In this document: piece after piece, positions 1-64,000 of the stretch
Numbering within the stretch: position 1 is the first letter of the stretch
How the letters are laid out: each line of letters opens with the position of its first letter
From: an uncultured Clostridia bacterium
GTDB lineage: Bacteria > Bacillota > Clostridia > TANB77 > CAG-508
Length of the DNA stretch: 64,000 nt
Direction of reading: 5' to 3'
Assembly (NCBI GenBank): GCA_944389125.1
Contig: CALXLF010000012.1
Location: 60-64,059 of the forward strand
Notes under the pieces: generated by a model
Told to the model about the DNA's origin: nothing
Databases searched by the model: none
The model's input: only the letters and a program-made list of their open reading frames with translations
Program-made: the position numbers and the translations under genes

Positions 1-187
1 CGCCTTGGCAAGGTTGCATTTTACCACTAAATTATACCTGCATTTTTCATATTATATTTTATGCTTTATTTTTTATAAATTGCAAAAAAATAGAACTTCT
101 TTTAATTAAAGCATTTCTATAATAACAAAAATATATTTAAAAGTCAAGAGTTTTTAATCAAAATGCCATTTACTAATTAAAAATTAA

Positions 188-236
188 AACAGTTTCAATT
201 CATAAATTTTAAATTGAAACTGTTTTTTATTTTAGT
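188..236. terminator. Bidirectional rho-independent terminator closing the minus-strand T4SS-like operon
   Basis: Perfect inverted repeat aaaacagtttcaatt/aattgaaactgtttt with T-runs on both sides. Confidence 0.6.
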
Positions 237-282
237 TTGAAACATGTAGATATATATTTTTAGAAAATATATTATTTTACCT

Positions 283-888
283 TTATATATCTACTGAATA
301 TTCAACTGTTGAATAGTTTGGTGAAATTGTATTATTCGCAGTTATATTTATTGGAATTTCTTTATTTCCTTGATATGTTATATATAAAACTGCTTTAGTA
401 TAATTTGCTCCAGTAGTTATTGTGTCTAAATCTATTCTATATGATTCCCATGTAATTGTATCTCCTGATAATTTTTGTAATTCTTTAATAAGATTTACAA
501 ATTTAGCTTTATTTTTTATTGCCAAATTTATACAAATAGATTCAGATTCTTTATCATAATATTTCTCTATTTCCTTATCTGATGCATCTTTTAAATCTTT
601 ATAATATTTTGGTAAAACCTCTGTTGCAACATAATACATAGATTTTCCAATATCCATTATTGTTAAATCTCCTTGATATGCTCTTCCAAAGGCTGCTGAA
701 TAATCTGGGTATACTGTTTCATCATTCCATTGTTCACTATCATTTATATAGTCTAACTTTTCTGTTGCTAAGTCAGCTGTTGTAGGCCTAGTACTTAAAA
801 TTAATAATATAAATCCTAATATTAAAATCAGTACAATCAAAATTAATATTAATAATATTATTTTTCTTCTTTTTATTTTTAACTTCAT
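283..888 (-). CDS. Bitopic membrane protein (N-terminal TM, extracytoplasmic domain), last gene of operon; loose architectural paralog of 6884..7492
   Basis: 201-aa ORF; KRRK then poly-Leu/Ile TM helix; follows the giant hydrolase with a 60-bp gap. Confidence 0.6.
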   Translation of the reverse strand: MKLKIKRRKIILLILILIVLILILGFILLILSTRPTTADLATEKLDYINDSEQWNDETVYPDYSAAFGRAYQGDLTIMDIGKSMYYVATEVLPKYYKDLKDASDKEIEKYYDKESESICINLAIKNKAKFVNLIKELQKLSGDTITWESYRIDLDTITTGANYTKAVLYITYQGNKEIPINITANNTISPNYSTVEYSVDI

Positions 889-947
889 GCTAAGCCTCCT
901 ATATTAATTATTATTGAATTGAAGATTTATAAATAATCCTCAATTTC

Positions 948-3900
948 TTAGTCTTTTATTCCTCTTGAATCATCACCCATATAAATATCATATGCATTTT
1001 GTGCATAATGTTTTCTTAAATTTAACTCTTGATAATTTGTTCCTGGACTATACCATTGTGTAGGATCACTACCTCCTATACATGCTTCATAATATACTGC
1101 AAACAACTCTGCTGCTTGTTCAATATTAGTTAATGCTTTAAGTTCTGCCCATAAGTTTTCTGTCATTTGTCCTCTTCTTTCTGCTTCATATATAGCTCTT
1201 ATTTGTCCTGCATAATCAGTTTCATTATAACCTTGAGAAATAATCCATGCTCTAATTCCATCGCTAGCATCCCACCAATGACCTCCTGAATTACTTGTAT
1301 TCCATTGAGCTAATCCATGATATCCTGAAGGAGAAACAGCTGTTGGGTCTAAAGAACTTTCTTGTATTAGATTACCCATAATTCCAGCAGCTCCCTCTGG
1401 TGTAAATCCCTGAGACACAAAGTATGTAATAGCTGCCCTAACTTTTTCTGTATCTGATGAAGCTTCTGTTATTGCTTCTAAATCTCCATATTCTCCTGTT
1501 GTGTTTGAGCCACTTCCTTCTGGTTCTGGAATATCGAAATAATCTTCTACATTATCTATAATAGAATATTCTTTATCTTTTACCATTATTCTTATATAAT
1601 TTGCAGGCCCTGTATATTCTTCACCTTCTGGTGTATCACTAGAATCAGCTGGTTCTTCTTCAGAAGTTTCTGTTGTAGCTAATGCAGCTGATTCATCATC
1701 TGTATATGTAACACCAAGAAATTTACCTTCTTTTATATAATATCCTCTATTTGTATCTGATAAATCACAATTATATTCTTCTGGTAAACTTCCTAAATCT
1801 GCTGATTCTCCATAATTTACAAAGAATGGTGCATCATCTTTTTTCTGTTCTTCTTCTTCTCTGTTTTCTTGTTCTTCTGAATTATATAAAGCCATAACCT
1901 CATTTTGTTCATATGTTCCGTTATTTCCTCCATCATCAGTTGTATTTAAATCTACTTTAAATCCATCTATAGTTATTGTAAATCCTGCACATGTATCTTC
2001 ATATTCATCAAAGAATAGATTTAATCCATCTGCTGCAGCTTGATTGTCAATTCCATCTGTATCTGAACTATTATTTGCAACATTGTCTGCTGTAAAATAA
2101 TTTGTTCCTAATGCTTCAATTACTACATATCCTACCTCTTCTGTTTTTCCAGTATATACATTTTCTCTCTTATGTGTTCCATATTCTATTATCTTACCTG
2201 TTACTGGTGATGATACATATTCTCCACCTTCATATCCTTCAAATGATGATGTTGCTGCTCCACCATTAGCTCCTTCTATTCCACTTACTATATTATCATA
2301 CCATGTTTGATATGCTTCTTGTGAATTTAAATGTAGTCCATCTGATGTTAAGTCTGAACTTAAGTATCCATTTTCATCTTGTAATCCTGATGTAGCATCT
2401 ATAAAATATGCTCCATCTGTTGAATTACAATGTGATTGAACACTATTATTATATGAATCTATATTTGAATTCATTGTAGCTGCATCAATTGTAGTATATG
2501 CAGTTCCAACGTGATTAACCTTAACTACATAAACTGGTATATTATATCTTGTAATTAATGCATCTATCAAATTATTCATTGCATCTGCTGAGCTTGTATC
2601 ATTTACACCCAAGTATAAAACTATTGCTGATGCATCTGATGAAACTGTAATAGTATCTATTGACATTTCTGAACTTGAAGCGCTACTTCCTGTTATTCCA
2701 TAGAAATAAGATGTGTCTGCTACTCCTTGTGAACTTAATCCATCAATCCATGAATCTCCTACAAATTGTAGTTTTGATATATCTACATTTTCAGTGCTTT
2801 CGTTGTCATCTGTATCATCTTCTGGTACATCTTCAGCCCATTCTTCTGTTTCATCATCACTAGGTTCATAATCTATTTCATTTAAATAATCATATGTTCC
2901 TTTTGATTCAATCAATGCTCCATATTCTTCATCTTGTTTATCCCATGGTCTTACTGGCCATCCTACCGGACTTATATCTGGTAAAACCCATGTAAACACT
3001 TCTTCTATTGCATCTGATAAATCTTCTTTATCAAAATAATCTAATTCTACTATTAATTCTTTAAAATCTCTATATGCATATTCTGATGCTAGTGTTTTTG
3101 TATTTTCCAATATTGTAAATGCTTCTAATGAAGTTTTTGTTATATTTGTTGTTTTTATTAAACCTGGATTTCTTGGATCTCCTATTCTTAATTCTTCTCC
3201 ATCTTGCACAGTATAATCAAGGTCATATGTTTCTCTTATTGATATAGTATCTCCATTTTCATCTAAAGTAGCTATAAATGCCAAACTTCCGAGTTTATAA
3301 TCATTTTCTGGACAAGTAATTATACCTGAATAATACATATCTAATTGCCAATCTAACCATTGTTCAGTTACATCTTCCCAATCAAATGATAATTCGTCTG
3401 CAATTGTAAATGCATCTAAATAATCTAAGAAAGTCTGTTCATAAGTTTGTCTTAAAGCACTTCTACCAAACTTTCCTAATAAATCTTTAGCAACATCTTT
3501 AGCAGTGCCATAATTTGACATCAAATATCCTTGTGCCCAACTTAATACTGCTTCTTTATCTTTTGCGATTCTCATTGCTGTTTCTTCTGAACCATCATAT
3601 GTATAATATTTTCTATATTTAAATAACCATTTTACTGTTGGATTTGTTTGTGATCTTTGGGCATCTTCTACTTGTGTTACTTCATTTGTTGAAGTTATAT
3701 TATAATAAAATCCTCCTTCTTGATTTGGATAATCTTCTCCAATAGTATCATAAACATCATTAACTTCATCATTATCATCATCATACTCTACTCTTATCCA
3801 GCCTGTTGCAGCTCCATCAGAATTAAATTCATATGCAGACCATAAAACATTTTCTATTGGTGAATCAGATAAATCATCTAATGTTTTTACTTTAGCTTTT

Positions 3901-6641
3901 TTTACAAAAGCATGTCCTGCTTCTTCAGCCTCTTCTTCTGAGTCATAACTTGTACCTGATGTAACATTATATCTTGCTGCATATCCCTGCTGATAATCTT
4001 CTAAAACTGTATATGGATCTTCTAAAAAGTCTTCCATCTTAATATCTGATGTTATTCCATTTGGATATAAATAATATAGTTGATATTCTTCTGTTGGATT
4101 CCCTGATTCATCTTCTTTCATATCATACGCTGTCCAATATTCTCCAGTGTCTGCTAAATATTCTTCATCAACCTTAACAAAAGTTGCATTTTCTCCCCAT
4201 GAATTATCAATCATATCTTTTTCAGCTCGCGACCTTGGAGCTTCATTTATGTAATCTTGAATTGCCGTATCTGCATAACTCGGAACTATAAAATATGTAT
4301 CCCTAAACCAGCTACCTAAAACTCTTGAAATATATGGTGTATATGATGCATAATCTTGGTCAGATATTGCTGCTAAAGCTTGAATTACATCTTTTACATA
4401 TCTCTTGCAATTTGCACAACATTTTTCTAATCCAGGATCATCACTACATCTTGTTGTTTCAGGATCTACTGGAATATATTCTCCTGTTTCTTCATCATAT
4501 GTTAATAATCCAGCATCTACTAATTCTTGAGTTGTTTTATCTCTTATTATAAATTCAAATATAATTGTATCTACCCATATAGGTTCTTCATATTCAGTCT
4601 CTTCTTCTCCAGCAATAGTCATTCCTGTTTCATAAACAAGATATTTTACTGTTATCCATTCATACCCAACACTTTCTCCATTAACTTCTGCATAATATGT
4701 TCTAGTTGTTCTTACTTCTTTTGTTTTATAATTAGTATAATAAGCAATTGCCCCTGCTGATGGCATTAATACTTCTGTTTCAATCTCTCTTGTTTCTGGT
4801 TCACTTTCTGCAGCTTCTGATGCAACATATCCATAATCTGATAAATTTACTCCACTATCACTATCTGCAAAATAGCTATAATTATCATTCAAATATGCTT
4901 CATTACCAGTTCCTAAAGAAGCATCACAATTATCAACACTCATAATATAATGATTGTTATCTGAATCATAATAATAATATTCTTCATAATCATCAAAAAT
5001 ATCATAAATACTTGGTCTATCTTCTGCATTTTCAGTCAATCCATATGTATTTAATGAGTTGGTACTTGCCCATCTCCATCCAAAAACTGTATCATCTGTT
5101 GCAAGTACTATTACTTGATCTTGCGCTTGACCTGTACAATTTGGTGGACTCTTTAATGGTAAATTTACTAGTAAATCCTGTGCAGCACTTTTCGTAATTA
5201 CTAATCCATTTACCCATTCTAAGGCTGCCATATCATTTACTCCCCATGAAGCAACCCCATGTCCTGTATCTGACAAAGTTTGTTCTATTTTATCAATCAT
5301 TATTCTATCTTCATCATTTGAAATAGATTTTGATTCGTCTAACATATCAACATATGCTGCATCTACAGTTGAATCATCAGAATCTTCCAAATACACTTGA
5401 ACTTCCGTATCAAAACTTTGTAACATTGCATAAACCAAATCTGGTTGCATTGTTGCAATATGAAGTGATAATAAAAACTCTAAACTCATTCCATATCTAT
5501 CTGACCACCCATCTATTGTAAATACAGTTGGATTATTAAAGTGTCCATTTTTAACACTCATTTTTGCGCCTGTACTAGTTCTTGTTATTTTTATATCATC
5601 ACCATAAACAATCCAGTGTCCTAATCCGCTTGACCATTCACTAGTAGCTTGTCCATCTGCAGAATAATAAAATTTCAATAATCCTTTTGACCAAGCACTA
5701 TCATATCCACCATATGTTTGCTTTATTGTAGAATAAATATTTTTTAATAATCCTCCATCATTATTTCTTATTGAATAAATTCTATAATCTGATAATAAAT
5801 ATGTTCTAAGTAATGTTGTATCAACATTTAAATCTATTGCATCTAATAACCAATTATCACCAAAACTAACAATTTTTCCAGCTCCGCTATTAGATATATC
5901 TTCTGTTGATCTAAGAACACCATATTGATCTATATAATTATCACCCTCTACCATTAGTCCTGTACTATTATCTATTAATATTCCTAATGAATTATAATAT
6001 AATCCGTCATAAGCAGAATTTCCATCTGGATCTTCTTCTGCAGATTGACTATAATATCTAGCGTTTGTATCTTCTCCTCTTTTCTCAAAATAAATATATC
6101 CTTGTTCTGCTAGTTCAGCTGTTGTTAAATTTCCTGCTATTGTCGCATAATTTGGATTTGGATCAATAAAACCATAACCAACTAAATCATATTCAAGTTC
6201 TTCTAAATAATTAGCTAAATCAACAACATCTTGAGGATTAATATATGCATCTGCATCTGTTGTAAACCAACTTTGCACAGTATCTATTGCACCTTGGGCA
6301 AATTGTTTTAGTGCATTTATGGCTAATCCTGGAATAAACAAAATAAAACCGATTACTCCTACTATAACAAAAATAATTATTACTACTATTGCAATTATAA
6401 GTAAAATCTGTGGAGGTATATTCTTTAAAAAATTAATTATTTTCTTTACTTTATCTGCAGTCTTTTTTATACCTTTTGCAATATCTCCTAAACCTTTTTT
6501 TCCTTGTTCTTCTGGTTTTGCCTCAGGATCTAATACATCTACTTCTTTTTTTTCTAATGGATTTTTTCCTCCACCACTACCAGGTAATTTTGGAACATTT
6601 CCACCACCTGGTAATCCTGGTGTTCCATCTGTATCAGCCAT
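948..6641 (-). CDS. Giant (1897 aa) membrane-anchored multidomain cell-wall hydrolase. N-terminal TM anchor, ~1200-aa shared central region, SGNH/GDSL-type esterase domain, C-terminal Phage_lysozyme2-type (phage tail lysozyme) domain. VirB1-like functional analog
   Basis: Uninterrupted 5.7-kb ORF. GDSW..GVNDT..DGLHLN SGNH blocks (~nt 2290..2770). AAGIMGNLIQESSLDP motif at C-terminus (~960..1450). N-terminal 2/3 is ~80-90% identical to the 7528..13470 paralog. Confidence 0.75.
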   Translation of the reverse strand: MADTDGTPGLPGGGNVPKLPGSGGGKNPLEKKEVDVLDPEAKPEEQGKKGLGDIAKGIKKTADKVKKIINFLKNIPPQILLIIAIVVIIIFVIVGVIGFILFIPGLAINALKQFAQGAIDTVQSWFTTDADAYINPQDVVDLANYLEELEYDLVGYGFIDPNPNYATIAGNLTTAELAEQGYIYFEKRGEDTNARYYSQSAEEDPDGNSAYDGLYYNSLGILIDNSTGLMVEGDNYIDQYGVLRSTEDISNSGAGKIVSFGDNWLLDAIDLNVDTTLLRTYLLSDYRIYSIRNNDGGLLKNIYSTIKQTYGGYDSAWSKGLLKFYYSADGQATSEWSSGLGHWIVYGDDIKITRTSTGAKMSVKNGHFNNPTVFTIDGWSDRYGMSLEFLLSLHIATMQPDLVYAMLQSFDTEVQVYLEDSDDSTVDAAYVDMLDESKSISNDEDRIMIDKIEQTLSDTGHGVASWGVNDMAALEWVNGLVITKSAAQDLLVNLPLKSPPNCTGQAQDQVIVLATDDTVFGWRWASTNSLNTYGLTENAEDRPSIYDIFDDYEEYYYYDSDNNHYIMSVDNCDASLGTGNEAYLNDNYSYFADSDSGVNLSDYGYVASEAAESEPETREIETEVLMPSAGAIAYYTNYKTKEVRTTRTYYAEVNGESVGYEWITVKYLVYETGMTIAGEEETEYEEPIWVDTIIFEFIIRDKTTQELVDAGLLTYDEETGEYIPVDPETTRCSDDPGLEKCCANCKRYVKDVIQALAAISDQDYASYTPYISRVLGSWFRDTYFIVPSYADTAIQDYINEAPRSRAEKDMIDNSWGENATFVKVDEEYLADTGEYWTAYDMKEDESGNPTEEYQLYYLYPNGITSDIKMEDFLEDPYTVLEDYQQGYAARYNVTSGTSYDSEEEAEEAGHAFVKKAKVKTLDDLSDSPIENVLWSAYEFNSDGAATGWIRVEYDDDNDEVNDVYDTIGEDYPNQEGGFYYNITSTNEVTQVEDAQRSQTNPTVKWLFKYRKYYTYDGSEETAMRIAKDKEAVLSWAQGYLMSNYGTAKDVAKDLLGKFGRSALRQTYEQTFLDYLDAFTIADELSFDWEDVTEQWLDWQLDMYYSGIITCPENDYKLGSLAFIATLDENGDTISIRETYDLDYTVQDGEELRIGDPRNPGLIKTTNITKTSLEAFTILENTKTLASEYAYRDFKELIVELDYFDKEDLSDAIEEVFTWVLPDISPVGWPVRPWDKQDEEYGALIESKGTYDYLNEIDYEPSDDETEEWAEDVPEDDTDDNESTENVDISKLQFVGDSWIDGLSSQGVADTSYFYGITGSSASSSEMSIDTITVSSDASAIVLYLGVNDTSSADAMNNLIDALITRYNIPVYVVKVNHVGTAYTTIDAATMNSNIDSYNNSVQSHCNSTDGAYFIDATSGLQDENGYLSSDLTSDGLHLNSQEAYQTWYDNIVSGIEGANGGAATSSFEGYEGGEYVSSPVTGKIIEYGTHKRENVYTGKTEEVGYVVIEALGTNYFTADNVANNSSDTDGIDNQAAADGLNLFFDEYEDTCAGFTITIDGFKVDLNTTDDGGNNGTYEQNEVMALYNSEEQENREEEEQKKDDAPFFVNYGESADLGSLPEEYNCDLSDTNRGYYIKEGKFLGVTYTDDESAALATTETSEEEPADSSDTPEGEEYTGPANYIRIMVKDKEYSIIDNVEDYFDIPEPEGSGSNTTGEYGDLEAITEASSDTEKVRAAITYFVSQGFTPEGAAGIMGNLIQESSLDPTAVSPSGYHGLAQWNTSNSGGHWWDASDGIRAWIISQGYNETDYAGQIRAIYEAERRGQMTENLWAELKALTNIEQAAELFAVYYEACIGGSDPTQWYSPGTNYQELNLRKHYAQNAYDIYMGDDSRGIKD

Positions 6642-6835
6642 GCTTTTCTCCTTTCTATAATATTTGCTACATTAAATTTATAATACCTAATTTCTATTTT
6701 TAAAAAACTGATTATTTAATTATAAACTAATAAAAATCTTATATAAATCATCTTCCCCTTATATTATATCATATCAAATGTATATTTTAAAAACAACAAT
6801 ATAAGATAAAATTCCTTAATTTTAATTTATAATAT

Positions 6836-6868
6836 AAGCACTAATTTTCAATAAAATTAGTGCTTACA
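6836..6868. terminator. Hairpin terminator between the two giant-hydrolase modules
   Basis: Inverted repeat aagcactaatttt/aaaattagtgctt downstream of the 6884..7492 gene. Confidence 0.45.
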
Positions 6869-6883
6869 ATTTTTATATTTTAT

Positions 6884-7492
6884 TTAAAAATTTTCTGGCG
6901 TCTCCTGTGGAGGCATTATTTCTAAAGATGATACATTTTTCTTTTTATCATTTGATAGCTTAACAGTAAATTCAATATCCCCATAATCTTTATAATTAAA
7001 TTTCATCTTAAAATAACTATATTCATTAGAATTAAAAACTGTACCTTTTTCATATAAACAATAATTAAATTCATTTCCAGAAATATCATTTTCAACCAAA
7101 TAATTTGCTAAATTAATGAAATCATCTTTATTTTTAACTCCTATAAGTTTTGTTATATCATCATAATTTTCATCATAAAATTTCCCAAAATCGTCTGATT
7201 CTTTTAATGATGATACTAAATCAGGTAAATAACTAGAAACTGAATATAATTGTTCATAAAATTCGTCTCTCTTTACATCACCAGTATACTCTCTCATAAA
7301 AGTAGATATGCCTTGAGGAATTATTTTTCCTTCAAGATATTCTGATATATTTTTTTCTTGTTTGCTAGGGTCAATTGTTTCTTTATTAGAATTTCTTACT
7401 AAAGCAATTATAGTAATACATAAAATAGCAATACATATTAAAATTGCAATTATTATAAATATTAAACATTTTTTTCTTTTTTTAACACTCAT
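6884..7492 (-). CDS. Bitopic membrane protein (202 aa) paired with upstream giant hydrolase
   Basis: ORF with KKRKK then TM helix; same position and architecture as 283..888. Confidence 0.6.
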   Translation of the reverse strand: MSVKKRKKCLIFIIIAILICIAILCITIIALVRNSNKETIDPSKQEKNISEYLEGKIIPQGISTFMREYTGDVKRDEFYEQLYSVSSYLPDLVSSLKESDDFGKFYDENYDDITKLIGVKNKDDFINLANYLVENDISGNEFNYCLYEKGTVFNSNEYSYFKMKFNYKDYGDIEFTVKLSNDKKKNVSSLEIMPPQETPENF

Positions 7493-7527
7493 ATATTAAA
7501 CTCCTTTAAAATTCTAATAATTAATTT

Positions 7528-10500
7528 CTAGTTATAAGTACAAACTGAGAAGTTACCATTCAAATAATCTGTAAATGGTGTTTCTGTACTAAATACTAAT
7601 TCTCCACCTGAGTCATAACAATGGAAGAATTTTCCTTCACTCCACATTCTATATTCTGATTCTCTTCTCGTTCTTAATCCTGGATATTCACCCCATTGTC
7701 CACTTCCTAATGTTGTCCAAGTACTTGCAATTGTTCCTTCATCACCAGAACGAATTGCTTGTTCTAAGGAATCAGGAATTTCTCCAAAATTATAGTAAAC
7801 TGAAATTAATGCAGCCATTTGAGTTTCTGTAAATGTTTGACCTGGGAATAATTCTTGAATTCCTGCAACATTTGTATCTATTTCCGCAACTGCAACATCA
7901 TTACATACCTCAATTGGAATATGATCTCCTGCATTCATACCCACATTACTTCCTCTAGTGTTATTAACATATTCTTGATATCCTAAATTCCAGAATAATT
8001 CATTACACCAGTTAGTTACACCAAAAGCAGCAGTTATTGTTCCATCACCAATGTCTCCAGCAATTGAATATCCTTGAGTTATTGCTTGATCTAAACTAGA
8101 ATCTCCTCCTCCTTTTCCTTCTGTATCAACTAAAAGCCAGTATAAAAATTCTTCTGAATATTCACCTGTGAATATATCTCCATTTCCGCTATCATCTTCT
8201 GGATCTGGAATATTAAAGTAATCTTCTACATTATCTATAATAGAATATTCTTTATCTTTTACTATTATTCTTATATAGTTTGCTGGTCCTTCATATTCTT
8301 CCTGTGTTGTATCAGTAGAAGAAGTATCTGTTGTAGTTAATCCAGCTGATTCATCATCTGTATATGTAACTCCAAGGTATTTACCTTCTTTTATATAATA
8401 TCCTCTATTTTCATCTGATAAATCACAATAATATTCTTCTGGTAGACTTCCTAAATCTGCTGATTCTCCATAATTTACAAAAAATGGTGCATCCTCTTTT
8501 GCTTGTTCATTTTCTTCTCTTTCTTCTTGCTCTGCTGAATTATATAAAGCCATAACTTCATTTTGCTCATATGTTCCATTATTTCCTTCATCATCTGTTG
8601 TATTTAAATCTACTTTAAATCCATCTATAGTTATTGTAAATCCTGCACATGTTTCTTCATATTCATCAAAGAATAGATTTAATCCATTTGCTGCAGCTTC
8701 ATTATCAATTCCTTCTGTATCTCCACTATTATTTGCAACATTGTCTGCTGTAAAATAATTTGTTCCTATTGTTTCAATTACTACATATCCAACATCTTCT
8801 GTTTTTCCAGTATATATATTTTCTCTTTTATGTGTTCCATATTCGATTATCTTACCTGTTACTGGTGATGATACATATTCTCCGCCTTCATATCCTTCAA
8901 ATAGTGATGATCCAACTCCACTTGGAGTATTATCTGGAATCCAAACCATTACTCCACTAGTTGCATTTATACAACTCATTAATGCCTCTATGCCTCCAGT
9001 ATTCTCAAGCCTACTATAATCACCATCAACTGAATCTGCTGTATATATTGTTGAACCATCAACACCTATTACACATATAAAGTGTCCACTTGATGTTGTC
9101 CATGGCCCTACACTTTCTTGTGGTGGCATATATACTATTATAGGTTTTCCTGCATTAAATGCTGTATTAATTTTATTTTCTAAGTCATCTGTATACCATT
9201 CTCCACTTACGCCATTATCATTTAAAAATTTATCCATTGTTGTAGATCTTTGACTACTATTAAATGCTGATGTTCCATAATTTTCATGAATATATTCAAC
9301 TGTTGTCAAAGGATTTACTTCTTCATTTACATATCCTGATAATAATGATGAAATAGAATATATTCCACAGCCCATACTTCCAAGAGTTGTATCTGCACTA
9401 TTATCATTTGCTATTTGTGTACTACCTTCTTGATAAGGATATATAGTTCCAGATCCTCCTCCACCATAATATCCGCCTTGACTAAATTGTTTAAATTCTG
9501 TTCCATAAGCAGATATAATATATGAATAGTGTCCTTCAGAAGTATTTTGATCTGCACTTTCTATAGAAATTCCTGAATTATTATTACTATTATTTGAATT
9601 ACTATCAGAATTATCAGTATTTCCAGAATTACTTGAATTGTCATCATCTTCTGTTTCGTTATCTTCTCCATATCTTATATCTTTTAAATAATCATAAGTT
9701 CCTTTTGATTCAATCAAAGCTCCATAATCTTCATCTTGTTTATCCCATGGTCTTACTGGCCATCCTACTGGACTTATATCTGGTAAAACCCATGTAAATA
9801 CTTCTTCTATTGCATCTGATAAATCTTCTTTATCAAAATAATCTAATTCTACTATTAATTCTTTAAAATCTCTATATGCATATTCTGATGCTAACGTTTT
9901 CGTATTTTCTAATATTGTAAATGCCTCTAAAGATGTTTTTGTTATATTTGTTGTTTTTATTAAATCTGGATCTCTTGGATCTCCTATTCTTAATTCTTCT
10001 CCATCTTGTGGGGTATAATCAAGGTCATATGTTTCTCTTATTGAAACTGTATTTCCATCTTCATCTAATGTTGCTATAAATGCTAAATCTCCTAATTTAT
10101 AGTCATCTTCAGGACATTCAATTATTCCTGAATAATACATATCTAATTGCCAATCTAGCCATTGTTCTCTTATTTCATTCCAATCAAATGTTATTGTTGT
10201 TCTATCATATGCTTGTCTTAATGAACTTCTTCCATAATCTCCTAATTTTCCAGCTACATCACTAGGACCTGTTGTAACTCCATATTCTCCAATTAAGTAA
10301 TTTGTAACCCAATTTAGTACTGCTTCTTTATCTTTTGCGATTCTCATCGCTGTTTCTTCTGATCCATCATATGTATAATATTTTCTATACTTAAATAACC
10401 ATTTTACTGTTGGATTTGTTTGCGATCTTTGTGCATCTTCTATTTGTGTTACTTGATTTGTTGAAGTTATATTATAATAAAATCCTCCTTCATCATTATA

Positions 10501-13470
10501 GTAATCCTGGTCTGATGCTAATGCTGTTATATCATAAACATTATTTACTTCTTCATTATCATCTCCATATTCTACTCTTAACCATCCTGTTGCTGCTCCA
10601 TTTGAATTAAAACTATATGCAGACCATAAAATGTTATTTCCTTCTTGATATGATGTTAATTGTGAAACTGTTTTTGTTACTGCTTTTTTTACAAAAGCAT
10701 GTCCTGCTTCTTCTGCTTCTTCTTCTGTTCTATAGCTCATACCTGATGTGATATCATATCTTGCTGCATATCCTGATTCATAATCTTCTAAAACTGTATA
10801 TGGATCTTCTAAAAAGTCTTCCATCTTAATATCTGATGTTATTCCATTTGGATATAAGTAATATAATTGATATTCTTCTGTTGGATTTCCTGATTCATCT
10901 TGTTTCATTTCATATGCTGTCCAATATTCTCCTGTTTCTGCTAAATAATCTTCATCTACTATTACTAATTCTGACTCTCCCCATGAATTATCAATCATAC
11001 TCAGCTCTGATGGCGACCTATTTGATTCATTTTTATAATCCGTTATTGCTGCATCTTCTTCTTCTGATATTGAAAAATATGTATCTCTAAACCAGCTACC
11101 TAAAACTCTTGCTATATATGGTGTATATGATGCATAATCTTCATCTGTTACTTGTGCTAATGCTAATATTACTTTCTTTACATACTTTTGACAATTTTTA
11201 CAACATTTAGTTTGATCATTACTGCTATCTGCATCATGATTTACTGCACTACACACTTGACTTCTTGGGGTTGAAGCTCCTGTTTCATCTATTGCTCCAC
11301 ATGCTACTAATTCATCAAATGTCTTATCTCTTGTTATATATTCCCAAACTATAACTGTAGTAAATATTGGTTGATCATATTCTGTATATCCACTGGCAAG
11401 TACATTTTGATCATATCCAACTGTATATACAACAAATTTATATGTAACCCATTCATATTCTACTTCTTCAGTTAATCCATCTGAGTCAAGTATCTCATTT
11501 CCATTTACATCTCTAGCTGTTGCTGTCCATGTTCTTGTTGTTTTTGTTCCATCTATATCAAATACACTGCCATCAAATAAATTATTACAATAAATATCAT
11601 CTTCATTATCATGTTCTACATCATCATTTTCCATGTTTTCCAAATCATATCCTAAATTTAATCCAATATCTTTGAAGAACATAAAATGATCATCATCTAT
11701 TATATTTTCCAATGTATCTGAATATCCATATCCTGTATCTATAACATCATCGTAACTTGTGCCCCTGTCAGCTATCCTGTATGTACAGTTCTTAGCTTTA
11801 AAGTCAACATATTCACCTTCATCAGTTTCAACATCTCTATTAGAAATTTCCACATTTGCAGCTTCTTCACCCATATCTGTTTTATCTATATCATATAGTG
11901 TTAAATAATCATCCCATGAAAATACTCCTGTATCTTTATATGTTGATTTTAAAATTATATCAACTTCTGCTGCTCCTGTACAGTTTGGTGGACTTTCTAA
12001 TGGTAAATGATCTAATAAATATTGTGCATCCGCTTTTGATATTGCAAGTCCACTTAATCCTGATGTTAGATACATATCATTTACTAACCAGTCATTTAAA
12101 TCTATTCCTCCTTGTTCATCTAGTGTAGCTTTTACATCTGCAAATGATATCATATCTGCTTCATTTCCAAGTTCAACATCTCTATTTAGCATATCTAAAT
12201 ACGCTGCTTCAACCTCCGCTTCTCCTGAATCATTTAAATATACTTGCACTTCTGTATCAAAACTTTGTAACATTGCATATACTAAATCTGGTTGCATTGT
12301 TGCTATATGAAGTGATAATAAGAACTCTAAATTCATTCCATATCTGTCTGCCCATCCTTCTATATCAAATATGGTTGAATTATTAAAGTATCCATTTCTT
12401 ATACTCATTGTTGTTCCATTTATTTTTATCTTATCTCCATATACTATTGAATCCCAGTCAGCTGACCATGCGCTATCTGCTATTCCATCTACTGCATAAT
12501 AGAATTTTAATAATCCTTTTGACCATGCTGAATCATATCCTCCAAATGTCTTTTTTATTCTTGAATATAATTTATTAAGAAACGTTCCATCTGCATTTCT
12601 TATTGCATATATTTTATAATCTGATAATAAATATGTTCTTAGTAGTTTTGTATCAACTGTCCAACCAGCAATTCCTGATAGCCAATCATTTCCAAATCCT
12701 ACTATTTTTCCTGCTCCACTATTTGATGTCTCTTCTGTTGATCTTTCTAATCCATATTGATCTACATATTCCCCATCAACTGCTTCTCCAGTTCTATTAT
12801 CAACTAATATTCCTAATGAATTATAATAATTTCCATTAAATGCAGAGCTTCCATCCGGATCTTCTTCAGCTGATTGACTATAATATCTTGCGTTTTCATC
12901 ATCTCCTCTTCTCTCAAAATAAATATATCCTTGATCTTGTAATTCTGTATATGTTACTATTCCAAGATCCTGTGAAAAATTCGGATTAGGAGTTATAAAT
13001 CCATAACCTACTAAATCATACTCTAATTCTTCTAAATAATTTGCTAAATCTACAACATCTTCTTCATTAATATATGCATCTGCTTCTGTTGTAAACCAAC
13101 TTTGTACAGTATCTATTGCGCCTTGAGCAAATTCTTTTAGAGCATTTATTGCTAAGCCTGGTATAAATAATATAAATCCTATTACTCCTACTATAACAAA
13201 AATAATTATTACTACTATTGCTATTATAAGCAAAACTTGAGGTGGTATATTTTTTAAGAAATTTATTAGTTTCTTTATTTTATCTATAGATTTTTTTATA
13301 CCTTTTGCAATATCACCTAATCCCTTTTTTCCTTGTTTTTCAGGCTTTGCTTCAGGATCTAATACATCTAATTCTTTCTTTTCTAATGGATTTTTTCCTC
13401 CGCCGCCGCTACCTGGTAATTTTGGAATATTTCCTCCTGGTAGACCTGGCTTACCTCCTGTATCAGCCAT
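7528..13470 (-). CDS. Giant (1980 aa) membrane-anchored multidomain cell-wall hydrolase. N-terminal TM anchor, shared central region, C39-like/CHAP-like cysteine peptidase domain, C-terminal GH24 (T4-lysozyme-like) domain
   Basis: Uninterrupted 5.9-kb ORF. GSMGCGIY...GHFICVIGVDG Cys/His pair (~nt 8930..9400). TETQMAALISVYYNFG GH24 signature (~7640..8130). N-terminus nearly identical to 948..6641 paralog. Confidence 0.75.
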   Translation of the reverse strand: MADTGGKPGLPGGNIPKLPGSGGGGKNPLEKKELDVLDPEAKPEKQGKKGLGDIAKGIKKSIDKIKKLINFLKNIPPQVLLIIAIVVIIIFVIVGVIGFILFIPGLAINALKEFAQGAIDTVQSWFTTEADAYINEEDVVDLANYLEELEYDLVGYGFITPNPNFSQDLGIVTYTELQDQGYIYFERRGDDENARYYSQSAEEDPDGSSAFNGNYYNSLGILVDNRTGEAVDGEYVDQYGLERSTEETSNSGAGKIVGFGNDWLSGIAGWTVDTKLLRTYLLSDYKIYAIRNADGTFLNKLYSRIKKTFGGYDSAWSKGLLKFYYAVDGIADSAWSADWDSIVYGDKIKINGTTMSIRNGYFNNSTIFDIEGWADRYGMNLEFLLSLHIATMQPDLVYAMLQSFDTEVQVYLNDSGEAEVEAAYLDMLNRDVELGNEADMISFADVKATLDEQGGIDLNDWLVNDMYLTSGLSGLAISKADAQYLLDHLPLESPPNCTGAAEVDIILKSTYKDTGVFSWDDYLTLYDIDKTDMGEEAANVEISNRDVETDEGEYVDFKAKNCTYRIADRGTSYDDVIDTGYGYSDTLENIIDDDHFMFFKDIGLNLGYDLENMENDDVEHDNEDDIYCNNLFDGSVFDIDGTKTTRTWTATARDVNGNEILDSDGLTEEVEYEWVTYKFVVYTVGYDQNVLASGYTEYDQPIFTTVIVWEYITRDKTFDELVACGAIDETGASTPRSQVCSAVNHDADSSNDQTKCCKNCQKYVKKVILALAQVTDEDYASYTPYIARVLGSWFRDTYFSISEEEDAAITDYKNESNRSPSELSMIDNSWGESELVIVDEDYLAETGEYWTAYEMKQDESGNPTEEYQLYYLYPNGITSDIKMEDFLEDPYTVLEDYESGYAARYDITSGMSYRTEEEAEEAGHAFVKKAVTKTVSQLTSYQEGNNILWSAYSFNSNGAATGWLRVEYGDDNEEVNNVYDITALASDQDYYNDEGGFYYNITSTNQVTQIEDAQRSQTNPTVKWLFKYRKYYTYDGSEETAMRIAKDKEAVLNWVTNYLIGEYGVTTGPSDVAGKLGDYGRSSLRQAYDRTTITFDWNEIREQWLDWQLDMYYSGIIECPEDDYKLGDLAFIATLDEDGNTVSIRETYDLDYTPQDGEELRIGDPRDPDLIKTTNITKTSLEAFTILENTKTLASEYAYRDFKELIVELDYFDKEDLSDAIEEVFTWVLPDISPVGWPVRPWDKQDEDYGALIESKGTYDYLKDIRYGEDNETEDDDNSSNSGNTDNSDSNSNNSNNNSGISIESADQNTSEGHYSYIISAYGTEFKQFSQGGYYGGGGSGTIYPYQEGSTQIANDNSADTTLGSMGCGIYSISSLLSGYVNEEVNPLTTVEYIHENYGTSAFNSSQRSTTMDKFLNDNGVSGEWYTDDLENKINTAFNAGKPIIVYMPPQESVGPWTTSSGHFICVIGVDGSTIYTADSVDGDYSRLENTGGIEALMSCINATSGVMVWIPDNTPSGVGSSLFEGYEGGEYVSSPVTGKIIEYGTHKRENIYTGKTEDVGYVVIETIGTNYFTADNVANNSGDTEGIDNEAAANGLNLFFDEYEETCAGFTITIDGFKVDLNTTDDEGNNGTYEQNEVMALYNSAEQEEREENEQAKEDAPFFVNYGESADLGSLPEEYYCDLSDENRGYYIKEGKYLGVTYTDDESAGLTTTDTSSTDTTQEEYEGPANYIRIIVKDKEYSIIDNVEDYFNIPDPEDDSGNGDIFTGEYSEEFLYWLLVDTEGKGGGDSSLDQAITQGYSIAGDIGDGTITAAFGVTNWCNELFWNLGYQEYVNNTRGSNVGMNAGDHIPIEVCNDVAVAEIDTNVAGIQELFPGQTFTETQMAALISVYYNFGEIPDSLEQAIRSGDEGTIASTWTTLGSGQWGEYPGLRTRRESEYRMWSEGKFFHCYDSGGELVFSTETPFTDYLNGNFSVCTYN

Positions 13471-13493
13471 GACCTTTCTCCTTTCTACAATAT

Positions 13494-14447
13494 CTACTGC
13501 ATTGAAATTGTCATACTGGCCTTATATATTGCATTATCTATTTCTTGTTGAGCTGTTTCTTCATCTCCGGTATAATTTTCCATAACTCTTACAGCATTTA
13601 AAACTAAAGAATCTACTTTTGTTTCTGAATCATAAAATTTAGAAAACGAAATTGATACATTCTTAGTTTCTCCAGGAGCTAAAACAATTTTTGTATCCTT
13701 TTCCATGCATCCTCTTGTTTCATCTCCTATATTTATATAAATTTCTGTATCATCAGTATTTCCATCTTGGATTACAACTGTATAATTACTTCTATTTGTA
13801 AATTGTAAATTATAAATTATAAAACTATATTTTTCTACAGATTTTGTTATTCTAGCTACTAAATAATCATTTGATGCTTGATATTGAAGATCTTGTGACC
13901 CCATATAATTTCCAACTGAAAATACTATGTTTCCACCATCATCTTTACTAATAGCCATTTTTTCTTCAACATATCTATAACTTTGATTTGTAAGTCCTGT
14001 TGCTAAAAAGTTATCATATAATTTTACACTATATATGTACGTATCATCTACTTTTGAATAACTTTGTATTGCATAACTCTTTGTAGAGTTAAATTTTTCT
14101 GAAACATAATTTACAAAATTATTATAACTATTTCCAAAAAAGTTCTTTTTACAATCATCTGAAACTAAATTATATGCACTAACATAATCTCCATTATTAC
14201 AATATTTAACATAATTTTCTATAAATTCTTCAAAACTATCTGCATACTCTTTTGGAACATCCTCTGTATTTAATACTGTAGTATGTGGCGTATAAGAAGT
14301 TTCTGGAGCTTCTGGAGCATTATTTAAAGTAAGTAATCTATTAATAATTATGACTAAAATAAGTGCAAATACAATTATAATTATTAATTTACCATATTTT
14401 TTGAAAAAATTTCTAATTTTTATTCTTACATCTGGATTAATTGTCAT
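13494..14447 (-). CDS. Bitopic membrane protein (317 aa), T4SS-operon accessory
   Basis: ORF with N-terminal TM (KLIIIIVFALILVIII) and secreted domain. Confidence 0.55.
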   Translation of the reverse strand: MTINPDVRIKIRNFFKKYGKLIIIIVFALILVIIINRLLTLNNAPEAPETSYTPHTTVLNTEDVPKEYADSFEEFIENYVKYCNNGDYVSAYNLVSDDCKKNFFGNSYNNFVNYVSEKFNSTKSYAIQSYSKVDDTYIYSVKLYDNFLATGLTNQSYRYVEEKMAISKDDGGNIVFSVGNYMGSQDLQYQASNDYLVARITKSVEKYSFIIYNLQFTNRSNYTVVIQDGNTDDTEIYINIGDETRGCMEKDTKIVLAPGETKNVSISFSKFYDSETKVDSLVLNAVRVMENYTGDEETAQQEIDNAIYKASMTISMQ

Positions 14448-14449
14448 AA

Positions 14450-15010
14450 TTATTCCTCCTCTGAATCTACTGCGCTATTTCTACTAAATGATAAAACATA
14501 ATCATTAAAATCATTTTCTTTAATAACAACATTCATACTAAAATTATGTCCTCTAGAACCATTTAAAGTATCATTTACATTTACCCAAAGAACATATATA
14601 TCTCCTAATCTTTCAAAATTAGTATAACTTAAGGAAAAATCATCTGGAAAATAATCTTCCATATATTTTGAAAAACTTTCTTTTGTTGGAAAATAATTTT
14701 CTTTGTATTCAGAATATAGTAAATCATAAGCTTTATCATAATTTCTAGTATCAACTAATTTAAAGAATTCTGCACAATAATAAGTAATTCTTTCTTGTTC
14801 TGACATATTATATAAAGCTTCTAATTCTGCCTGGTTATTCGCCTCTTCTATTTCGTTTGTTACAAGAGTTGCTTGACCATTACCAGAAGATACTGAATTT
14901 TTTTGTTTAAAGAAAAGTAGAACAAATAAAACAACTAAAATTATCACTATAACTATTCCAATTGATATCATTAATGCTTTTCTCTGTTTTTTATTTTTAT
15001 CTTCTGCCAT
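14450..15010 (-). CDS. Bitopic membrane protein (186 aa)
   Basis: ORF; N-terminal TM helix; tightly coupled to neighbours. Confidence 0.55.
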   Translation of the reverse strand: MAEDKNKKQRKALMISIGIVIVIILVVLFVLLFFKQKNSVSSGNGQATLVTNEIEEANNQAELEALYNMSEQERITYYCAEFFKLVDTRNYDKAYDLLYSEYKENYFPTKESFSKYMEDYFPDDFSLSYTNFERLGDIYVLWVNVNDTLNGSRGHNFSMNVVIKENDFNDYVLSFSRNSAVDSEEE

Positions 15011-15028
15011 AATTTTTCCCCCTTAATT

Positions 15029-17815
15029 TTAAGCACGTTTTCTTCTATTTAAATCATTTAAAACTGTATTACTTTGTGGTGTAGGATCTGCTTGAGCCAT
15101 ACCATTGTTTATTGGAGTTCTTTGTTGAATATTTGCTGTTTGACTTCTAACTGATACATTTCTACTACTATAACTTGTTGAAGTATCATTTTCAGCCATA
15201 CTTGCTGATGCAATAAACATTCCTGCTTGTTGAGCTTCAACCATAAGTTCAGCATATTGTCTACCTGCAGGAGTTAACATTCTTGCATTAGCTTCACTTT
15301 GATCTGCTTTAAACTTTTCAAGTCTTTTAACAGCTATATCTCCTTCTCTTCTAACAGCTTCTTCTGCTTTAGCAAAATTACTTTGACTATAAGCCCCAGA
15401 TTTTGCTTTTTCTAAAACTCTTGTATTAAATTGCAATAAACTAGCTTCACTAAAATCACCTTCAACATTTATTTCACCATCAATTGCCTCTAATATTTTA
15501 GCATTATTTATTGTGGCTCTACGTGTACTTCTCATTACAGAAGTTAATGTTTTCTTTGAAAGGCCTAAATCTTTTGTAATATCAACAACTTCACCTTCAG
15601 CTACTTCTACTTTAGTTTCTTCTGGTTTTTCTTCAAGTTTTTCTGGAGCAAATTCTTTAATTAAATTATTTATAGTATTATCATCAGCTTCAAGACCATA
15701 TTCTGCAAAATTTTTCTTTAATTCATCAATTCCAATTTCTCCATTTTTATATTTTTCTAGCCTTCTCATTAAATCACGAATAAATTCTTCTCGAACTTGA
15801 GGATCTCTATAATTTTTCTCATTTCTCCATCTTGAGATAATATTATTTCTATCAATGAATTTTTCAATATTATCTTTAGTTAATTCTGTTGCTTCTGGTT
15901 TTTTAGCTTTATCTTCTTTTCTCTGTTCTTCTCTCTCTTTTTCTATATCACCTAAGCCAAATTTATCTAATAGATTTTGTATTGTTTTTTCATCATATTC
16001 TAAACCATGTTCTTCAAAACGCTTTATAATATCTTCTAGTTCAGCATGTCCATCTCTATATTTTTGTAATATATCTTCTAAATCTCTAATAAAATCTGCT
16101 TTTTCTTTATCATCTAGATAATTTTTATCTGAACCGCCTGGTCCTCTTCTATCATGAGCAGTTTTTCCAAAAAATCCTTCTTCTTCAAAATGTTCTTCTA
16201 TATTTTCTTCATTAAGCTCTTCAGTCTTTTTCTCATTATCTTCTTCATTTTCTTCATCATGCTGAGTTGATCTAACAGCTGCTGCGACTCTTTCTGTATC
16301 TTCACTTGATAATGATCTGCCTGGCAACAAAATTGGTATTGGCTCACCTTCTTGTTCATCAGCTGACTCATCATTACCATCTAATTCCTTGTATTCTGCA
16401 TCTACTACATCATCTTCATCTTCATCTAATCGTCTATATTCTGCATCTACCACATCATCTGATGAATCTCCTCCCGAATCTAAAGTTCTTTCATGATTGT
16501 CAAGCCAATTAACAGCTTTATCTCTATACTCGTGAACTTTATTAGAAGCTCTTTGTCCTATTGTTTGAATATTACTTCCAAAAGTTGTTGTATTATTAGA
16601 AAGATTATTATTTACTGTATAAGTACCATTTGCAATACTTACTCCTGTTAATAATGCTCTTTGACTATTATTAACTACAGAGCTGAAAGATGTAAGTGTT
16701 GTAGATTTATCAAATCCGAATAATGATTTTAGCAATTCTTCTGCTTTCTTTACGAACATTAAAGCTATAATCAATATCAATGGTTGTGTTAAACTACTAA
16801 TACTTCCTATTGAAGCTGAACTAATTGCAGACATAGGAACTGCTACTATAACAACATATATTAAACAATGTATAACTTGTATAAATACATTATATACAAA
16901 TTCTCTAAGCCATCCATTTAAAGAAACTGCCTTTCCTCCTTTTGCTTTATCAATTGAATATGTAAGTGGCATAATTGGAGAGAGTACTATTAAAAATATT
17001 ACTTTGAAAAGTCTTACAATATATATAACTGCAAATGCCATTGTTTGTACTGTAAGTATTGAATAAGCTATTGTTGAGCCCCAGCCAAGTAAGAAGTTTA
17101 CTGAAAAAGCAGCAGATCTTAATGAATCAATCATACCAGATACATCTGCTCCTTCAGCTACTTGTGCAATAAGGTCAACTAAGAATTCATTTACTGTAAT
17201 TACCGCCAGGATAATCAAATGCATAAGAAAAACTAATCCAGCACTAACTAACCAATCAAAAAACATTGTTTTAATTCTTGCTTTTTCTTCTGCAAGTGAT
17301 GCTAAAGCCATTTTAATTCCTATCAATAATAACATAATTAAAAGTATTCCAATTGATACTGCTCTAACAACATAATAAAGCATTGCAGCAGTTTCTCTTA
17401 TACTATAAACTAAATCTCCTCCACTTGTACTTTCTATATCATCTGTTTGGAAAATATTTATATTGGTTAAAGTAAACTTATTGAAAAATATATCAAAAGG
17501 AGTTATTGTAGGTGATACATCACCAGTATTTCCAGCCGTATTTATAACGAAATATGCAAGAGTCTGACATAACATAGAACATACATTTATTAACGCCCTT
17601 GGTATCCACGTTAAAATACCAGCTAATCCATTTAAAAATCCTCCTAATAAATTATCTGCTTCTTCTTCTGCATCTTGTGCCACTTCATTATCACTTGGTG
17701 GATCATCAGCAAAAACTACATTAACTTTACTAACTGAACCAATTAAAAAGTTAAATAGTAGTAAAAATACTAACAGACATATTATTAACTTTTTTGATAT
17801 ACTTTTCATTTTCAT
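15029..17815 (-). CDS. VirB6-like polytopic membrane protein (928 aa) with acidic/coiled-coil C-terminal region containing two tandem ~65-aa repeats
   Basis: Signal peptide plus multiple TM helices; motif EEKARIKTMFFDW shared with the other two VirB6-like paralogs; repeats KNYLDDKEKADFIRDL.../KNYRDPQVREEFIRDL... Confidence 0.6.
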   Translation of the reverse strand: MKMKSISKKLIICLLVFLLLFNFLIGSVSKVNVVFADDPPSDNEVAQDAEEEADNLLGGFLNGLAGILTWIPRALINVCSMLCQTLAYFVINTAGNTGDVSPTITPFDIFFNKFTLTNINIFQTDDIESTSGGDLVYSIRETAAMLYYVVRAVSIGILLIMLLLIGIKMALASLAEEKARIKTMFFDWLVSAGLVFLMHLIILAVITVNEFLVDLIAQVAEGADVSGMIDSLRSAAFSVNFLLGWGSTIAYSILTVQTMAFAVIYIVRLFKVIFLIVLSPIMPLTYSIDKAKGGKAVSLNGWLREFVYNVFIQVIHCLIYVVIVAVPMSAISSASIGSISSLTQPLILIIALMFVKKAEELLKSLFGFDKSTTLTSFSSVVNNSQRALLTGVSIANGTYTVNNNLSNNTTTFGSNIQTIGQRASNKVHEYRDKAVNWLDNHERTLDSGGDSSDDVVDAEYRRLDEDEDDVVDAEYKELDGNDESADEQEGEPIPILLPGRSLSSEDTERVAAAVRSTQHDEENEEDNEKKTEELNEENIEEHFEEEGFFGKTAHDRRGPGGSDKNYLDDKEKADFIRDLEDILQKYRDGHAELEDIIKRFEEHGLEYDEKTIQNLLDKFGLGDIEKEREEQRKEDKAKKPEATELTKDNIEKFIDRNNIISRWRNEKNYRDPQVREEFIRDLMRRLEKYKNGEIGIDELKKNFAEYGLEADDNTINNLIKEFAPEKLEEKPEETKVEVAEGEVVDITKDLGLSKKTLTSVMRSTRRATINNAKILEAIDGEINVEGDFSEASLLQFNTRVLEKAKSGAYSQSNFAKAEEAVRREGDIAVKRLEKFKADQSEANARMLTPAGRQYAELMVEAQQAGMFIASASMAENDTSTSYSSRNVSVRSQTANIQQRTPINNGMAQADPTPQSNTVLNDLNRRKRA

Positions 17816-17836
17816 ATTCTGTCTCTCCTTAATTTA

Positions 17837-20800
17837 TTATATTCTTCCTAACATTCTATTCATCATTTCATCTGGATCTCTAGTGAAACTTCTTCTAGCA
17901 GCATATTTTCCAGTATTTTCTTCACTTTCTAAACTATCTTCTAATTCAAGTGCTTTTAATTGTTGCTGTTGTCCTCTATTTCCCGCAGATACTAAAACTT
18001 TTTCTTTTTGCTCCTCTAATTGCATTAATAATTGATTCATTAAAGCATTTTGTCCTGTTTCTTCAGAAGCTTCTTCTTCTGATTCTTCTTCACTTCCTTC
18101 TGGATTTGAAAGTTCATGTAATTTCTTTAATGCATCATCAAGAGATGCTTCTTCAGCATTTTTAGCTCCTGCTTCTTGTCTTTTTCTATCTTCCATAATA
18201 CTTTTAGTTTCTTGAACTACAACTTCAGCACTATCAACAACTCTCATATCTTTAGCTGCATTATTCAATTCATCTCTTATATATTTTAATTCTTTTATTC
18301 TTTCTTCAAATAAGCTTTCAATTTGATTTGCAGTTATATTTTCTTCAGCTAATGCTCTTTGAATTTTTGAAAGTATTGTCTTTTTATGTACTAATTTTCT
18401 TAAAGATTCAATACTTGAGATATTATTTTCTACTATATAATCTTTTATTGTCTTTTCTACAACTGGCCTACATTTTTCAAGAACTTTTTCCATATCATCA
18501 TTAGATCTTTTTGGAATATAGATTGTTTCTCCATTTCTTATTGGATCATAATATGAGATTGCGGTTAAATCAGCTTCTTCTGTTGGCCCTCCTGCAACTT
18601 TAATAGCATCATATACTTTACTTCCTATTGGAAGCTCATATCTTCCTTCATTAACAACAGCGCCTAAGATATAGAATATAAATACATCATCACTATCATA
18701 TTCATCAGTTTTTCTTTTACCTTTTCTTGCACTAATTCTAAAAGGATCAATTGCTGCATTCAAAGCAGCTTTTGCAGCTTTCTCAGCAGTTTCTTCAACA
18801 CCTATAGCAAATTCTCTAGCACTTTCTTTTATCTGTTCACCTTTTTTCTTAAAGTCTTCTTTAGATACGCCATAAAGTTCTTTTCCTGCGTTAACATAAT
18901 CTTTTGTAGTATCAACCGCATTTTGAACTTGATCCATAAGCTCTTGTTTTACTCTCTCTGCTTCACTTTGAACTGCTCCTTTTGCTATTTGTCCTAAAAG
19001 TCTAGTATAATCATTATTTATAACTTCATTATTGATAATAGCTTCATGTACTTTAGTTCCAACTTTTTTAGACTCTTCAGCAATAACATCTCCTGCATTA
19101 ACTGCATTAACAAATATTTTAGCTGCTGTCTTTTTCATTACTGAATCAACATAATTTTCTTTTTTATTTTTTAGAATTTCTTCTTTTCTTTCTTCTATAG
19201 AAGCAATAACTTCTGATTTTTTAGTTTCACTTTTTATTTCAGTATATGAAACAACACCTTTTTCAGCTAATGTAGTTAAAATATTTTCTTGTAAAGTCTC
19301 ATCATTTGCAAAATCTACTTGCTCTAATGGTACATCTAAATTCATTGCAACATCAATAATTGATGAGTCTATAACTGCTTGGGATGTTGTTTCTTCTTGT
19401 ACAACACCTGCAAAACTTTGTATAGATTTTTCAGAGAAGGTTACATATAATTCATCATTTATTTTAGCAGCTTGACCCATATCTGTCATTTGTTGTAAAA
19501 CAATTGCTGCACTTGATTGTTGTCTTACAGCTTGAACACTTGAAACAATTTTCTGATTATGCATTTCTACTGCATCAGTTGCAGTACCAGTTAAAATCGC
19601 CCAACTAGAATCTTGAACTCTTTCATGATAATTTTGTACTGTAGCTTGAGCTTCTTGTTTTCTTTTTCTAATAGATTTGAAAGGAATTATTTTTCCTCTC
19701 TGCTGTTCTAGTTTCATTTCTCTAACCTTAGAAGGTGAATATCTTTCAAATTCTATATTGGCAACAGCTTGATGTGTATCATGTGATTCCATTTTAGCTG
19801 TATATTTTATAGAAGTTCTTTTGACTCTAGTATATCCTTTTGGAATATAACTTCCTCTAACTTGAATATCACCATTTGCTACCAACTGACCTACTTGGTA
19901 TATATTTGATAGATATTCACTATTCATTATAAGTCTTCTATTTAAACTACGTGTTATTGTTATTATACTTGCACGATTAAATCTTTTAAATTTATATTTT
20001 TTCTTTGAAGAAGCTTTTTTACCTTGTTGTAATTTTTCGCTTTTACTTCTTGCTAATTGACTATATGGAAACATTATTACTTTAGAGTCTTTAGCCTCTT
20101 TAGTTTGTCTCATAGCCATTTCTTCATATTTAGCAGAAGCTAAAACTGAAATGCCTAAATAACTAGAACTAATATTTTGATATAAGAATATAGCTGGACC
20201 ATATATTTTATAAGCTGTAGCAACCATATCATTGTCATCTTTATTCTCATTAATTTCTGCCTTTAGTTCTAATGCTTCTTCAGTTTCTGTTTTTAAAACA
20301 TTAATAACTGTTGCTTCAAATCTATATTCTAATGATACTTCCTCTTCATTTTGTTCTACTTCTTCTTCTATATTTTTTCTTATTACATGACGTTTTATAA
20401 TTTTAGCAAATCTTTTTACTACTTCAAAATCTTGATTTAACTCTTTTCTTGCATCTTTTGTTGCCTCTTTTATTTTTTCATACTGCTCTTTAACTTTTTT
20501 AGCTAATTTCTCAACTCCAGTAATTGCCATTTGAGATGCACCAAGAGCTAATCCTTGAATTGTATTTAATACCTTTTGAGGTAAACTTGGTTTATCAATC
20601 TTTTCTTGTTCTTTCTTAATTGCTTCTGCGCTTACTTTTACCCTTTTTCCATCTAATGCTGCCATTGTTTCTTTAGTTTCATGGGCAAAATTATTTGCAA
20701 ATCTAATAGTAGATTCTTTTATATTTTCTGGAGTAAAGTTTTCTGCTAAGTCCTCTGCTTTATTTTGTATTTCTTGAGGTAAAGTTTCTGTAAGATATCC

Positions 20801-40397: not shown

Positions 40398-40832
40398 TTA
40401 TTTTTCAATAATTATAGTTACAGGTCCATCATTTATAAGTGAAACTTCCATATGAGCTCCAAAAATTCCTTTTTGAACTTCTATTCCCTGTTCTTTACAT
40501 TTTTCACAAAAATATTCATATAATTCGTTTGCCTGTTCGGGTCTTGCTGCTTCTATAAAAGATGGTCTATTCCCATCTGCTGTATTTGCATAAAGTGTAA
40601 ATTGTGAAATTAAAAGCAATTTTCCGTCAACGTCTTTTAAACTTAAATTCATTTTTTCATTTTCATCTTCAAAAACTCTTAACTTACACAATTTTTTAGC
40701 TAAATAATCAGCATTTTCCTTTGTATCAGTATGAGTTACTCCAACTAAAACCATGAAACCTTTATCTATTTTTCCAACGATTTCACCATCTACTTTTACA
40801 TCTGCTTGTTTTACTCTTTGAACAACAATTTT
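40398..40832 (-). CDS. dtd: D-aminoacyl-tRNA deacylase
   Basis: MKIVVQRV...SQFTLYA...[16 protein letters not shown], the canonical Dtd pattern; start placed at internal Met of the 149-aa ORF. Confidence 0.8.
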
Positions 40833-41048
40833 CATTTTATCCTCCAATTTTAATATAGATTTTTAGCTATATTATCATAATTAAAGGATTTTGTCTATCA
40901 AAATACATAAGATGGCATAAATTGATTTGCTGCATAATATGGCTGGTTATTGTAGTATGGAAATCTTCTAACATTTCTTTTTGATATCAATTCACGAATT
41001 ACCAAAATTCGAATTAAATCTTTTAACAATAAGTTTGAACCATTTTGA

Positions 41049-41540
41049 CTATTGCTTCCGTGATTGGCTTTGATTATTACTACTTGAATTTGCTACACTA
41101 TAAGAAGATGTTTGCATATTTTGATTATTATTTGAGCTAGAAGTATTAGAATTACTTGAACTAGACATATTTCTTTGGCTTGATGAATTTGAATTGCAAT
41201 TTTGCGCTGAATTCTGCGCTGAATTTAAATCTCCTTCAACAATATTATAAATAGTATCAGTTGTATTCGTAACAATTTCATCATTTATAACTTGAAAATT
41301 ATTTTCTGATGTAACTTTTTGAACTACTGGATAAACAATTCTATAAATACTTGGATATAAATTATTGATATTATTTCCGCAATTTTGCATTCCACCCATA
41401 TATCCTCCATTATTCATATATCCAGGTCCTACCATATAACCAGATGCACCAGGATTTGCTTGAAATGCCATATTATTTCCAGCTAGCCCATTATAATAAA
41501 AAATATCTCTCATATAATCATCGTAACTTGGATAAAACAT
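41049..41540 (-). CDS. Low-complexity N/S/Q/G-rich protein (spore-coat or prion-like composition)
   Basis: ORF with AAGGAGG RBS upstream of MFYPSYDDY; C-terminal half is almost pure N/S/Q. Confidence 0.45.
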   Translation of the reverse strand: MFYPSYDDYMRDIFYYNGLAGNNMAFQANPGASGYMVGPGYMNNGGYMGGMQNCGNNINNLYPSIYRIVYPVVQKVTSENNFQVINDEIVTNTTDTIYNIVEGDLNSAQNSAQNCNSNSSSQRNMSSSSNSNTSSSNNNQNMQTSSYSVANSSSNNQSQSRKQ

Positions 41541-41706
41541 ATTAATTCCTCCTTTAACCAAACTATATGAAAATATATACAATTTATGAATTTATTTTTA
41601 AATTTTAGACCAATTTTTAAAGTTAAAAAATTATATTGATATTTTCAAAATATCGTTATATAATGCAGAAAGTTAAATATAAGCTTTTTAAGAAAGGAGC
41701 TTTTTT

Positions 41707-42324
41707 ATGAGTAACTGGTATTTAGATTTTGATAGCACTTTGTATGACACATCATCTTTAACAACTGACATGTTAGAAACTATGGCTTTACATATAGATA
41801 AATTAAATAAAGATATTATCTTAAAAGAATTAAAAAGTCTTTTTAATAGAGAACATATTTATAATATATTTAATCTATGTGATTATTTTGAAAAGAAATA
41901 TTCTTTAAAATCAAATTCTCTTTTGAATCCAGTCAAAGAAGTTATTGAAAATGGATCTAAATATGTTTATGAAGATGTCATTTCTTTTTTAAATAAATTA
42001 AAAGAGAAAAATAATACTATTCAAATGCTAACATCTTCAACAGTAAAAGAAAATATTGAATTTCAAGAATTAAAAGTAAAAGGTTCTGGAATTTCAAATT
42101 ATTTTGATGTAATTACTATTACTGCAGAGCCAAAATATACTTTAGATTTAAAATATGAAAACGGAATCTTTATAGATGATAACCCTGAAGATTTAGAAAA
42201 TTTATATAAAGTAAATGGAAAAAGAATAATTCGTATAAAAAGGAAAAATGGAAAATATTCAAACAAAACATTAAATATTTCAAAAATTGAAGAATATACT
42301 ACACTATCAGAAATATTAATATAA
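41707..42324 (+). CDS. HAD-superfamily hydrolase-like protein
   Basis: DFDSTL (DxDxT motif I) at N-terminus, IFIDDNPED motif IV-like. Confidence 0.45.
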   Translation: MSNWYLDFDSTLYDTSSLTTDMLETMALHIDKLNKDIILKELKSLFNREHIYNIFNLCDYFEKKYSLKSNSLLNPVKEVIENGSKYVYEDVISFLNKLKEKNNTIQMLTSSTVKENIEFQELKVKGSGISNYFDVITITAEPKYTLDLKYENGIFIDDNPEDLENLYKVNGKRIIRIKRKNGKYSNKTLNISKIEEYTTLSEILI

Positions 42325-42342
42325 AGAGGAGGAACTTATTTT

Positions 42343-43333
42343 ATGATGGAACGAAAAAAGATAGTTATTTTTGGTGGAGGAACTGGAACAAGTTATGTTT
42401 TAAAAGGTTTAAAATATTTCCCAGTAGATATAACAGCTGTAATCACTGTTTCTGACAGTGGTAGCTCAACAGGAAGATTAAGAAAAGAATTTTCAACTCC
42501 GGCAGTAGGAGATATTAGAAAGGTTTTAAGTAATCTATCTACATTACCTGACGAAATTAGAGATGTAATGGAATATAGATTATCAATACCAGGAAACGAT
42601 TTAGATGGTCATGCAATGGGAAATTTAGTTTTAACATCTTTACTTAAAGAAACTGGAAGTCTAAAAACAAGTATAGAATATTTAAGTAAATTACTAGATG
42701 TAAAACATAAAGTACTTCCACTTTCAGAAGATTACTTAACTTTAATGGGAGAAACTATTGATGGAGAAATCATTGAAGGTGAAGATACAATAACTAAAGC
42801 TAGAAAAAAATATAAAAGATTTTTCTATAAAGAAAACCCTCATGTAGTACCAGAGGTATTTGACAAAGTAAAAGATGCAGATTTAATTATTTTAAGTATG
42901 GGAAGTCTTTATACAAGCGTTTTACCTCATTTACTTTGTAAAGATTTAGTTGAAGCTATTAGAAAATCAAAAGCAAAAAAAATGTATATCTGTAATGCAA
43001 TGACTCAACCACGGTGAGACAGATGACTTTGGTGTTAGTGATCATGTTAATTTCTTGGAAAGTTATTTAGGAAAAGGCACAATAGATAGCGTAATTGTTA
43101 GTACAACAGAAATACCTGAAGAGATGTTAAAAAAATATGAAACTGAAGAACAAAAAAATCTTGTTAAAGTAGATTATGAAAATATGAGAAATGCTAAATA
43201 TGAAGTAATAGAATCTGATTTACTTACTACAGTTGATGGAACTATTAAACACAATAGTTTAAAACTTAGTTCAATTATATTTTTCCAATTAATGAACAAC
43301 AATGAAGATGAACAGAAAAAAATTAAATTTTAG
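42343..43333 (+). pseudogene. yvcK: yvcK (gluconeogenesis factor/CofD-like, UPF0052) interrupted by a +1 frameshift near 43017
   Basis: GGGTG...VSDSGSSTGRLR...GDIRKV N-terminus; ...CNAMTQP R* then GETDDFGVSDHVNFLESYLGKGTID continues in the +1 frame (extra C in caacca[c]ggtgag). Confidence 0.65.
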
Positions 43334-43339
43334 AGCAAA

Positions 43340-43373
43340 AAAGATACCTCTTAGACAAGAGGTATCTTTTTTG
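43340..43373. terminator. Bidirectional terminator between convergent genes
   Basis: aaaagatacctctt-agacaagaggtatctttttt palindrome. Confidence 0.6.
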
Positions 43374-43377
43374 GTTT

Positions 43378-43758
43378 TTAACCAACATTTCCTTCGGCAA
43401 ATTTTTGAATAATTCCTAATATTGCTGAAGCTGCAAATAATATAATTGCACCAACAATATAAATTGTTGAATTTTTCTTAATTTCAGCTTTACCTTCTGG
43501 TGAAGCAGCTATGTATTGAATAGCAAGTACTATTAACATGATAATAGCAACACCAGCACCAATAATTCTAGCAATATAGATTATAGAACCTATAATATTA
43601 GAAACTGCATTTGAAGCACCACTATTATCTTCTTTACCTTCAAAACGATTTAAATCAACAGATAAATTTGCAGCTGATACAACTTGTGTAAAAGCTGTTA
43701 CTAACATTACTGCTACCATTAAAGCTACTACTATTTTCATAACTTTCTTTGCTTTCAT
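43378..43758 (-). CDS. Orphan VirB2/TrbC-like pilin candidate (126 aa), fourth paralog, 9 kb away from the T4SS-like operon
   Basis: Signal peptide ...VVSA; PEGKAEIKKNSTIYIVGAIILFAASAILGIIQKFAEGN nearly matches 33903..34283 product. Confidence 0.55.
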   Translation of the reverse strand: MKAKKVMKIVVALMVAVMLVTAFTQVVSAANLSVDLNRFEGKEDNSGASNAVSNIIGSIIYIARIIGAGVAIIMLIVLAIQYIAASPEGKAEIKKNSTIYIVGAIILFAASAILGIIQKFAEGNVG

Positions 43759-43926
43759 AATAAATCCTCCTTTATATAATTACTACACATACTATTTCAA
43801 AAAGTATAATATTACTTACGTTAATTTTACTTCAAAAAAATCCATTTGTAAATACTTTTTTGAAATTTTATGAACGCTTTTGTCTAATTATAGCAGATTT
43901 TCAAGATTTATGCAAAATAATCTAAT

Positions 43927-44655
43927 TTACTTATTAATAAAGAATTTATTTACAAATTTTAAATTTGGAACTTTTAATAATCTATTTACAGTAATTTCCT
44001 GTGGTGTATAAGTAGCTATTACTAACATTACTTTTTGTATAGGATTAAAAATAGTATCTAAAACGAACATATCTCTAATTCTAAATTTAACTCCTTTTTT
44101 ATTTAAATAATCACATGTAAAAAGTTTACAACCTATGCTTTTTATAGAACATCTTCCATCTTCTTGAAGATACTTACAAGTTACCAATTTATATTTAAAT
44201 CCTAAAGGACCTAAAGGATTTGCAAAATAATGGCAACATCCTGTAACTGAATCTGTTCCCTGCTTTCCGCCACATTTATTATCACAAAAATCACATACAT
44301 TTTTGCTATAAAAATGTAAATCTAAATAATCACATGCTAAAACATAGACTCTATTATATAAATCTTTTATATTTTTTGCTTTTGCAATTGCTTCAACTAA
44401 ATTCACAAAATTTACAATTAATAAATTATCTTTTTTGTAATTATAAACATTTATATTTATTTCTTTTTTAATTTCAAGCCATTTTTTATATTTTATTACT
44501 TTTTTTATATCTTTTTTTAGTTTTCTTTTAGAATCTAATGCATTAATTTTAAATGTAATCTTATTAGTTCTAATAGTTCTTTTATTAAGATCTTGTATTG
44601 TAATTTCTTCTGAATTATCAAACTTATCTTTATCATAATTAATATTAAAATCCAT
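43927..44655 (-). CDS. Cysteine-rich protein (putative Zn/Fe-S binding, YkgJ/CxxCxxCC-like)
   Basis: CDFCDNKC...GCCHY...C..C pattern in a 242-aa ORF; family uncertain. Confidence 0.35.
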   Translation of the reverse strand: MDFNINYDKDKFDNSEEITIQDLNKRTIRTNKITFKINALDSKRKLKKDIKKVIKYKKWLEIKKEININVYNYKKDNLLIVNFVNLVEAIAKAKNIKDLYNRVYVLACDYLDLHFYSKNVCDFCDNKCGGKQGTDSVTGCCHYFANPLGPLGFKYKLVTCKYLQEDGRCSIKSIGCKLFTCDYLNKKGVKFRIRDMFVLDTIFNPIQKVMLVIATYTPQEITVNRLLKVPNLKFVNKFFINK

Positions 44656-44794
44656 ATTTTACTCCCCAATTTTCAATCTTAAATTTATGGTATTATCATT
44701 TTTAGAATTTGTCAAGTAAAACTAAATTTTTTGTTGAAAATGTGATTTTTTTGTGTTATTATCTGAATTATTAATTTGAAAGGACTTGATGTAA

Positions 44795-45361
44795 ATGGAA
44801 AGAAAAGCTGCTATTGAATTATTAAAAAAATATAATACAGAGGAATTTCATTTAAGACATGCTCTTACAGTGGAACAAGTAATGAGATATTTTGCAAAAG
44901 AATATGGATATGATGAAAATTTCTGGGGCTTAGTTGGCCTTTTACATGATATAGATTTTGAAAAATATCCAGATGAACATTGCAAAAAAGCACCTGAATT
45001 ATTAGCTGAAATAAATGCTCCTGAAGATATGGTACATGCAATTTGTAGCCATGGATATGGAATCTGCTCAGATATAAAACCAGAACACGAAATGGAAAAA
45101 ATATTATTTGCTATTGATGAACTAACTGGATTAATCTGGGCAGCTGCAAAAATGAGGCCATCTAAAAGTACAAAAGATATGGAAGTATCAAGTTTAAAAA
45201 AGAAATTTAAAGACAAAAAATTTGCAGCAGGATGTTCAAGAGAAACTATATCAAAAGGTGCAGAAGAACTAGGCTGGGAATTAAATGAGCTTTTTGAAAA
45301 AACAATTCAAGCTATGCGTGCTAGTGAAGATATTATTGAAGAAGAAATTAAAAATTTATAG
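44795..45361 (+). CDS. HD-domain phosphohydrolase-like protein
   Basis: LLHDIDFEKYPDEH HD motif; 188 aa. Confidence 0.55.
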   Translation: MERKAAIELLKKYNTEEFHLRHALTVEQVMRYFAKEYGYDENFWGLVGLLHDIDFEKYPDEHCKKAPELLAEINAPEDMVHAICSHGYGICSDIKPEHEMEKILFAIDELTGLIWAAAKMRPSKSTKDMEVSSLKKKFKDKKFAAGCSRETISKGAEELGWELNELFEKTIQAMRASEDIIEEEIKNL

Positions 45362-45435
45362 AAAAAAACGAAACAAACCACTTGACAATGCAATTTTATC
45401 GCAGTATAATATTGTCTGTGCTTAAAATGCATTAT

Positions 45436-45511
45436 CGAGGTGTGGCTCAGTTGGTAGAGCGCGTGGTTTGGGACCATGAGGTCGCAGGTTCGATCCCTGT
45501 CACCTCGACCA
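45436..45511 (+). tRNA. tRNA-Pro (anticodon TGG); integration target of the IME
   Basis: Acceptor CGAGGTG/CACCTCG, D arm GCTCAGTTGGTAGAGC, anticodon loop TTTGGGA, T arm GCAGGTTCGATCCCTGT, ACCA. Confidence 0.85.
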
Positions 45512-45567
45512 TCTTAAATGTCTGAAAATATTGATTTTCAGGCATTTTTAATTTTTATAAATCTTTA
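45500..45567. repeat. Left 68-bp direct repeat (att site) covering the last 12 nt of tRNA-Pro plus 56 bp downstream
   Basis: Identical 68-mer tcacctcgaccatcttaaatgtctgaaaatattgattttcaggcatttttaatttttataaatcttta recurs at 55739..55806. Confidence 0.85.
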
Positions 45568-45868
45568 TAAATTTCTATAAATTTTAGGTAGTTTTTTATA
45601 TTCACTCCCAAATCCACTCCCCATAATTTATTTTTTTTTTTTAAATTGGGAGTGAATATATATATTTCATGAAAGCATTTATATATAAATAAAAAGTAAC
45701 ATTTTTTTAGCTTTATTCACTCCCCAAAACTCTCCAAAAATATTTTATAATCTTTATTAATATTTATTATATTTTTTAAATATTTTATTTTAAATATTAA
45801 AAATATATTTTATTTTTTTATACTTTTTTGGAGAGTAAATTAAATTAAATTCACTCCCATTTATAAAA

Positions 45869-47065
45869 CTATCTTTCTGATTTTTCATTTGTAGGTAAAT
45901 CTAATAATTCATTAGGTAATAATGAATTATTTAAATAATATTCATTTACTTTGTTTAATTCAGTCTGTTTATATTTGTTAAATACAGATGTATATGTGTT
46001 TAGTGTTATACTAATATCAGTATGTCCCATTAACCTTTGAAGAGCAACTGCTCTCATACCTGCTTCAATACACCTTGTACCATAAGTATGTCTTAAACTA
46101 TGTGTCGTAATATCTGTAATATTAAAATTGTCTCTTAATATTTTCTTTAATGCAATATTTGCATTTCTTGGGTCAACTAAATTTCCTTTTGAACTTAAAA
46201 ATAATTGATTATCTTTATTATTTTTTCCTTGTTCCATTTGTTCAATAATAAATGGGTTTATAAATTGTGGTATTGGTAAATCTCTTATTCCCGCATAAGT
46301 TTTTGTCGTTTCTCCCATAATTACTTTTTCATTTTTATCAGTGGTTAATGTTTTATCTACTCTTAATAAATTATGTTTTAAATCTATATCCATATTTTGT
46401 AATGCTAAAACTTCTCCTATTCTTAATCCCATATACATTTGTATTAAAAAAGCATTTTTATATGGACATTCTTTTAATGATTTATTGACTAAAAAATCCG
46501 TTAATAATTGTTGCTCTTCTACCTCTAAAGCTCTAACAACTTTATCTTTTTTATTACTTTTAGGTTTAACTACATCTATCATTGGATTTCTTGCAATATA
46601 TCCTTTATCCATTGCATATTTAAAAGCTTGTGAATATTGTTCATAAATTTTTTTAATATAAGAATTGCTATAATCTTTTAAGGTATTAAAATATCCTTGC
46701 AATTCTTCTGCGTCAATTTCTTCAATACTTTTATGAGATATATAAGATTTCTCTATTACTTTTATTGTTTGCTCTATTCTTGTAAATTGTCTTTCTTTTA
46801 TTAAATTCATATCTAATTTTTTCTGCAAATTTACTCTCATAAGTTCATTTATTGGTATCCCATTATTTTTTATATATAATGGGTTTTCTTTTTGATACAT
46901 AAGCGTACTTAAATATTTTTTTCCTTCTTCTTCTGAAGAAAAAGCCTTTGTCTTTCTTGATGTTTTTCCTGTATTAAAATCTGTAACATACCTTTGCACT
47001 ATCCATTTATTTTTACTTTTATCAAAAAATAAACTACCTGCACCAGAACCCGATTTTTTAGGCAT
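45869..47065 (-). CDS. int: Tyrosine site-specific recombinase (phage integrase family)
   Basis: C-terminal R...HSLRHTYGTR...LMGHTDISITLNTY catalytic motif. Confidence 0.85.
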   Translation of the reverse strand: MPKKSGSGAGSLFFDKSKNKWIVQRYVTDFNTGKTSRKTKAFSSEEEGKKYLSTLMYQKENPLYIKNNGIPINELMRVNLQKKLDMNLIKERQFTRIEQTIKVIEKSYISHKSIEEIDAEELQGYFNTLKDYSNSYIKKIYEQYSQAFKYAMDKGYIARNPMIDVVKPKSNKKDKVVRALEVEEQQLLTDFLVNKSLKECPYKNAFLIQMYMGLRIGEVLALQNMDIDLKHNLLRVDKTLTTDKNEKVIMGETTKTYAGIRDLPIPQFINPFIIEQMEQGKNNKDNQLFLSSKGNLVDPRNANIALKKILRDNFNITDITTHSLRHTYGTRCIEAGMRAVALQRLMGHTDISITLNTYTSVFNKYKQTELNKVNEYYLNNSLLPNELLDLPTNEKSER

Positions 47066-47077
47066 AGCACATCACAC

Positions 47078-47365
47078 TTACACCCTTCTATCCATTTTCC
47101 ATATCAAATAAGCAAGTAATGTTACTGTTTTAGGCTTTCCTAAATTAACAGAAGGAAAATCATCTCTTTTAAATATTTGATTTGCCATATTTTCTCCCAT
47201 TTTTAAGTCTTTTGCTACATCTTGTACTGTTAAATTTATAAAAGGATTTTTTATTTGCTTAATAGCTTCTATTATCATTAATTCTTTTAGTGTCAATTTC
47301 TCTTTTGTATCAATTACTTTTTCTTTTACATCATTCATATTTTTATTACCTTTCTTTATCTTCAA
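47078..47365 (-). CDS. Small HTH DNA-binding protein, excisionase-like
   Basis: 95-aa ORF immediately upstream of int; LTVQDVAKDLKMGENMANQIFK HTH-like segment. Confidence 0.45.
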   Translation of the reverse strand: MKIKKGNKNMNDVKEKVIDTKEKLTLKELMIIEAIKQIKNPFINLTVQDVAKDLKMGENMANQIFKRDDFPSVNLGKPKTVTLLAYLIWKMDRRV

Positions 47366-47627
47366 AATTTGTATTTTTTGCTAAACATAAACCTTCTATA
47401 AATGCTTCAACTTCATTCCATGATTTAAAACAACTTTTATTATCTATGGAGTACCAATCATTTCTACCTAAATCGTTTTTATCAACTATTGCAATTGCCT
47501 TGTTATATGTATAAATACTTGAAGTTGTTAGTAGCAATATTTTTTTGTCACTATTAGACAACATATATTCATTTAGTCCATTAATTCTTTTTTGAATCTC
47601 TGTTTTATTCATATAATTACACCCCAT
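47346..47627 (-). CDS. Hypothetical IME protein (93 aa)
   Basis: ORF in operon with overlapping neighbours. Confidence 0.4.
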   Translation of the reverse strand: MGCNYMNKTEIQKRINGLNEYMLSNSDKKILLLTTSSIYTYNKAIAIVDKNDLGRNDWYSIDNKSCFKSWNEVEAFIEGLCLAKNTNFEDKER

Positions 47628-48138
47628 TTTTTATAATTTTATTTAATAGCTTTTCTATTTTAGTAAGAACATTTATAATTTTTGTATTATATTCTGAAAA
47701 TTGCTGATTTTTCTCATCAAAGCTTTTCTCATATTGTTTAGCTATCTCTTTAAAATTAATTGGTCTAATTTTAGTTTTAATATTAAAGCTTTTATTATTT
47801 AAATCATTTAAATACCAAATAATCTCTTCTTGAGATAAGCTTTTAAATTCTCTCTCCTTTTTATCAATATTAACTAAAATAAAATCTCCTCCTATTTTTC
47901 CTAAAATTAAAGCTATATTAGGTGTCATATCTTCCATTAACTCTTTATTGTTACAAACTATAAAGGCGCTTTCATAAGGTATTATAATTAGTTTTTTATT
48001 TATAATTTCTCTTTTTAGTTTTTGCATATTATCAATAATTTTTACTTCTGGATTTTTTTGTGGCTCTTTATATAAAACTCTAATAACATTTGTATTTTGA
48101 GATTTAGTAATAATTTTATCTAAAGTCTTTTCTTTCAT
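47617..48138 (-). CDS. Hypothetical IME protein (173 aa)
   Basis: ORF; overlaps neighbours by few codons. Confidence 0.4.
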   Translation of the reverse strand: MKEKTLDKIITKSQNTNVIRVLYKEPQKNPEVKIIDNMQKLKREIINKKLIIIPYESAFIVCNNKELMEDMTPNIALILGKIGGDFILVNIDKKEREFKSLSQEEIIWYLNDLNNKSFNIKTKIRPINFKEIAKQYEKSFDEKNQQFSEYNTKIINVLTKIEKLLNKIIKNGV

Positions 48139-48530
48139 ATTTTGTTATTACCTTTCTTAAGTTTACTTGCCTTATAAAGTAACCTTAAATTATTTTTGAA
48201 GTGCATTATAGCTTTATTTCTTAAAGATATAACTTGATTCTTTTGTAATTTTAATCTTTTACAAATATCGTTTAATCTAACATTTTCAATATATGATAGA
48301 TATAACACTTTTCTTTCAAGCAACGGGACTGTTTTCATTGCTAAATAATAAGTTTCATCTGTAAAGATATTTTCCAAATGGTTTATATTTACATCAGAGT
48401 TATCAGCTTCTTGCATAGATTTTTGATATAAACTATTTTCAAGTATCTTCTTTATTTCTTCATTAGGCATTTGTACATCATTTGTAAAATTAAAATTTTG
48501 ATTTTTCATTTTTCTAAAACTCCTTTTCAA
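48135..48530 (-). CDS. Sigma-70 region-4-like HTH regulatory protein
   Basis: LNDICKRLKLQKNQVISLRNKAIMHFKNNL resembles sigma region 4.2 HTH (Tn916 Orf7-like regulators). Confidence 0.4.
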   Translation of the reverse strand: MKRSFRKMKNQNFNFTNDVQMPNEEIKKILENSLYQKSMQEADNSDVNINHLENIFTDETYYLAMKTVPLLERKVLYLSYIENVRLNDICKRLKLQKNQVISLRNKAIMHFKNNLRLLYKASKLKKGNNKI

Positions 48531-48709
48531 GAATTTTAGATTTCCGGAAATCTTATTTATTCGAACTACCTAAAGTTTAGCATGAATTTTAAACATAATC
48601 GCAAAAAAGTATCAAAGTAGTTCAAAATGGTTCAAATTGGTTCACGTGTAAAGCATTTATGCTTTACAAGCACAAATAAAAAAAGAACTGCTGATAATTT
48701 AGCAATCCT

Positions 48710-49105
48710 TTAATCTTTATATTTTAATACTATGATACTAATAAACCTACTTGGCGAAAGATAAAAAGCATCAAATCGTAAATTTAGATATTTTTCAAAT
48801 CCATTTTTAGCTTTTATATAATCAATTCTATAAAGAGAATTTTTAATATTACTTTTTATATTCTTTTTCTCATAATGCTTATCTTTTATAAAAAGATTTA
48901 ATATCTCTTTATATGAGTAATCATACAGATTATTTAAAACTATAAATTCTATTATTTCTTTAATATATATTGTGCCTTTACTAGCAGGATTTAAACCTAA
49001 CTCAAAAAGCATAGTATATAATAAATATGAAACTTCTACTTTATCTTTAGTACAAGTATCATATTCACTTTTCATATAACTATCCTTTCTATTAGATTTA
49101 ATCAT
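48710..49105 (-). CDS. Hypothetical IME protein (131 aa)
   Basis: ORF. Confidence 0.35.
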   Translation of the reverse strand: MIKSNRKDSYMKSEYDTCTKDKVEVSYLLYTMLFELGLNPASKGTIYIKEIIEFIVLNNLYDYSYKEILNLFIKDKHYEKKNIKSNIKNSLYRIDYIKAKNGFEKYLNLRFDAFYLSPSRFISIIVLKYKD

Positions 49106-49309
49106 TTTATAGGTATATTGTATTCTAATTATGTAAACAATTCAAAGGATAGCTAAATTGCATTATATGCAACTTTATTTGCACTCCATGCAACTTTTTA
49201 ATAAAAAATAGTTATTTTAAGCAAAAATCAATCAAATATATTAATTAAAATAATAAAATATTTTAAAAAGTACAAAATGTTGCATTTTACGCAACATTTA
49301 AAAATATAA

Positions 49310-49345
49310 AAAAGGAGACTACTATAGTCTCCTTTCTTTTTGGTC
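49310..49345 (+). terminator. Rho-independent terminator
   Basis: aggagactactatagtctcct hairpin followed by ttcttttt. Confidence 0.55.
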
Positions 49346-49696
49346 TAGCAACCTCCACCACCACCGTGGAAATGTTACGAACTTCTTTTGCATTTTTTTC
49401 ATAAGTTGAACGTCCCCTTTCATTAGTCTCTATTTTCTTGTAGCATAAAGTAGAACATCCAACTTACCGGAGGTTCTAAAGATTGAGCCTTCGCACCAGC
49501 TCAACTATAACTTTATGTTACAATCAAGCTTATGCTTGAGCAAAAATCTTTTTAGACCTTTACCAAAATAGGTGTTATAAATATATAATATCATGTAAAG
49601 TCTTAGAAATCAAACTTTTCAAACCTTTTAAGGTTATTATATTGATTAAATTATAAAAAAATAGTATAATAAATATTGTTAAAGGAGGGTTAAATT

Positions 49697-50401
49697 ATGT
49701 CTAACTTTGATAGTAAAGATTTTGGGGAAAGACTTAAAAATTACAGATTAAAAAAAGGATTAAGTCAAGAAAATATTGCTAAAGCTCTACATAAAGATAA
49801 AGCAACTATTAGCAGATACGAAAAAGGAGAAATTTTACCAAATGTTAGAGATATTAGTATAATTTGTGAGGAATTAGGCATATATGAAGCCGATTTATAT
49901 GGAAATGAAACTAATAGAACAACACAACATAATAAATCAAGAAACCCTTTTAATACTGATAAATTATATGTTTATTTTAATGCCTATAATTTTAGAACAA
50001 AAAAATTTGCTCCTGATAAGTATATATTAGAATTAGAGCAAAAACAAAATATATGTAAGGCAAAATTTGTAGATTATCACGATAAAAGAATATATTCAGA
50101 AGGATATTTAATATGCAATGATGAAATTGCTTTTGTTGTAATGGAAAATTACAAACCAACCAGCAGTCGTGTAGATGTTGCAGTTCTTGAAATAAATATT
50201 TGCAATGGAACTGACGGACTAATGCTTGGCGGTTATTTTGGAACAAATGCAAAATGTGAACCTAGTTTAAGAAAATGCTACTTTTCAAAGAAAAATATTG
50301 AATTTACAAAAAAAATGTTTGAACAATTAAAACTAAATGAAAATGAACAAAAAATATTAAATAATCAAAATGCTTTGTATTTGGATATATTTAATGTTTA
50401 A
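49697..50401 (+). CDS. XRE-family HTH transcriptional regulator with C-terminal domain
   Basis: N-terminal LKKGLSQENIAKALHKDKATISRYEKGEILP HTH_3 pattern; RBS AAAGGAGGG. Confidence 0.7.
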   Translation: MSNFDSKDFGERLKNYRLKKGLSQENIAKALHKDKATISRYEKGEILPNVRDISIICEELGIYEADLYGNETNRTTQHNKSRNPFNTDKLYVYFNAYNFRTKKFAPDKYILELEQKQNICKAKFVDYHDKRIYSEGYLICNDEIAFVVMENYKPTSSRVDVAVLEINICNGTDGLMLGGYFGTNAKCEPSLRKCYFSKKNIEFTKKMFEQLKLNENEQKILNNQNALYLDIFNV

Positions 50402-50456
50402 TAAATAAAAGATATCAAAAGTATAAATTTGATATCTTTTATTTTAACTTATTAAA

Positions 50457-51120
50457 TTAATTAATCTTCCCATCTTCAATTTTAATAATTCTATCTGCCA
50501 TTTTAGCAATTTCCATATTATGTGTAATCATTACGATTGTTTGTCCATATTCTTTATTTGCTTTTTTTAGCAACTGTATTACTTCACTACTTGACTTTGT
50601 ATCTAAATTTCCGAGTTGGTTCATCTGCTAAAATAATTTTTGGGTCTATCATTAAAGCTCTTCCTATTGCCACTTTTTGTTGTTGTCCTCCTGATAGTTC
50701 ATTTGGCAAATGTTTTCTTCTTTCCTCTAAATTTAAAAATTTTAATATTGATTCTAATTTATTCTTATTTACTTTCTTTTTATCTAACTCTACTGGTAAG
50801 GTTATATTTTCTTCTACATTAAGAGTAGGTAATAAATTATAAAATTGATATATAATTCCTATTTTTTGCCTTCTTAAAATGGCTAAATCTTTTTTACTCA
50901 TCTCATATATATTTTTATCATAAAAATATACTTTTCCCTCTGTTGGTGGCTCTAAACCTGCCATAGTATGTAATAATGTTGACTTTCCACTTCCAGATGG
51001 CCCTATTACTGCTATAAATTCTCCCTCTTCTACTTCAAGAGAAATATTATTTAAAGCAATTACTTTTGCTTCATCTTTTCCATAAATTTTGGTTACATTT
51101 TCAACTTTTAAAATTTTCAT
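50457..51120 (-). pseudogene. ABC transporter ATP-binding protein with +1 frameshift after the Walker B/D-loop region
   Basis: GPSGSGKST Walker A, LSGGQQQ signature, ILADEPT then RKFRYKVK*; shifted frame continues [51 protein letters not shown] (extra C in gaaccaact[c]ggaaat, ~50600). Confidence 0.7.
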
Positions 51121-51135
51121 ATCTTTTTTTCCTTC

Positions 51136-53433
51136 TTATTTATTTTTCACAAATTTTCCTGAAAGTAATGTTACTGTTATTGATATTACCAATAATAATA
51201 AATAGAAAATAGCTATTTTTCCAAATGGCACTAATAATTCATTTATTCCATATAAATTATTTATATATTTTATTATTAAATATATTATTGGAATTGACAA
51301 TATTATTGATATTATTGCTGATTTTACAAATACAAATAGGCTCTCATATATTAATACTTTATTTATGTTTTTATTAGTTGCTCCTATTCTATTTAGTATT
51401 TTAAATTCATCTATTCTTTCTTGCAAACTTGCATTTATTATATTTATTCCTGATACAACTCCTATTAATACTAGCGCTACTAATACTATCCTTAATGCCA
51501 ACTGAACTATTTTTAAATATATTATTGTTTCTTGTTGATCTAATGTATAAAAACCTGCTGAAAGATTTATACCTTGTTCATCTTGAACATTTTTTATATA
51601 AGTTGAGAAGTCTACCACATCATCACATCTTATTCTAACAAAATAACTGTCTATTTGGTAACTATCTGGTGAAATATTATTCCAAGCTTCGTTATAATTT
51701 TTTTGGAATTTATCAAACATTTCCATATTAACAAATACAACCGGTTTGCTTCCTGTGTCTTTAAAGAAGTCAAAATAATCATCTACTAATATAAATTTTC
51801 CTTTGAAAGTTTGATTATCTAAATTATTTATTTCTTCATTACCTGTAGTTCCAGAAATATCAACAAACTGTATATCGTCTATATTATATTTTTCATCAAA
51901 TACATTTCTATATTCACGTTTGTTAGCAGAATAATTATACGTTGAATAAGTATTATAAAATATAATATCACCATAATTTCCATGTACTTCTTTTATATAA
52001 TCATTATATACATCATCTTCTAATCCAATTATAGTCATATACATAAAAATTTTATCATCAACTTTATATGTGAAATCATTTAATTTAGTTTCTAATACGC
52101 TTGTGTTAATTCCTTCTTGTGGTTCTATTAATCCAGTTACCCATTCTTCACCCTTATATTCAATGTATTCTACATTACTTCCAGACTCTTTTTCATACTC
52201 TTTTAATATTGATTTATAGTCTATATCATCTTCAAATTTTATTTCAAATTGCGCATCAAAATCATATTCTAAAACAGTATCTGAAATTTTAGTTTCATAC
52301 TCTATATATGTACTTACACAAACATATCCTGTCATGCATACTGTTAATAATATTGTTAAAACTATATACTTACTTTTATTTCTTTTTAAATTTTTTAATG
52401 CTAATTTTCCTTCTACTGAAAATAATTTTTGAAATATTGATGTTTTTCCAATCTTTTTTAATTTTTTATTATTTTTTATTGCTGATATTCCATTTATTTT
52501 TGTCAATGATAATATAATTGCAAGATATATATTATAAAAAACAAGTATTATTAATATTACAAAATAGATTACTTTTGGAATTAATCTAAAACTATATATT
52601 GTTGATTTTAATATGTTATTTAATAAACTTAAGATAAGTTCAGCTCCTATAAATGATAGTATTATTCCTATTATAATCCCAATTACACCTATCACCGTTC
52701 CTTCAAAAGTTGCAATTTTTAAAAGTTGATTTTCTGTTGCTCCTATACTATTTAATACTGCATATTCCTTTTTTCTCTCATTCATTGTCACATAAAAATT
52801 ACTATATAATATTATTAAAAATATTACTAAAAATATTATTGCTACTAAAACTATAAAGAAATTTATCACATAATTCATATTTACTCTTGCTGTACATACT
52901 GCAGTATTATTTGGCCCATTCGCTAAATATACATCCATTAATCCATTTAAATTTAATATTTGTTGATTAAACAAAACATTATCTGCTAAATAGCTATTAG
53001 ATGGTTTTAATGTTTCTATTATATCATTTACATCTGTACAAGTATCTTTTGCATTTTTAAATTTTATATATATATTTATATAACTTGCATTTTCTAATTT
53101 ATTGCTTTCTATATTTTCTATTTCTTTTATTTTCTCTTCATCATCTATTTGAACATAAATTGTATCTACATATTCTTTTTCTTTTATTATATTTATATAT
53201 TCTAATGGCACATTATTCATTTCTAAATGATATCCATTATAATCATCATATTCTTTATTTATCGCCTCAGTCATTCCAGACTTAATACTTGATATTAATA
53301 ACATCGTTGTAAACAAAAGAAATGAACCTAATATTATTGATATTGTTATATATAAATATCTTTTTTTATATTTCTTTAAACTATTAATAGCTAACTTATC
53401 CTCTATTTTCATTTGTTTTATCCCCCAAAACAC
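51136..53433 (-). CDS. ABC transporter permease, FtsX-like (two FtsX 4-TM domains, 765 aa)
   Basis: Large extracytoplasmic loops between TM bundles; adjacent to ABC ATPase. Confidence 0.65.
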   Translation of the reverse strand: MFWGIKQMKIEDKLAINSLKKYKKRYLYITISIILGSFLLFTTMLLISSIKSGMTEAINKEYDDYNGYHLEMNNVPLEYINIIKEKEYVDTIYVQIDDEEKIKEIENIESNKLENASYINIYIKFKNAKDTCTDVNDIIETLKPSNSYLADNVLFNQQILNLNGLMDVYLANGPNNTAVCTARVNMNYVINFFIVLVAIIFLVIFLIILYSNFYVTMNERKKEYAVLNSIGATENQLLKIATFEGTVIGVIGIIIGIILSFIGAELILSLLNNILKSTIYSFRLIPKVIYFVILIILVFYNIYLAIILSLTKINGISAIKNNKKLKKIGKTSIFQKLFSVEGKLALKNLKRNKSKYIVLTILLTVCMTGYVCVSTYIEYETKISDTVLEYDFDAQFEIKFEDDIDYKSILKEYEKESGSNVEYIEYKGEEWVTGLIEPQEGINTSVLETKLNDFTYKVDDKIFMYMTIIGLEDDVYNDYIKEVHGNYGDIIFYNTYSTYNYSANKREYRNVFDEKYNIDDIQFVDISGTTGNEEINNLDNQTFKGKFILVDDYFDFFKDTGSKPVVFVNMEMFDKFQKNYNEAWNNISPDSYQIDSYFVRIRCDDVVDFSTYIKNVQDEQGINLSAGFYTLDQQETIIYLKIVQLALRIVLVALVLIGVVSGINIINASLQERIDEFKILNRIGATNKNINKVLIYESLFVFVKSAIISIILSIPIIYLIIKYINNLYGINELLVPFGKIAIFYLLLLVISITVTLLSGKFVKNK

Positions 53434-53648
53434 AAAAAATTATTTTATACATTTTGTATTATATCAAATACAAATTTAGCTTTCAACAAATTTTAACGCT
53501 AATTAAATTTTATTTAAATTATAAAAATAGTAAAACTTTTATTTTTAAAATAGGAAAAAGGGAACTAACATCTTAGTTCCCTCAAAACAGATACAGGTGT
53601 GCTATTAACAGTTAACTATTAGTTACAGTTTAAGTGAAACAGTCAGTA

Positions 53649-54122
53649 TCAATATCCAAACGTTAAAACAACTCTAGCCGATGTAGAATTATCACCACCA
53701 GAATTGGAAACAGTAATAGTCCAATTTCCACTAGTAGCGGTAAAATCCGGACTCTGAACGCTTCCATCAGATCTTACTTTAAATGTTTTAACAGTTCCAT
53801 CAAGCTTAGTAGCTTTGAAAGTAACAGTTTTAGAGTTTCCATAAACCTGGCATCGTACACTTTTCACATTTTTTGCAAAATACACCGACGCCACCTGTGT
53901 TCCACTCTTGAGACTGCAGCTTTCATTCACAATACAAGCGTTGTCCGTATTGTGAACATACCGTGAAGAAATTATTGTTTCATCATCAGAAGCAGTAATT
54001 TCTGACGAACCAGAATTTACTGGAATTTGAGAAGTTTCTGCCGCAAAAGCTGCCACTGAAGAAGTAGCAATCATACATACCGCTATAGCGGTGGTTACAA
54101 TTGATTTAAAGAGTTTATTCAT
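53649..54122 (-). CDS. Small secreted beta-rich protein (signal peptide), IME cargo; paralog of 56063..56524
   Basis: MNKLFKSIVTTAIAVCMIATSSVAAFAA signal; C-terminus ...TITVSNSGGDNSTSARVVLTFGY resembles ...SVTVTIGIY of the paralog. Confidence 0.5.
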   Translation of the reverse strand: MNKLFKSIVTTAIAVCMIATSSVAAFAAETSQIPVNSGSSEITASDDETIISSRYVHNTDNACIVNESCSLKSGTQVASVYFAKNVKSVRCQVYGNSKTVTFKATKLDGTVKTFKVRSDGSVQSPDFTATSGNWTITVSNSGGDNSTSARVVLTFGY

Positions 54123-54305
54123 AATTTTTTCCTCCATAAAAATAATTGTAAGCACACCTATTTCTGTTTTATGCTAAATGTACATATCGTACTCTAGCAT
54201 AAAATATTATACTATTTCATTTTAATGATGCCAATATTTTTAAAGTCATATTTATTTTTTTTAAATAATAACTTCTTATTTTTATAATATCATCTATTCT
54301 CTAAA

Positions 54306-55247
54306 TTACTTTATAAAATTATTAACAATCCTTTTAAAACTATCAACTGGAAACTCAAATAAATATTTTACTACTTCACAAGTTTTTGAAATATATTTTT
54401 TTAACCTATTATTTTCTCTTTTTAAATTTTCATTTTCAATTTTTAAATTAATATTTTTATTTCTTAATTTTTCAAAATTATCAATTGCTTTATAAGATTT
54501 ACTTAATTGTAATTTTAATTTATTGACATATTTTATTAATTGTTGATTTTGAGCTATTATTAATGCTGTATTTTTAGTATCAAAAGGTTTTATTTTTTCA
54601 TTTTCTAATTCATATTTAATATTATCATAATCTGTTACTTGCTTTAGTTTTTCCGTACTTAAATGTTCAATTTTTCTTTCTTTTCCTCTTTCTAAATCAA
54701 AACCTGCATTTTTTATATATTCATAAAAACTATCTTGAAGTTGTCTATAACTGTCTTTTCCTTTCCAATATTCTGAACAAGCAATTTTTTCAAACTTCTT
54801 TTCGCTTTTTTTGTCTGTTTTATGAATTACAGGAACAAAAACCAAATGTAAATGCGGTGTACTTTCGTCCATGTGAACTTTTGCAGATATAATATATTTT
54901 TCTCCTAAATCTTTATATTGAGAAACAAAATTATACGCAGTTTTAAAATATCTTTTTGTTTCTTCTTCTCCAATTTCTTCAAAAAATTCTCTATCTGATG
55001 TGATTATAAATTCACATACTACATTAGTTGTTTTAATAATTCTACCATGTAAATTATTTTCTTGAATTAGTTTTTTTAATGCATTTAAATAAGTTGTGTT
55101 GCATGATTTTATAGAGTAATTTTTTATTGAATTATTTTTATTGATATCTTTATTAGAATAATTAGTATTTTTTCTCTCGTTATGTTTGTATAATCCTGCT
55201 AAATTATCTTTTTTATAATTGGCATTTCTTATTATTGCATAACTCAT
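54306..55247 (-). CDS. mob: MobV-family (Mob_Pre) mobilization relaxase
   Basis: MSYAIIRNANYKK N-terminus; KVHMDESTPHLHLVFVPV (HxDE..PHxH metal-binding motif) of MobV relaxases. Confidence 0.8.
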   Translation of the reverse strand: MSYAIIRNANYKKDNLAGLYKHNERKNTNYSNKDINKNNSIKNYSIKSCNTTYLNALKKLIQENNLHGRIIKTTNVVCEFIITSDREFFEEIGEEETKRYFKTAYNFVSQYKDLGEKYIISAKVHMDESTPHLHLVFVPVIHKTDKKSEKKFEKIACSEYWKGKDSYRQLQDSFYEYIKNAGFDLERGKERKIEHLSTEKLKQVTDYDNIKYELENEKIKPFDTKNTALIIAQNQQLIKYVNKLKLQLSKSYKAIDNFEKLRNKNINLKIENENLKRENNRLKKYISKTCEVVKYLFEFPVDSFKRIVNNFIK

Positions 55248-55738
55248 CTTTATTTTTCCTTTTTATAAAGATAGCCTTCGAAGGCTTAACTTAAATTAAA
55301 AATACCACCTTTGCATTTGCTTAATTAAACTTTTTACGAGTTTCTAACACACTAGAAACTCAAAATTGAGTTTCGTGTGATTAAGGGAAATTCTTTCCCC
55401 TAATAACCCTTTTAGCACAATTTAATTTTATATTTATTAATATTAATAAATACCATAAAATAATAAATCATTTTATTTAAAATTATAATTGTGATATAAA
55501 AATATACTCATATTTTTATATTGCAGTTTATCTAAAAAAGATAAACTGTTGAGCAACCTTTCTCGGTTTCTCAAACTCTTCCTCGGCAATCTATAAAAAT
55601 ACAAAATTAAATTTTAGTATTTTTATAGATTTATAGCATATTACAGCAATTTTCTAAAATTTATTCTACTCCCTAATACACACCCATACAAACTACATAA
55701 ACATTGATACTACTATAATACAAGTTCTAACCTAGTTC

Positions 55739-55806
55739 TCACCTCGACCATCTTAAATGTCTGAAAATATTGATTTTCAGGCATTTTTAATTTTTATAAA
55801 TCTTTA
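55739..55806. repeat. Right 68-bp direct repeat (att site) of the IME
   Basis: Perfect copy of 45500..45567. Confidence 0.85.
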
Positions 55807-56062
55807 GGTGATTTTTTATGAAATTATGGAACATTATTAAAAATTCATTAAGAATATCACTAAATTTCAAACAAAAAATAGTCTAAATATCACAAAAAGT
55901 TCATTAAAATAAACAAACCCTAAAGATTTGTTTTGTCTGCTTTGCAGTTAAAAATGGGACAATAGAACCGTCCCCTTGTCCCATATTATACTTTAGATGT
56001 TATTTGTTGCTAACGCAACTATTAACATCACAAGAGTGACTTTTTTTCAAAGGAGGAAAAAT

Positions 56063-56524
56063 ATGACAAAAAAATCAAATATTGCAAAGCGGTTATTTGC
56101 AATTATTTGTGCAACAATAATGTTATTTACCGCTTCTAATACTGCCTTTGCTATAGATAACACCGAAACAACTATTGAAAAAAATGTTACATCAAATTCT
56201 AATAGTTCTATTCAACCTTATGGTTATGTTGGAAATGGTACTATAACTGTTGGAGGACATCAAACACAGTCATTGTACATAGGCGATAAAACAGATGCTC
56301 AATTTTGGTCAACAATTCTGTTCAGAACCTCATGTTCTACAGACCAAGGCGGTGTTAATATTAGCATTTATAATGGCTTAAACCAATTTAAGACTAGTTT
56401 TGTTATGGGTTCTAATGATGAATACACTAAAACAATATTCTTGCTTGGAAGTGGTCCGTACAAATTTGACATTACAAATTATACATCAAATGCCTCTGTA
56501 ACAGTAACAATTGGTATTTATTAA
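56063..56524 (+). CDS. Small secreted beta-rich protein, paralog of IME-borne 53649..54122, located just outside the right att repeat
   Basis: RBS AGGAGG; signal peptide ...TAFAIDN; shared C-terminal pattern. Confidence 0.5.
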   Translation: MTKKSNIAKRLFAIICATIMLFTASNTAFAIDNTETTIEKNVTSNSNSSIQPYGYVGNGTITVGGHQTQSLYIGDKTDAQFWSTILFRTSCSTDQGGVNISIYNGLNQFKTSFVMGSNDEYTKTIFLLGSGPYKFDITNYTSNASVTVTIGIY

Positions 56525-56667
56525 GTCAAAGAAATGGATAAAATTCTAATTAGTATAAGTGAAATTTAACATTTTAAAATAACAGTAAATTGTCACTCTT
56601 GTGGAGCTGGTGCACAAGCACCAGCTTTTATTATATAAATATTCTTGCAAACTTATTAACATTTCAT

Positions 56668-58191
56668 TTAAATTCTCCAATTTGCAACTGGGAATGTTTT
56701 GTATTTTTGTTTATATTTTGTTAATAATTGTTTTTCTATTTTTTCACTATTATCTACTTCTATCCAACAAAGGCCTAATTGCTTATTGTTTTGTATTTGC
56801 CATATAGCTCTGCCACCTCTATGTGAAGCATTTTTTCCATATCCATAATCTATGTATTCTTGTAATCTTTTTCTAAGGCCATCTTCTCTTTCGGCTTTTC
56901 CAATGTATAAAATTGTTTTATCTCCACTATTATATTTTCTTATTAAATCAGCCTCATTATATAAAAGACTTTTTCCTTGATATTCTGTTTTTATATTTCC
57001 AATATCATCTGTAAATTGAATAGGTGTATTTTCTAAGTTTACAATAAAATAAACGCCATTATTATTTGGAATTTTATCATAATTATTTTTAATTTCTGAT
57101 ATCGTATAAATTTTTATATTTTCTACATTACTTATATCTCCAATAAGTTTTTTAATCTCTCCAATTACTCTATTATATATAACTGGTGATGAATAAGTCA
57201 TATCATTCATTTGTGATATTGCTTTATTATTTAAATTTAAAATTTCATCAAATTCATCACACAAACTAATAATATAGTCATATTTCTTTAAAGTTTGCTT
57301 CCAAGTATCTTTTATACTTTCTATTCCATAATATAATCCAAGTAGTCCTCCTGTGCAGGCTGCAACTGTATCTGTATCATCTCCTAAATTTACAGCTTTA
57401 AGTATAGTTGTATTATAATCATTTGAATTAAGAAATAACCACATTGTAGCCTCTAAAGTATTTACTACATAACCACTTGTTGAAATATCATCTACATTTA
57501 CATTTGATATATCATATTTTAATATTCTATTATATCTTTCAATTGTATCATTACTAAACATTTTATAATTTAATTTTTGCAATTTTTTATAAGCTTCAAA
57601 TTTTTCATTTCCATTTAATAATTCTAATACAAAATTCACATATATATAACAACCTAATATGCTAATCTCATGTGCATGTGTTATTGAAGATACTTGTTTT
57701 ACAATATTATAGATTTCTTTACAATCTTTAATATCTTTGTAGTAGATATAATAAGCGATTGGAAGTATTCTCATTAGTGAACCATTACCATTAGAATATT
57801 CATTATTCTCACCACAATTACTTGCATCATCTAATTTCATTTCATATTTTCTAAGTGCTTGTAAAGTTGTTCTGCCAACGTCAAAAGTTTCATTAGTTGC
57901 TGTGTATTCTGCATTTCTAAGCCAATTTAAAAATTTAATAGCCATATCATTACAATTTATTGTTTTTGTACATATAATGCTATCAATAGTTGCAAGTGTC
58001 ATTGATGTATCATCAGACCAAGTTCCTGCTGGTACATTATATGTTCCATCTCCTATCATATCTGTAATAGGATATCTTTTTAATTCTTCTCTTGACTTAA
58101 ATTCTGCAGGTACACCTAAAGCATCTCCAATAGAAAACCCTATTATTCCATCTTCTGATTTTTTAACTCTATTTTCATCTAAATTATCCAT
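56668..58191 (-). CDS. ADP-ribosylglycohydrolase (ARH/DraG family) domain fused to ~200-aa C-terminal domain of unknown function
   Basis: IGFSIGDALGVPAEF N-terminal ARH signature and ...NLGDDTDTVAACTGGLLGLYYG second metal-binding block; 507 aa is much longer than the ~300-aa ARH fold. Confidence 0.65.
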   Translation of the reverse strand: MDNLDENRVKKSEDGIIGFSIGDALGVPAEFKSREELKRYPITDMIGDGTYNVPAGTWSDDTSMTLATIDSIICTKTINCNDMAIKFLNWLRNAEYTATNETFDVGRTTLQALRKYEMKLDDASNCGENNEYSNGNGSLMRILPIAYYIYYKDIKDCKEIYNIVKQVSSITHAHEISILGCYIYVNFVLELLNGNEKFEAYKKLQKLNYKMFSNDTIERYNRILKYDISNVNVDDISTSGYVVNTLEATMWLFLNSNDYNTTILKAVNLGDDTDTVAACTGGLLGLYYGIESIKDTWKQTLKKYDYIISLCDEFDEILNLNNKAISQMNDMTYSSPVIYNRVIGEIKKLIGDISNVENIKIYTISEIKNNYDKIPNNNGVYFIVNLENTPIQFTDDIGNIKTEYQGKSLLYNEADLIRKYNSGDKTILYIGKAEREDGLRKRLQEYIDYGYGKNASHRGGRAIWQIQNNKQLGLCWIEVDNSEKIEKQLLTKYKQKYKTFPVANWRI

Positions 58192-58463
58192 ATCTACTAT
58201 TCACTCCAACTATATATTAACTTACAACTTTAATGCTTTTTTAAGTCAAAATATCCCTATTTTTTTTTATTGTTTGACAACAATTTTGTTTAATTATATA
58301 ATATGAGAATAAGGACCAAAGCTCACACATGAGCTCTGGAATCCCTTTGATTAAGAAATATCTCAATTCAAATGGCGGCTTACCACTTAAGAGATTGGGA
58401 TATTTCTTCTTTTTTCCTATTGCAAAATCTATGATGAAAATCAAACAGATTCTCTGTTGACCA

Positions 58464-58763
58464 TTATTTTCTTAGTAATAGTTTAAATACATTCCTATAA
58501 ATCAAAATAAAATCTTTATCTTTTTCTAGGCTATAAATATGATTTTCAAGCATTTTTTCTGCTTTAATAGCACATGATAATATCATAAAATATTCTTCAT
58601 AATCATTTGCAGCATAAGCTAATGCTTTTCTTTTACTAAGTATTTCTAGACATTCTTTAAGAATTAGGACTGTTATATCCCTGTCTTCTCTTACCTCACT
58701 TTGGTATAAAAATATTTTTAAGTTTCTTTCGAAACAATTTATTATCAAATTAATATTTTTCAT
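58464..58763 (-). CDS. Hypothetical small protein (99 aa)
   Basis: ORF only. Confidence 0.3.
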   Translation of the reverse strand: MKNINLIINCFERNLKIFLYQSEVREDRDITVLILKECLEILSKRKALAYAANDYEEYFMILSCAIKAEKMLENHIYSLEKDKDFILIYRNVFKLLLRK

Positions 58764-58999
58764 ATTAATTCCTCCCTCTTATAATATTTTTTATTACAAG
58801 AGATCCAAAGCTACATGGTAAGCCATTTCCTTATTCACTTTTCAATGTTCATATAAAATAAACATTATACAGGTATTTTAACATAAAACTATAATTTCTT
58901 CAATGTTTTACTTTTTAGGAAAAAAAGATATCTATTTGTACATTTTTAGCAAAAAAAGAAGCTTGTATATTTTTTTCAAGCTCCTTTTTTTATACTATA

Positions 59000-59467
59000 T
59001 TAAGCTTTATCTTTAGTTTTTACATCTCTATCTTTTCTTGCCAATTTATTATGGTAAATAAATATAGGTAAACATGTAACTACTGCTGCTATATCTGTTA
59101 AAAGATTAACAATATTAATATTTAGCTCTCTTTCTTGATTATTATATAAACTACCTGATACATCTTTTTCTGGTAATAATACATCTAATCCAACACTAAA
59201 TGCTGAAATTGCTCCTGTTATAATTACTATAAGAGTTATAATTAAAATTGAATATATGTATACGCTTCTCATTATATTATCAAAATCTTTTTTAGTTTTA
59301 TTTCTTTTGGCTATAGCCTGTACTATAAGTACAATAATTGCAATCGGAACAATAAGCATTAATAAACCTAAAAATATTATTAAAATTGCCATATTATCTT
59401 TCCTCCACTTTTTTATCTCTAAAAAATTTTCTCTATTTTTCACTATCGCTTGATTTTTCTTTTTCAA
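59000..59467 (-). CDS. Small membrane protein (2-3 TM)
   Basis: ORF with hydrophobic helices. Confidence 0.4.
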   Translation of the reverse strand: MKKKNQAIVKNRENFLEIKKWRKDNMAILIIFLGLLMLIVPIAIIVLIVQAIAKRNKTKKDFDNIMRSVYIYSILIITLIVIITGAISAFSVGLDVLLPEKDVSGSLYNNQERELNINIVNLLTDIAAVVTCLPIFIYHNKLARKDRDVKTKDKA

Positions 59468-59780
59468 TCATATTCCAATGATATTTATACATTATTGCAC
59501 CAATAACTACTACAACTAATGACACCACTGTATTTTTAATTTTTTCTGTTTTATAATTTTCCCTTTCAATCTCATTTCTCTCTTCATCTTGATAGTCAAA
59601 TGGTTCATTATATGATGAATATTCATTATACTCATTATAATCATATTCATAAAACAAATATGAATCTGGAAAAAAATAATAGGCTATATTATTTACTGCA
59701 GATATTATTCCAGCAACAATCATAGCCAAAGTTATAAAAGCCACTATATAAAGATAAATAATTCTTACATTATTGCTCAT
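59433..59780 (-). CDS. Small membrane protein (115 aa)
   Basis: ORF; two TM helices. Confidence 0.4.
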   Translation of the reverse strand: MSNNVRIIYLYIVAFITLAMIVAGIISAVNNIAYYFFPDSYLFYEYDYNEYNEYSSYNEPFDYQDEERNEIERENYKTEKIKNTVVSLVVVVIGAIMYKYHWNMIEKEKSSDSEK

Positions 59781-59952
59781 TGATATTTACCTCCTTTTTT
59801 ATTTTCGATAATATATTACCATAATAGCACTTTTTATTCAACTAATCCAATACAGAAAGGAACTCTTAAAAAATGCATCCTAAATAATCCCAAAAATTTA
59901 ATTTGTTTAATCAACCTGCTTTTCTAAAGTGTCCCCAAAAGATTGTTAAATT

Positions 59953-60714
59953 TTAATCAGTAACATAATTAGCTAATTCTATTGCAATATCAAAGTGTAG
60001 AGAATCATGCTGCGTACCTTTTAGCTCATTTTCTTTATGTCTTTCATCCCATTCTGGCGCATCTAATAAATCACCACTTGTGAAAAACATATATAAATTC
60101 AAATTTCTAAAATCACACATAGCTTGAAGTCCTGAACATTCCATTTCTACTGATATACAACCATCATCTTTATGTTTTTTAAAATTATTTTTAGTCTCTC
60201 TATAAAAAGCATCTGTAGTCCATGTCTTTCCTTTAACATAAGGAATATTATTTTCTTTCATAAAATTTGCAACTATATCTGCATTTTTTACTTTTATATA
60301 ATCAGAAGCTGGAACATAATGATAAGATGTTCCTTCATCACGATAAGCTTCTGTTGGTACCATGACTCTTCCATGTGCAATCTCTTTATTTAAACATCCA
60401 CTTCCTCCAAAAACTATATATTTATCTGTCTTTATTTCTTCAAGAGTATCTTCAACAGTTCCAACACAAGCAGGAGCACCTACATATGTTTTATAAAATG
60501 CAAACTTTTTACCTTTATAGTCAATTTGATAAATTGGTGTAATTCCAGTAACAGATTTAAATTGTGCTATCTTTTTACAATCATAATTTTCAAGCACATA
60601 TTTCTCAATTATGTATGAAAATGTAACAATACAAGCGTCTACTACTGGAGTATTTTCTTTTGGATGAGGATTTATTATTGCTTCTGATTTATCATCAAAA
60701 CTATCTATGATCAT
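59953..60714 (-). CDS. Nucleoside phosphorylase (PNP/UDP phosphorylase family)
   Basis: GGSGCL...ISVEMECSGL pattern typical of PNP_UDP_1 fold. Confidence 0.6.
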   Translation of the reverse strand: MIIDSFDDKSEAIINPHPKENTPVVDACIVTFSYIIEKYVLENYDCKKIAQFKSVTGITPIYQIDYKGKKFAFYKTYVGAPACVGTVEDTLEEIKTDKYIVFGGSGCLNKEIAHGRVMVPTEAYRDEGTSYHYVPASDYIKVKNADIVANFMKENNIPYVKGKTWTTDAFYRETKNNFKKHKDDGCISVEMECSGLQAMCDFRNLNLYMFFTSGDLLDAPEWDERHKENELKGTQHDSLHFDIAIELANYVTD

Positions 60715-60784
60715 ATTAAATCTCCTCTCTTTTTATAAATCAATTTTTGCAATTTTATCATATAACTATATTAATAACAATATT

Positions 60785-61411
60785 TTAAAAAATAATTTTC
60801 TCTTCTAATGTTGGAAATTGAATAATTGCACATCTATATACACCTATAATATTAGTTTCATTCTTTAACTTTAATTTGGTATTAATGTGATGATGACCAT
60901 GTAAATTTAAATAAACCTTATTCTTTTTTAAATATTTAGTAATTCCTTTTAAACCACAATGAGCTCTATCATTTGATTTACTATATAATTCATATGCAGA
61001 ATCATGTGAAGCGAGTATATCAGCTTTCTCACAATTCTTTAAAATCTTAATACTTTCTTCTTGTGAATACATTGGTATATTACCCGTTTTATATCTACTA
61101 CTTCCTTCAAATCCTAAAATTTTCACTCCATTTATATCTATTATTTTAGTATGAATATTTTTTATATTTCTTGATTCTAGTAATCCATATTCATCATGAT
61201 TTCCTAAAATACCATATATTTTTTCAAGTGGTACATATCTTAAAATCATATCCAAATAATTACCATTTATATCACCTAAAAGTAAACAAACATCATATTG
61301 CAATCCTTTTACTTTTTCAATTTCTTCTTCCTTAAGATGATGACAATCTGCAATTACTAATATGTTTATATTATTATAATTCTTTTTCTTATTTGAATTA
61401 AATATGAACAT
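60785..61411 (-). CDS. Metallophosphoesterase (calcineurin-like)
   Basis: VIADCHH...GDINGNY...GNHDE...GHHH metal-binding blocks. Confidence 0.65.
   Translation of the reverse strand: MFIFNSNKKKNYNNINILVIADCHHLKEEEIEKVKGLQYDVCLLLGDINGNYLDMILRYVPLEKIYGILGNHDEYGLLESRNIKNIHTKIIDINGVKILGFEGSSRYKTGNIPMYSQEESIKILKNCEKADILASHDSAYELYSKSNDRAHCGLKGITKYLKKNKVYLNLHGHHHINTKLKLKNETNIIGVYRCAIIQFPTLEEKIIF

Positions 61412-64000: not shown

Follow-up and report, generated by a model that had tools for sequence, protein, structure and literature searches.

Tandem giant wall hydrolases with exchangeable cassettes as probable VirB1/PrgK counterparts of a chromosomal T4SS-like machine in uncultured gut Clostridia

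Two giant genes lying in tandem, here termed A and B, were analysed in a window of 64,000 nucleotides (the whole stretch of DNA under study). They probably encode paralogous wall-breaching counterparts of VirB1/PrgK belonging to a chromosomal, monoderm-type, VirB2-pilin-bearing T4SS-like machine, the host of which is an uncultured low-GC gut Clostridia. Three features were absent from an earlier note on the same DNA, namely a variable scaffold region, a degenerate LytM domain and a small protein that tracks the C-terminal lysozyme cassette.

Results

Layout of the gene pair

The features are listed in Table 1. Both giant ORFs are intact, in agreement with the earlier description of two giant tandem paralogs that are each followed by a bitopic protein of about 200 aa. 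The module order is tail, TM, scaffold, C39_2 peptidase, degenerate LytM and GH24-type lysozyme in A, and tail, TM, scaffold, SGNH esterase, degenerate LytM and Phage_lysozyme2 in B. On sequence inspection both proteins show a hydrophobic stretch of 33 residues at aa 76-108 after the Lys-rich tail, and the prediction places the N-terminus inside and the C-terminal part, with the hydrolase domains, on the outer side of the membrane.

Table 1. Features of the A/B locus and of the operon that it closes; all coordinates are positions in the window.
Feature	Coordinates	Strand	Remarks
Upstream part of same operon	13494..34690	-	
VirB4	28974..30974	-	NCBIfam conju_CD1110, E 5e-60
Giant gene A, 1980 aa	7528..13470	-	intact ORF
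A, Lys-rich N-terminal tail (aa 1-76) and hydrophobic anchor (aa 76-108)	13144..13470	-	sequence inspection
A, conserved scaffold block 1, aa 100-430	12181..13173	-	B counterpart 5337..6344
A, variable scaffold region, aa 431-754	11209..12180	-	B counterpart 4425..5336
A, conserved scaffold block 2, aa 755-1275	9646..11208	-	B counterpart 2841..4424
Cys cluster KCCKNCQKYVKK opening scaffold block 2	A 11173..11208; B 4389..4424	-	
A slot 1, Peptidase_C39_2 domain, aa 1296-1515	8926..9585	-	
A slot 1, catalytic Cys in GCGIYS; His in SGHFIC	9355..9372; 9073..9090	-	
A block 3, degenerate LytM/M23-fold domain, aa 1517-1758	8197..8922	-	B counterpart 1515..2264
A slot 2, GH24-type lysozyme cassette, aa 1759-1980	7531..8196	-	
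Small bitopic partner of A, 202 aa	6884..7492	-	
AT-rich spacer between unit A and gene B	6642..6883	-	
Giant gene B, 1897 aa	948..6641	-	intact ORF
B, equivalent N-terminal tail and hydrophobic anchor	6315..6641	-	sequence inspection
B slot 1, SGNH/GDSL hydrolase, aa ~1285-1450	2292..2789	-	
B slot 1 motifs FVGDSW; DGLHLN	2739..2765; 2325..2342	-	
B slot 2, Phage_lysozyme2 muramidase-type cassette, aa 1735-1887	981..1439	-	
Small bitopic partner of B, 201 aa	283..888	-	

Scaffold block 1 carries the invariant motifs GW..RYG and LSLH..T..P..L, and the Cys cluster that had been noticed in the conserved central region is present in both A and B at the opening of block 2. Between the two blocks lies the variable region of about 320 aa, of which close relatives have at least two types and which distant members lack; in the predicted structure it forms long beta-hairpins, with low to moderate confidence. 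The central region of about 1200 aa, described in the earlier note as near-identical, is a mosaic in which A 431-754 is only about 32% identical to B. The extracellular scaffold of about 1150 aa has no known fold, and phmmer searches with A and B gave no match for it among PDB sequences.

Slot 1 and slot 2 cassettes

The catalytic calls made earlier (C39-like and GH24 in A, SGNH and Phage_lysozyme2 in B) are all four supported by profiles. Slot 1 of A matched Peptidase_C39_2 (PF13529) with E 2e-8 and 35.4 bits (gathering score 24) in a scan restricted to aa 1296-1515, the domain having been missed in the full-length Pfam scan; all 17 of 17 C39_2 homologues matched the profile, with invariant Cys and His. 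Slot 1 of B matched Lipase_GDSL_2 (PF13472) at 36.8 bits (gathering score 32.9) with the GDS and DGLH motifs present, and is a candidate peptidoglycan O-acetyl esterase.

Slot 2 of A, with a conserved Glu in LLVDTEGKGG and an Asp/Thr motif in DIGDGTITAAFGVT, scored below the threshold of Pfam Phage_lysozyme (19.5 vs 22.3 bits), but a 79%-identical homologue passed at 23.4 bits. A profile built from 24 homologous cassettes hit lysozymes and endolysins of solved structure, among them an entry that bears the name GH24 family muramidase, with E 3.5e-7. Among the homologues one Gly and one Asp are invariant, and at least 90% retain the preceding Glu. Slot 2 of B, with its Glu in GNLIQESS, matched Phage_lysozyme2 (PF18013) with E 1e-20 and 74.7 bits (threshold 28.2); it is weakly similar to phi29 gp13 and matches the muramidase region of PrgK with E 9e-5. 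By profile searches, A and B thus each combine a glycan-cleaving lysozyme-type domain with a second wall-active domain.

The two slots are separated by block 3, a conserved segment of about 240 aa ending in the junction motif NYIRIIVKDKEYSIIDNVEDYF. Its predicted structure has an M23 beta-core fold (pLDDT 76), the position expected for HxH reads IRI, and the zinc ligands and catalytic residues of the HxxxD and HxH motifs are absent. No His or Asp is invariant among 19 aligned sequences, and the domain is therefore a degenerate, non-catalytic LytM, such as also occurs in PrgK, EnvC and SpoIIQ. Against PrgK, hhalign gave a weak match of 20 residues only.

Similarity between A and B

By blastp, A 1-1808 and B 1-1753 are 58.8% identical. 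Blastn between the two genes gave three conserved nucleotide blocks at gene nt 1-1284 (79.7%), 2263-3824 (81.6%) and 4550-5275, the last being the most similar at 89.0%. Two pairs of stretches had been cited as more than 90% nt-identical; 2940..3330 vs 9700..10100 measured 92.5%, while 6330..6641 vs 13160..13470 measured 86.7%, high yet below that mark. Amino acids 1-119 are about 90% identical between A and B with a dN/dS of 0.08, and A aa 1171-1230 reaches 100% protein-level identity to B.

The dN/dS values of the conserved blocks range from 0.08 to 0.6, and these blocks are under purifying selection. The dS differs between the blocks: block 3 shows 0.12-0.19 and block 2 shows 0.3-0.8, and block 1 together with the N-terminal tail lies at about 0.5-1.1. 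For the cassette regions dN/dS was left out, since the aligned domains are not homologous and the value would be meaningless, so that the diversifying selection on cassettes put forward earlier finds no footing in these ratios. The pattern is one of recombinational cassette exchange and gene conversion, not of point-mutation diversification. Paralogs within one genome have 56-78% scaffold identity. In the comparison of the window with locus L006 of a distant species, the scaffolds are 48-50% identical regardless of cassette type; the cassettes pair by type at 48% and 57%, and the partners pair by type at 0.32 and 0.41. These identity patterns show gene conversion keeping the scaffolds of one genome similar, and cassettes being swapped at conserved junctions. 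An old duplication would have carried two different cassette-plus-partner units.

Small bitopic partners

Each small partner has an N-terminal hydrophobic anchor, and the partners of A and B are 21-25% identical. They belong to one homologous family regardless of lysozyme type (60/68), found after nearly every giant gene. Where scaffold identity is 0.6-0.8, small-protein identity is 75% for pairs of like slot-2 type (n=29) and 19.5% for pairs of unlike type (n=66). The nearest neighbour by small protein shared the slot-2 type in 50/59 cases and the nearest neighbour by scaffold in 19/57, chance being 0.20. The small downstream protein is thereby shown to track the C-terminal lysozyme cassette and not the scaffold. 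In some lineages (L026, L031) 3-5 giants stand back to back with no small gene between them, and the partner is therefore not obligatory. The small partners had no significant match in Pfam (48 members), in a PDB profile search or by hhalign against PrgL, such sequence searches being uninformative for families this divergent.

Family spread and operon

The giant family comprises 714 clusters at 50% identity. In about 70 MAG species its genes, 1 to 5 of them in tandem, close a VirB4/VirB2 operon that has no relaxase. Pfam scans of C-terminal tails and cassette representatives identified NlpC/P60/CHAP, C39_2, SGNH, GH24, Phage_lysozyme2, Hydrolase_2 and several unassigned cassettes as slot contents, most members combining a slot 1 of the NlpC/P60/CHAP type with a slot 2 of the lysozyme type; close relatives show four module combinations. 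One conserved scaffold with exchangeable cell-wall-active cassettes, as first suggested from A and B, is borne out by the segment identities and by the cassettes across these species, and the search for further variants at the locus, which the earlier note had recommended, recovered them with shuffled slots at the copy numbers given above. One slot-2 cluster with the motif ES..GIxQWT (20 members) had no Pfam or PDB sequence match, and one may guess that it is SLT-like. In tblastn searches A matched none of 72,556 plasmids and none of 50,697 phage records, which rules out an origin from a known plasmid or phage, and there were no phage genes around A and B in the window.

The upstream part of the operon encodes three VirB2-like pilins (PF18895), a VirB4 of the monoderm type (CD1110 and Mycoplasma-ICE), pilin-domain fusion proteins, a 1285-aa SLBB protein and proteins of 928, 186 and 317 aa; relaxase and VirD4 are absent from the operon. 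The 1285-, 928-, 186- and 317-aa genes were detected in synteny with the giant and small genes in 44-48 of 73 loci. In the spacer separating unit A from gene B, a terminator-like hairpin (6835..6866) is accompanied by promoter-like sites (6791..6763), and a matching hairpin follows unit B at 186..226. The Tad-type 'TANB77 pilus' (PMC11680825) is a different gene cluster. The organism may belong to GTDB order TANB77/CAG-508, going by names such as CAG:354, Ca. Scatovivens and Ca. Merdicola; in NCBI, Ca. Scatovivens is placed in Clostridiaceae incertae sedis.

Discussion

A and B may be viewed as a PrgK-type component enlarged about 2.3-fold by an extracellular scaffold of about 1150 aa. Judging from the sequence, the Lys-rich tail and single anchor would hold the protein in the membrane beside the machine, and the scaffold would bring the enzymatic head into or past the producer's own wall. 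The head would combine a stem-peptide- or O-acetyl-directed slot 1 with a glycan-cleaving, lysozyme-type slot 2; the domain identities are established and the substrates are the likely ones for such domains. In this arrangement it is reasonable for an SGNH esterase to precede a muramidase, since muramidases are blocked by O-acetylated peptidoglycan (PMC11323569). The LytM between the slots, which has the fold and has lost the ligands, may bind peptidoglycan or have an auto-regulatory role, as in PrgK, and the small bitopic protein may be a cognate partner of the slot-2 cassette that docks or restrains it, in the manner of PrgL binding to PrgK.

An effector family "rather than" a VirB1-type lysin had been favoured in the earlier note. 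The genes are however a conserved syntenic part of a VirB4/VirB2 operon, and the enzymatic tail and downstream bitopic protein repeat the PrgK/PrgL plan. Since tail and partner mirror PrgK/PrgL, the best reading is an enlarged, modular wall-breaching component of the VirB1/PrgK type, although a housekeeping assembly factor would not usually stand in tandem arrays or have its cassettes shuffled. That A and B are polymorphic effector–immunity modules, the giants being contact-dependent weapons or epibiont attack tools and the small proteins their cognate immunity or inhibitor, is rather unlikely. Such modules would fit the conserved N-terminal part, the variable C-terminal cassettes and the sharply conserved junction motifs between them, the arrays of up to five copies, the shuffling of cassette types against the scaffold with co-variation of the downstream gene and the C-terminal cassette, and a partner ectodomain that would share the hydrolase's compartment; the operon without relaxase and VirD4 also resembles the Patescibacteria systems linked to epibiotic growth (PMC12102498). 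The cassette-partner co-variation is a real argument for an effector-like reading but is also expected of a PrgL-like binding partner, and the PrgK/PrgL precedent accounts for adjacency and co-variation alike. Toxins of unrelated fold usually come with immunity proteins that are themselves unrelated, and the partners here form the single family described above whatever the lysozyme type. Moreover, the signal anchor of the giants looks uncleaved and no release or translocation signal is recognisable in A or B, no homology and no orphan cassette or immunity fragments were found downstream of the small genes, most genomes hold a single giant copy in fixed synteny, and several arrays are without partners. 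It is likewise unlikely that the giants are exchangeable, surface-displayed, wall-lysing warheads against other bacteria, serving in killing, predation or epibiotic attachment, with the small proteins as cognate self-protection; if true, reduced-genome gut Clostridia would possess a polymorphic effector–immunity system of monoderm type that is linked to a T4SS and uses a new delivery scaffold of about 1150 aa.

General surface autolysins or adhesins, engaged in wall turnover, cell separation or attachment and merely co-located with the secretion operon, are an improbable alternative. Many housekeeping autolysins are multi-domain peptidoglycan hydrolases built from modules such as SGNH, NlpC/P60 and lysozyme, and gene B has an apparent promoter-like region of its own and a terminator-like hairpin. 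The same operon position is nevertheless kept in at least 44-48 of the 73 loci, housekeeping-type genes follow directly after the giant family in loci covered as far as the contig end, wall-binding repeats (LysM, SH3, CWB) are found in neither A nor B by Pfam, and the plan of a degenerate LytM with a muramidase matches a T4SS hydrolase. It is hardly credible that the tandem duplication is an assembly artefact in which two alleles or strains of one gene were placed side by side. The sequence is MAG-derived, its conserved blocks are 80-89% nt-identical, a range able to confuse assemblers, and a related contig (L002) begins about 280 nt upstream of its giant gene. Against this, the same tandem arrangement recurs on three contigs of this species of 238-261 kb from separate assemblies, giant and small genes occur in tandem pairs with the same two cassette types in distant species (L006, L039, L041), and the two units differ in their cassettes (unrelated), partners (21-25% identical) and spacers (unique).

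The wall hydrolases known from Gram-positive T4SS are a few small proteins of plasmids or ICEs. The family described here is large and named in no database, and in it a PrgK-like enzymatic logic is combined with a scaffold, two slots that accept modules of different wall chemistry, and a partner gene that goes with one of the slots. It offers a natural experiment on the targeting and restraint of wall enzymes, and is a source of candidate peptidoglycan esterase, peptidase and muramidase combinations. It also gives a handle on the role of chromosomal, relaxase-less, pilin-bearing T4SS in abundant uncultured gut Clostridia, a question shared with the Patescibacteria.

Comparison with known systems

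TcpG of pCW3 consists of a glucosaminidase with NlpC/P60, and CwlT of ICEBs1 of a muramidase with NlpC/P60. TraG of pIP501 has SLT and CHAP (PMC11323569), and all three, like the giant family, pair a glycan-cleaving domain with a Cys-peptidase domain. By their descriptions they are set apart as much smaller proteins without scaffold or LytM, and are not known to have SGNH esterase or C39-like variants or paralog arrays.

PrgK and PrgL of Enterococcus faecalis pCF10 stand closer. As for A and B, there is a VirB4 operon, in the order PrgJ(VirB4)-PrgK(871 aa)-PrgL(208 aa), an N-terminal anchor and extracellular hydrolase domains. PrgK has, like A, a degenerate LytM, a muramidase-type domain related to phi29 gp13 (MUR) and an added Cys-peptidase domain, and PrgL, which binds PrgK and is placed on the MUR domain by an AlphaFold model, resembles the small partners in being bitopic, about 200 aa long and encoded directly downstream of the hydrolase (PMC11323569). 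The small partners have no detectable sequence similarity to PrgL. At 1897-1980 aa vs 871 aa, A and B are more than twice the size of PrgK, consistent with the earlier remark that VirB1 analogs are under half this size, and the scaffold of about 1150 aa has no detected counterpart in PrgK. The peptidase or esterase precedes the LytM in A and B, whereas the Cys-peptidase follows the muramidase in PrgK. Unlike in PrgK, the cassettes of the family are exchangeable and the genes stand in tandem arrays, and unlike pCF10, A and B are chromosomal in an operon without relaxase or VirD4. The operon has VirB2-like pilins, which are absent from MPF-FATA systems (PMC12102498). The phi29 gp13 tail lysin, a lysozyme with LytM, has the reversed domain order and an active LytM, where block 3 of A and B is degenerate.

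The T4SS of Patescibacteria (Saccharimonadia and others) is alike in being chromosomal, with a monoderm-lineage VirB4, arrays of VirB2-like pilins (PF18895) and no relaxase, and peptidase and lysozyme genes downstream of virB4 are reported to be essential for epibiotic growth in one strain (PMC12102498). It differs, by description, in belonging to another phylum and in having separate hydrolases of ordinary size, no giant scaffold family being reported. Polymorphic toxins (CdiA-CT/CdiI, Rhs, LXG) and X-Tfe/X-Tfi of Xanthomonadales share with A and B a conserved delivery part, C-terminal enzymatic modules that can be swapped behind conserved junction motifs, and co-variation of the next gene downstream with the module; peptidoglycan hydrolases occur among the X-Tfe effectors. 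In neither A nor B did Pfam find a delivery or pretoxin domain of the XVIPCD, LXG or VENN type. Unlike in polymorphic toxin systems, the partners form a single family across all cassette types, there are no orphan modules, and A and B appear permanently membrane-anchored. They have two variable slots and a variable scaffold insert, where polymorphic toxins have one C-terminal tip.

Organisation of the tandem giant genes

Four minus-strand ORFs in the region form two units, each consisting of a giant gene (A or B, two paralogues of a family here termed giants) and the gene of a small bitopic partner directly after it. In both A and B the first 75 aa or so form a Lys-rich tail, after which comes a 33-residue hydrophobic stretch (aa 76-108), and by the positive-inside rule applied to these two elements the approximately 1800 residues past the anchor are predicted to lie outside the membrane. 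Long perfect hairpins at 6835-6866 and 186-226 (14-bp and 17-bp stems), one 3′ of each small partner gene, are end marks of each unit. B may be transcribed separately, since the 242-nt AT-rich spacer 5′ of it contains extended −10 promoter-like sites.

Gene layout of the two units and domain plan of the giants in A coordinates
Feature	Position	Strand	Length	Remark
Unit A, giant gene A	13470..7528	-	1980 aa	
Unit A, small partner	7492..6884	-	202 aa	
Unit B, giant gene B	6641..948	-	1897 aa	
Unit B, small partner	888..283	-	201 aa	
Tail and TM	A aa 1-108			
Conserved block 1	A aa 100-430			
Variable region	A aa 431-754			
Conserved block 2	A aa 755-1275			starts with Cys cluster KCCxNCxxYVK
Cassette slot 1	A aa 1276-1516			
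Conserved block 3	A aa 1517-1758			
Cassette slot 2	A aa 1759 to end			

The domain plan was drawn from an alignment of 31 relatives, scored per segment. A 1-1808 and B 1-1753 are 58.8% identical (blastp), and the conserved blocks reach 79.7% (gene nt 1-1284), 81.6% (2263-3824) and 89.0% (4550-5275) by blastn. Two examples of stretches above 90% nucleotide identity had been put forward in the earlier note; the first holds at 92.5%, and the second, at 86.7%, falls below that value. The shared central region likewise stands for its conserved blocks but not as a uniformly conserved whole, A and B sharing only about 32% identity in the inner variable region, a feature that the earlier note had missed. 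Block 3, also missed there, is the most highly conserved nucleotide block of the pair and lies between the two catalytic cassettes; with no invariant His or Asp in its alignment, it is read as a degenerate LytM domain (dLytM). The variable scaffold insert (window 11209-12180 in A, 4425-5336 in B) has at least two types in close relatives and is absent from distant members. It is predicted, at low confidence, as long beta-hairpins and may be an exposed, fast-evolving arm.

Catalytic cassettes

Profile matches bear out all four proposed catalytic domains, C39-like, GH24, SGNH and Phage_lysozyme2, GH24 by way of homologues. B carries an SGNH/GDSL hydrolase in slot 1 (PF13472, 36.8 bits against a threshold of 32.9, with GDS and DGLH motifs) and a Phage_lysozyme2 in slot 2 (PF18013, E 1e-20). 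Slot 1 of A gave no Pfam match when A was scanned at full length and matched Peptidase_C39_2 when scanned alone (E 2e-8, 35.4 bits against 24); the same match occurs in 17/17 homologues, one Cys and one His being invariant. Slot 2 of A scores under the Pfam threshold for PF00959, which is passed by a homologue whose cassette is 79% identical, and a profile of 24 homologous cassettes matches solved lysozymes and endolysins (E 3.5e-7), one entry being named GH24 family muramidase.

For the wider repertoire, between-block segments were clustered and representatives scanned with Pfam. Slot 1 holds an NlpC/P60/CHAP-type peptidase in 47 members, SGNH and/or C39_2 in 18 (some with both or with additional NlpC/P60) and a papain-like module without assignment in a few. 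Of the slot-2 cassettes, 24 are GH24-type, 8 are Phage_lysozyme2 and a few are Hydrolase_2 (SleB-like); three slot-2 clusters had no Pfam match. Because of these cassette types, slot 1 would act on peptides or O-acetyl groups, the glycan strand being the target of slot 2. Combinations are shuffled among close relatives: A has insert type a, C39 and GH24; P0002 type a, papain-like and lysozyme2; P0003 type b, SGNH and GH24; and B type b, SGNH and lysozyme2.

A C-terminal cassette of about 240 aa occupies slot 2 of 20 genes (loci L013, L030, L032, L034-L037 and L049-L076). E..G is invariant, as is QxT inside a QWT motif with Trp in at least 90%, and several Cys are conserved. Neither Pfam nor PDB sequences gave a match, and the cassette may represent a lysozyme/SLT-like family not yet described.

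Small partner and evolution of the units

The gene 3′ of a giant encodes one family of bitopic proteins of about 200 aa in 60/68 cases, the window's own pair sharing only 21-25% identity. Their similarity tracks slot-2 type, not scaffold. At scaffold identities of 0.6-0.8, small proteins are 75% identical with a common slot-2 type (n = 29) and 19.5% with different types (n = 66). The nearest neighbour has the same slot-2 type in 50/59 cases by small protein and 19/57 by scaffold (chance 0.20). Pairs sharing slot 2 and differing in slot 1 show raised small-protein identity (0.40), the converse pairs the baseline (0.19).

Scaffolds within one genome are 56-78% identical, and those of the window and L006, a two-copy locus from another MAG, 48-50% in all four A/B pairings. 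Between these loci the GH24 pair is 48% and the lysozyme2 pair 57% identical, and small partners score 0.32 and 0.41 when type-matched and 0.20-0.23 when crossed. Synonymous divergence between A and B rises from about 0.12-0.19 in block 3 through 0.3-0.8 in block 2 to 0.5-1.1 in the N-terminal tail and block 1. With dN/dS of 0.08-0.6, the conserved blocks evolve under purifying selection; the ratio is not valid across cassettes, as these are non-homologous. In the simplest account, an old duplication would have carried two different units of slot-2 cassette and partner, with the scaffold homogenised by repeated gene conversion and cassettes exchanged at conserved junctions, for example ...DNVEDYF before slot 2 and, before slot 1, A 1171-1230, a stretch of 100% aa identity with B.

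Distribution and genomic context

A word-indexed search gave 31 relatives, all metagenomic with uninformative names. When the scaffold profile was used in a full HMM scan, it recovered 714 clusters at 50% identity, of which 384 reach E ≤ 1e-30. Scanning one genome per GTDB species gave 70 loci, all from uncultured gut Clostridia MAGs, in which copies were counted by an ORF and HMM census. Most have one giant; two occur in the window, L004, L006, L023, L025, L032, L037, L039 and L041, three in L030 and L031, four in L024 and five in L026. In the distant MAGs of L026 (1-18477), L024, L030 and L031 the 3-5 giants follow one another directly, in most cases with no small gene in between, and several are frameshift-split, which could reflect pseudogenes or sequencing errors. 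Three contigs from the species of the window carry the same tandem pair, which for practical purposes rules out an assembly artefact.

The A and B units end a minus-strand operon of about 34 kb (34690..283), headed by three tandem VirB2-like pilin genes (PF18895; 33578-34690, minus strand) on the chromosome of a monoderm-lineage organism. Two further proteins, one of 385 aa and an SLBB protein of 1285 aa, contain fused pilin-like domains. The operon encodes a VirB4 ATPase (NCBIfam conju_CD1110, E 5e-60; VirB4_plasma, E 4e-57), and for several of its proteins no match was obtained beyond weak ones to Mycoplasma ICE components. Neither relaxase nor VirD4 was found in it. Upstream are the housekeeping genes for Dtd, CvpA and a DUF5711 protein. 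In 44-48 of 73 loci, homologues of the 1285-, 928-, 186- and 317-aa proteins encoded ahead of A and B were detected adjoining giants, which makes the family a fixed part of the operon. T4SSs of Patescibacteria are similarly chromosomal, with pilin arrays and no relaxase (PMC12102498).

Elsewhere in the window, 45436-55247 looks like an integrative mobilizable element without its own transfer machine: after a tRNA-Pro (45436-45511) come genes for a tyrosine integrase (45869-47065), a DUF3846 protein, an HTH regulator, an FtsX-type permease and a Mob_Pre relaxase (54306-55247). At 56668-58191 (minus strand) a 507-aa protein combines an ADP-ribosylglycohydrolase domain (E 2e-72) with about 200 extra C-terminal residues. 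In L001 (23499-24994), from the window's species, a tRNA-Gly about 310 nt past the B small partner precedes an integrase and an HTH_17 gene, so that another tRNA-integrated element, the second, lies immediately beyond the window; the tRNA-Gly is presumably cut by the window start (1-40).

Candidate function and comparison with PrgK/PrgL

The co-variation of the small partner with slot 2 is expected of a muramidase-domain binder and equally of an immunity protein. Giants acting as effectors, with the small proteins as immunity, would also suit the giant arrays and the cassette shuffling, but all partners belong to a single family, the anchor looks permanent, orphan modules are absent and some arrays have no partner genes, and we consider an effector–immunity system unlikely. 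The most likely reading, favoured with moderate confidence, is that the giants are a wall-breaching component of VirB1/PrgK type, enlarged and modular, which a cognate PrgL-like partner docks or restrains.

On pCF10, PrgJ (VirB4), PrgK (871 aa) and PrgL (208 aa) are encoded in that order. Besides its membrane anchor, PrgK comprises a degenerate LytM, a muramidase domain akin to phi29 gp13 and of the Phage_lysozyme2 type, and a CHAP domain; the muramidase is restrained by the LytM and CHAP domains, and PrgL binds PrgK, an AlphaFold model placing it on the muramidase domain (PMC11323569). The giants' enzymatic C-terminal part and small downstream gene appear to be a PrgK/PrgL-like module, because the B slot-2 cassette matches the PrgK muramidase region (E 9e-5) and the order dLytM then muramidase is common to both. 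Extended PrgK reaches only about mid-wall, and muramidases are inhibited by O-acetylated peptidoglycan (PMC11323569). New relative to PrgK/PrgL are the scaffold of about 1150 aa, the choice of SGNH or C39-like modules, the plug-in design with its arrays of paralogues, and the location on the chromosome together with pilins.

Follow-up and report, generated by a model that had tools for sequence, protein, structure and literature searches.

A predicted MobV integrative mobilizable element with a pMV158-type transfer origin at a tRNA-Pro gene of an uncultured Clostridia bacterium

Introduction

Integrative mobilizable elements (IMEs) that combine a MobV relaxase with a tyrosine integrase, sit at tRNA 3' ends and carry ABC-transporter cargo have precedents in the literature (PMC5704250, PMC12084326). 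In the canonical MobV IMEs of Firmicutes, such as IMESag-rpsI of Streptococcus agalactiae and the MOBV1 IMEs of Faecalibacterium, the tyrosine integrase lies at one end and the MobV relaxase with its oriT at the other, pore genes are missing, and the element is inserted at the 3' end of a conserved gene between direct repeats. Small regulators and ABC-transporter cargo are further common traits, and the integration and mobilization modules are exchanged modularly (PMC5704250, PMC12084326). The element described here, located in a 64-kb stretch of DNA (hereafter the window), shares this organisation, while it differs in targeting tRNA-Pro in an uncultured low-GC Clostridia lineage, in a relaxase sharing just 32-40% identity with MobV proteins that have been characterised, and in the uncharacterised genes of its backbone (for the DUF3846 protein and those of 88, 121 and 124 aa); it is known from sequence. 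The host is an uncultured gut Clostridia bacterium of a low-GC lineage.

NBU1/NBU2 and Tn6031 of the Bacteroidetes (Tn6031 at a tRNA-Pro) are likewise tyrosine-integrase IMEs at tRNA 3' ends that restore the gene, and they are mobilized in trans (PMC5704250); they belong to a different phylum, and the likeness is one of organisation only. The mobilization module of the rolling-circle plasmid pMV158, the MOBV1 prototype, also resembles that of the window element which, unlike pMV158, is integrated and lacks both a Rep gene and a recognised single-strand origin, and in which neither a replication function nor a single-strand origin function was identified. The clostridial MobV mobilizable transposons Tn4451/Tn4453 and Tn6215 carry a large serine recombinase (TnpX) and are not known to target tRNA genes. 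They resemble the window element in their clostridial hosts, Mob/Pre-family relaxase and helper dependence (PMC5704250), although a serine-recombinase relative (L052, see below) is closer to them than the window element is.

A first-pass annotation had interpreted the locus as an element integrated at tRNA-Pro that encodes a tyrosine integrase and a MobV relaxase but no pore, and this much is retained here; three points are corrected below, namely the extent of the att core, the catalytic residues by which the relaxase is judged and the significance given to a neighbouring T4SS-like operon.

Boundaries and gene content

Two direct repeats of 68 nt, 100% identical and 10,239 bp apart, are by far the longest repeat that the repeat search returned in the region, confirming the perfect 68-bp repeats around 10.2 kb described earlier (Table 1). 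One repeat was said to overlap the tRNA-Pro 3' end, and the left copy indeed takes in the last 12 nt of the intact gene, given its placement by ARAGORN and Rfam. The enclosed 10.2-kb segment is very probably an ordinary integrative mobilizable element with an integrase, a MobV relaxase and a pMV158-type oriT, inserted at the end of tRNA-Pro and predicted from its sequence to be active. It belongs to an already known class, the MOBV1 integrative mobilizable elements. Pfam searches and a Walker-A scan found no VirB4, coupling protein or pore genes within the element, as expected from the earlier view of a MobV element without its own mating pore, and no helper element is visible in the 64-kb window.

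Table 1. Features of the element and its surroundings, with positions in the 64-kb window.
Feature	Position	Strand	Evidence or remark
Chromosomal T4SS-like operon, outside element	948..34690	-	family searches
VirB6-like protein	27807-28964	-	operon member
VirB4	28974-30974	-	operon member
VirB2-like pilins, n=3	33578-34690	-	operon member
tRNA-Pro(UGG), intact, integration target	45436..45511	+	ARAGORN; Rfam RF00005, 67.3 bits
attL, left 68-bp repeat copy	45500..45567	+	repeat search
Minimal att core TCACCTCGACCA	45500..45511	+	sole attL/attR common sequence in sister strain L003
TTCACTCCC repeat cluster	45601..45858		3 direct, 1 inverted, one 1-mismatch copy
Tyrosine integrase, 398 aa	45869..47065	-	PF00589 7e-24; PHROG integrase 2.7e-62
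HTH protein, 86 aa, immediately upstream of int	47078..47338	-	sub-threshold HTH_6 match only
Backbone protein, 88 aa	47346..47612	-	same-size, same-position gene in L056
DUF3846 protein, 173 aa, conserved backbone gene	47617..48138	-	PF12957 4.9e-8; present in L056
Small sigma-70 region-4-like regulator, 124 aa	48135..48509	-	sub-cutoff NCBIfam sigma-70/ECF; PHROG sigma factor match
Backbone protein, 121 aa	48710..49075	-	same-size, same-position gene in L056
XRE-family HTH regulator, 234 aa, divergently transcribed	49697..50401	+	PF01381 1.4e-12; PHROG repressor families
ABC transporter ATPase, pseudogene, 177-aa + 55-aa frames	50457..51120	-	PF00005 4.8e-36
Duplicated FtsX/MacB-type ABC permease, 765 aa, cargo	51136..53433	-	PF02687 1.2e-23, two stretches
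Small secreted protein, 157 aa	53649..54122	-	N-terminal signal peptide ending AFA/AE
MobV (MOBV1-type) relaxase, 313 aa	54306..55247	-	PF01076 1.7e-40
Predicted oriT, pMV158 type	55338..55380	-	comparison with pMV158 oriT and relatives
attR, right 68-bp repeat copy	55739..55806	+	repeat search; same junction in two other samples
Strain-variable segment directly outside attR	55807..56661	+	strain comparison

Every gene that the first-pass annotation had listed for the segment was found, among them the tyrosine integrase, the small regulators with the XRE regulator, the frameshifted ABC ATPase and the small secreted protein. The integrase is intact, with the full catalytic set R-K-HxxR-H-Y conserved in an alignment to the Tn1549 integrase (6EMY, 1.3e-13). 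All four exact TTCACTCCC matches of the 64-kb window fall inside 258 bp between attL and int, and the cluster represents candidate arm-type integrase binding sites on the P' arm. The protein previously called Xis-like is an HTH protein in the excisionase position, conserved in a related element at tRNA-Met (L056) and also adjoining tRNA-Pro in L038; from position and a sub-threshold HTH match only, it is a putative excisionase or directionality factor. The 88-aa protein has no family match in Pfam, NCBIfam or PHROG, and the 121-aa protein no significant family in searches including Pfam. The XRE regulator is a putative element repressor.

The cargo consists of a secreted protein and an FtsX/MacB-type ABC system with a putative role in efflux or immunity, whose ATPase is inactivated by a 1-nt insertion. 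In DNA and protein alignments with the intact 220-aa, 88%-identical homologue of the tRNA-Met relative, a single extra C at 50613, immediately following the ADEPT motif of Walker B, splits the ATPase frame. The permease also gives sub-cutoff NCBIfam ADOP/MacB/LolCE matches, and the secreted protein a weak Ig-like match only.

The relaxase and its predicted transfer origin

The relaxase scores 130.8 bits against the NCBIfam MobV equivalog (cutoff 100). An N-terminal Tyr/His triad had been named earlier as the feature to look for; the nucleophile of MobV relaxases, however, is a histidine and not a tyrosine (PMC5863519), so that the relevant residues are His22 and the HxDExxPHxH motif. Both are present in an alignment to the MobM structure (4LVI, 1e-31), His22 within KHNER and the motif reading HMDESTPHLH, and both are conserved with pMV158 MobM, whose relaxase domain aligns over 199 residues.

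Comparison with the pMV158 oriT (sequence from PMC3105389, structure from PMC5863519) and relatives placed a predicted oriT inside the interval near mob (55250..55740) where it had been suggested to lie. Its layout is TCACAC-GAAACTCA-ATTT-TGAGTTTC-TAGTGTG/TTAGAAACTC, and the nick is predicted on the minus strand at 55348/55347, after GTGTG and ~100 nt upstream of mob. In common with pMV158, it has an outer stem formed by CACAC...GTGTG, a 7-8-bp hairpin inside it whose loop measures 4 nt, the nick box TAGTGTG/TTA, a second inverted repeat across the nick (9-bp, 6-nt loop) and a location on the coding strand a short way upstream of mob. The window, pMV158 and four relatives, whose relaxases are 42-86% identical, all contain the block TAGTGTGTTA unchanged, and in all six sequences the 5' part folds into a hairpin based on CACAC...GTGTG that ends exactly at the predicted nick, as does IR3 of pMV158. 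The stem sequences are unrelated to those of pMV158, though covarying: they differ among relatives while pairing is kept.

These features suggest a mobilization cycle in which Int, probably with the adjoining small HTH protein, would recombine attL with attR inside the 12-nt TCACCTCGACCA and release a circle. MobV would extrude the oriT hairpin, nick the minus strand at the predicted position and lead the resulting single strand through a coupling protein and pore supplied by some helper ICE or plasmid; in the recipient, the strand would be reclosed by MobV and the element reinserted at tRNA-Pro by Int. Excision and transfer may be controlled by the XRE and sigma-like proteins.

The att sites and the origin of the 68-bp repeat

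The tRNA-Pro gene has a perfect promoter (TTGACA-17-TATAAT at 45382-45410; promoter scan, 12/12). The attL site contains 12 nt of the tRNA 3' end (TCACCTCGACCA), the terminator hairpin of the tRNA (45516-45547) and ~20 nt more; the att repeats thereby restore the tRNA in full and provide its terminator as well. In a sister strain with the same element (L003), attL and attR have only the 12-nt tRNA end in common, and 55751-56661, comprising the last 56 bp of attR and the strain-variable segment with its secreted-protein ORF (153/175 aa, 56063/55997-56524), is replaced by an unrelated 78 bp. Because attR of this strain keeps only the tRNA end, the recombination core is at most 12 nt with the crossover inside it, and the 68 bp as a whole are not the att core. 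Beyond the 12-nt core, the remaining 56 bp of the repeat are additional homology, specific to this strain, that its right flank shares with the P' arm of the element.

How this homology arose has a second possible, if rather doubtful, answer, namely tandem accretion: the 56 bp of attR and the 855-bp ORF segment would represent the left end of a related element, older and decayed (CIME), alongside which the present element integrated. Accretion beside decayed elements is common among IMEs (PMC5704250), and in other species short remnants of 1.2 kb, bounded by repeats, occupy the same tRNA-Pro. The unrelated 78 bp of the sister strain would fit such a history, as would the 100% identity of the attL and attR copies of the 56 bp in the window, set against 3 differences between strains. 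Against it, the putative remnant has no second copy of the core to close it ahead of the ADP-ribosylglycohydrolase gene, and the segment ORF has neither detectable similarity to the element's own secreted protein nor a tblastn match in the compared loci. The tRNA-Pro trailers of other species, moreover, resemble the 56 bp, with compensatory stem changes, and the 56 bp may thus be the lineage's native trailer, copied into attP. The segment outside attR may be native flank or an earlier element's remnant.

Other strains and relatives

The same element occurs at the same site in other metagenomes, on at least two long contigs (L003, L004), while a 10,063-bp contig (L005) covers nearly all of it (window 45677-55750). 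Every contig reaching the site carries the element, and excision and transfer are predictions, since the contigs and collections searched yielded neither an empty attB nor a circular attP junction. All other samples have this same truncated ATPase product, every called copy having the same frameshift, and together with the occupied sites this means that the element could be fixed and inactive in the species. We consider it unlikely that it is a decaying island which entered once, is now inherited vertically without excision or transfer, and keeps its repeats as fossils of integration. Such an island would agree with a divergence between strains that is about as large in the integrase-proximal half as in the flanks, and with the single SNPs in attL of other strains. 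However, the element has kept an intact int, mob and oriT and two intact att sites, and the lack of an empty site is weak evidence because very few strains have been sampled. In addition, mob and the HTH gene show 100% identity, and the cargo/mob half (50000-55750) only 3 differences (~99.95% identical), between strains whose flanks differ by 1-9%; a possible recent exchange fits this better than old vertical descent.

Among the relatives that point to the mobile element favoured here, the one at tRNA-Met combines the same backbone and a 58%-identical integrase with an ABC ATPase that is intact and with RelB/YafQ, a toxin-antitoxin pair. An 86%-identical relaxase lies in a serine-recombinase element (L052) that splits an Mn-catalase/cotJC gene. 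At the same tRNA-Pro, mob genes or the repeat-bounded remnants mentioned above are present in other species.

The neighbouring T4SS-like operon

The first-pass annotation had called notable the presence, ~11 kb away, of a T4SS-like operon without relaxase and coupling protein. The operon is real, does lack both, and ends 10.8 kb from attL (at 34690); it further encodes a VirB3-like 114-aa protein, a 429-aa TraC/TrsD-like protein, giant surface proteins and a cell-wall hydrolase. We found no evidence of a link, and it appears improbable that the element is mobilized through this VirB4/pilin system, whether no coupling protein takes part or one is encoded elsewhere. Its proximity, an orphan pilin gene 1.7 kb from tRNA-Pro (43378-43758), the set of VirB4, VirB2-, VirB3- and VirB6-like genes with a cell-wall hydrolase, and distant homologues (VirB4 ~40% identical) in similar operons on large Clostridium plasmids would speak for such a role. 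But only two Walker-A proteins occur in the 64 kb, VirB4 and the element's own ABC ATPase; neither a coupling protein nor a second T4SS ATPase is encoded there, nor do the Pfam annotations of the genes called in the 10 kb past the left end show one. The characterised MobV mobilizations listed in PMC5704250, by contrast, all use helpers with a VirD4 coupling protein, and chromosomal relaxase-less pilin-array systems of Patescibacteria are read as co-opted for non-conjugative roles (PMC12102498). The operon is also conserved across the clade, its VirB4 being at least 79% identical in all of the best 120 protein clusters, and lies in chromosomal contexts in other species, which makes co-residence the default for any element in these genomes. 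In a related species it is likewise upstream of tRNA-Pro, so the proximity reflects synteny and not a functional link. The integration contexts in which the relaxase's close relatives are found, moreover, are quite different.

A prophage remnant or PICI-like phage satellite is most improbable, for although the integrase and the XRE repressor-like and small sigma-like regulators have PHROG matches and tRNA integration is typical of phages too, no capsid, terminase, portal, primase or packaging-related gene was found in the element and nothing matched among 50,697 phage records, whereas a bona fide MobV relaxase is present with its cognate predicted oriT.

Target site and recombination core

The element is bounded by a direct repeat of 68 nt in two copies (45500-45567 and 55739-55806) that are 100% identical and spaced 10,239 bp apart, and the repeat search of the region returned nothing else near this pair in length. 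The left copy begins 12 nt before the 3' end of an intact tRNA-Pro(UGG) gene (TCACCTCGACCA, with CCA encoded), and beyond the tRNA it spans the terminator hairpin (45516-45547) and then ~20 nt more. The repeat search, ARAGORN and Rfam hence agree with the 68-bp repeats that the first-pass annotation had described at tRNA-Pro, and the attL and attR junctions of the window recur in other samples. The Rfam scan gave two tRNAs and no other match, while a promoter scan of this AT-rich window found 96 promoters against 93.8 expected by shuffling, the exception being a perfect TTGACA-17-TATAAT promoter ahead of tRNA-Pro.

Comparison with contig L003, a sister strain carrying the same element at the same site, was informative on the extent of the core. 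Its attL keeps the 56-bp trailer (3 SNPs vs. the window), while its attR reads ...CTAGTTC-TCACCTCGACCA-AAATTAAAAACTAACC..., with a different terminator after the 12-nt tRNA end and just 78 bp between that end and an ADP-ribosylglycohydrolase gene. Since the L003 attR has only the 12-nt tRNA end in common with attL, strand exchange must, on this comparison, be confined to a 12-nt core, and the other 56 bp of the window repeat are extra homology between the P' arm of the element and the right flank of the strain. This is a caution for the delimitation of islands in general, as the recombination core may be shorter than a long perfect direct repeat suggests (here 12 of 68 nt). The corresponding junctions were drawn up in silico: a predicted attP of ...CTAACCTAGTTC-TCACCTCGACCA-TCTTAAATG...CTTTA-TAAATTTCTATAAATTTTAGG, and a predicted attB that consists of tRNA-Pro, the 68 bp and GGTGATTTTTTATG in the window type, or of tRNA-Pro and AAATTAAAAACTAACC in the L003 type.

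The strain-variable stretch at 55751-56661 (911 bp, of which the first 56 bp are the end of attR and the other 855 bp lie beyond it) contains an ORF for a secreted protein (153/175 aa; 56063-56524) and is replaced in L003 by the unrelated 78 bp, although the window-type flank is present in further samples too. One possibility is that the stretch is the tRNA trailer native to the lineage, as other species have similar trailers with compensatory stem changes. Alternatively, it might be the stub of an older related element, which would match the accretion model of PMC5704250; the secreted proteins inside the element and outside attR share no homology (E = 1). Further right, divergence from L003 is 5% at 56662-60000, whereas 61517-64000 is 99.8% identical, a contrast that points to a recombination tract.

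Gene content and classification

All genes of the element are encoded on the minus strand, with the exception of the XRE regulator. The integrase has the Tn1549 integrase as its nearest solved structure (6EMY, 1.3e-13), and alignment to the latter showed that it retains the catalytic Arg, Lys, HxxR, His and Tyr. The motif TTCACTCCC has four exact copies in the window (three direct, one inverted), every one of them at 45601-45858 between attL and int, which makes them candidate arm-type integrase sites. Since the 86-aa HTH protein does not resemble the HTH_17 excisionase encoded by the neighbouring tRNA-Gly element, and has nothing in Pfam beyond a sub-threshold HTH_6 match, its assignment as a putative excisionase stays positional. 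The frameshift in the ABC ATPase, placed by alignment with the intact, 88%-identical gene of a related element, is one extra C at 50613, right behind the Walker B ADEPT motif; the truncated 177-aa product is called identically in every other sample with the gene.

Features of the element, its target tRNA and the T4SS-like operon.
Feature	Position	Strand	Basis or remark
T4SS-like operon, 34 kb, chromosomal	948-34690	-	domain searches
1,897-aa giant protein, GDSL lipase and C-terminal phage-tail-lysozyme domain	948-6641	-	distal operon end
Fifth pilin gene	43378-43758		
tRNA-Pro(UGG), intact	45436-45511	+	ARAGORN and Rfam
Tyrosine integrase, 398 aa	45869-47065	-	PF00589 7e-24; PHROG integrase 2.7e-62
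86-aa HTH protein	47078-47338	-	HTH_6 only, sub-threshold
88-aa protein	47346-47612	-	no match
DUF3846 protein	47617-48138	-	PF12957 4.9e-8
124-aa sigma-70 region-4-like protein	48135-48509	-	sub-cutoff matches
121-aa protein	48710-49075	-	no significant match
XRE regulator	49697-50401	+	PF01381 1.4e-12
ABC ATPase in two frames	50457-51120	-	PF00005 4.8e-36
Duplicated FtsX permease	51136-53433	-	PF02687 1.2e-23
Signal-peptide protein	53649-54122	-	sequence
Mob_Pre relaxase	54306-55247	-	PF01076 1.7e-40
Predicted oriT, TCACAC-GAAACTCA-ATTT-TGAGTTTC-TAGTGTG/TTAGAAACTC	55338-55380	-	pMV158-type layout

Integrative mobilizable elements (IMEs) were defined sensu Guedon et al. 2017. The element is integrated in the chromosome at a specific target and bounded by att repeats, it encodes its own site-specific recombinase (the 398-aa tyrosine recombinase), and it carries a relaxase and oriT with no complete mating-pore module: its sole Walker-A protein is the ABC ATPase, and family searches gave no T4SS matches within it. 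As judged from the sequence, it thus shows every architectural hallmark of an IME that can be tested, with excision and transfer as predictions, which bears out the structural reading of the first-pass annotation (a tRNA-Pro-integrated MobV mobilizable element). Elements that pair MobV with a tyrosine integrase and sit at the 3' ends of tRNA or other conserved genes have been described as a class, and ABC-transporter cargo, tandem accretion and the swapping of integration and mobilization modules are likewise on record (PMC5704250). The class is abundant in gut Clostridia: four genomes of Faecalibacterium hold 29 MOBV1 elements between them (PMC12084326). The element leaves the current understanding of mobilization unchanged; it adds a cleanly delimited MOBV1 IME from poorly known, uncultured, low-GC gut Clostridia, together with a base-level prediction of oriT and nick site for that lineage.

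Relaxase and predicted origin of transfer

The relaxase scored 139.4 bits against Pfam Mob_Pre (cutoff 25.5), covering profile positions 1-195 of 196, and 130.8 bits against the NCBIfam MobV equivalog (cutoff 100). Its residues 2-200 align to the crystallised relaxase domain of MobM (4LVI, 1e-31), and in this alignment H22 (in KHNER) and HMDESTPHLH (HxDExxPHxH) match His22 and the metal-binding motif of MobM. By these sequence measures it belongs to the MOBV (MobM-like) family. An N-terminal "Tyr/His triad" had been proposed as a test of the relaxase: the histidine part holds, with His22 and HxDExxPHxH both conserved, while the tyrosine part does not apply, as the nucleophile for nicking in MobM is a histidine, not a tyrosine (PMC5863519). 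Homologues are numerous (5,446 at E ≤ 1e-5), and the best 120 of the 5,446 are each at least 73% identical.

The first-pass annotation had suggested seeking an oriT near mob, and we located one on the mob coding strand, ~100 nt upstream of mob, with the nick predicted on the minus strand between 55348 and 55347 (spanned by the oligonucleotide sequence TCACACGAAACTCAATTTTGAGTTTCTAGTGTGTTAGAAACTC). The experimentally defined oriT of pMV158 is GCACACACTTTATGAATATAAAGTATAGTGTG/TTATACTTTA (PMC3105389); it comprises three overlapping inverted repeats and is nicked on the coding strand, at the 3' end of the hairpin formed by IR3 (PMC5863519). The element has the same layout, with inverted repeats and a predicted nick at the hairpin end. 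Folding with DNA parameters gave a hairpin closed by CACAC...GTGTG that has a loop of 4 nt and, in its right arm, a small bulge (-9.8 kcal/mol, vs. -7.5 for pMV158). This hairpin terminates precisely at the predicted nick, and a second inverted repeat with a 9-bp stem and a 6-nt GTGTGT loop lies across the nick. The box TAGTGTGTTA is invariant in six of six sequences, namely the window, pMV158 and four relatives (loci whose relaxases are 42-86% identical), while the hairpin stems of the relatives vary in sequence but retain their pairing (covariation). Since MAFFT misaligned the covarying left arms, pairing was assessed sequence by sequence. We regard the oriT as identified by these features and the nick position as predicted. 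The pMV158-type architecture, including the TAGTGTG/TTA nick box, is thus kept with relaxases just ~35% identical to MobM, which is useful for oriT annotation in metagenomes.

Occurrence, relatives and strain comparison

By exact-protein look-ups, copies of the element were recovered from several assemblies of gut metagenomes. Two long contigs, L003 and L004 (98.5% identical), have it inserted at the same site, and contig L005 (10,063 bp) covers nearly all of it (window 45677-55750). In a megablast search with its whole sequence, none of 72,556 plasmids or 50,697 phages matched the element. An empty attB or circular attP junction was sought by exact-protein look-ups of both flanking genes and the relaxase, and with the 44-nt att pattern in GTDB species genomes, JGI metagenomes and IMG/VR; the contigs and collections searched held none: each site recovered was occupied, or else the contig broke off at the repeat. 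Two such contigs, L005 and L006, end exactly at 55750, which was considered as a sign of a circular form or strain mixture and rejected as uninterpretable, because window-type attR contigs occur in the same samples. The intact int, mob, oriT and att sites offer indirect support for mobility.

The window and L003 differ at 3 positions in the cargo/mob half (50000-55750), vs. ~150 in the integrase-proximal half, and by 1-9% in the flanks, a mosaic that fits a recent exchange of the cargo/mob half. Differences between the strains were too few for synonymous and nonsynonymous counts to reveal selection.

On a longer time scale, the relative on contig L056 shares the backbone (integrase 58% identical) but sits at tRNA-Met, which indicates that the element family is mobile over evolutionary time; it has an intact ATPase and a RelB/YafQ pair, and no direct repeats were found on this contig, which ends before attR. 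Contig L052 (4521-13499) has an 86%-identical relaxase and the same oriT in a different element, which splits a Mn-catalase/cotJC gene and encodes a large serine recombinase, broken into three reading frames, as well as an AAA-ATPase/PDDEXK_9 gene. From its gene content, this is a clear case of module swapping.

A conserved T4SS-like operon beside the element

Besides three VirB2-like pilins (PF18895, up to 6e-14) and a pilin-like membrane protein of 235 aa, the T4SS-like operon encodes an ATPase of the VirB4 family, a polytopic VirB6-like protein, a putatively VirB3-like two-TM protein of 114 aa with no family match, a 429-aa protein whose counterpart in another species is TraC-like (PF26593), and several giant surface proteins. 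The 1,897-aa protein could, from its domains, be a cell-wall/envelope-attacking component or effector. The VirB4 assignment follows from P-loop_TraG, DUF87 and AAA_10 domains; the NCBIfam matches to CD1110 (4.6e-60) and Mbov_0397 (3.6e-57) are both under the equivalog cutoffs, and that of the 385-aa polytopic protein to Mbov_0396/MMCAP2_0566 is weak (~1e-5 to 1e-6) and far under them. The operon was seen again in three further loci (L026, L067 and L068).

A Walker A scan of the 64-kb window returned VirB4 and the ABC ATPase of the element only, and no coupling protein. In the 10 kb that adjoin the window on its left, no called gene has a coupling-protein, P-loop or relaxase Pfam on record, and the 10 kb on either side of the homologous operon of another species lack a coupling protein. 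No relaxase family was found in the operon, its flanks or that homologous operon, the sole relaxase of the window being the MobV protein of the element.

VirB4 is at least 79% identical in the best 120 protein clusters, the few with source names being Clostridia MAGs. In another species the operon recurs in an ordinary chromosomal setting, with six to seven pilin genes in its array and again with no relaxase or coupling protein, and a third species has it immediately upstream of tRNA-Pro; distant relatives (VirB4 ~40% identical) are similar operons on large plasmids of Clostridium botulinum and C. beijerinckii. The VirB4 conservation and the chromosomal contexts in other species indicate that the operon is a conserved chromosomal system, and since it also lies upstream of tRNA-Pro elsewhere, its proximity to the element is explained by conserved synteny around tRNA-Pro and is not evidence of a functional link. 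The first-pass annotation had considered the co-residence of a MobV element with a T4SS-like locus devoid of relaxase and T4CP notable: the lack of both is upheld by the Walker A scan and family searches, while the implied significance gives way to synteny.

The standard MobV pathway could not run through the operon because a coupling protein is absent, and the helpers in the MobV mobilizations characterised in PMC5704250 all carry VirD4. We consider it very improbable that the MobV elements abundant in these gut Clostridia use this clade-wide VirB4/VirB2-array system as their mating pore; if they did, a chromosomally "domesticated" T4SS would be a public conduit for relaxase-only elements, with a coupling function that is possibly non-canonical or distantly encoded. 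The organisation of the operon, known here from its genes, parallels the chromosomal, relaxase-less T4SS with VirB2 arrays of Patescibacteria, thought to be co-opted for non-conjugative roles (PMC12102498). As Gram-positive T4SS classes are stated to have no VirB2 homologues (PMC12102498), the operon with its VirB2-like pilins merits its own analysis. It is a more interesting object than the element.

The tRNA-Pro hotspot and other neighbours

The complete tRNA-Pro sequence is identical in 32 species, all uncultured MAGs and mostly from animal or human gut, labelled Clostridia, Clostridium, Lachnospiraceae and Candidatus Scatovivens, with a single Clostridiaceae, Bacillota and Anaeroplasma each; none is conspecific with the window (GC 22-40%, mostly ~27%), and the 44-nt att core is absent from the GTDB species representatives. 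Other species with the identical tRNA-Pro have a second copy of its last 13-23 nt ~1.2 kb downstream (at 126 and 1374 in locus L028, and at 720 and 1954 in L034, with each locus turned so that tRNA-Pro is on the + strand), and these look like small, CIME-like repeat-flanked remnants at the same hotspot. Homologues of mob, int or HTH genes also lie beside the tRNA in other such species. Together, the downstream copies of the tRNA end and these neighbours indicate that tRNA-Pro is a recurrent integration hotspot. A tandem model would predict an att junction between oriT and int in locus L035, where the 3.3 kb available held no second core.

Just beyond position 1 of the window, locus L059 (10843-15800) has a tRNA-Gly(GCC) with a partial tRNA-like duplicate at approximately window positions 1-46, and a second small integrated element that encodes a tyrosine integrase of 428 aa, an excisionase-like HTH_17 protein and a protein with a weak match to REP_ORF2-G2P (rolling-circle Rep-like). 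With this element on the left and the tRNA-Pro element on the right, the T4SS-like operon is bracketed by two tRNA-integrated elements.

Between operon and element, a CofD/YvcK-like gene appears split into a 224-aa and a 92-aa part (window 42343-43017 and the next ~280 bp), called separately in all related contigs (L001, L044-L049); either a conserved frameshift or an arrangement of two genes could account for this. GC peaks of 0.40 (35001-36000) and 0.37 (39001-40000), vs. a background of ~0.27, cover an AIM24-family gene (34879-35712) and a 610-aa ORF (38517-40349), the region of the latter being also where the strains diverge most (L001 has ~70 differences per kb there).
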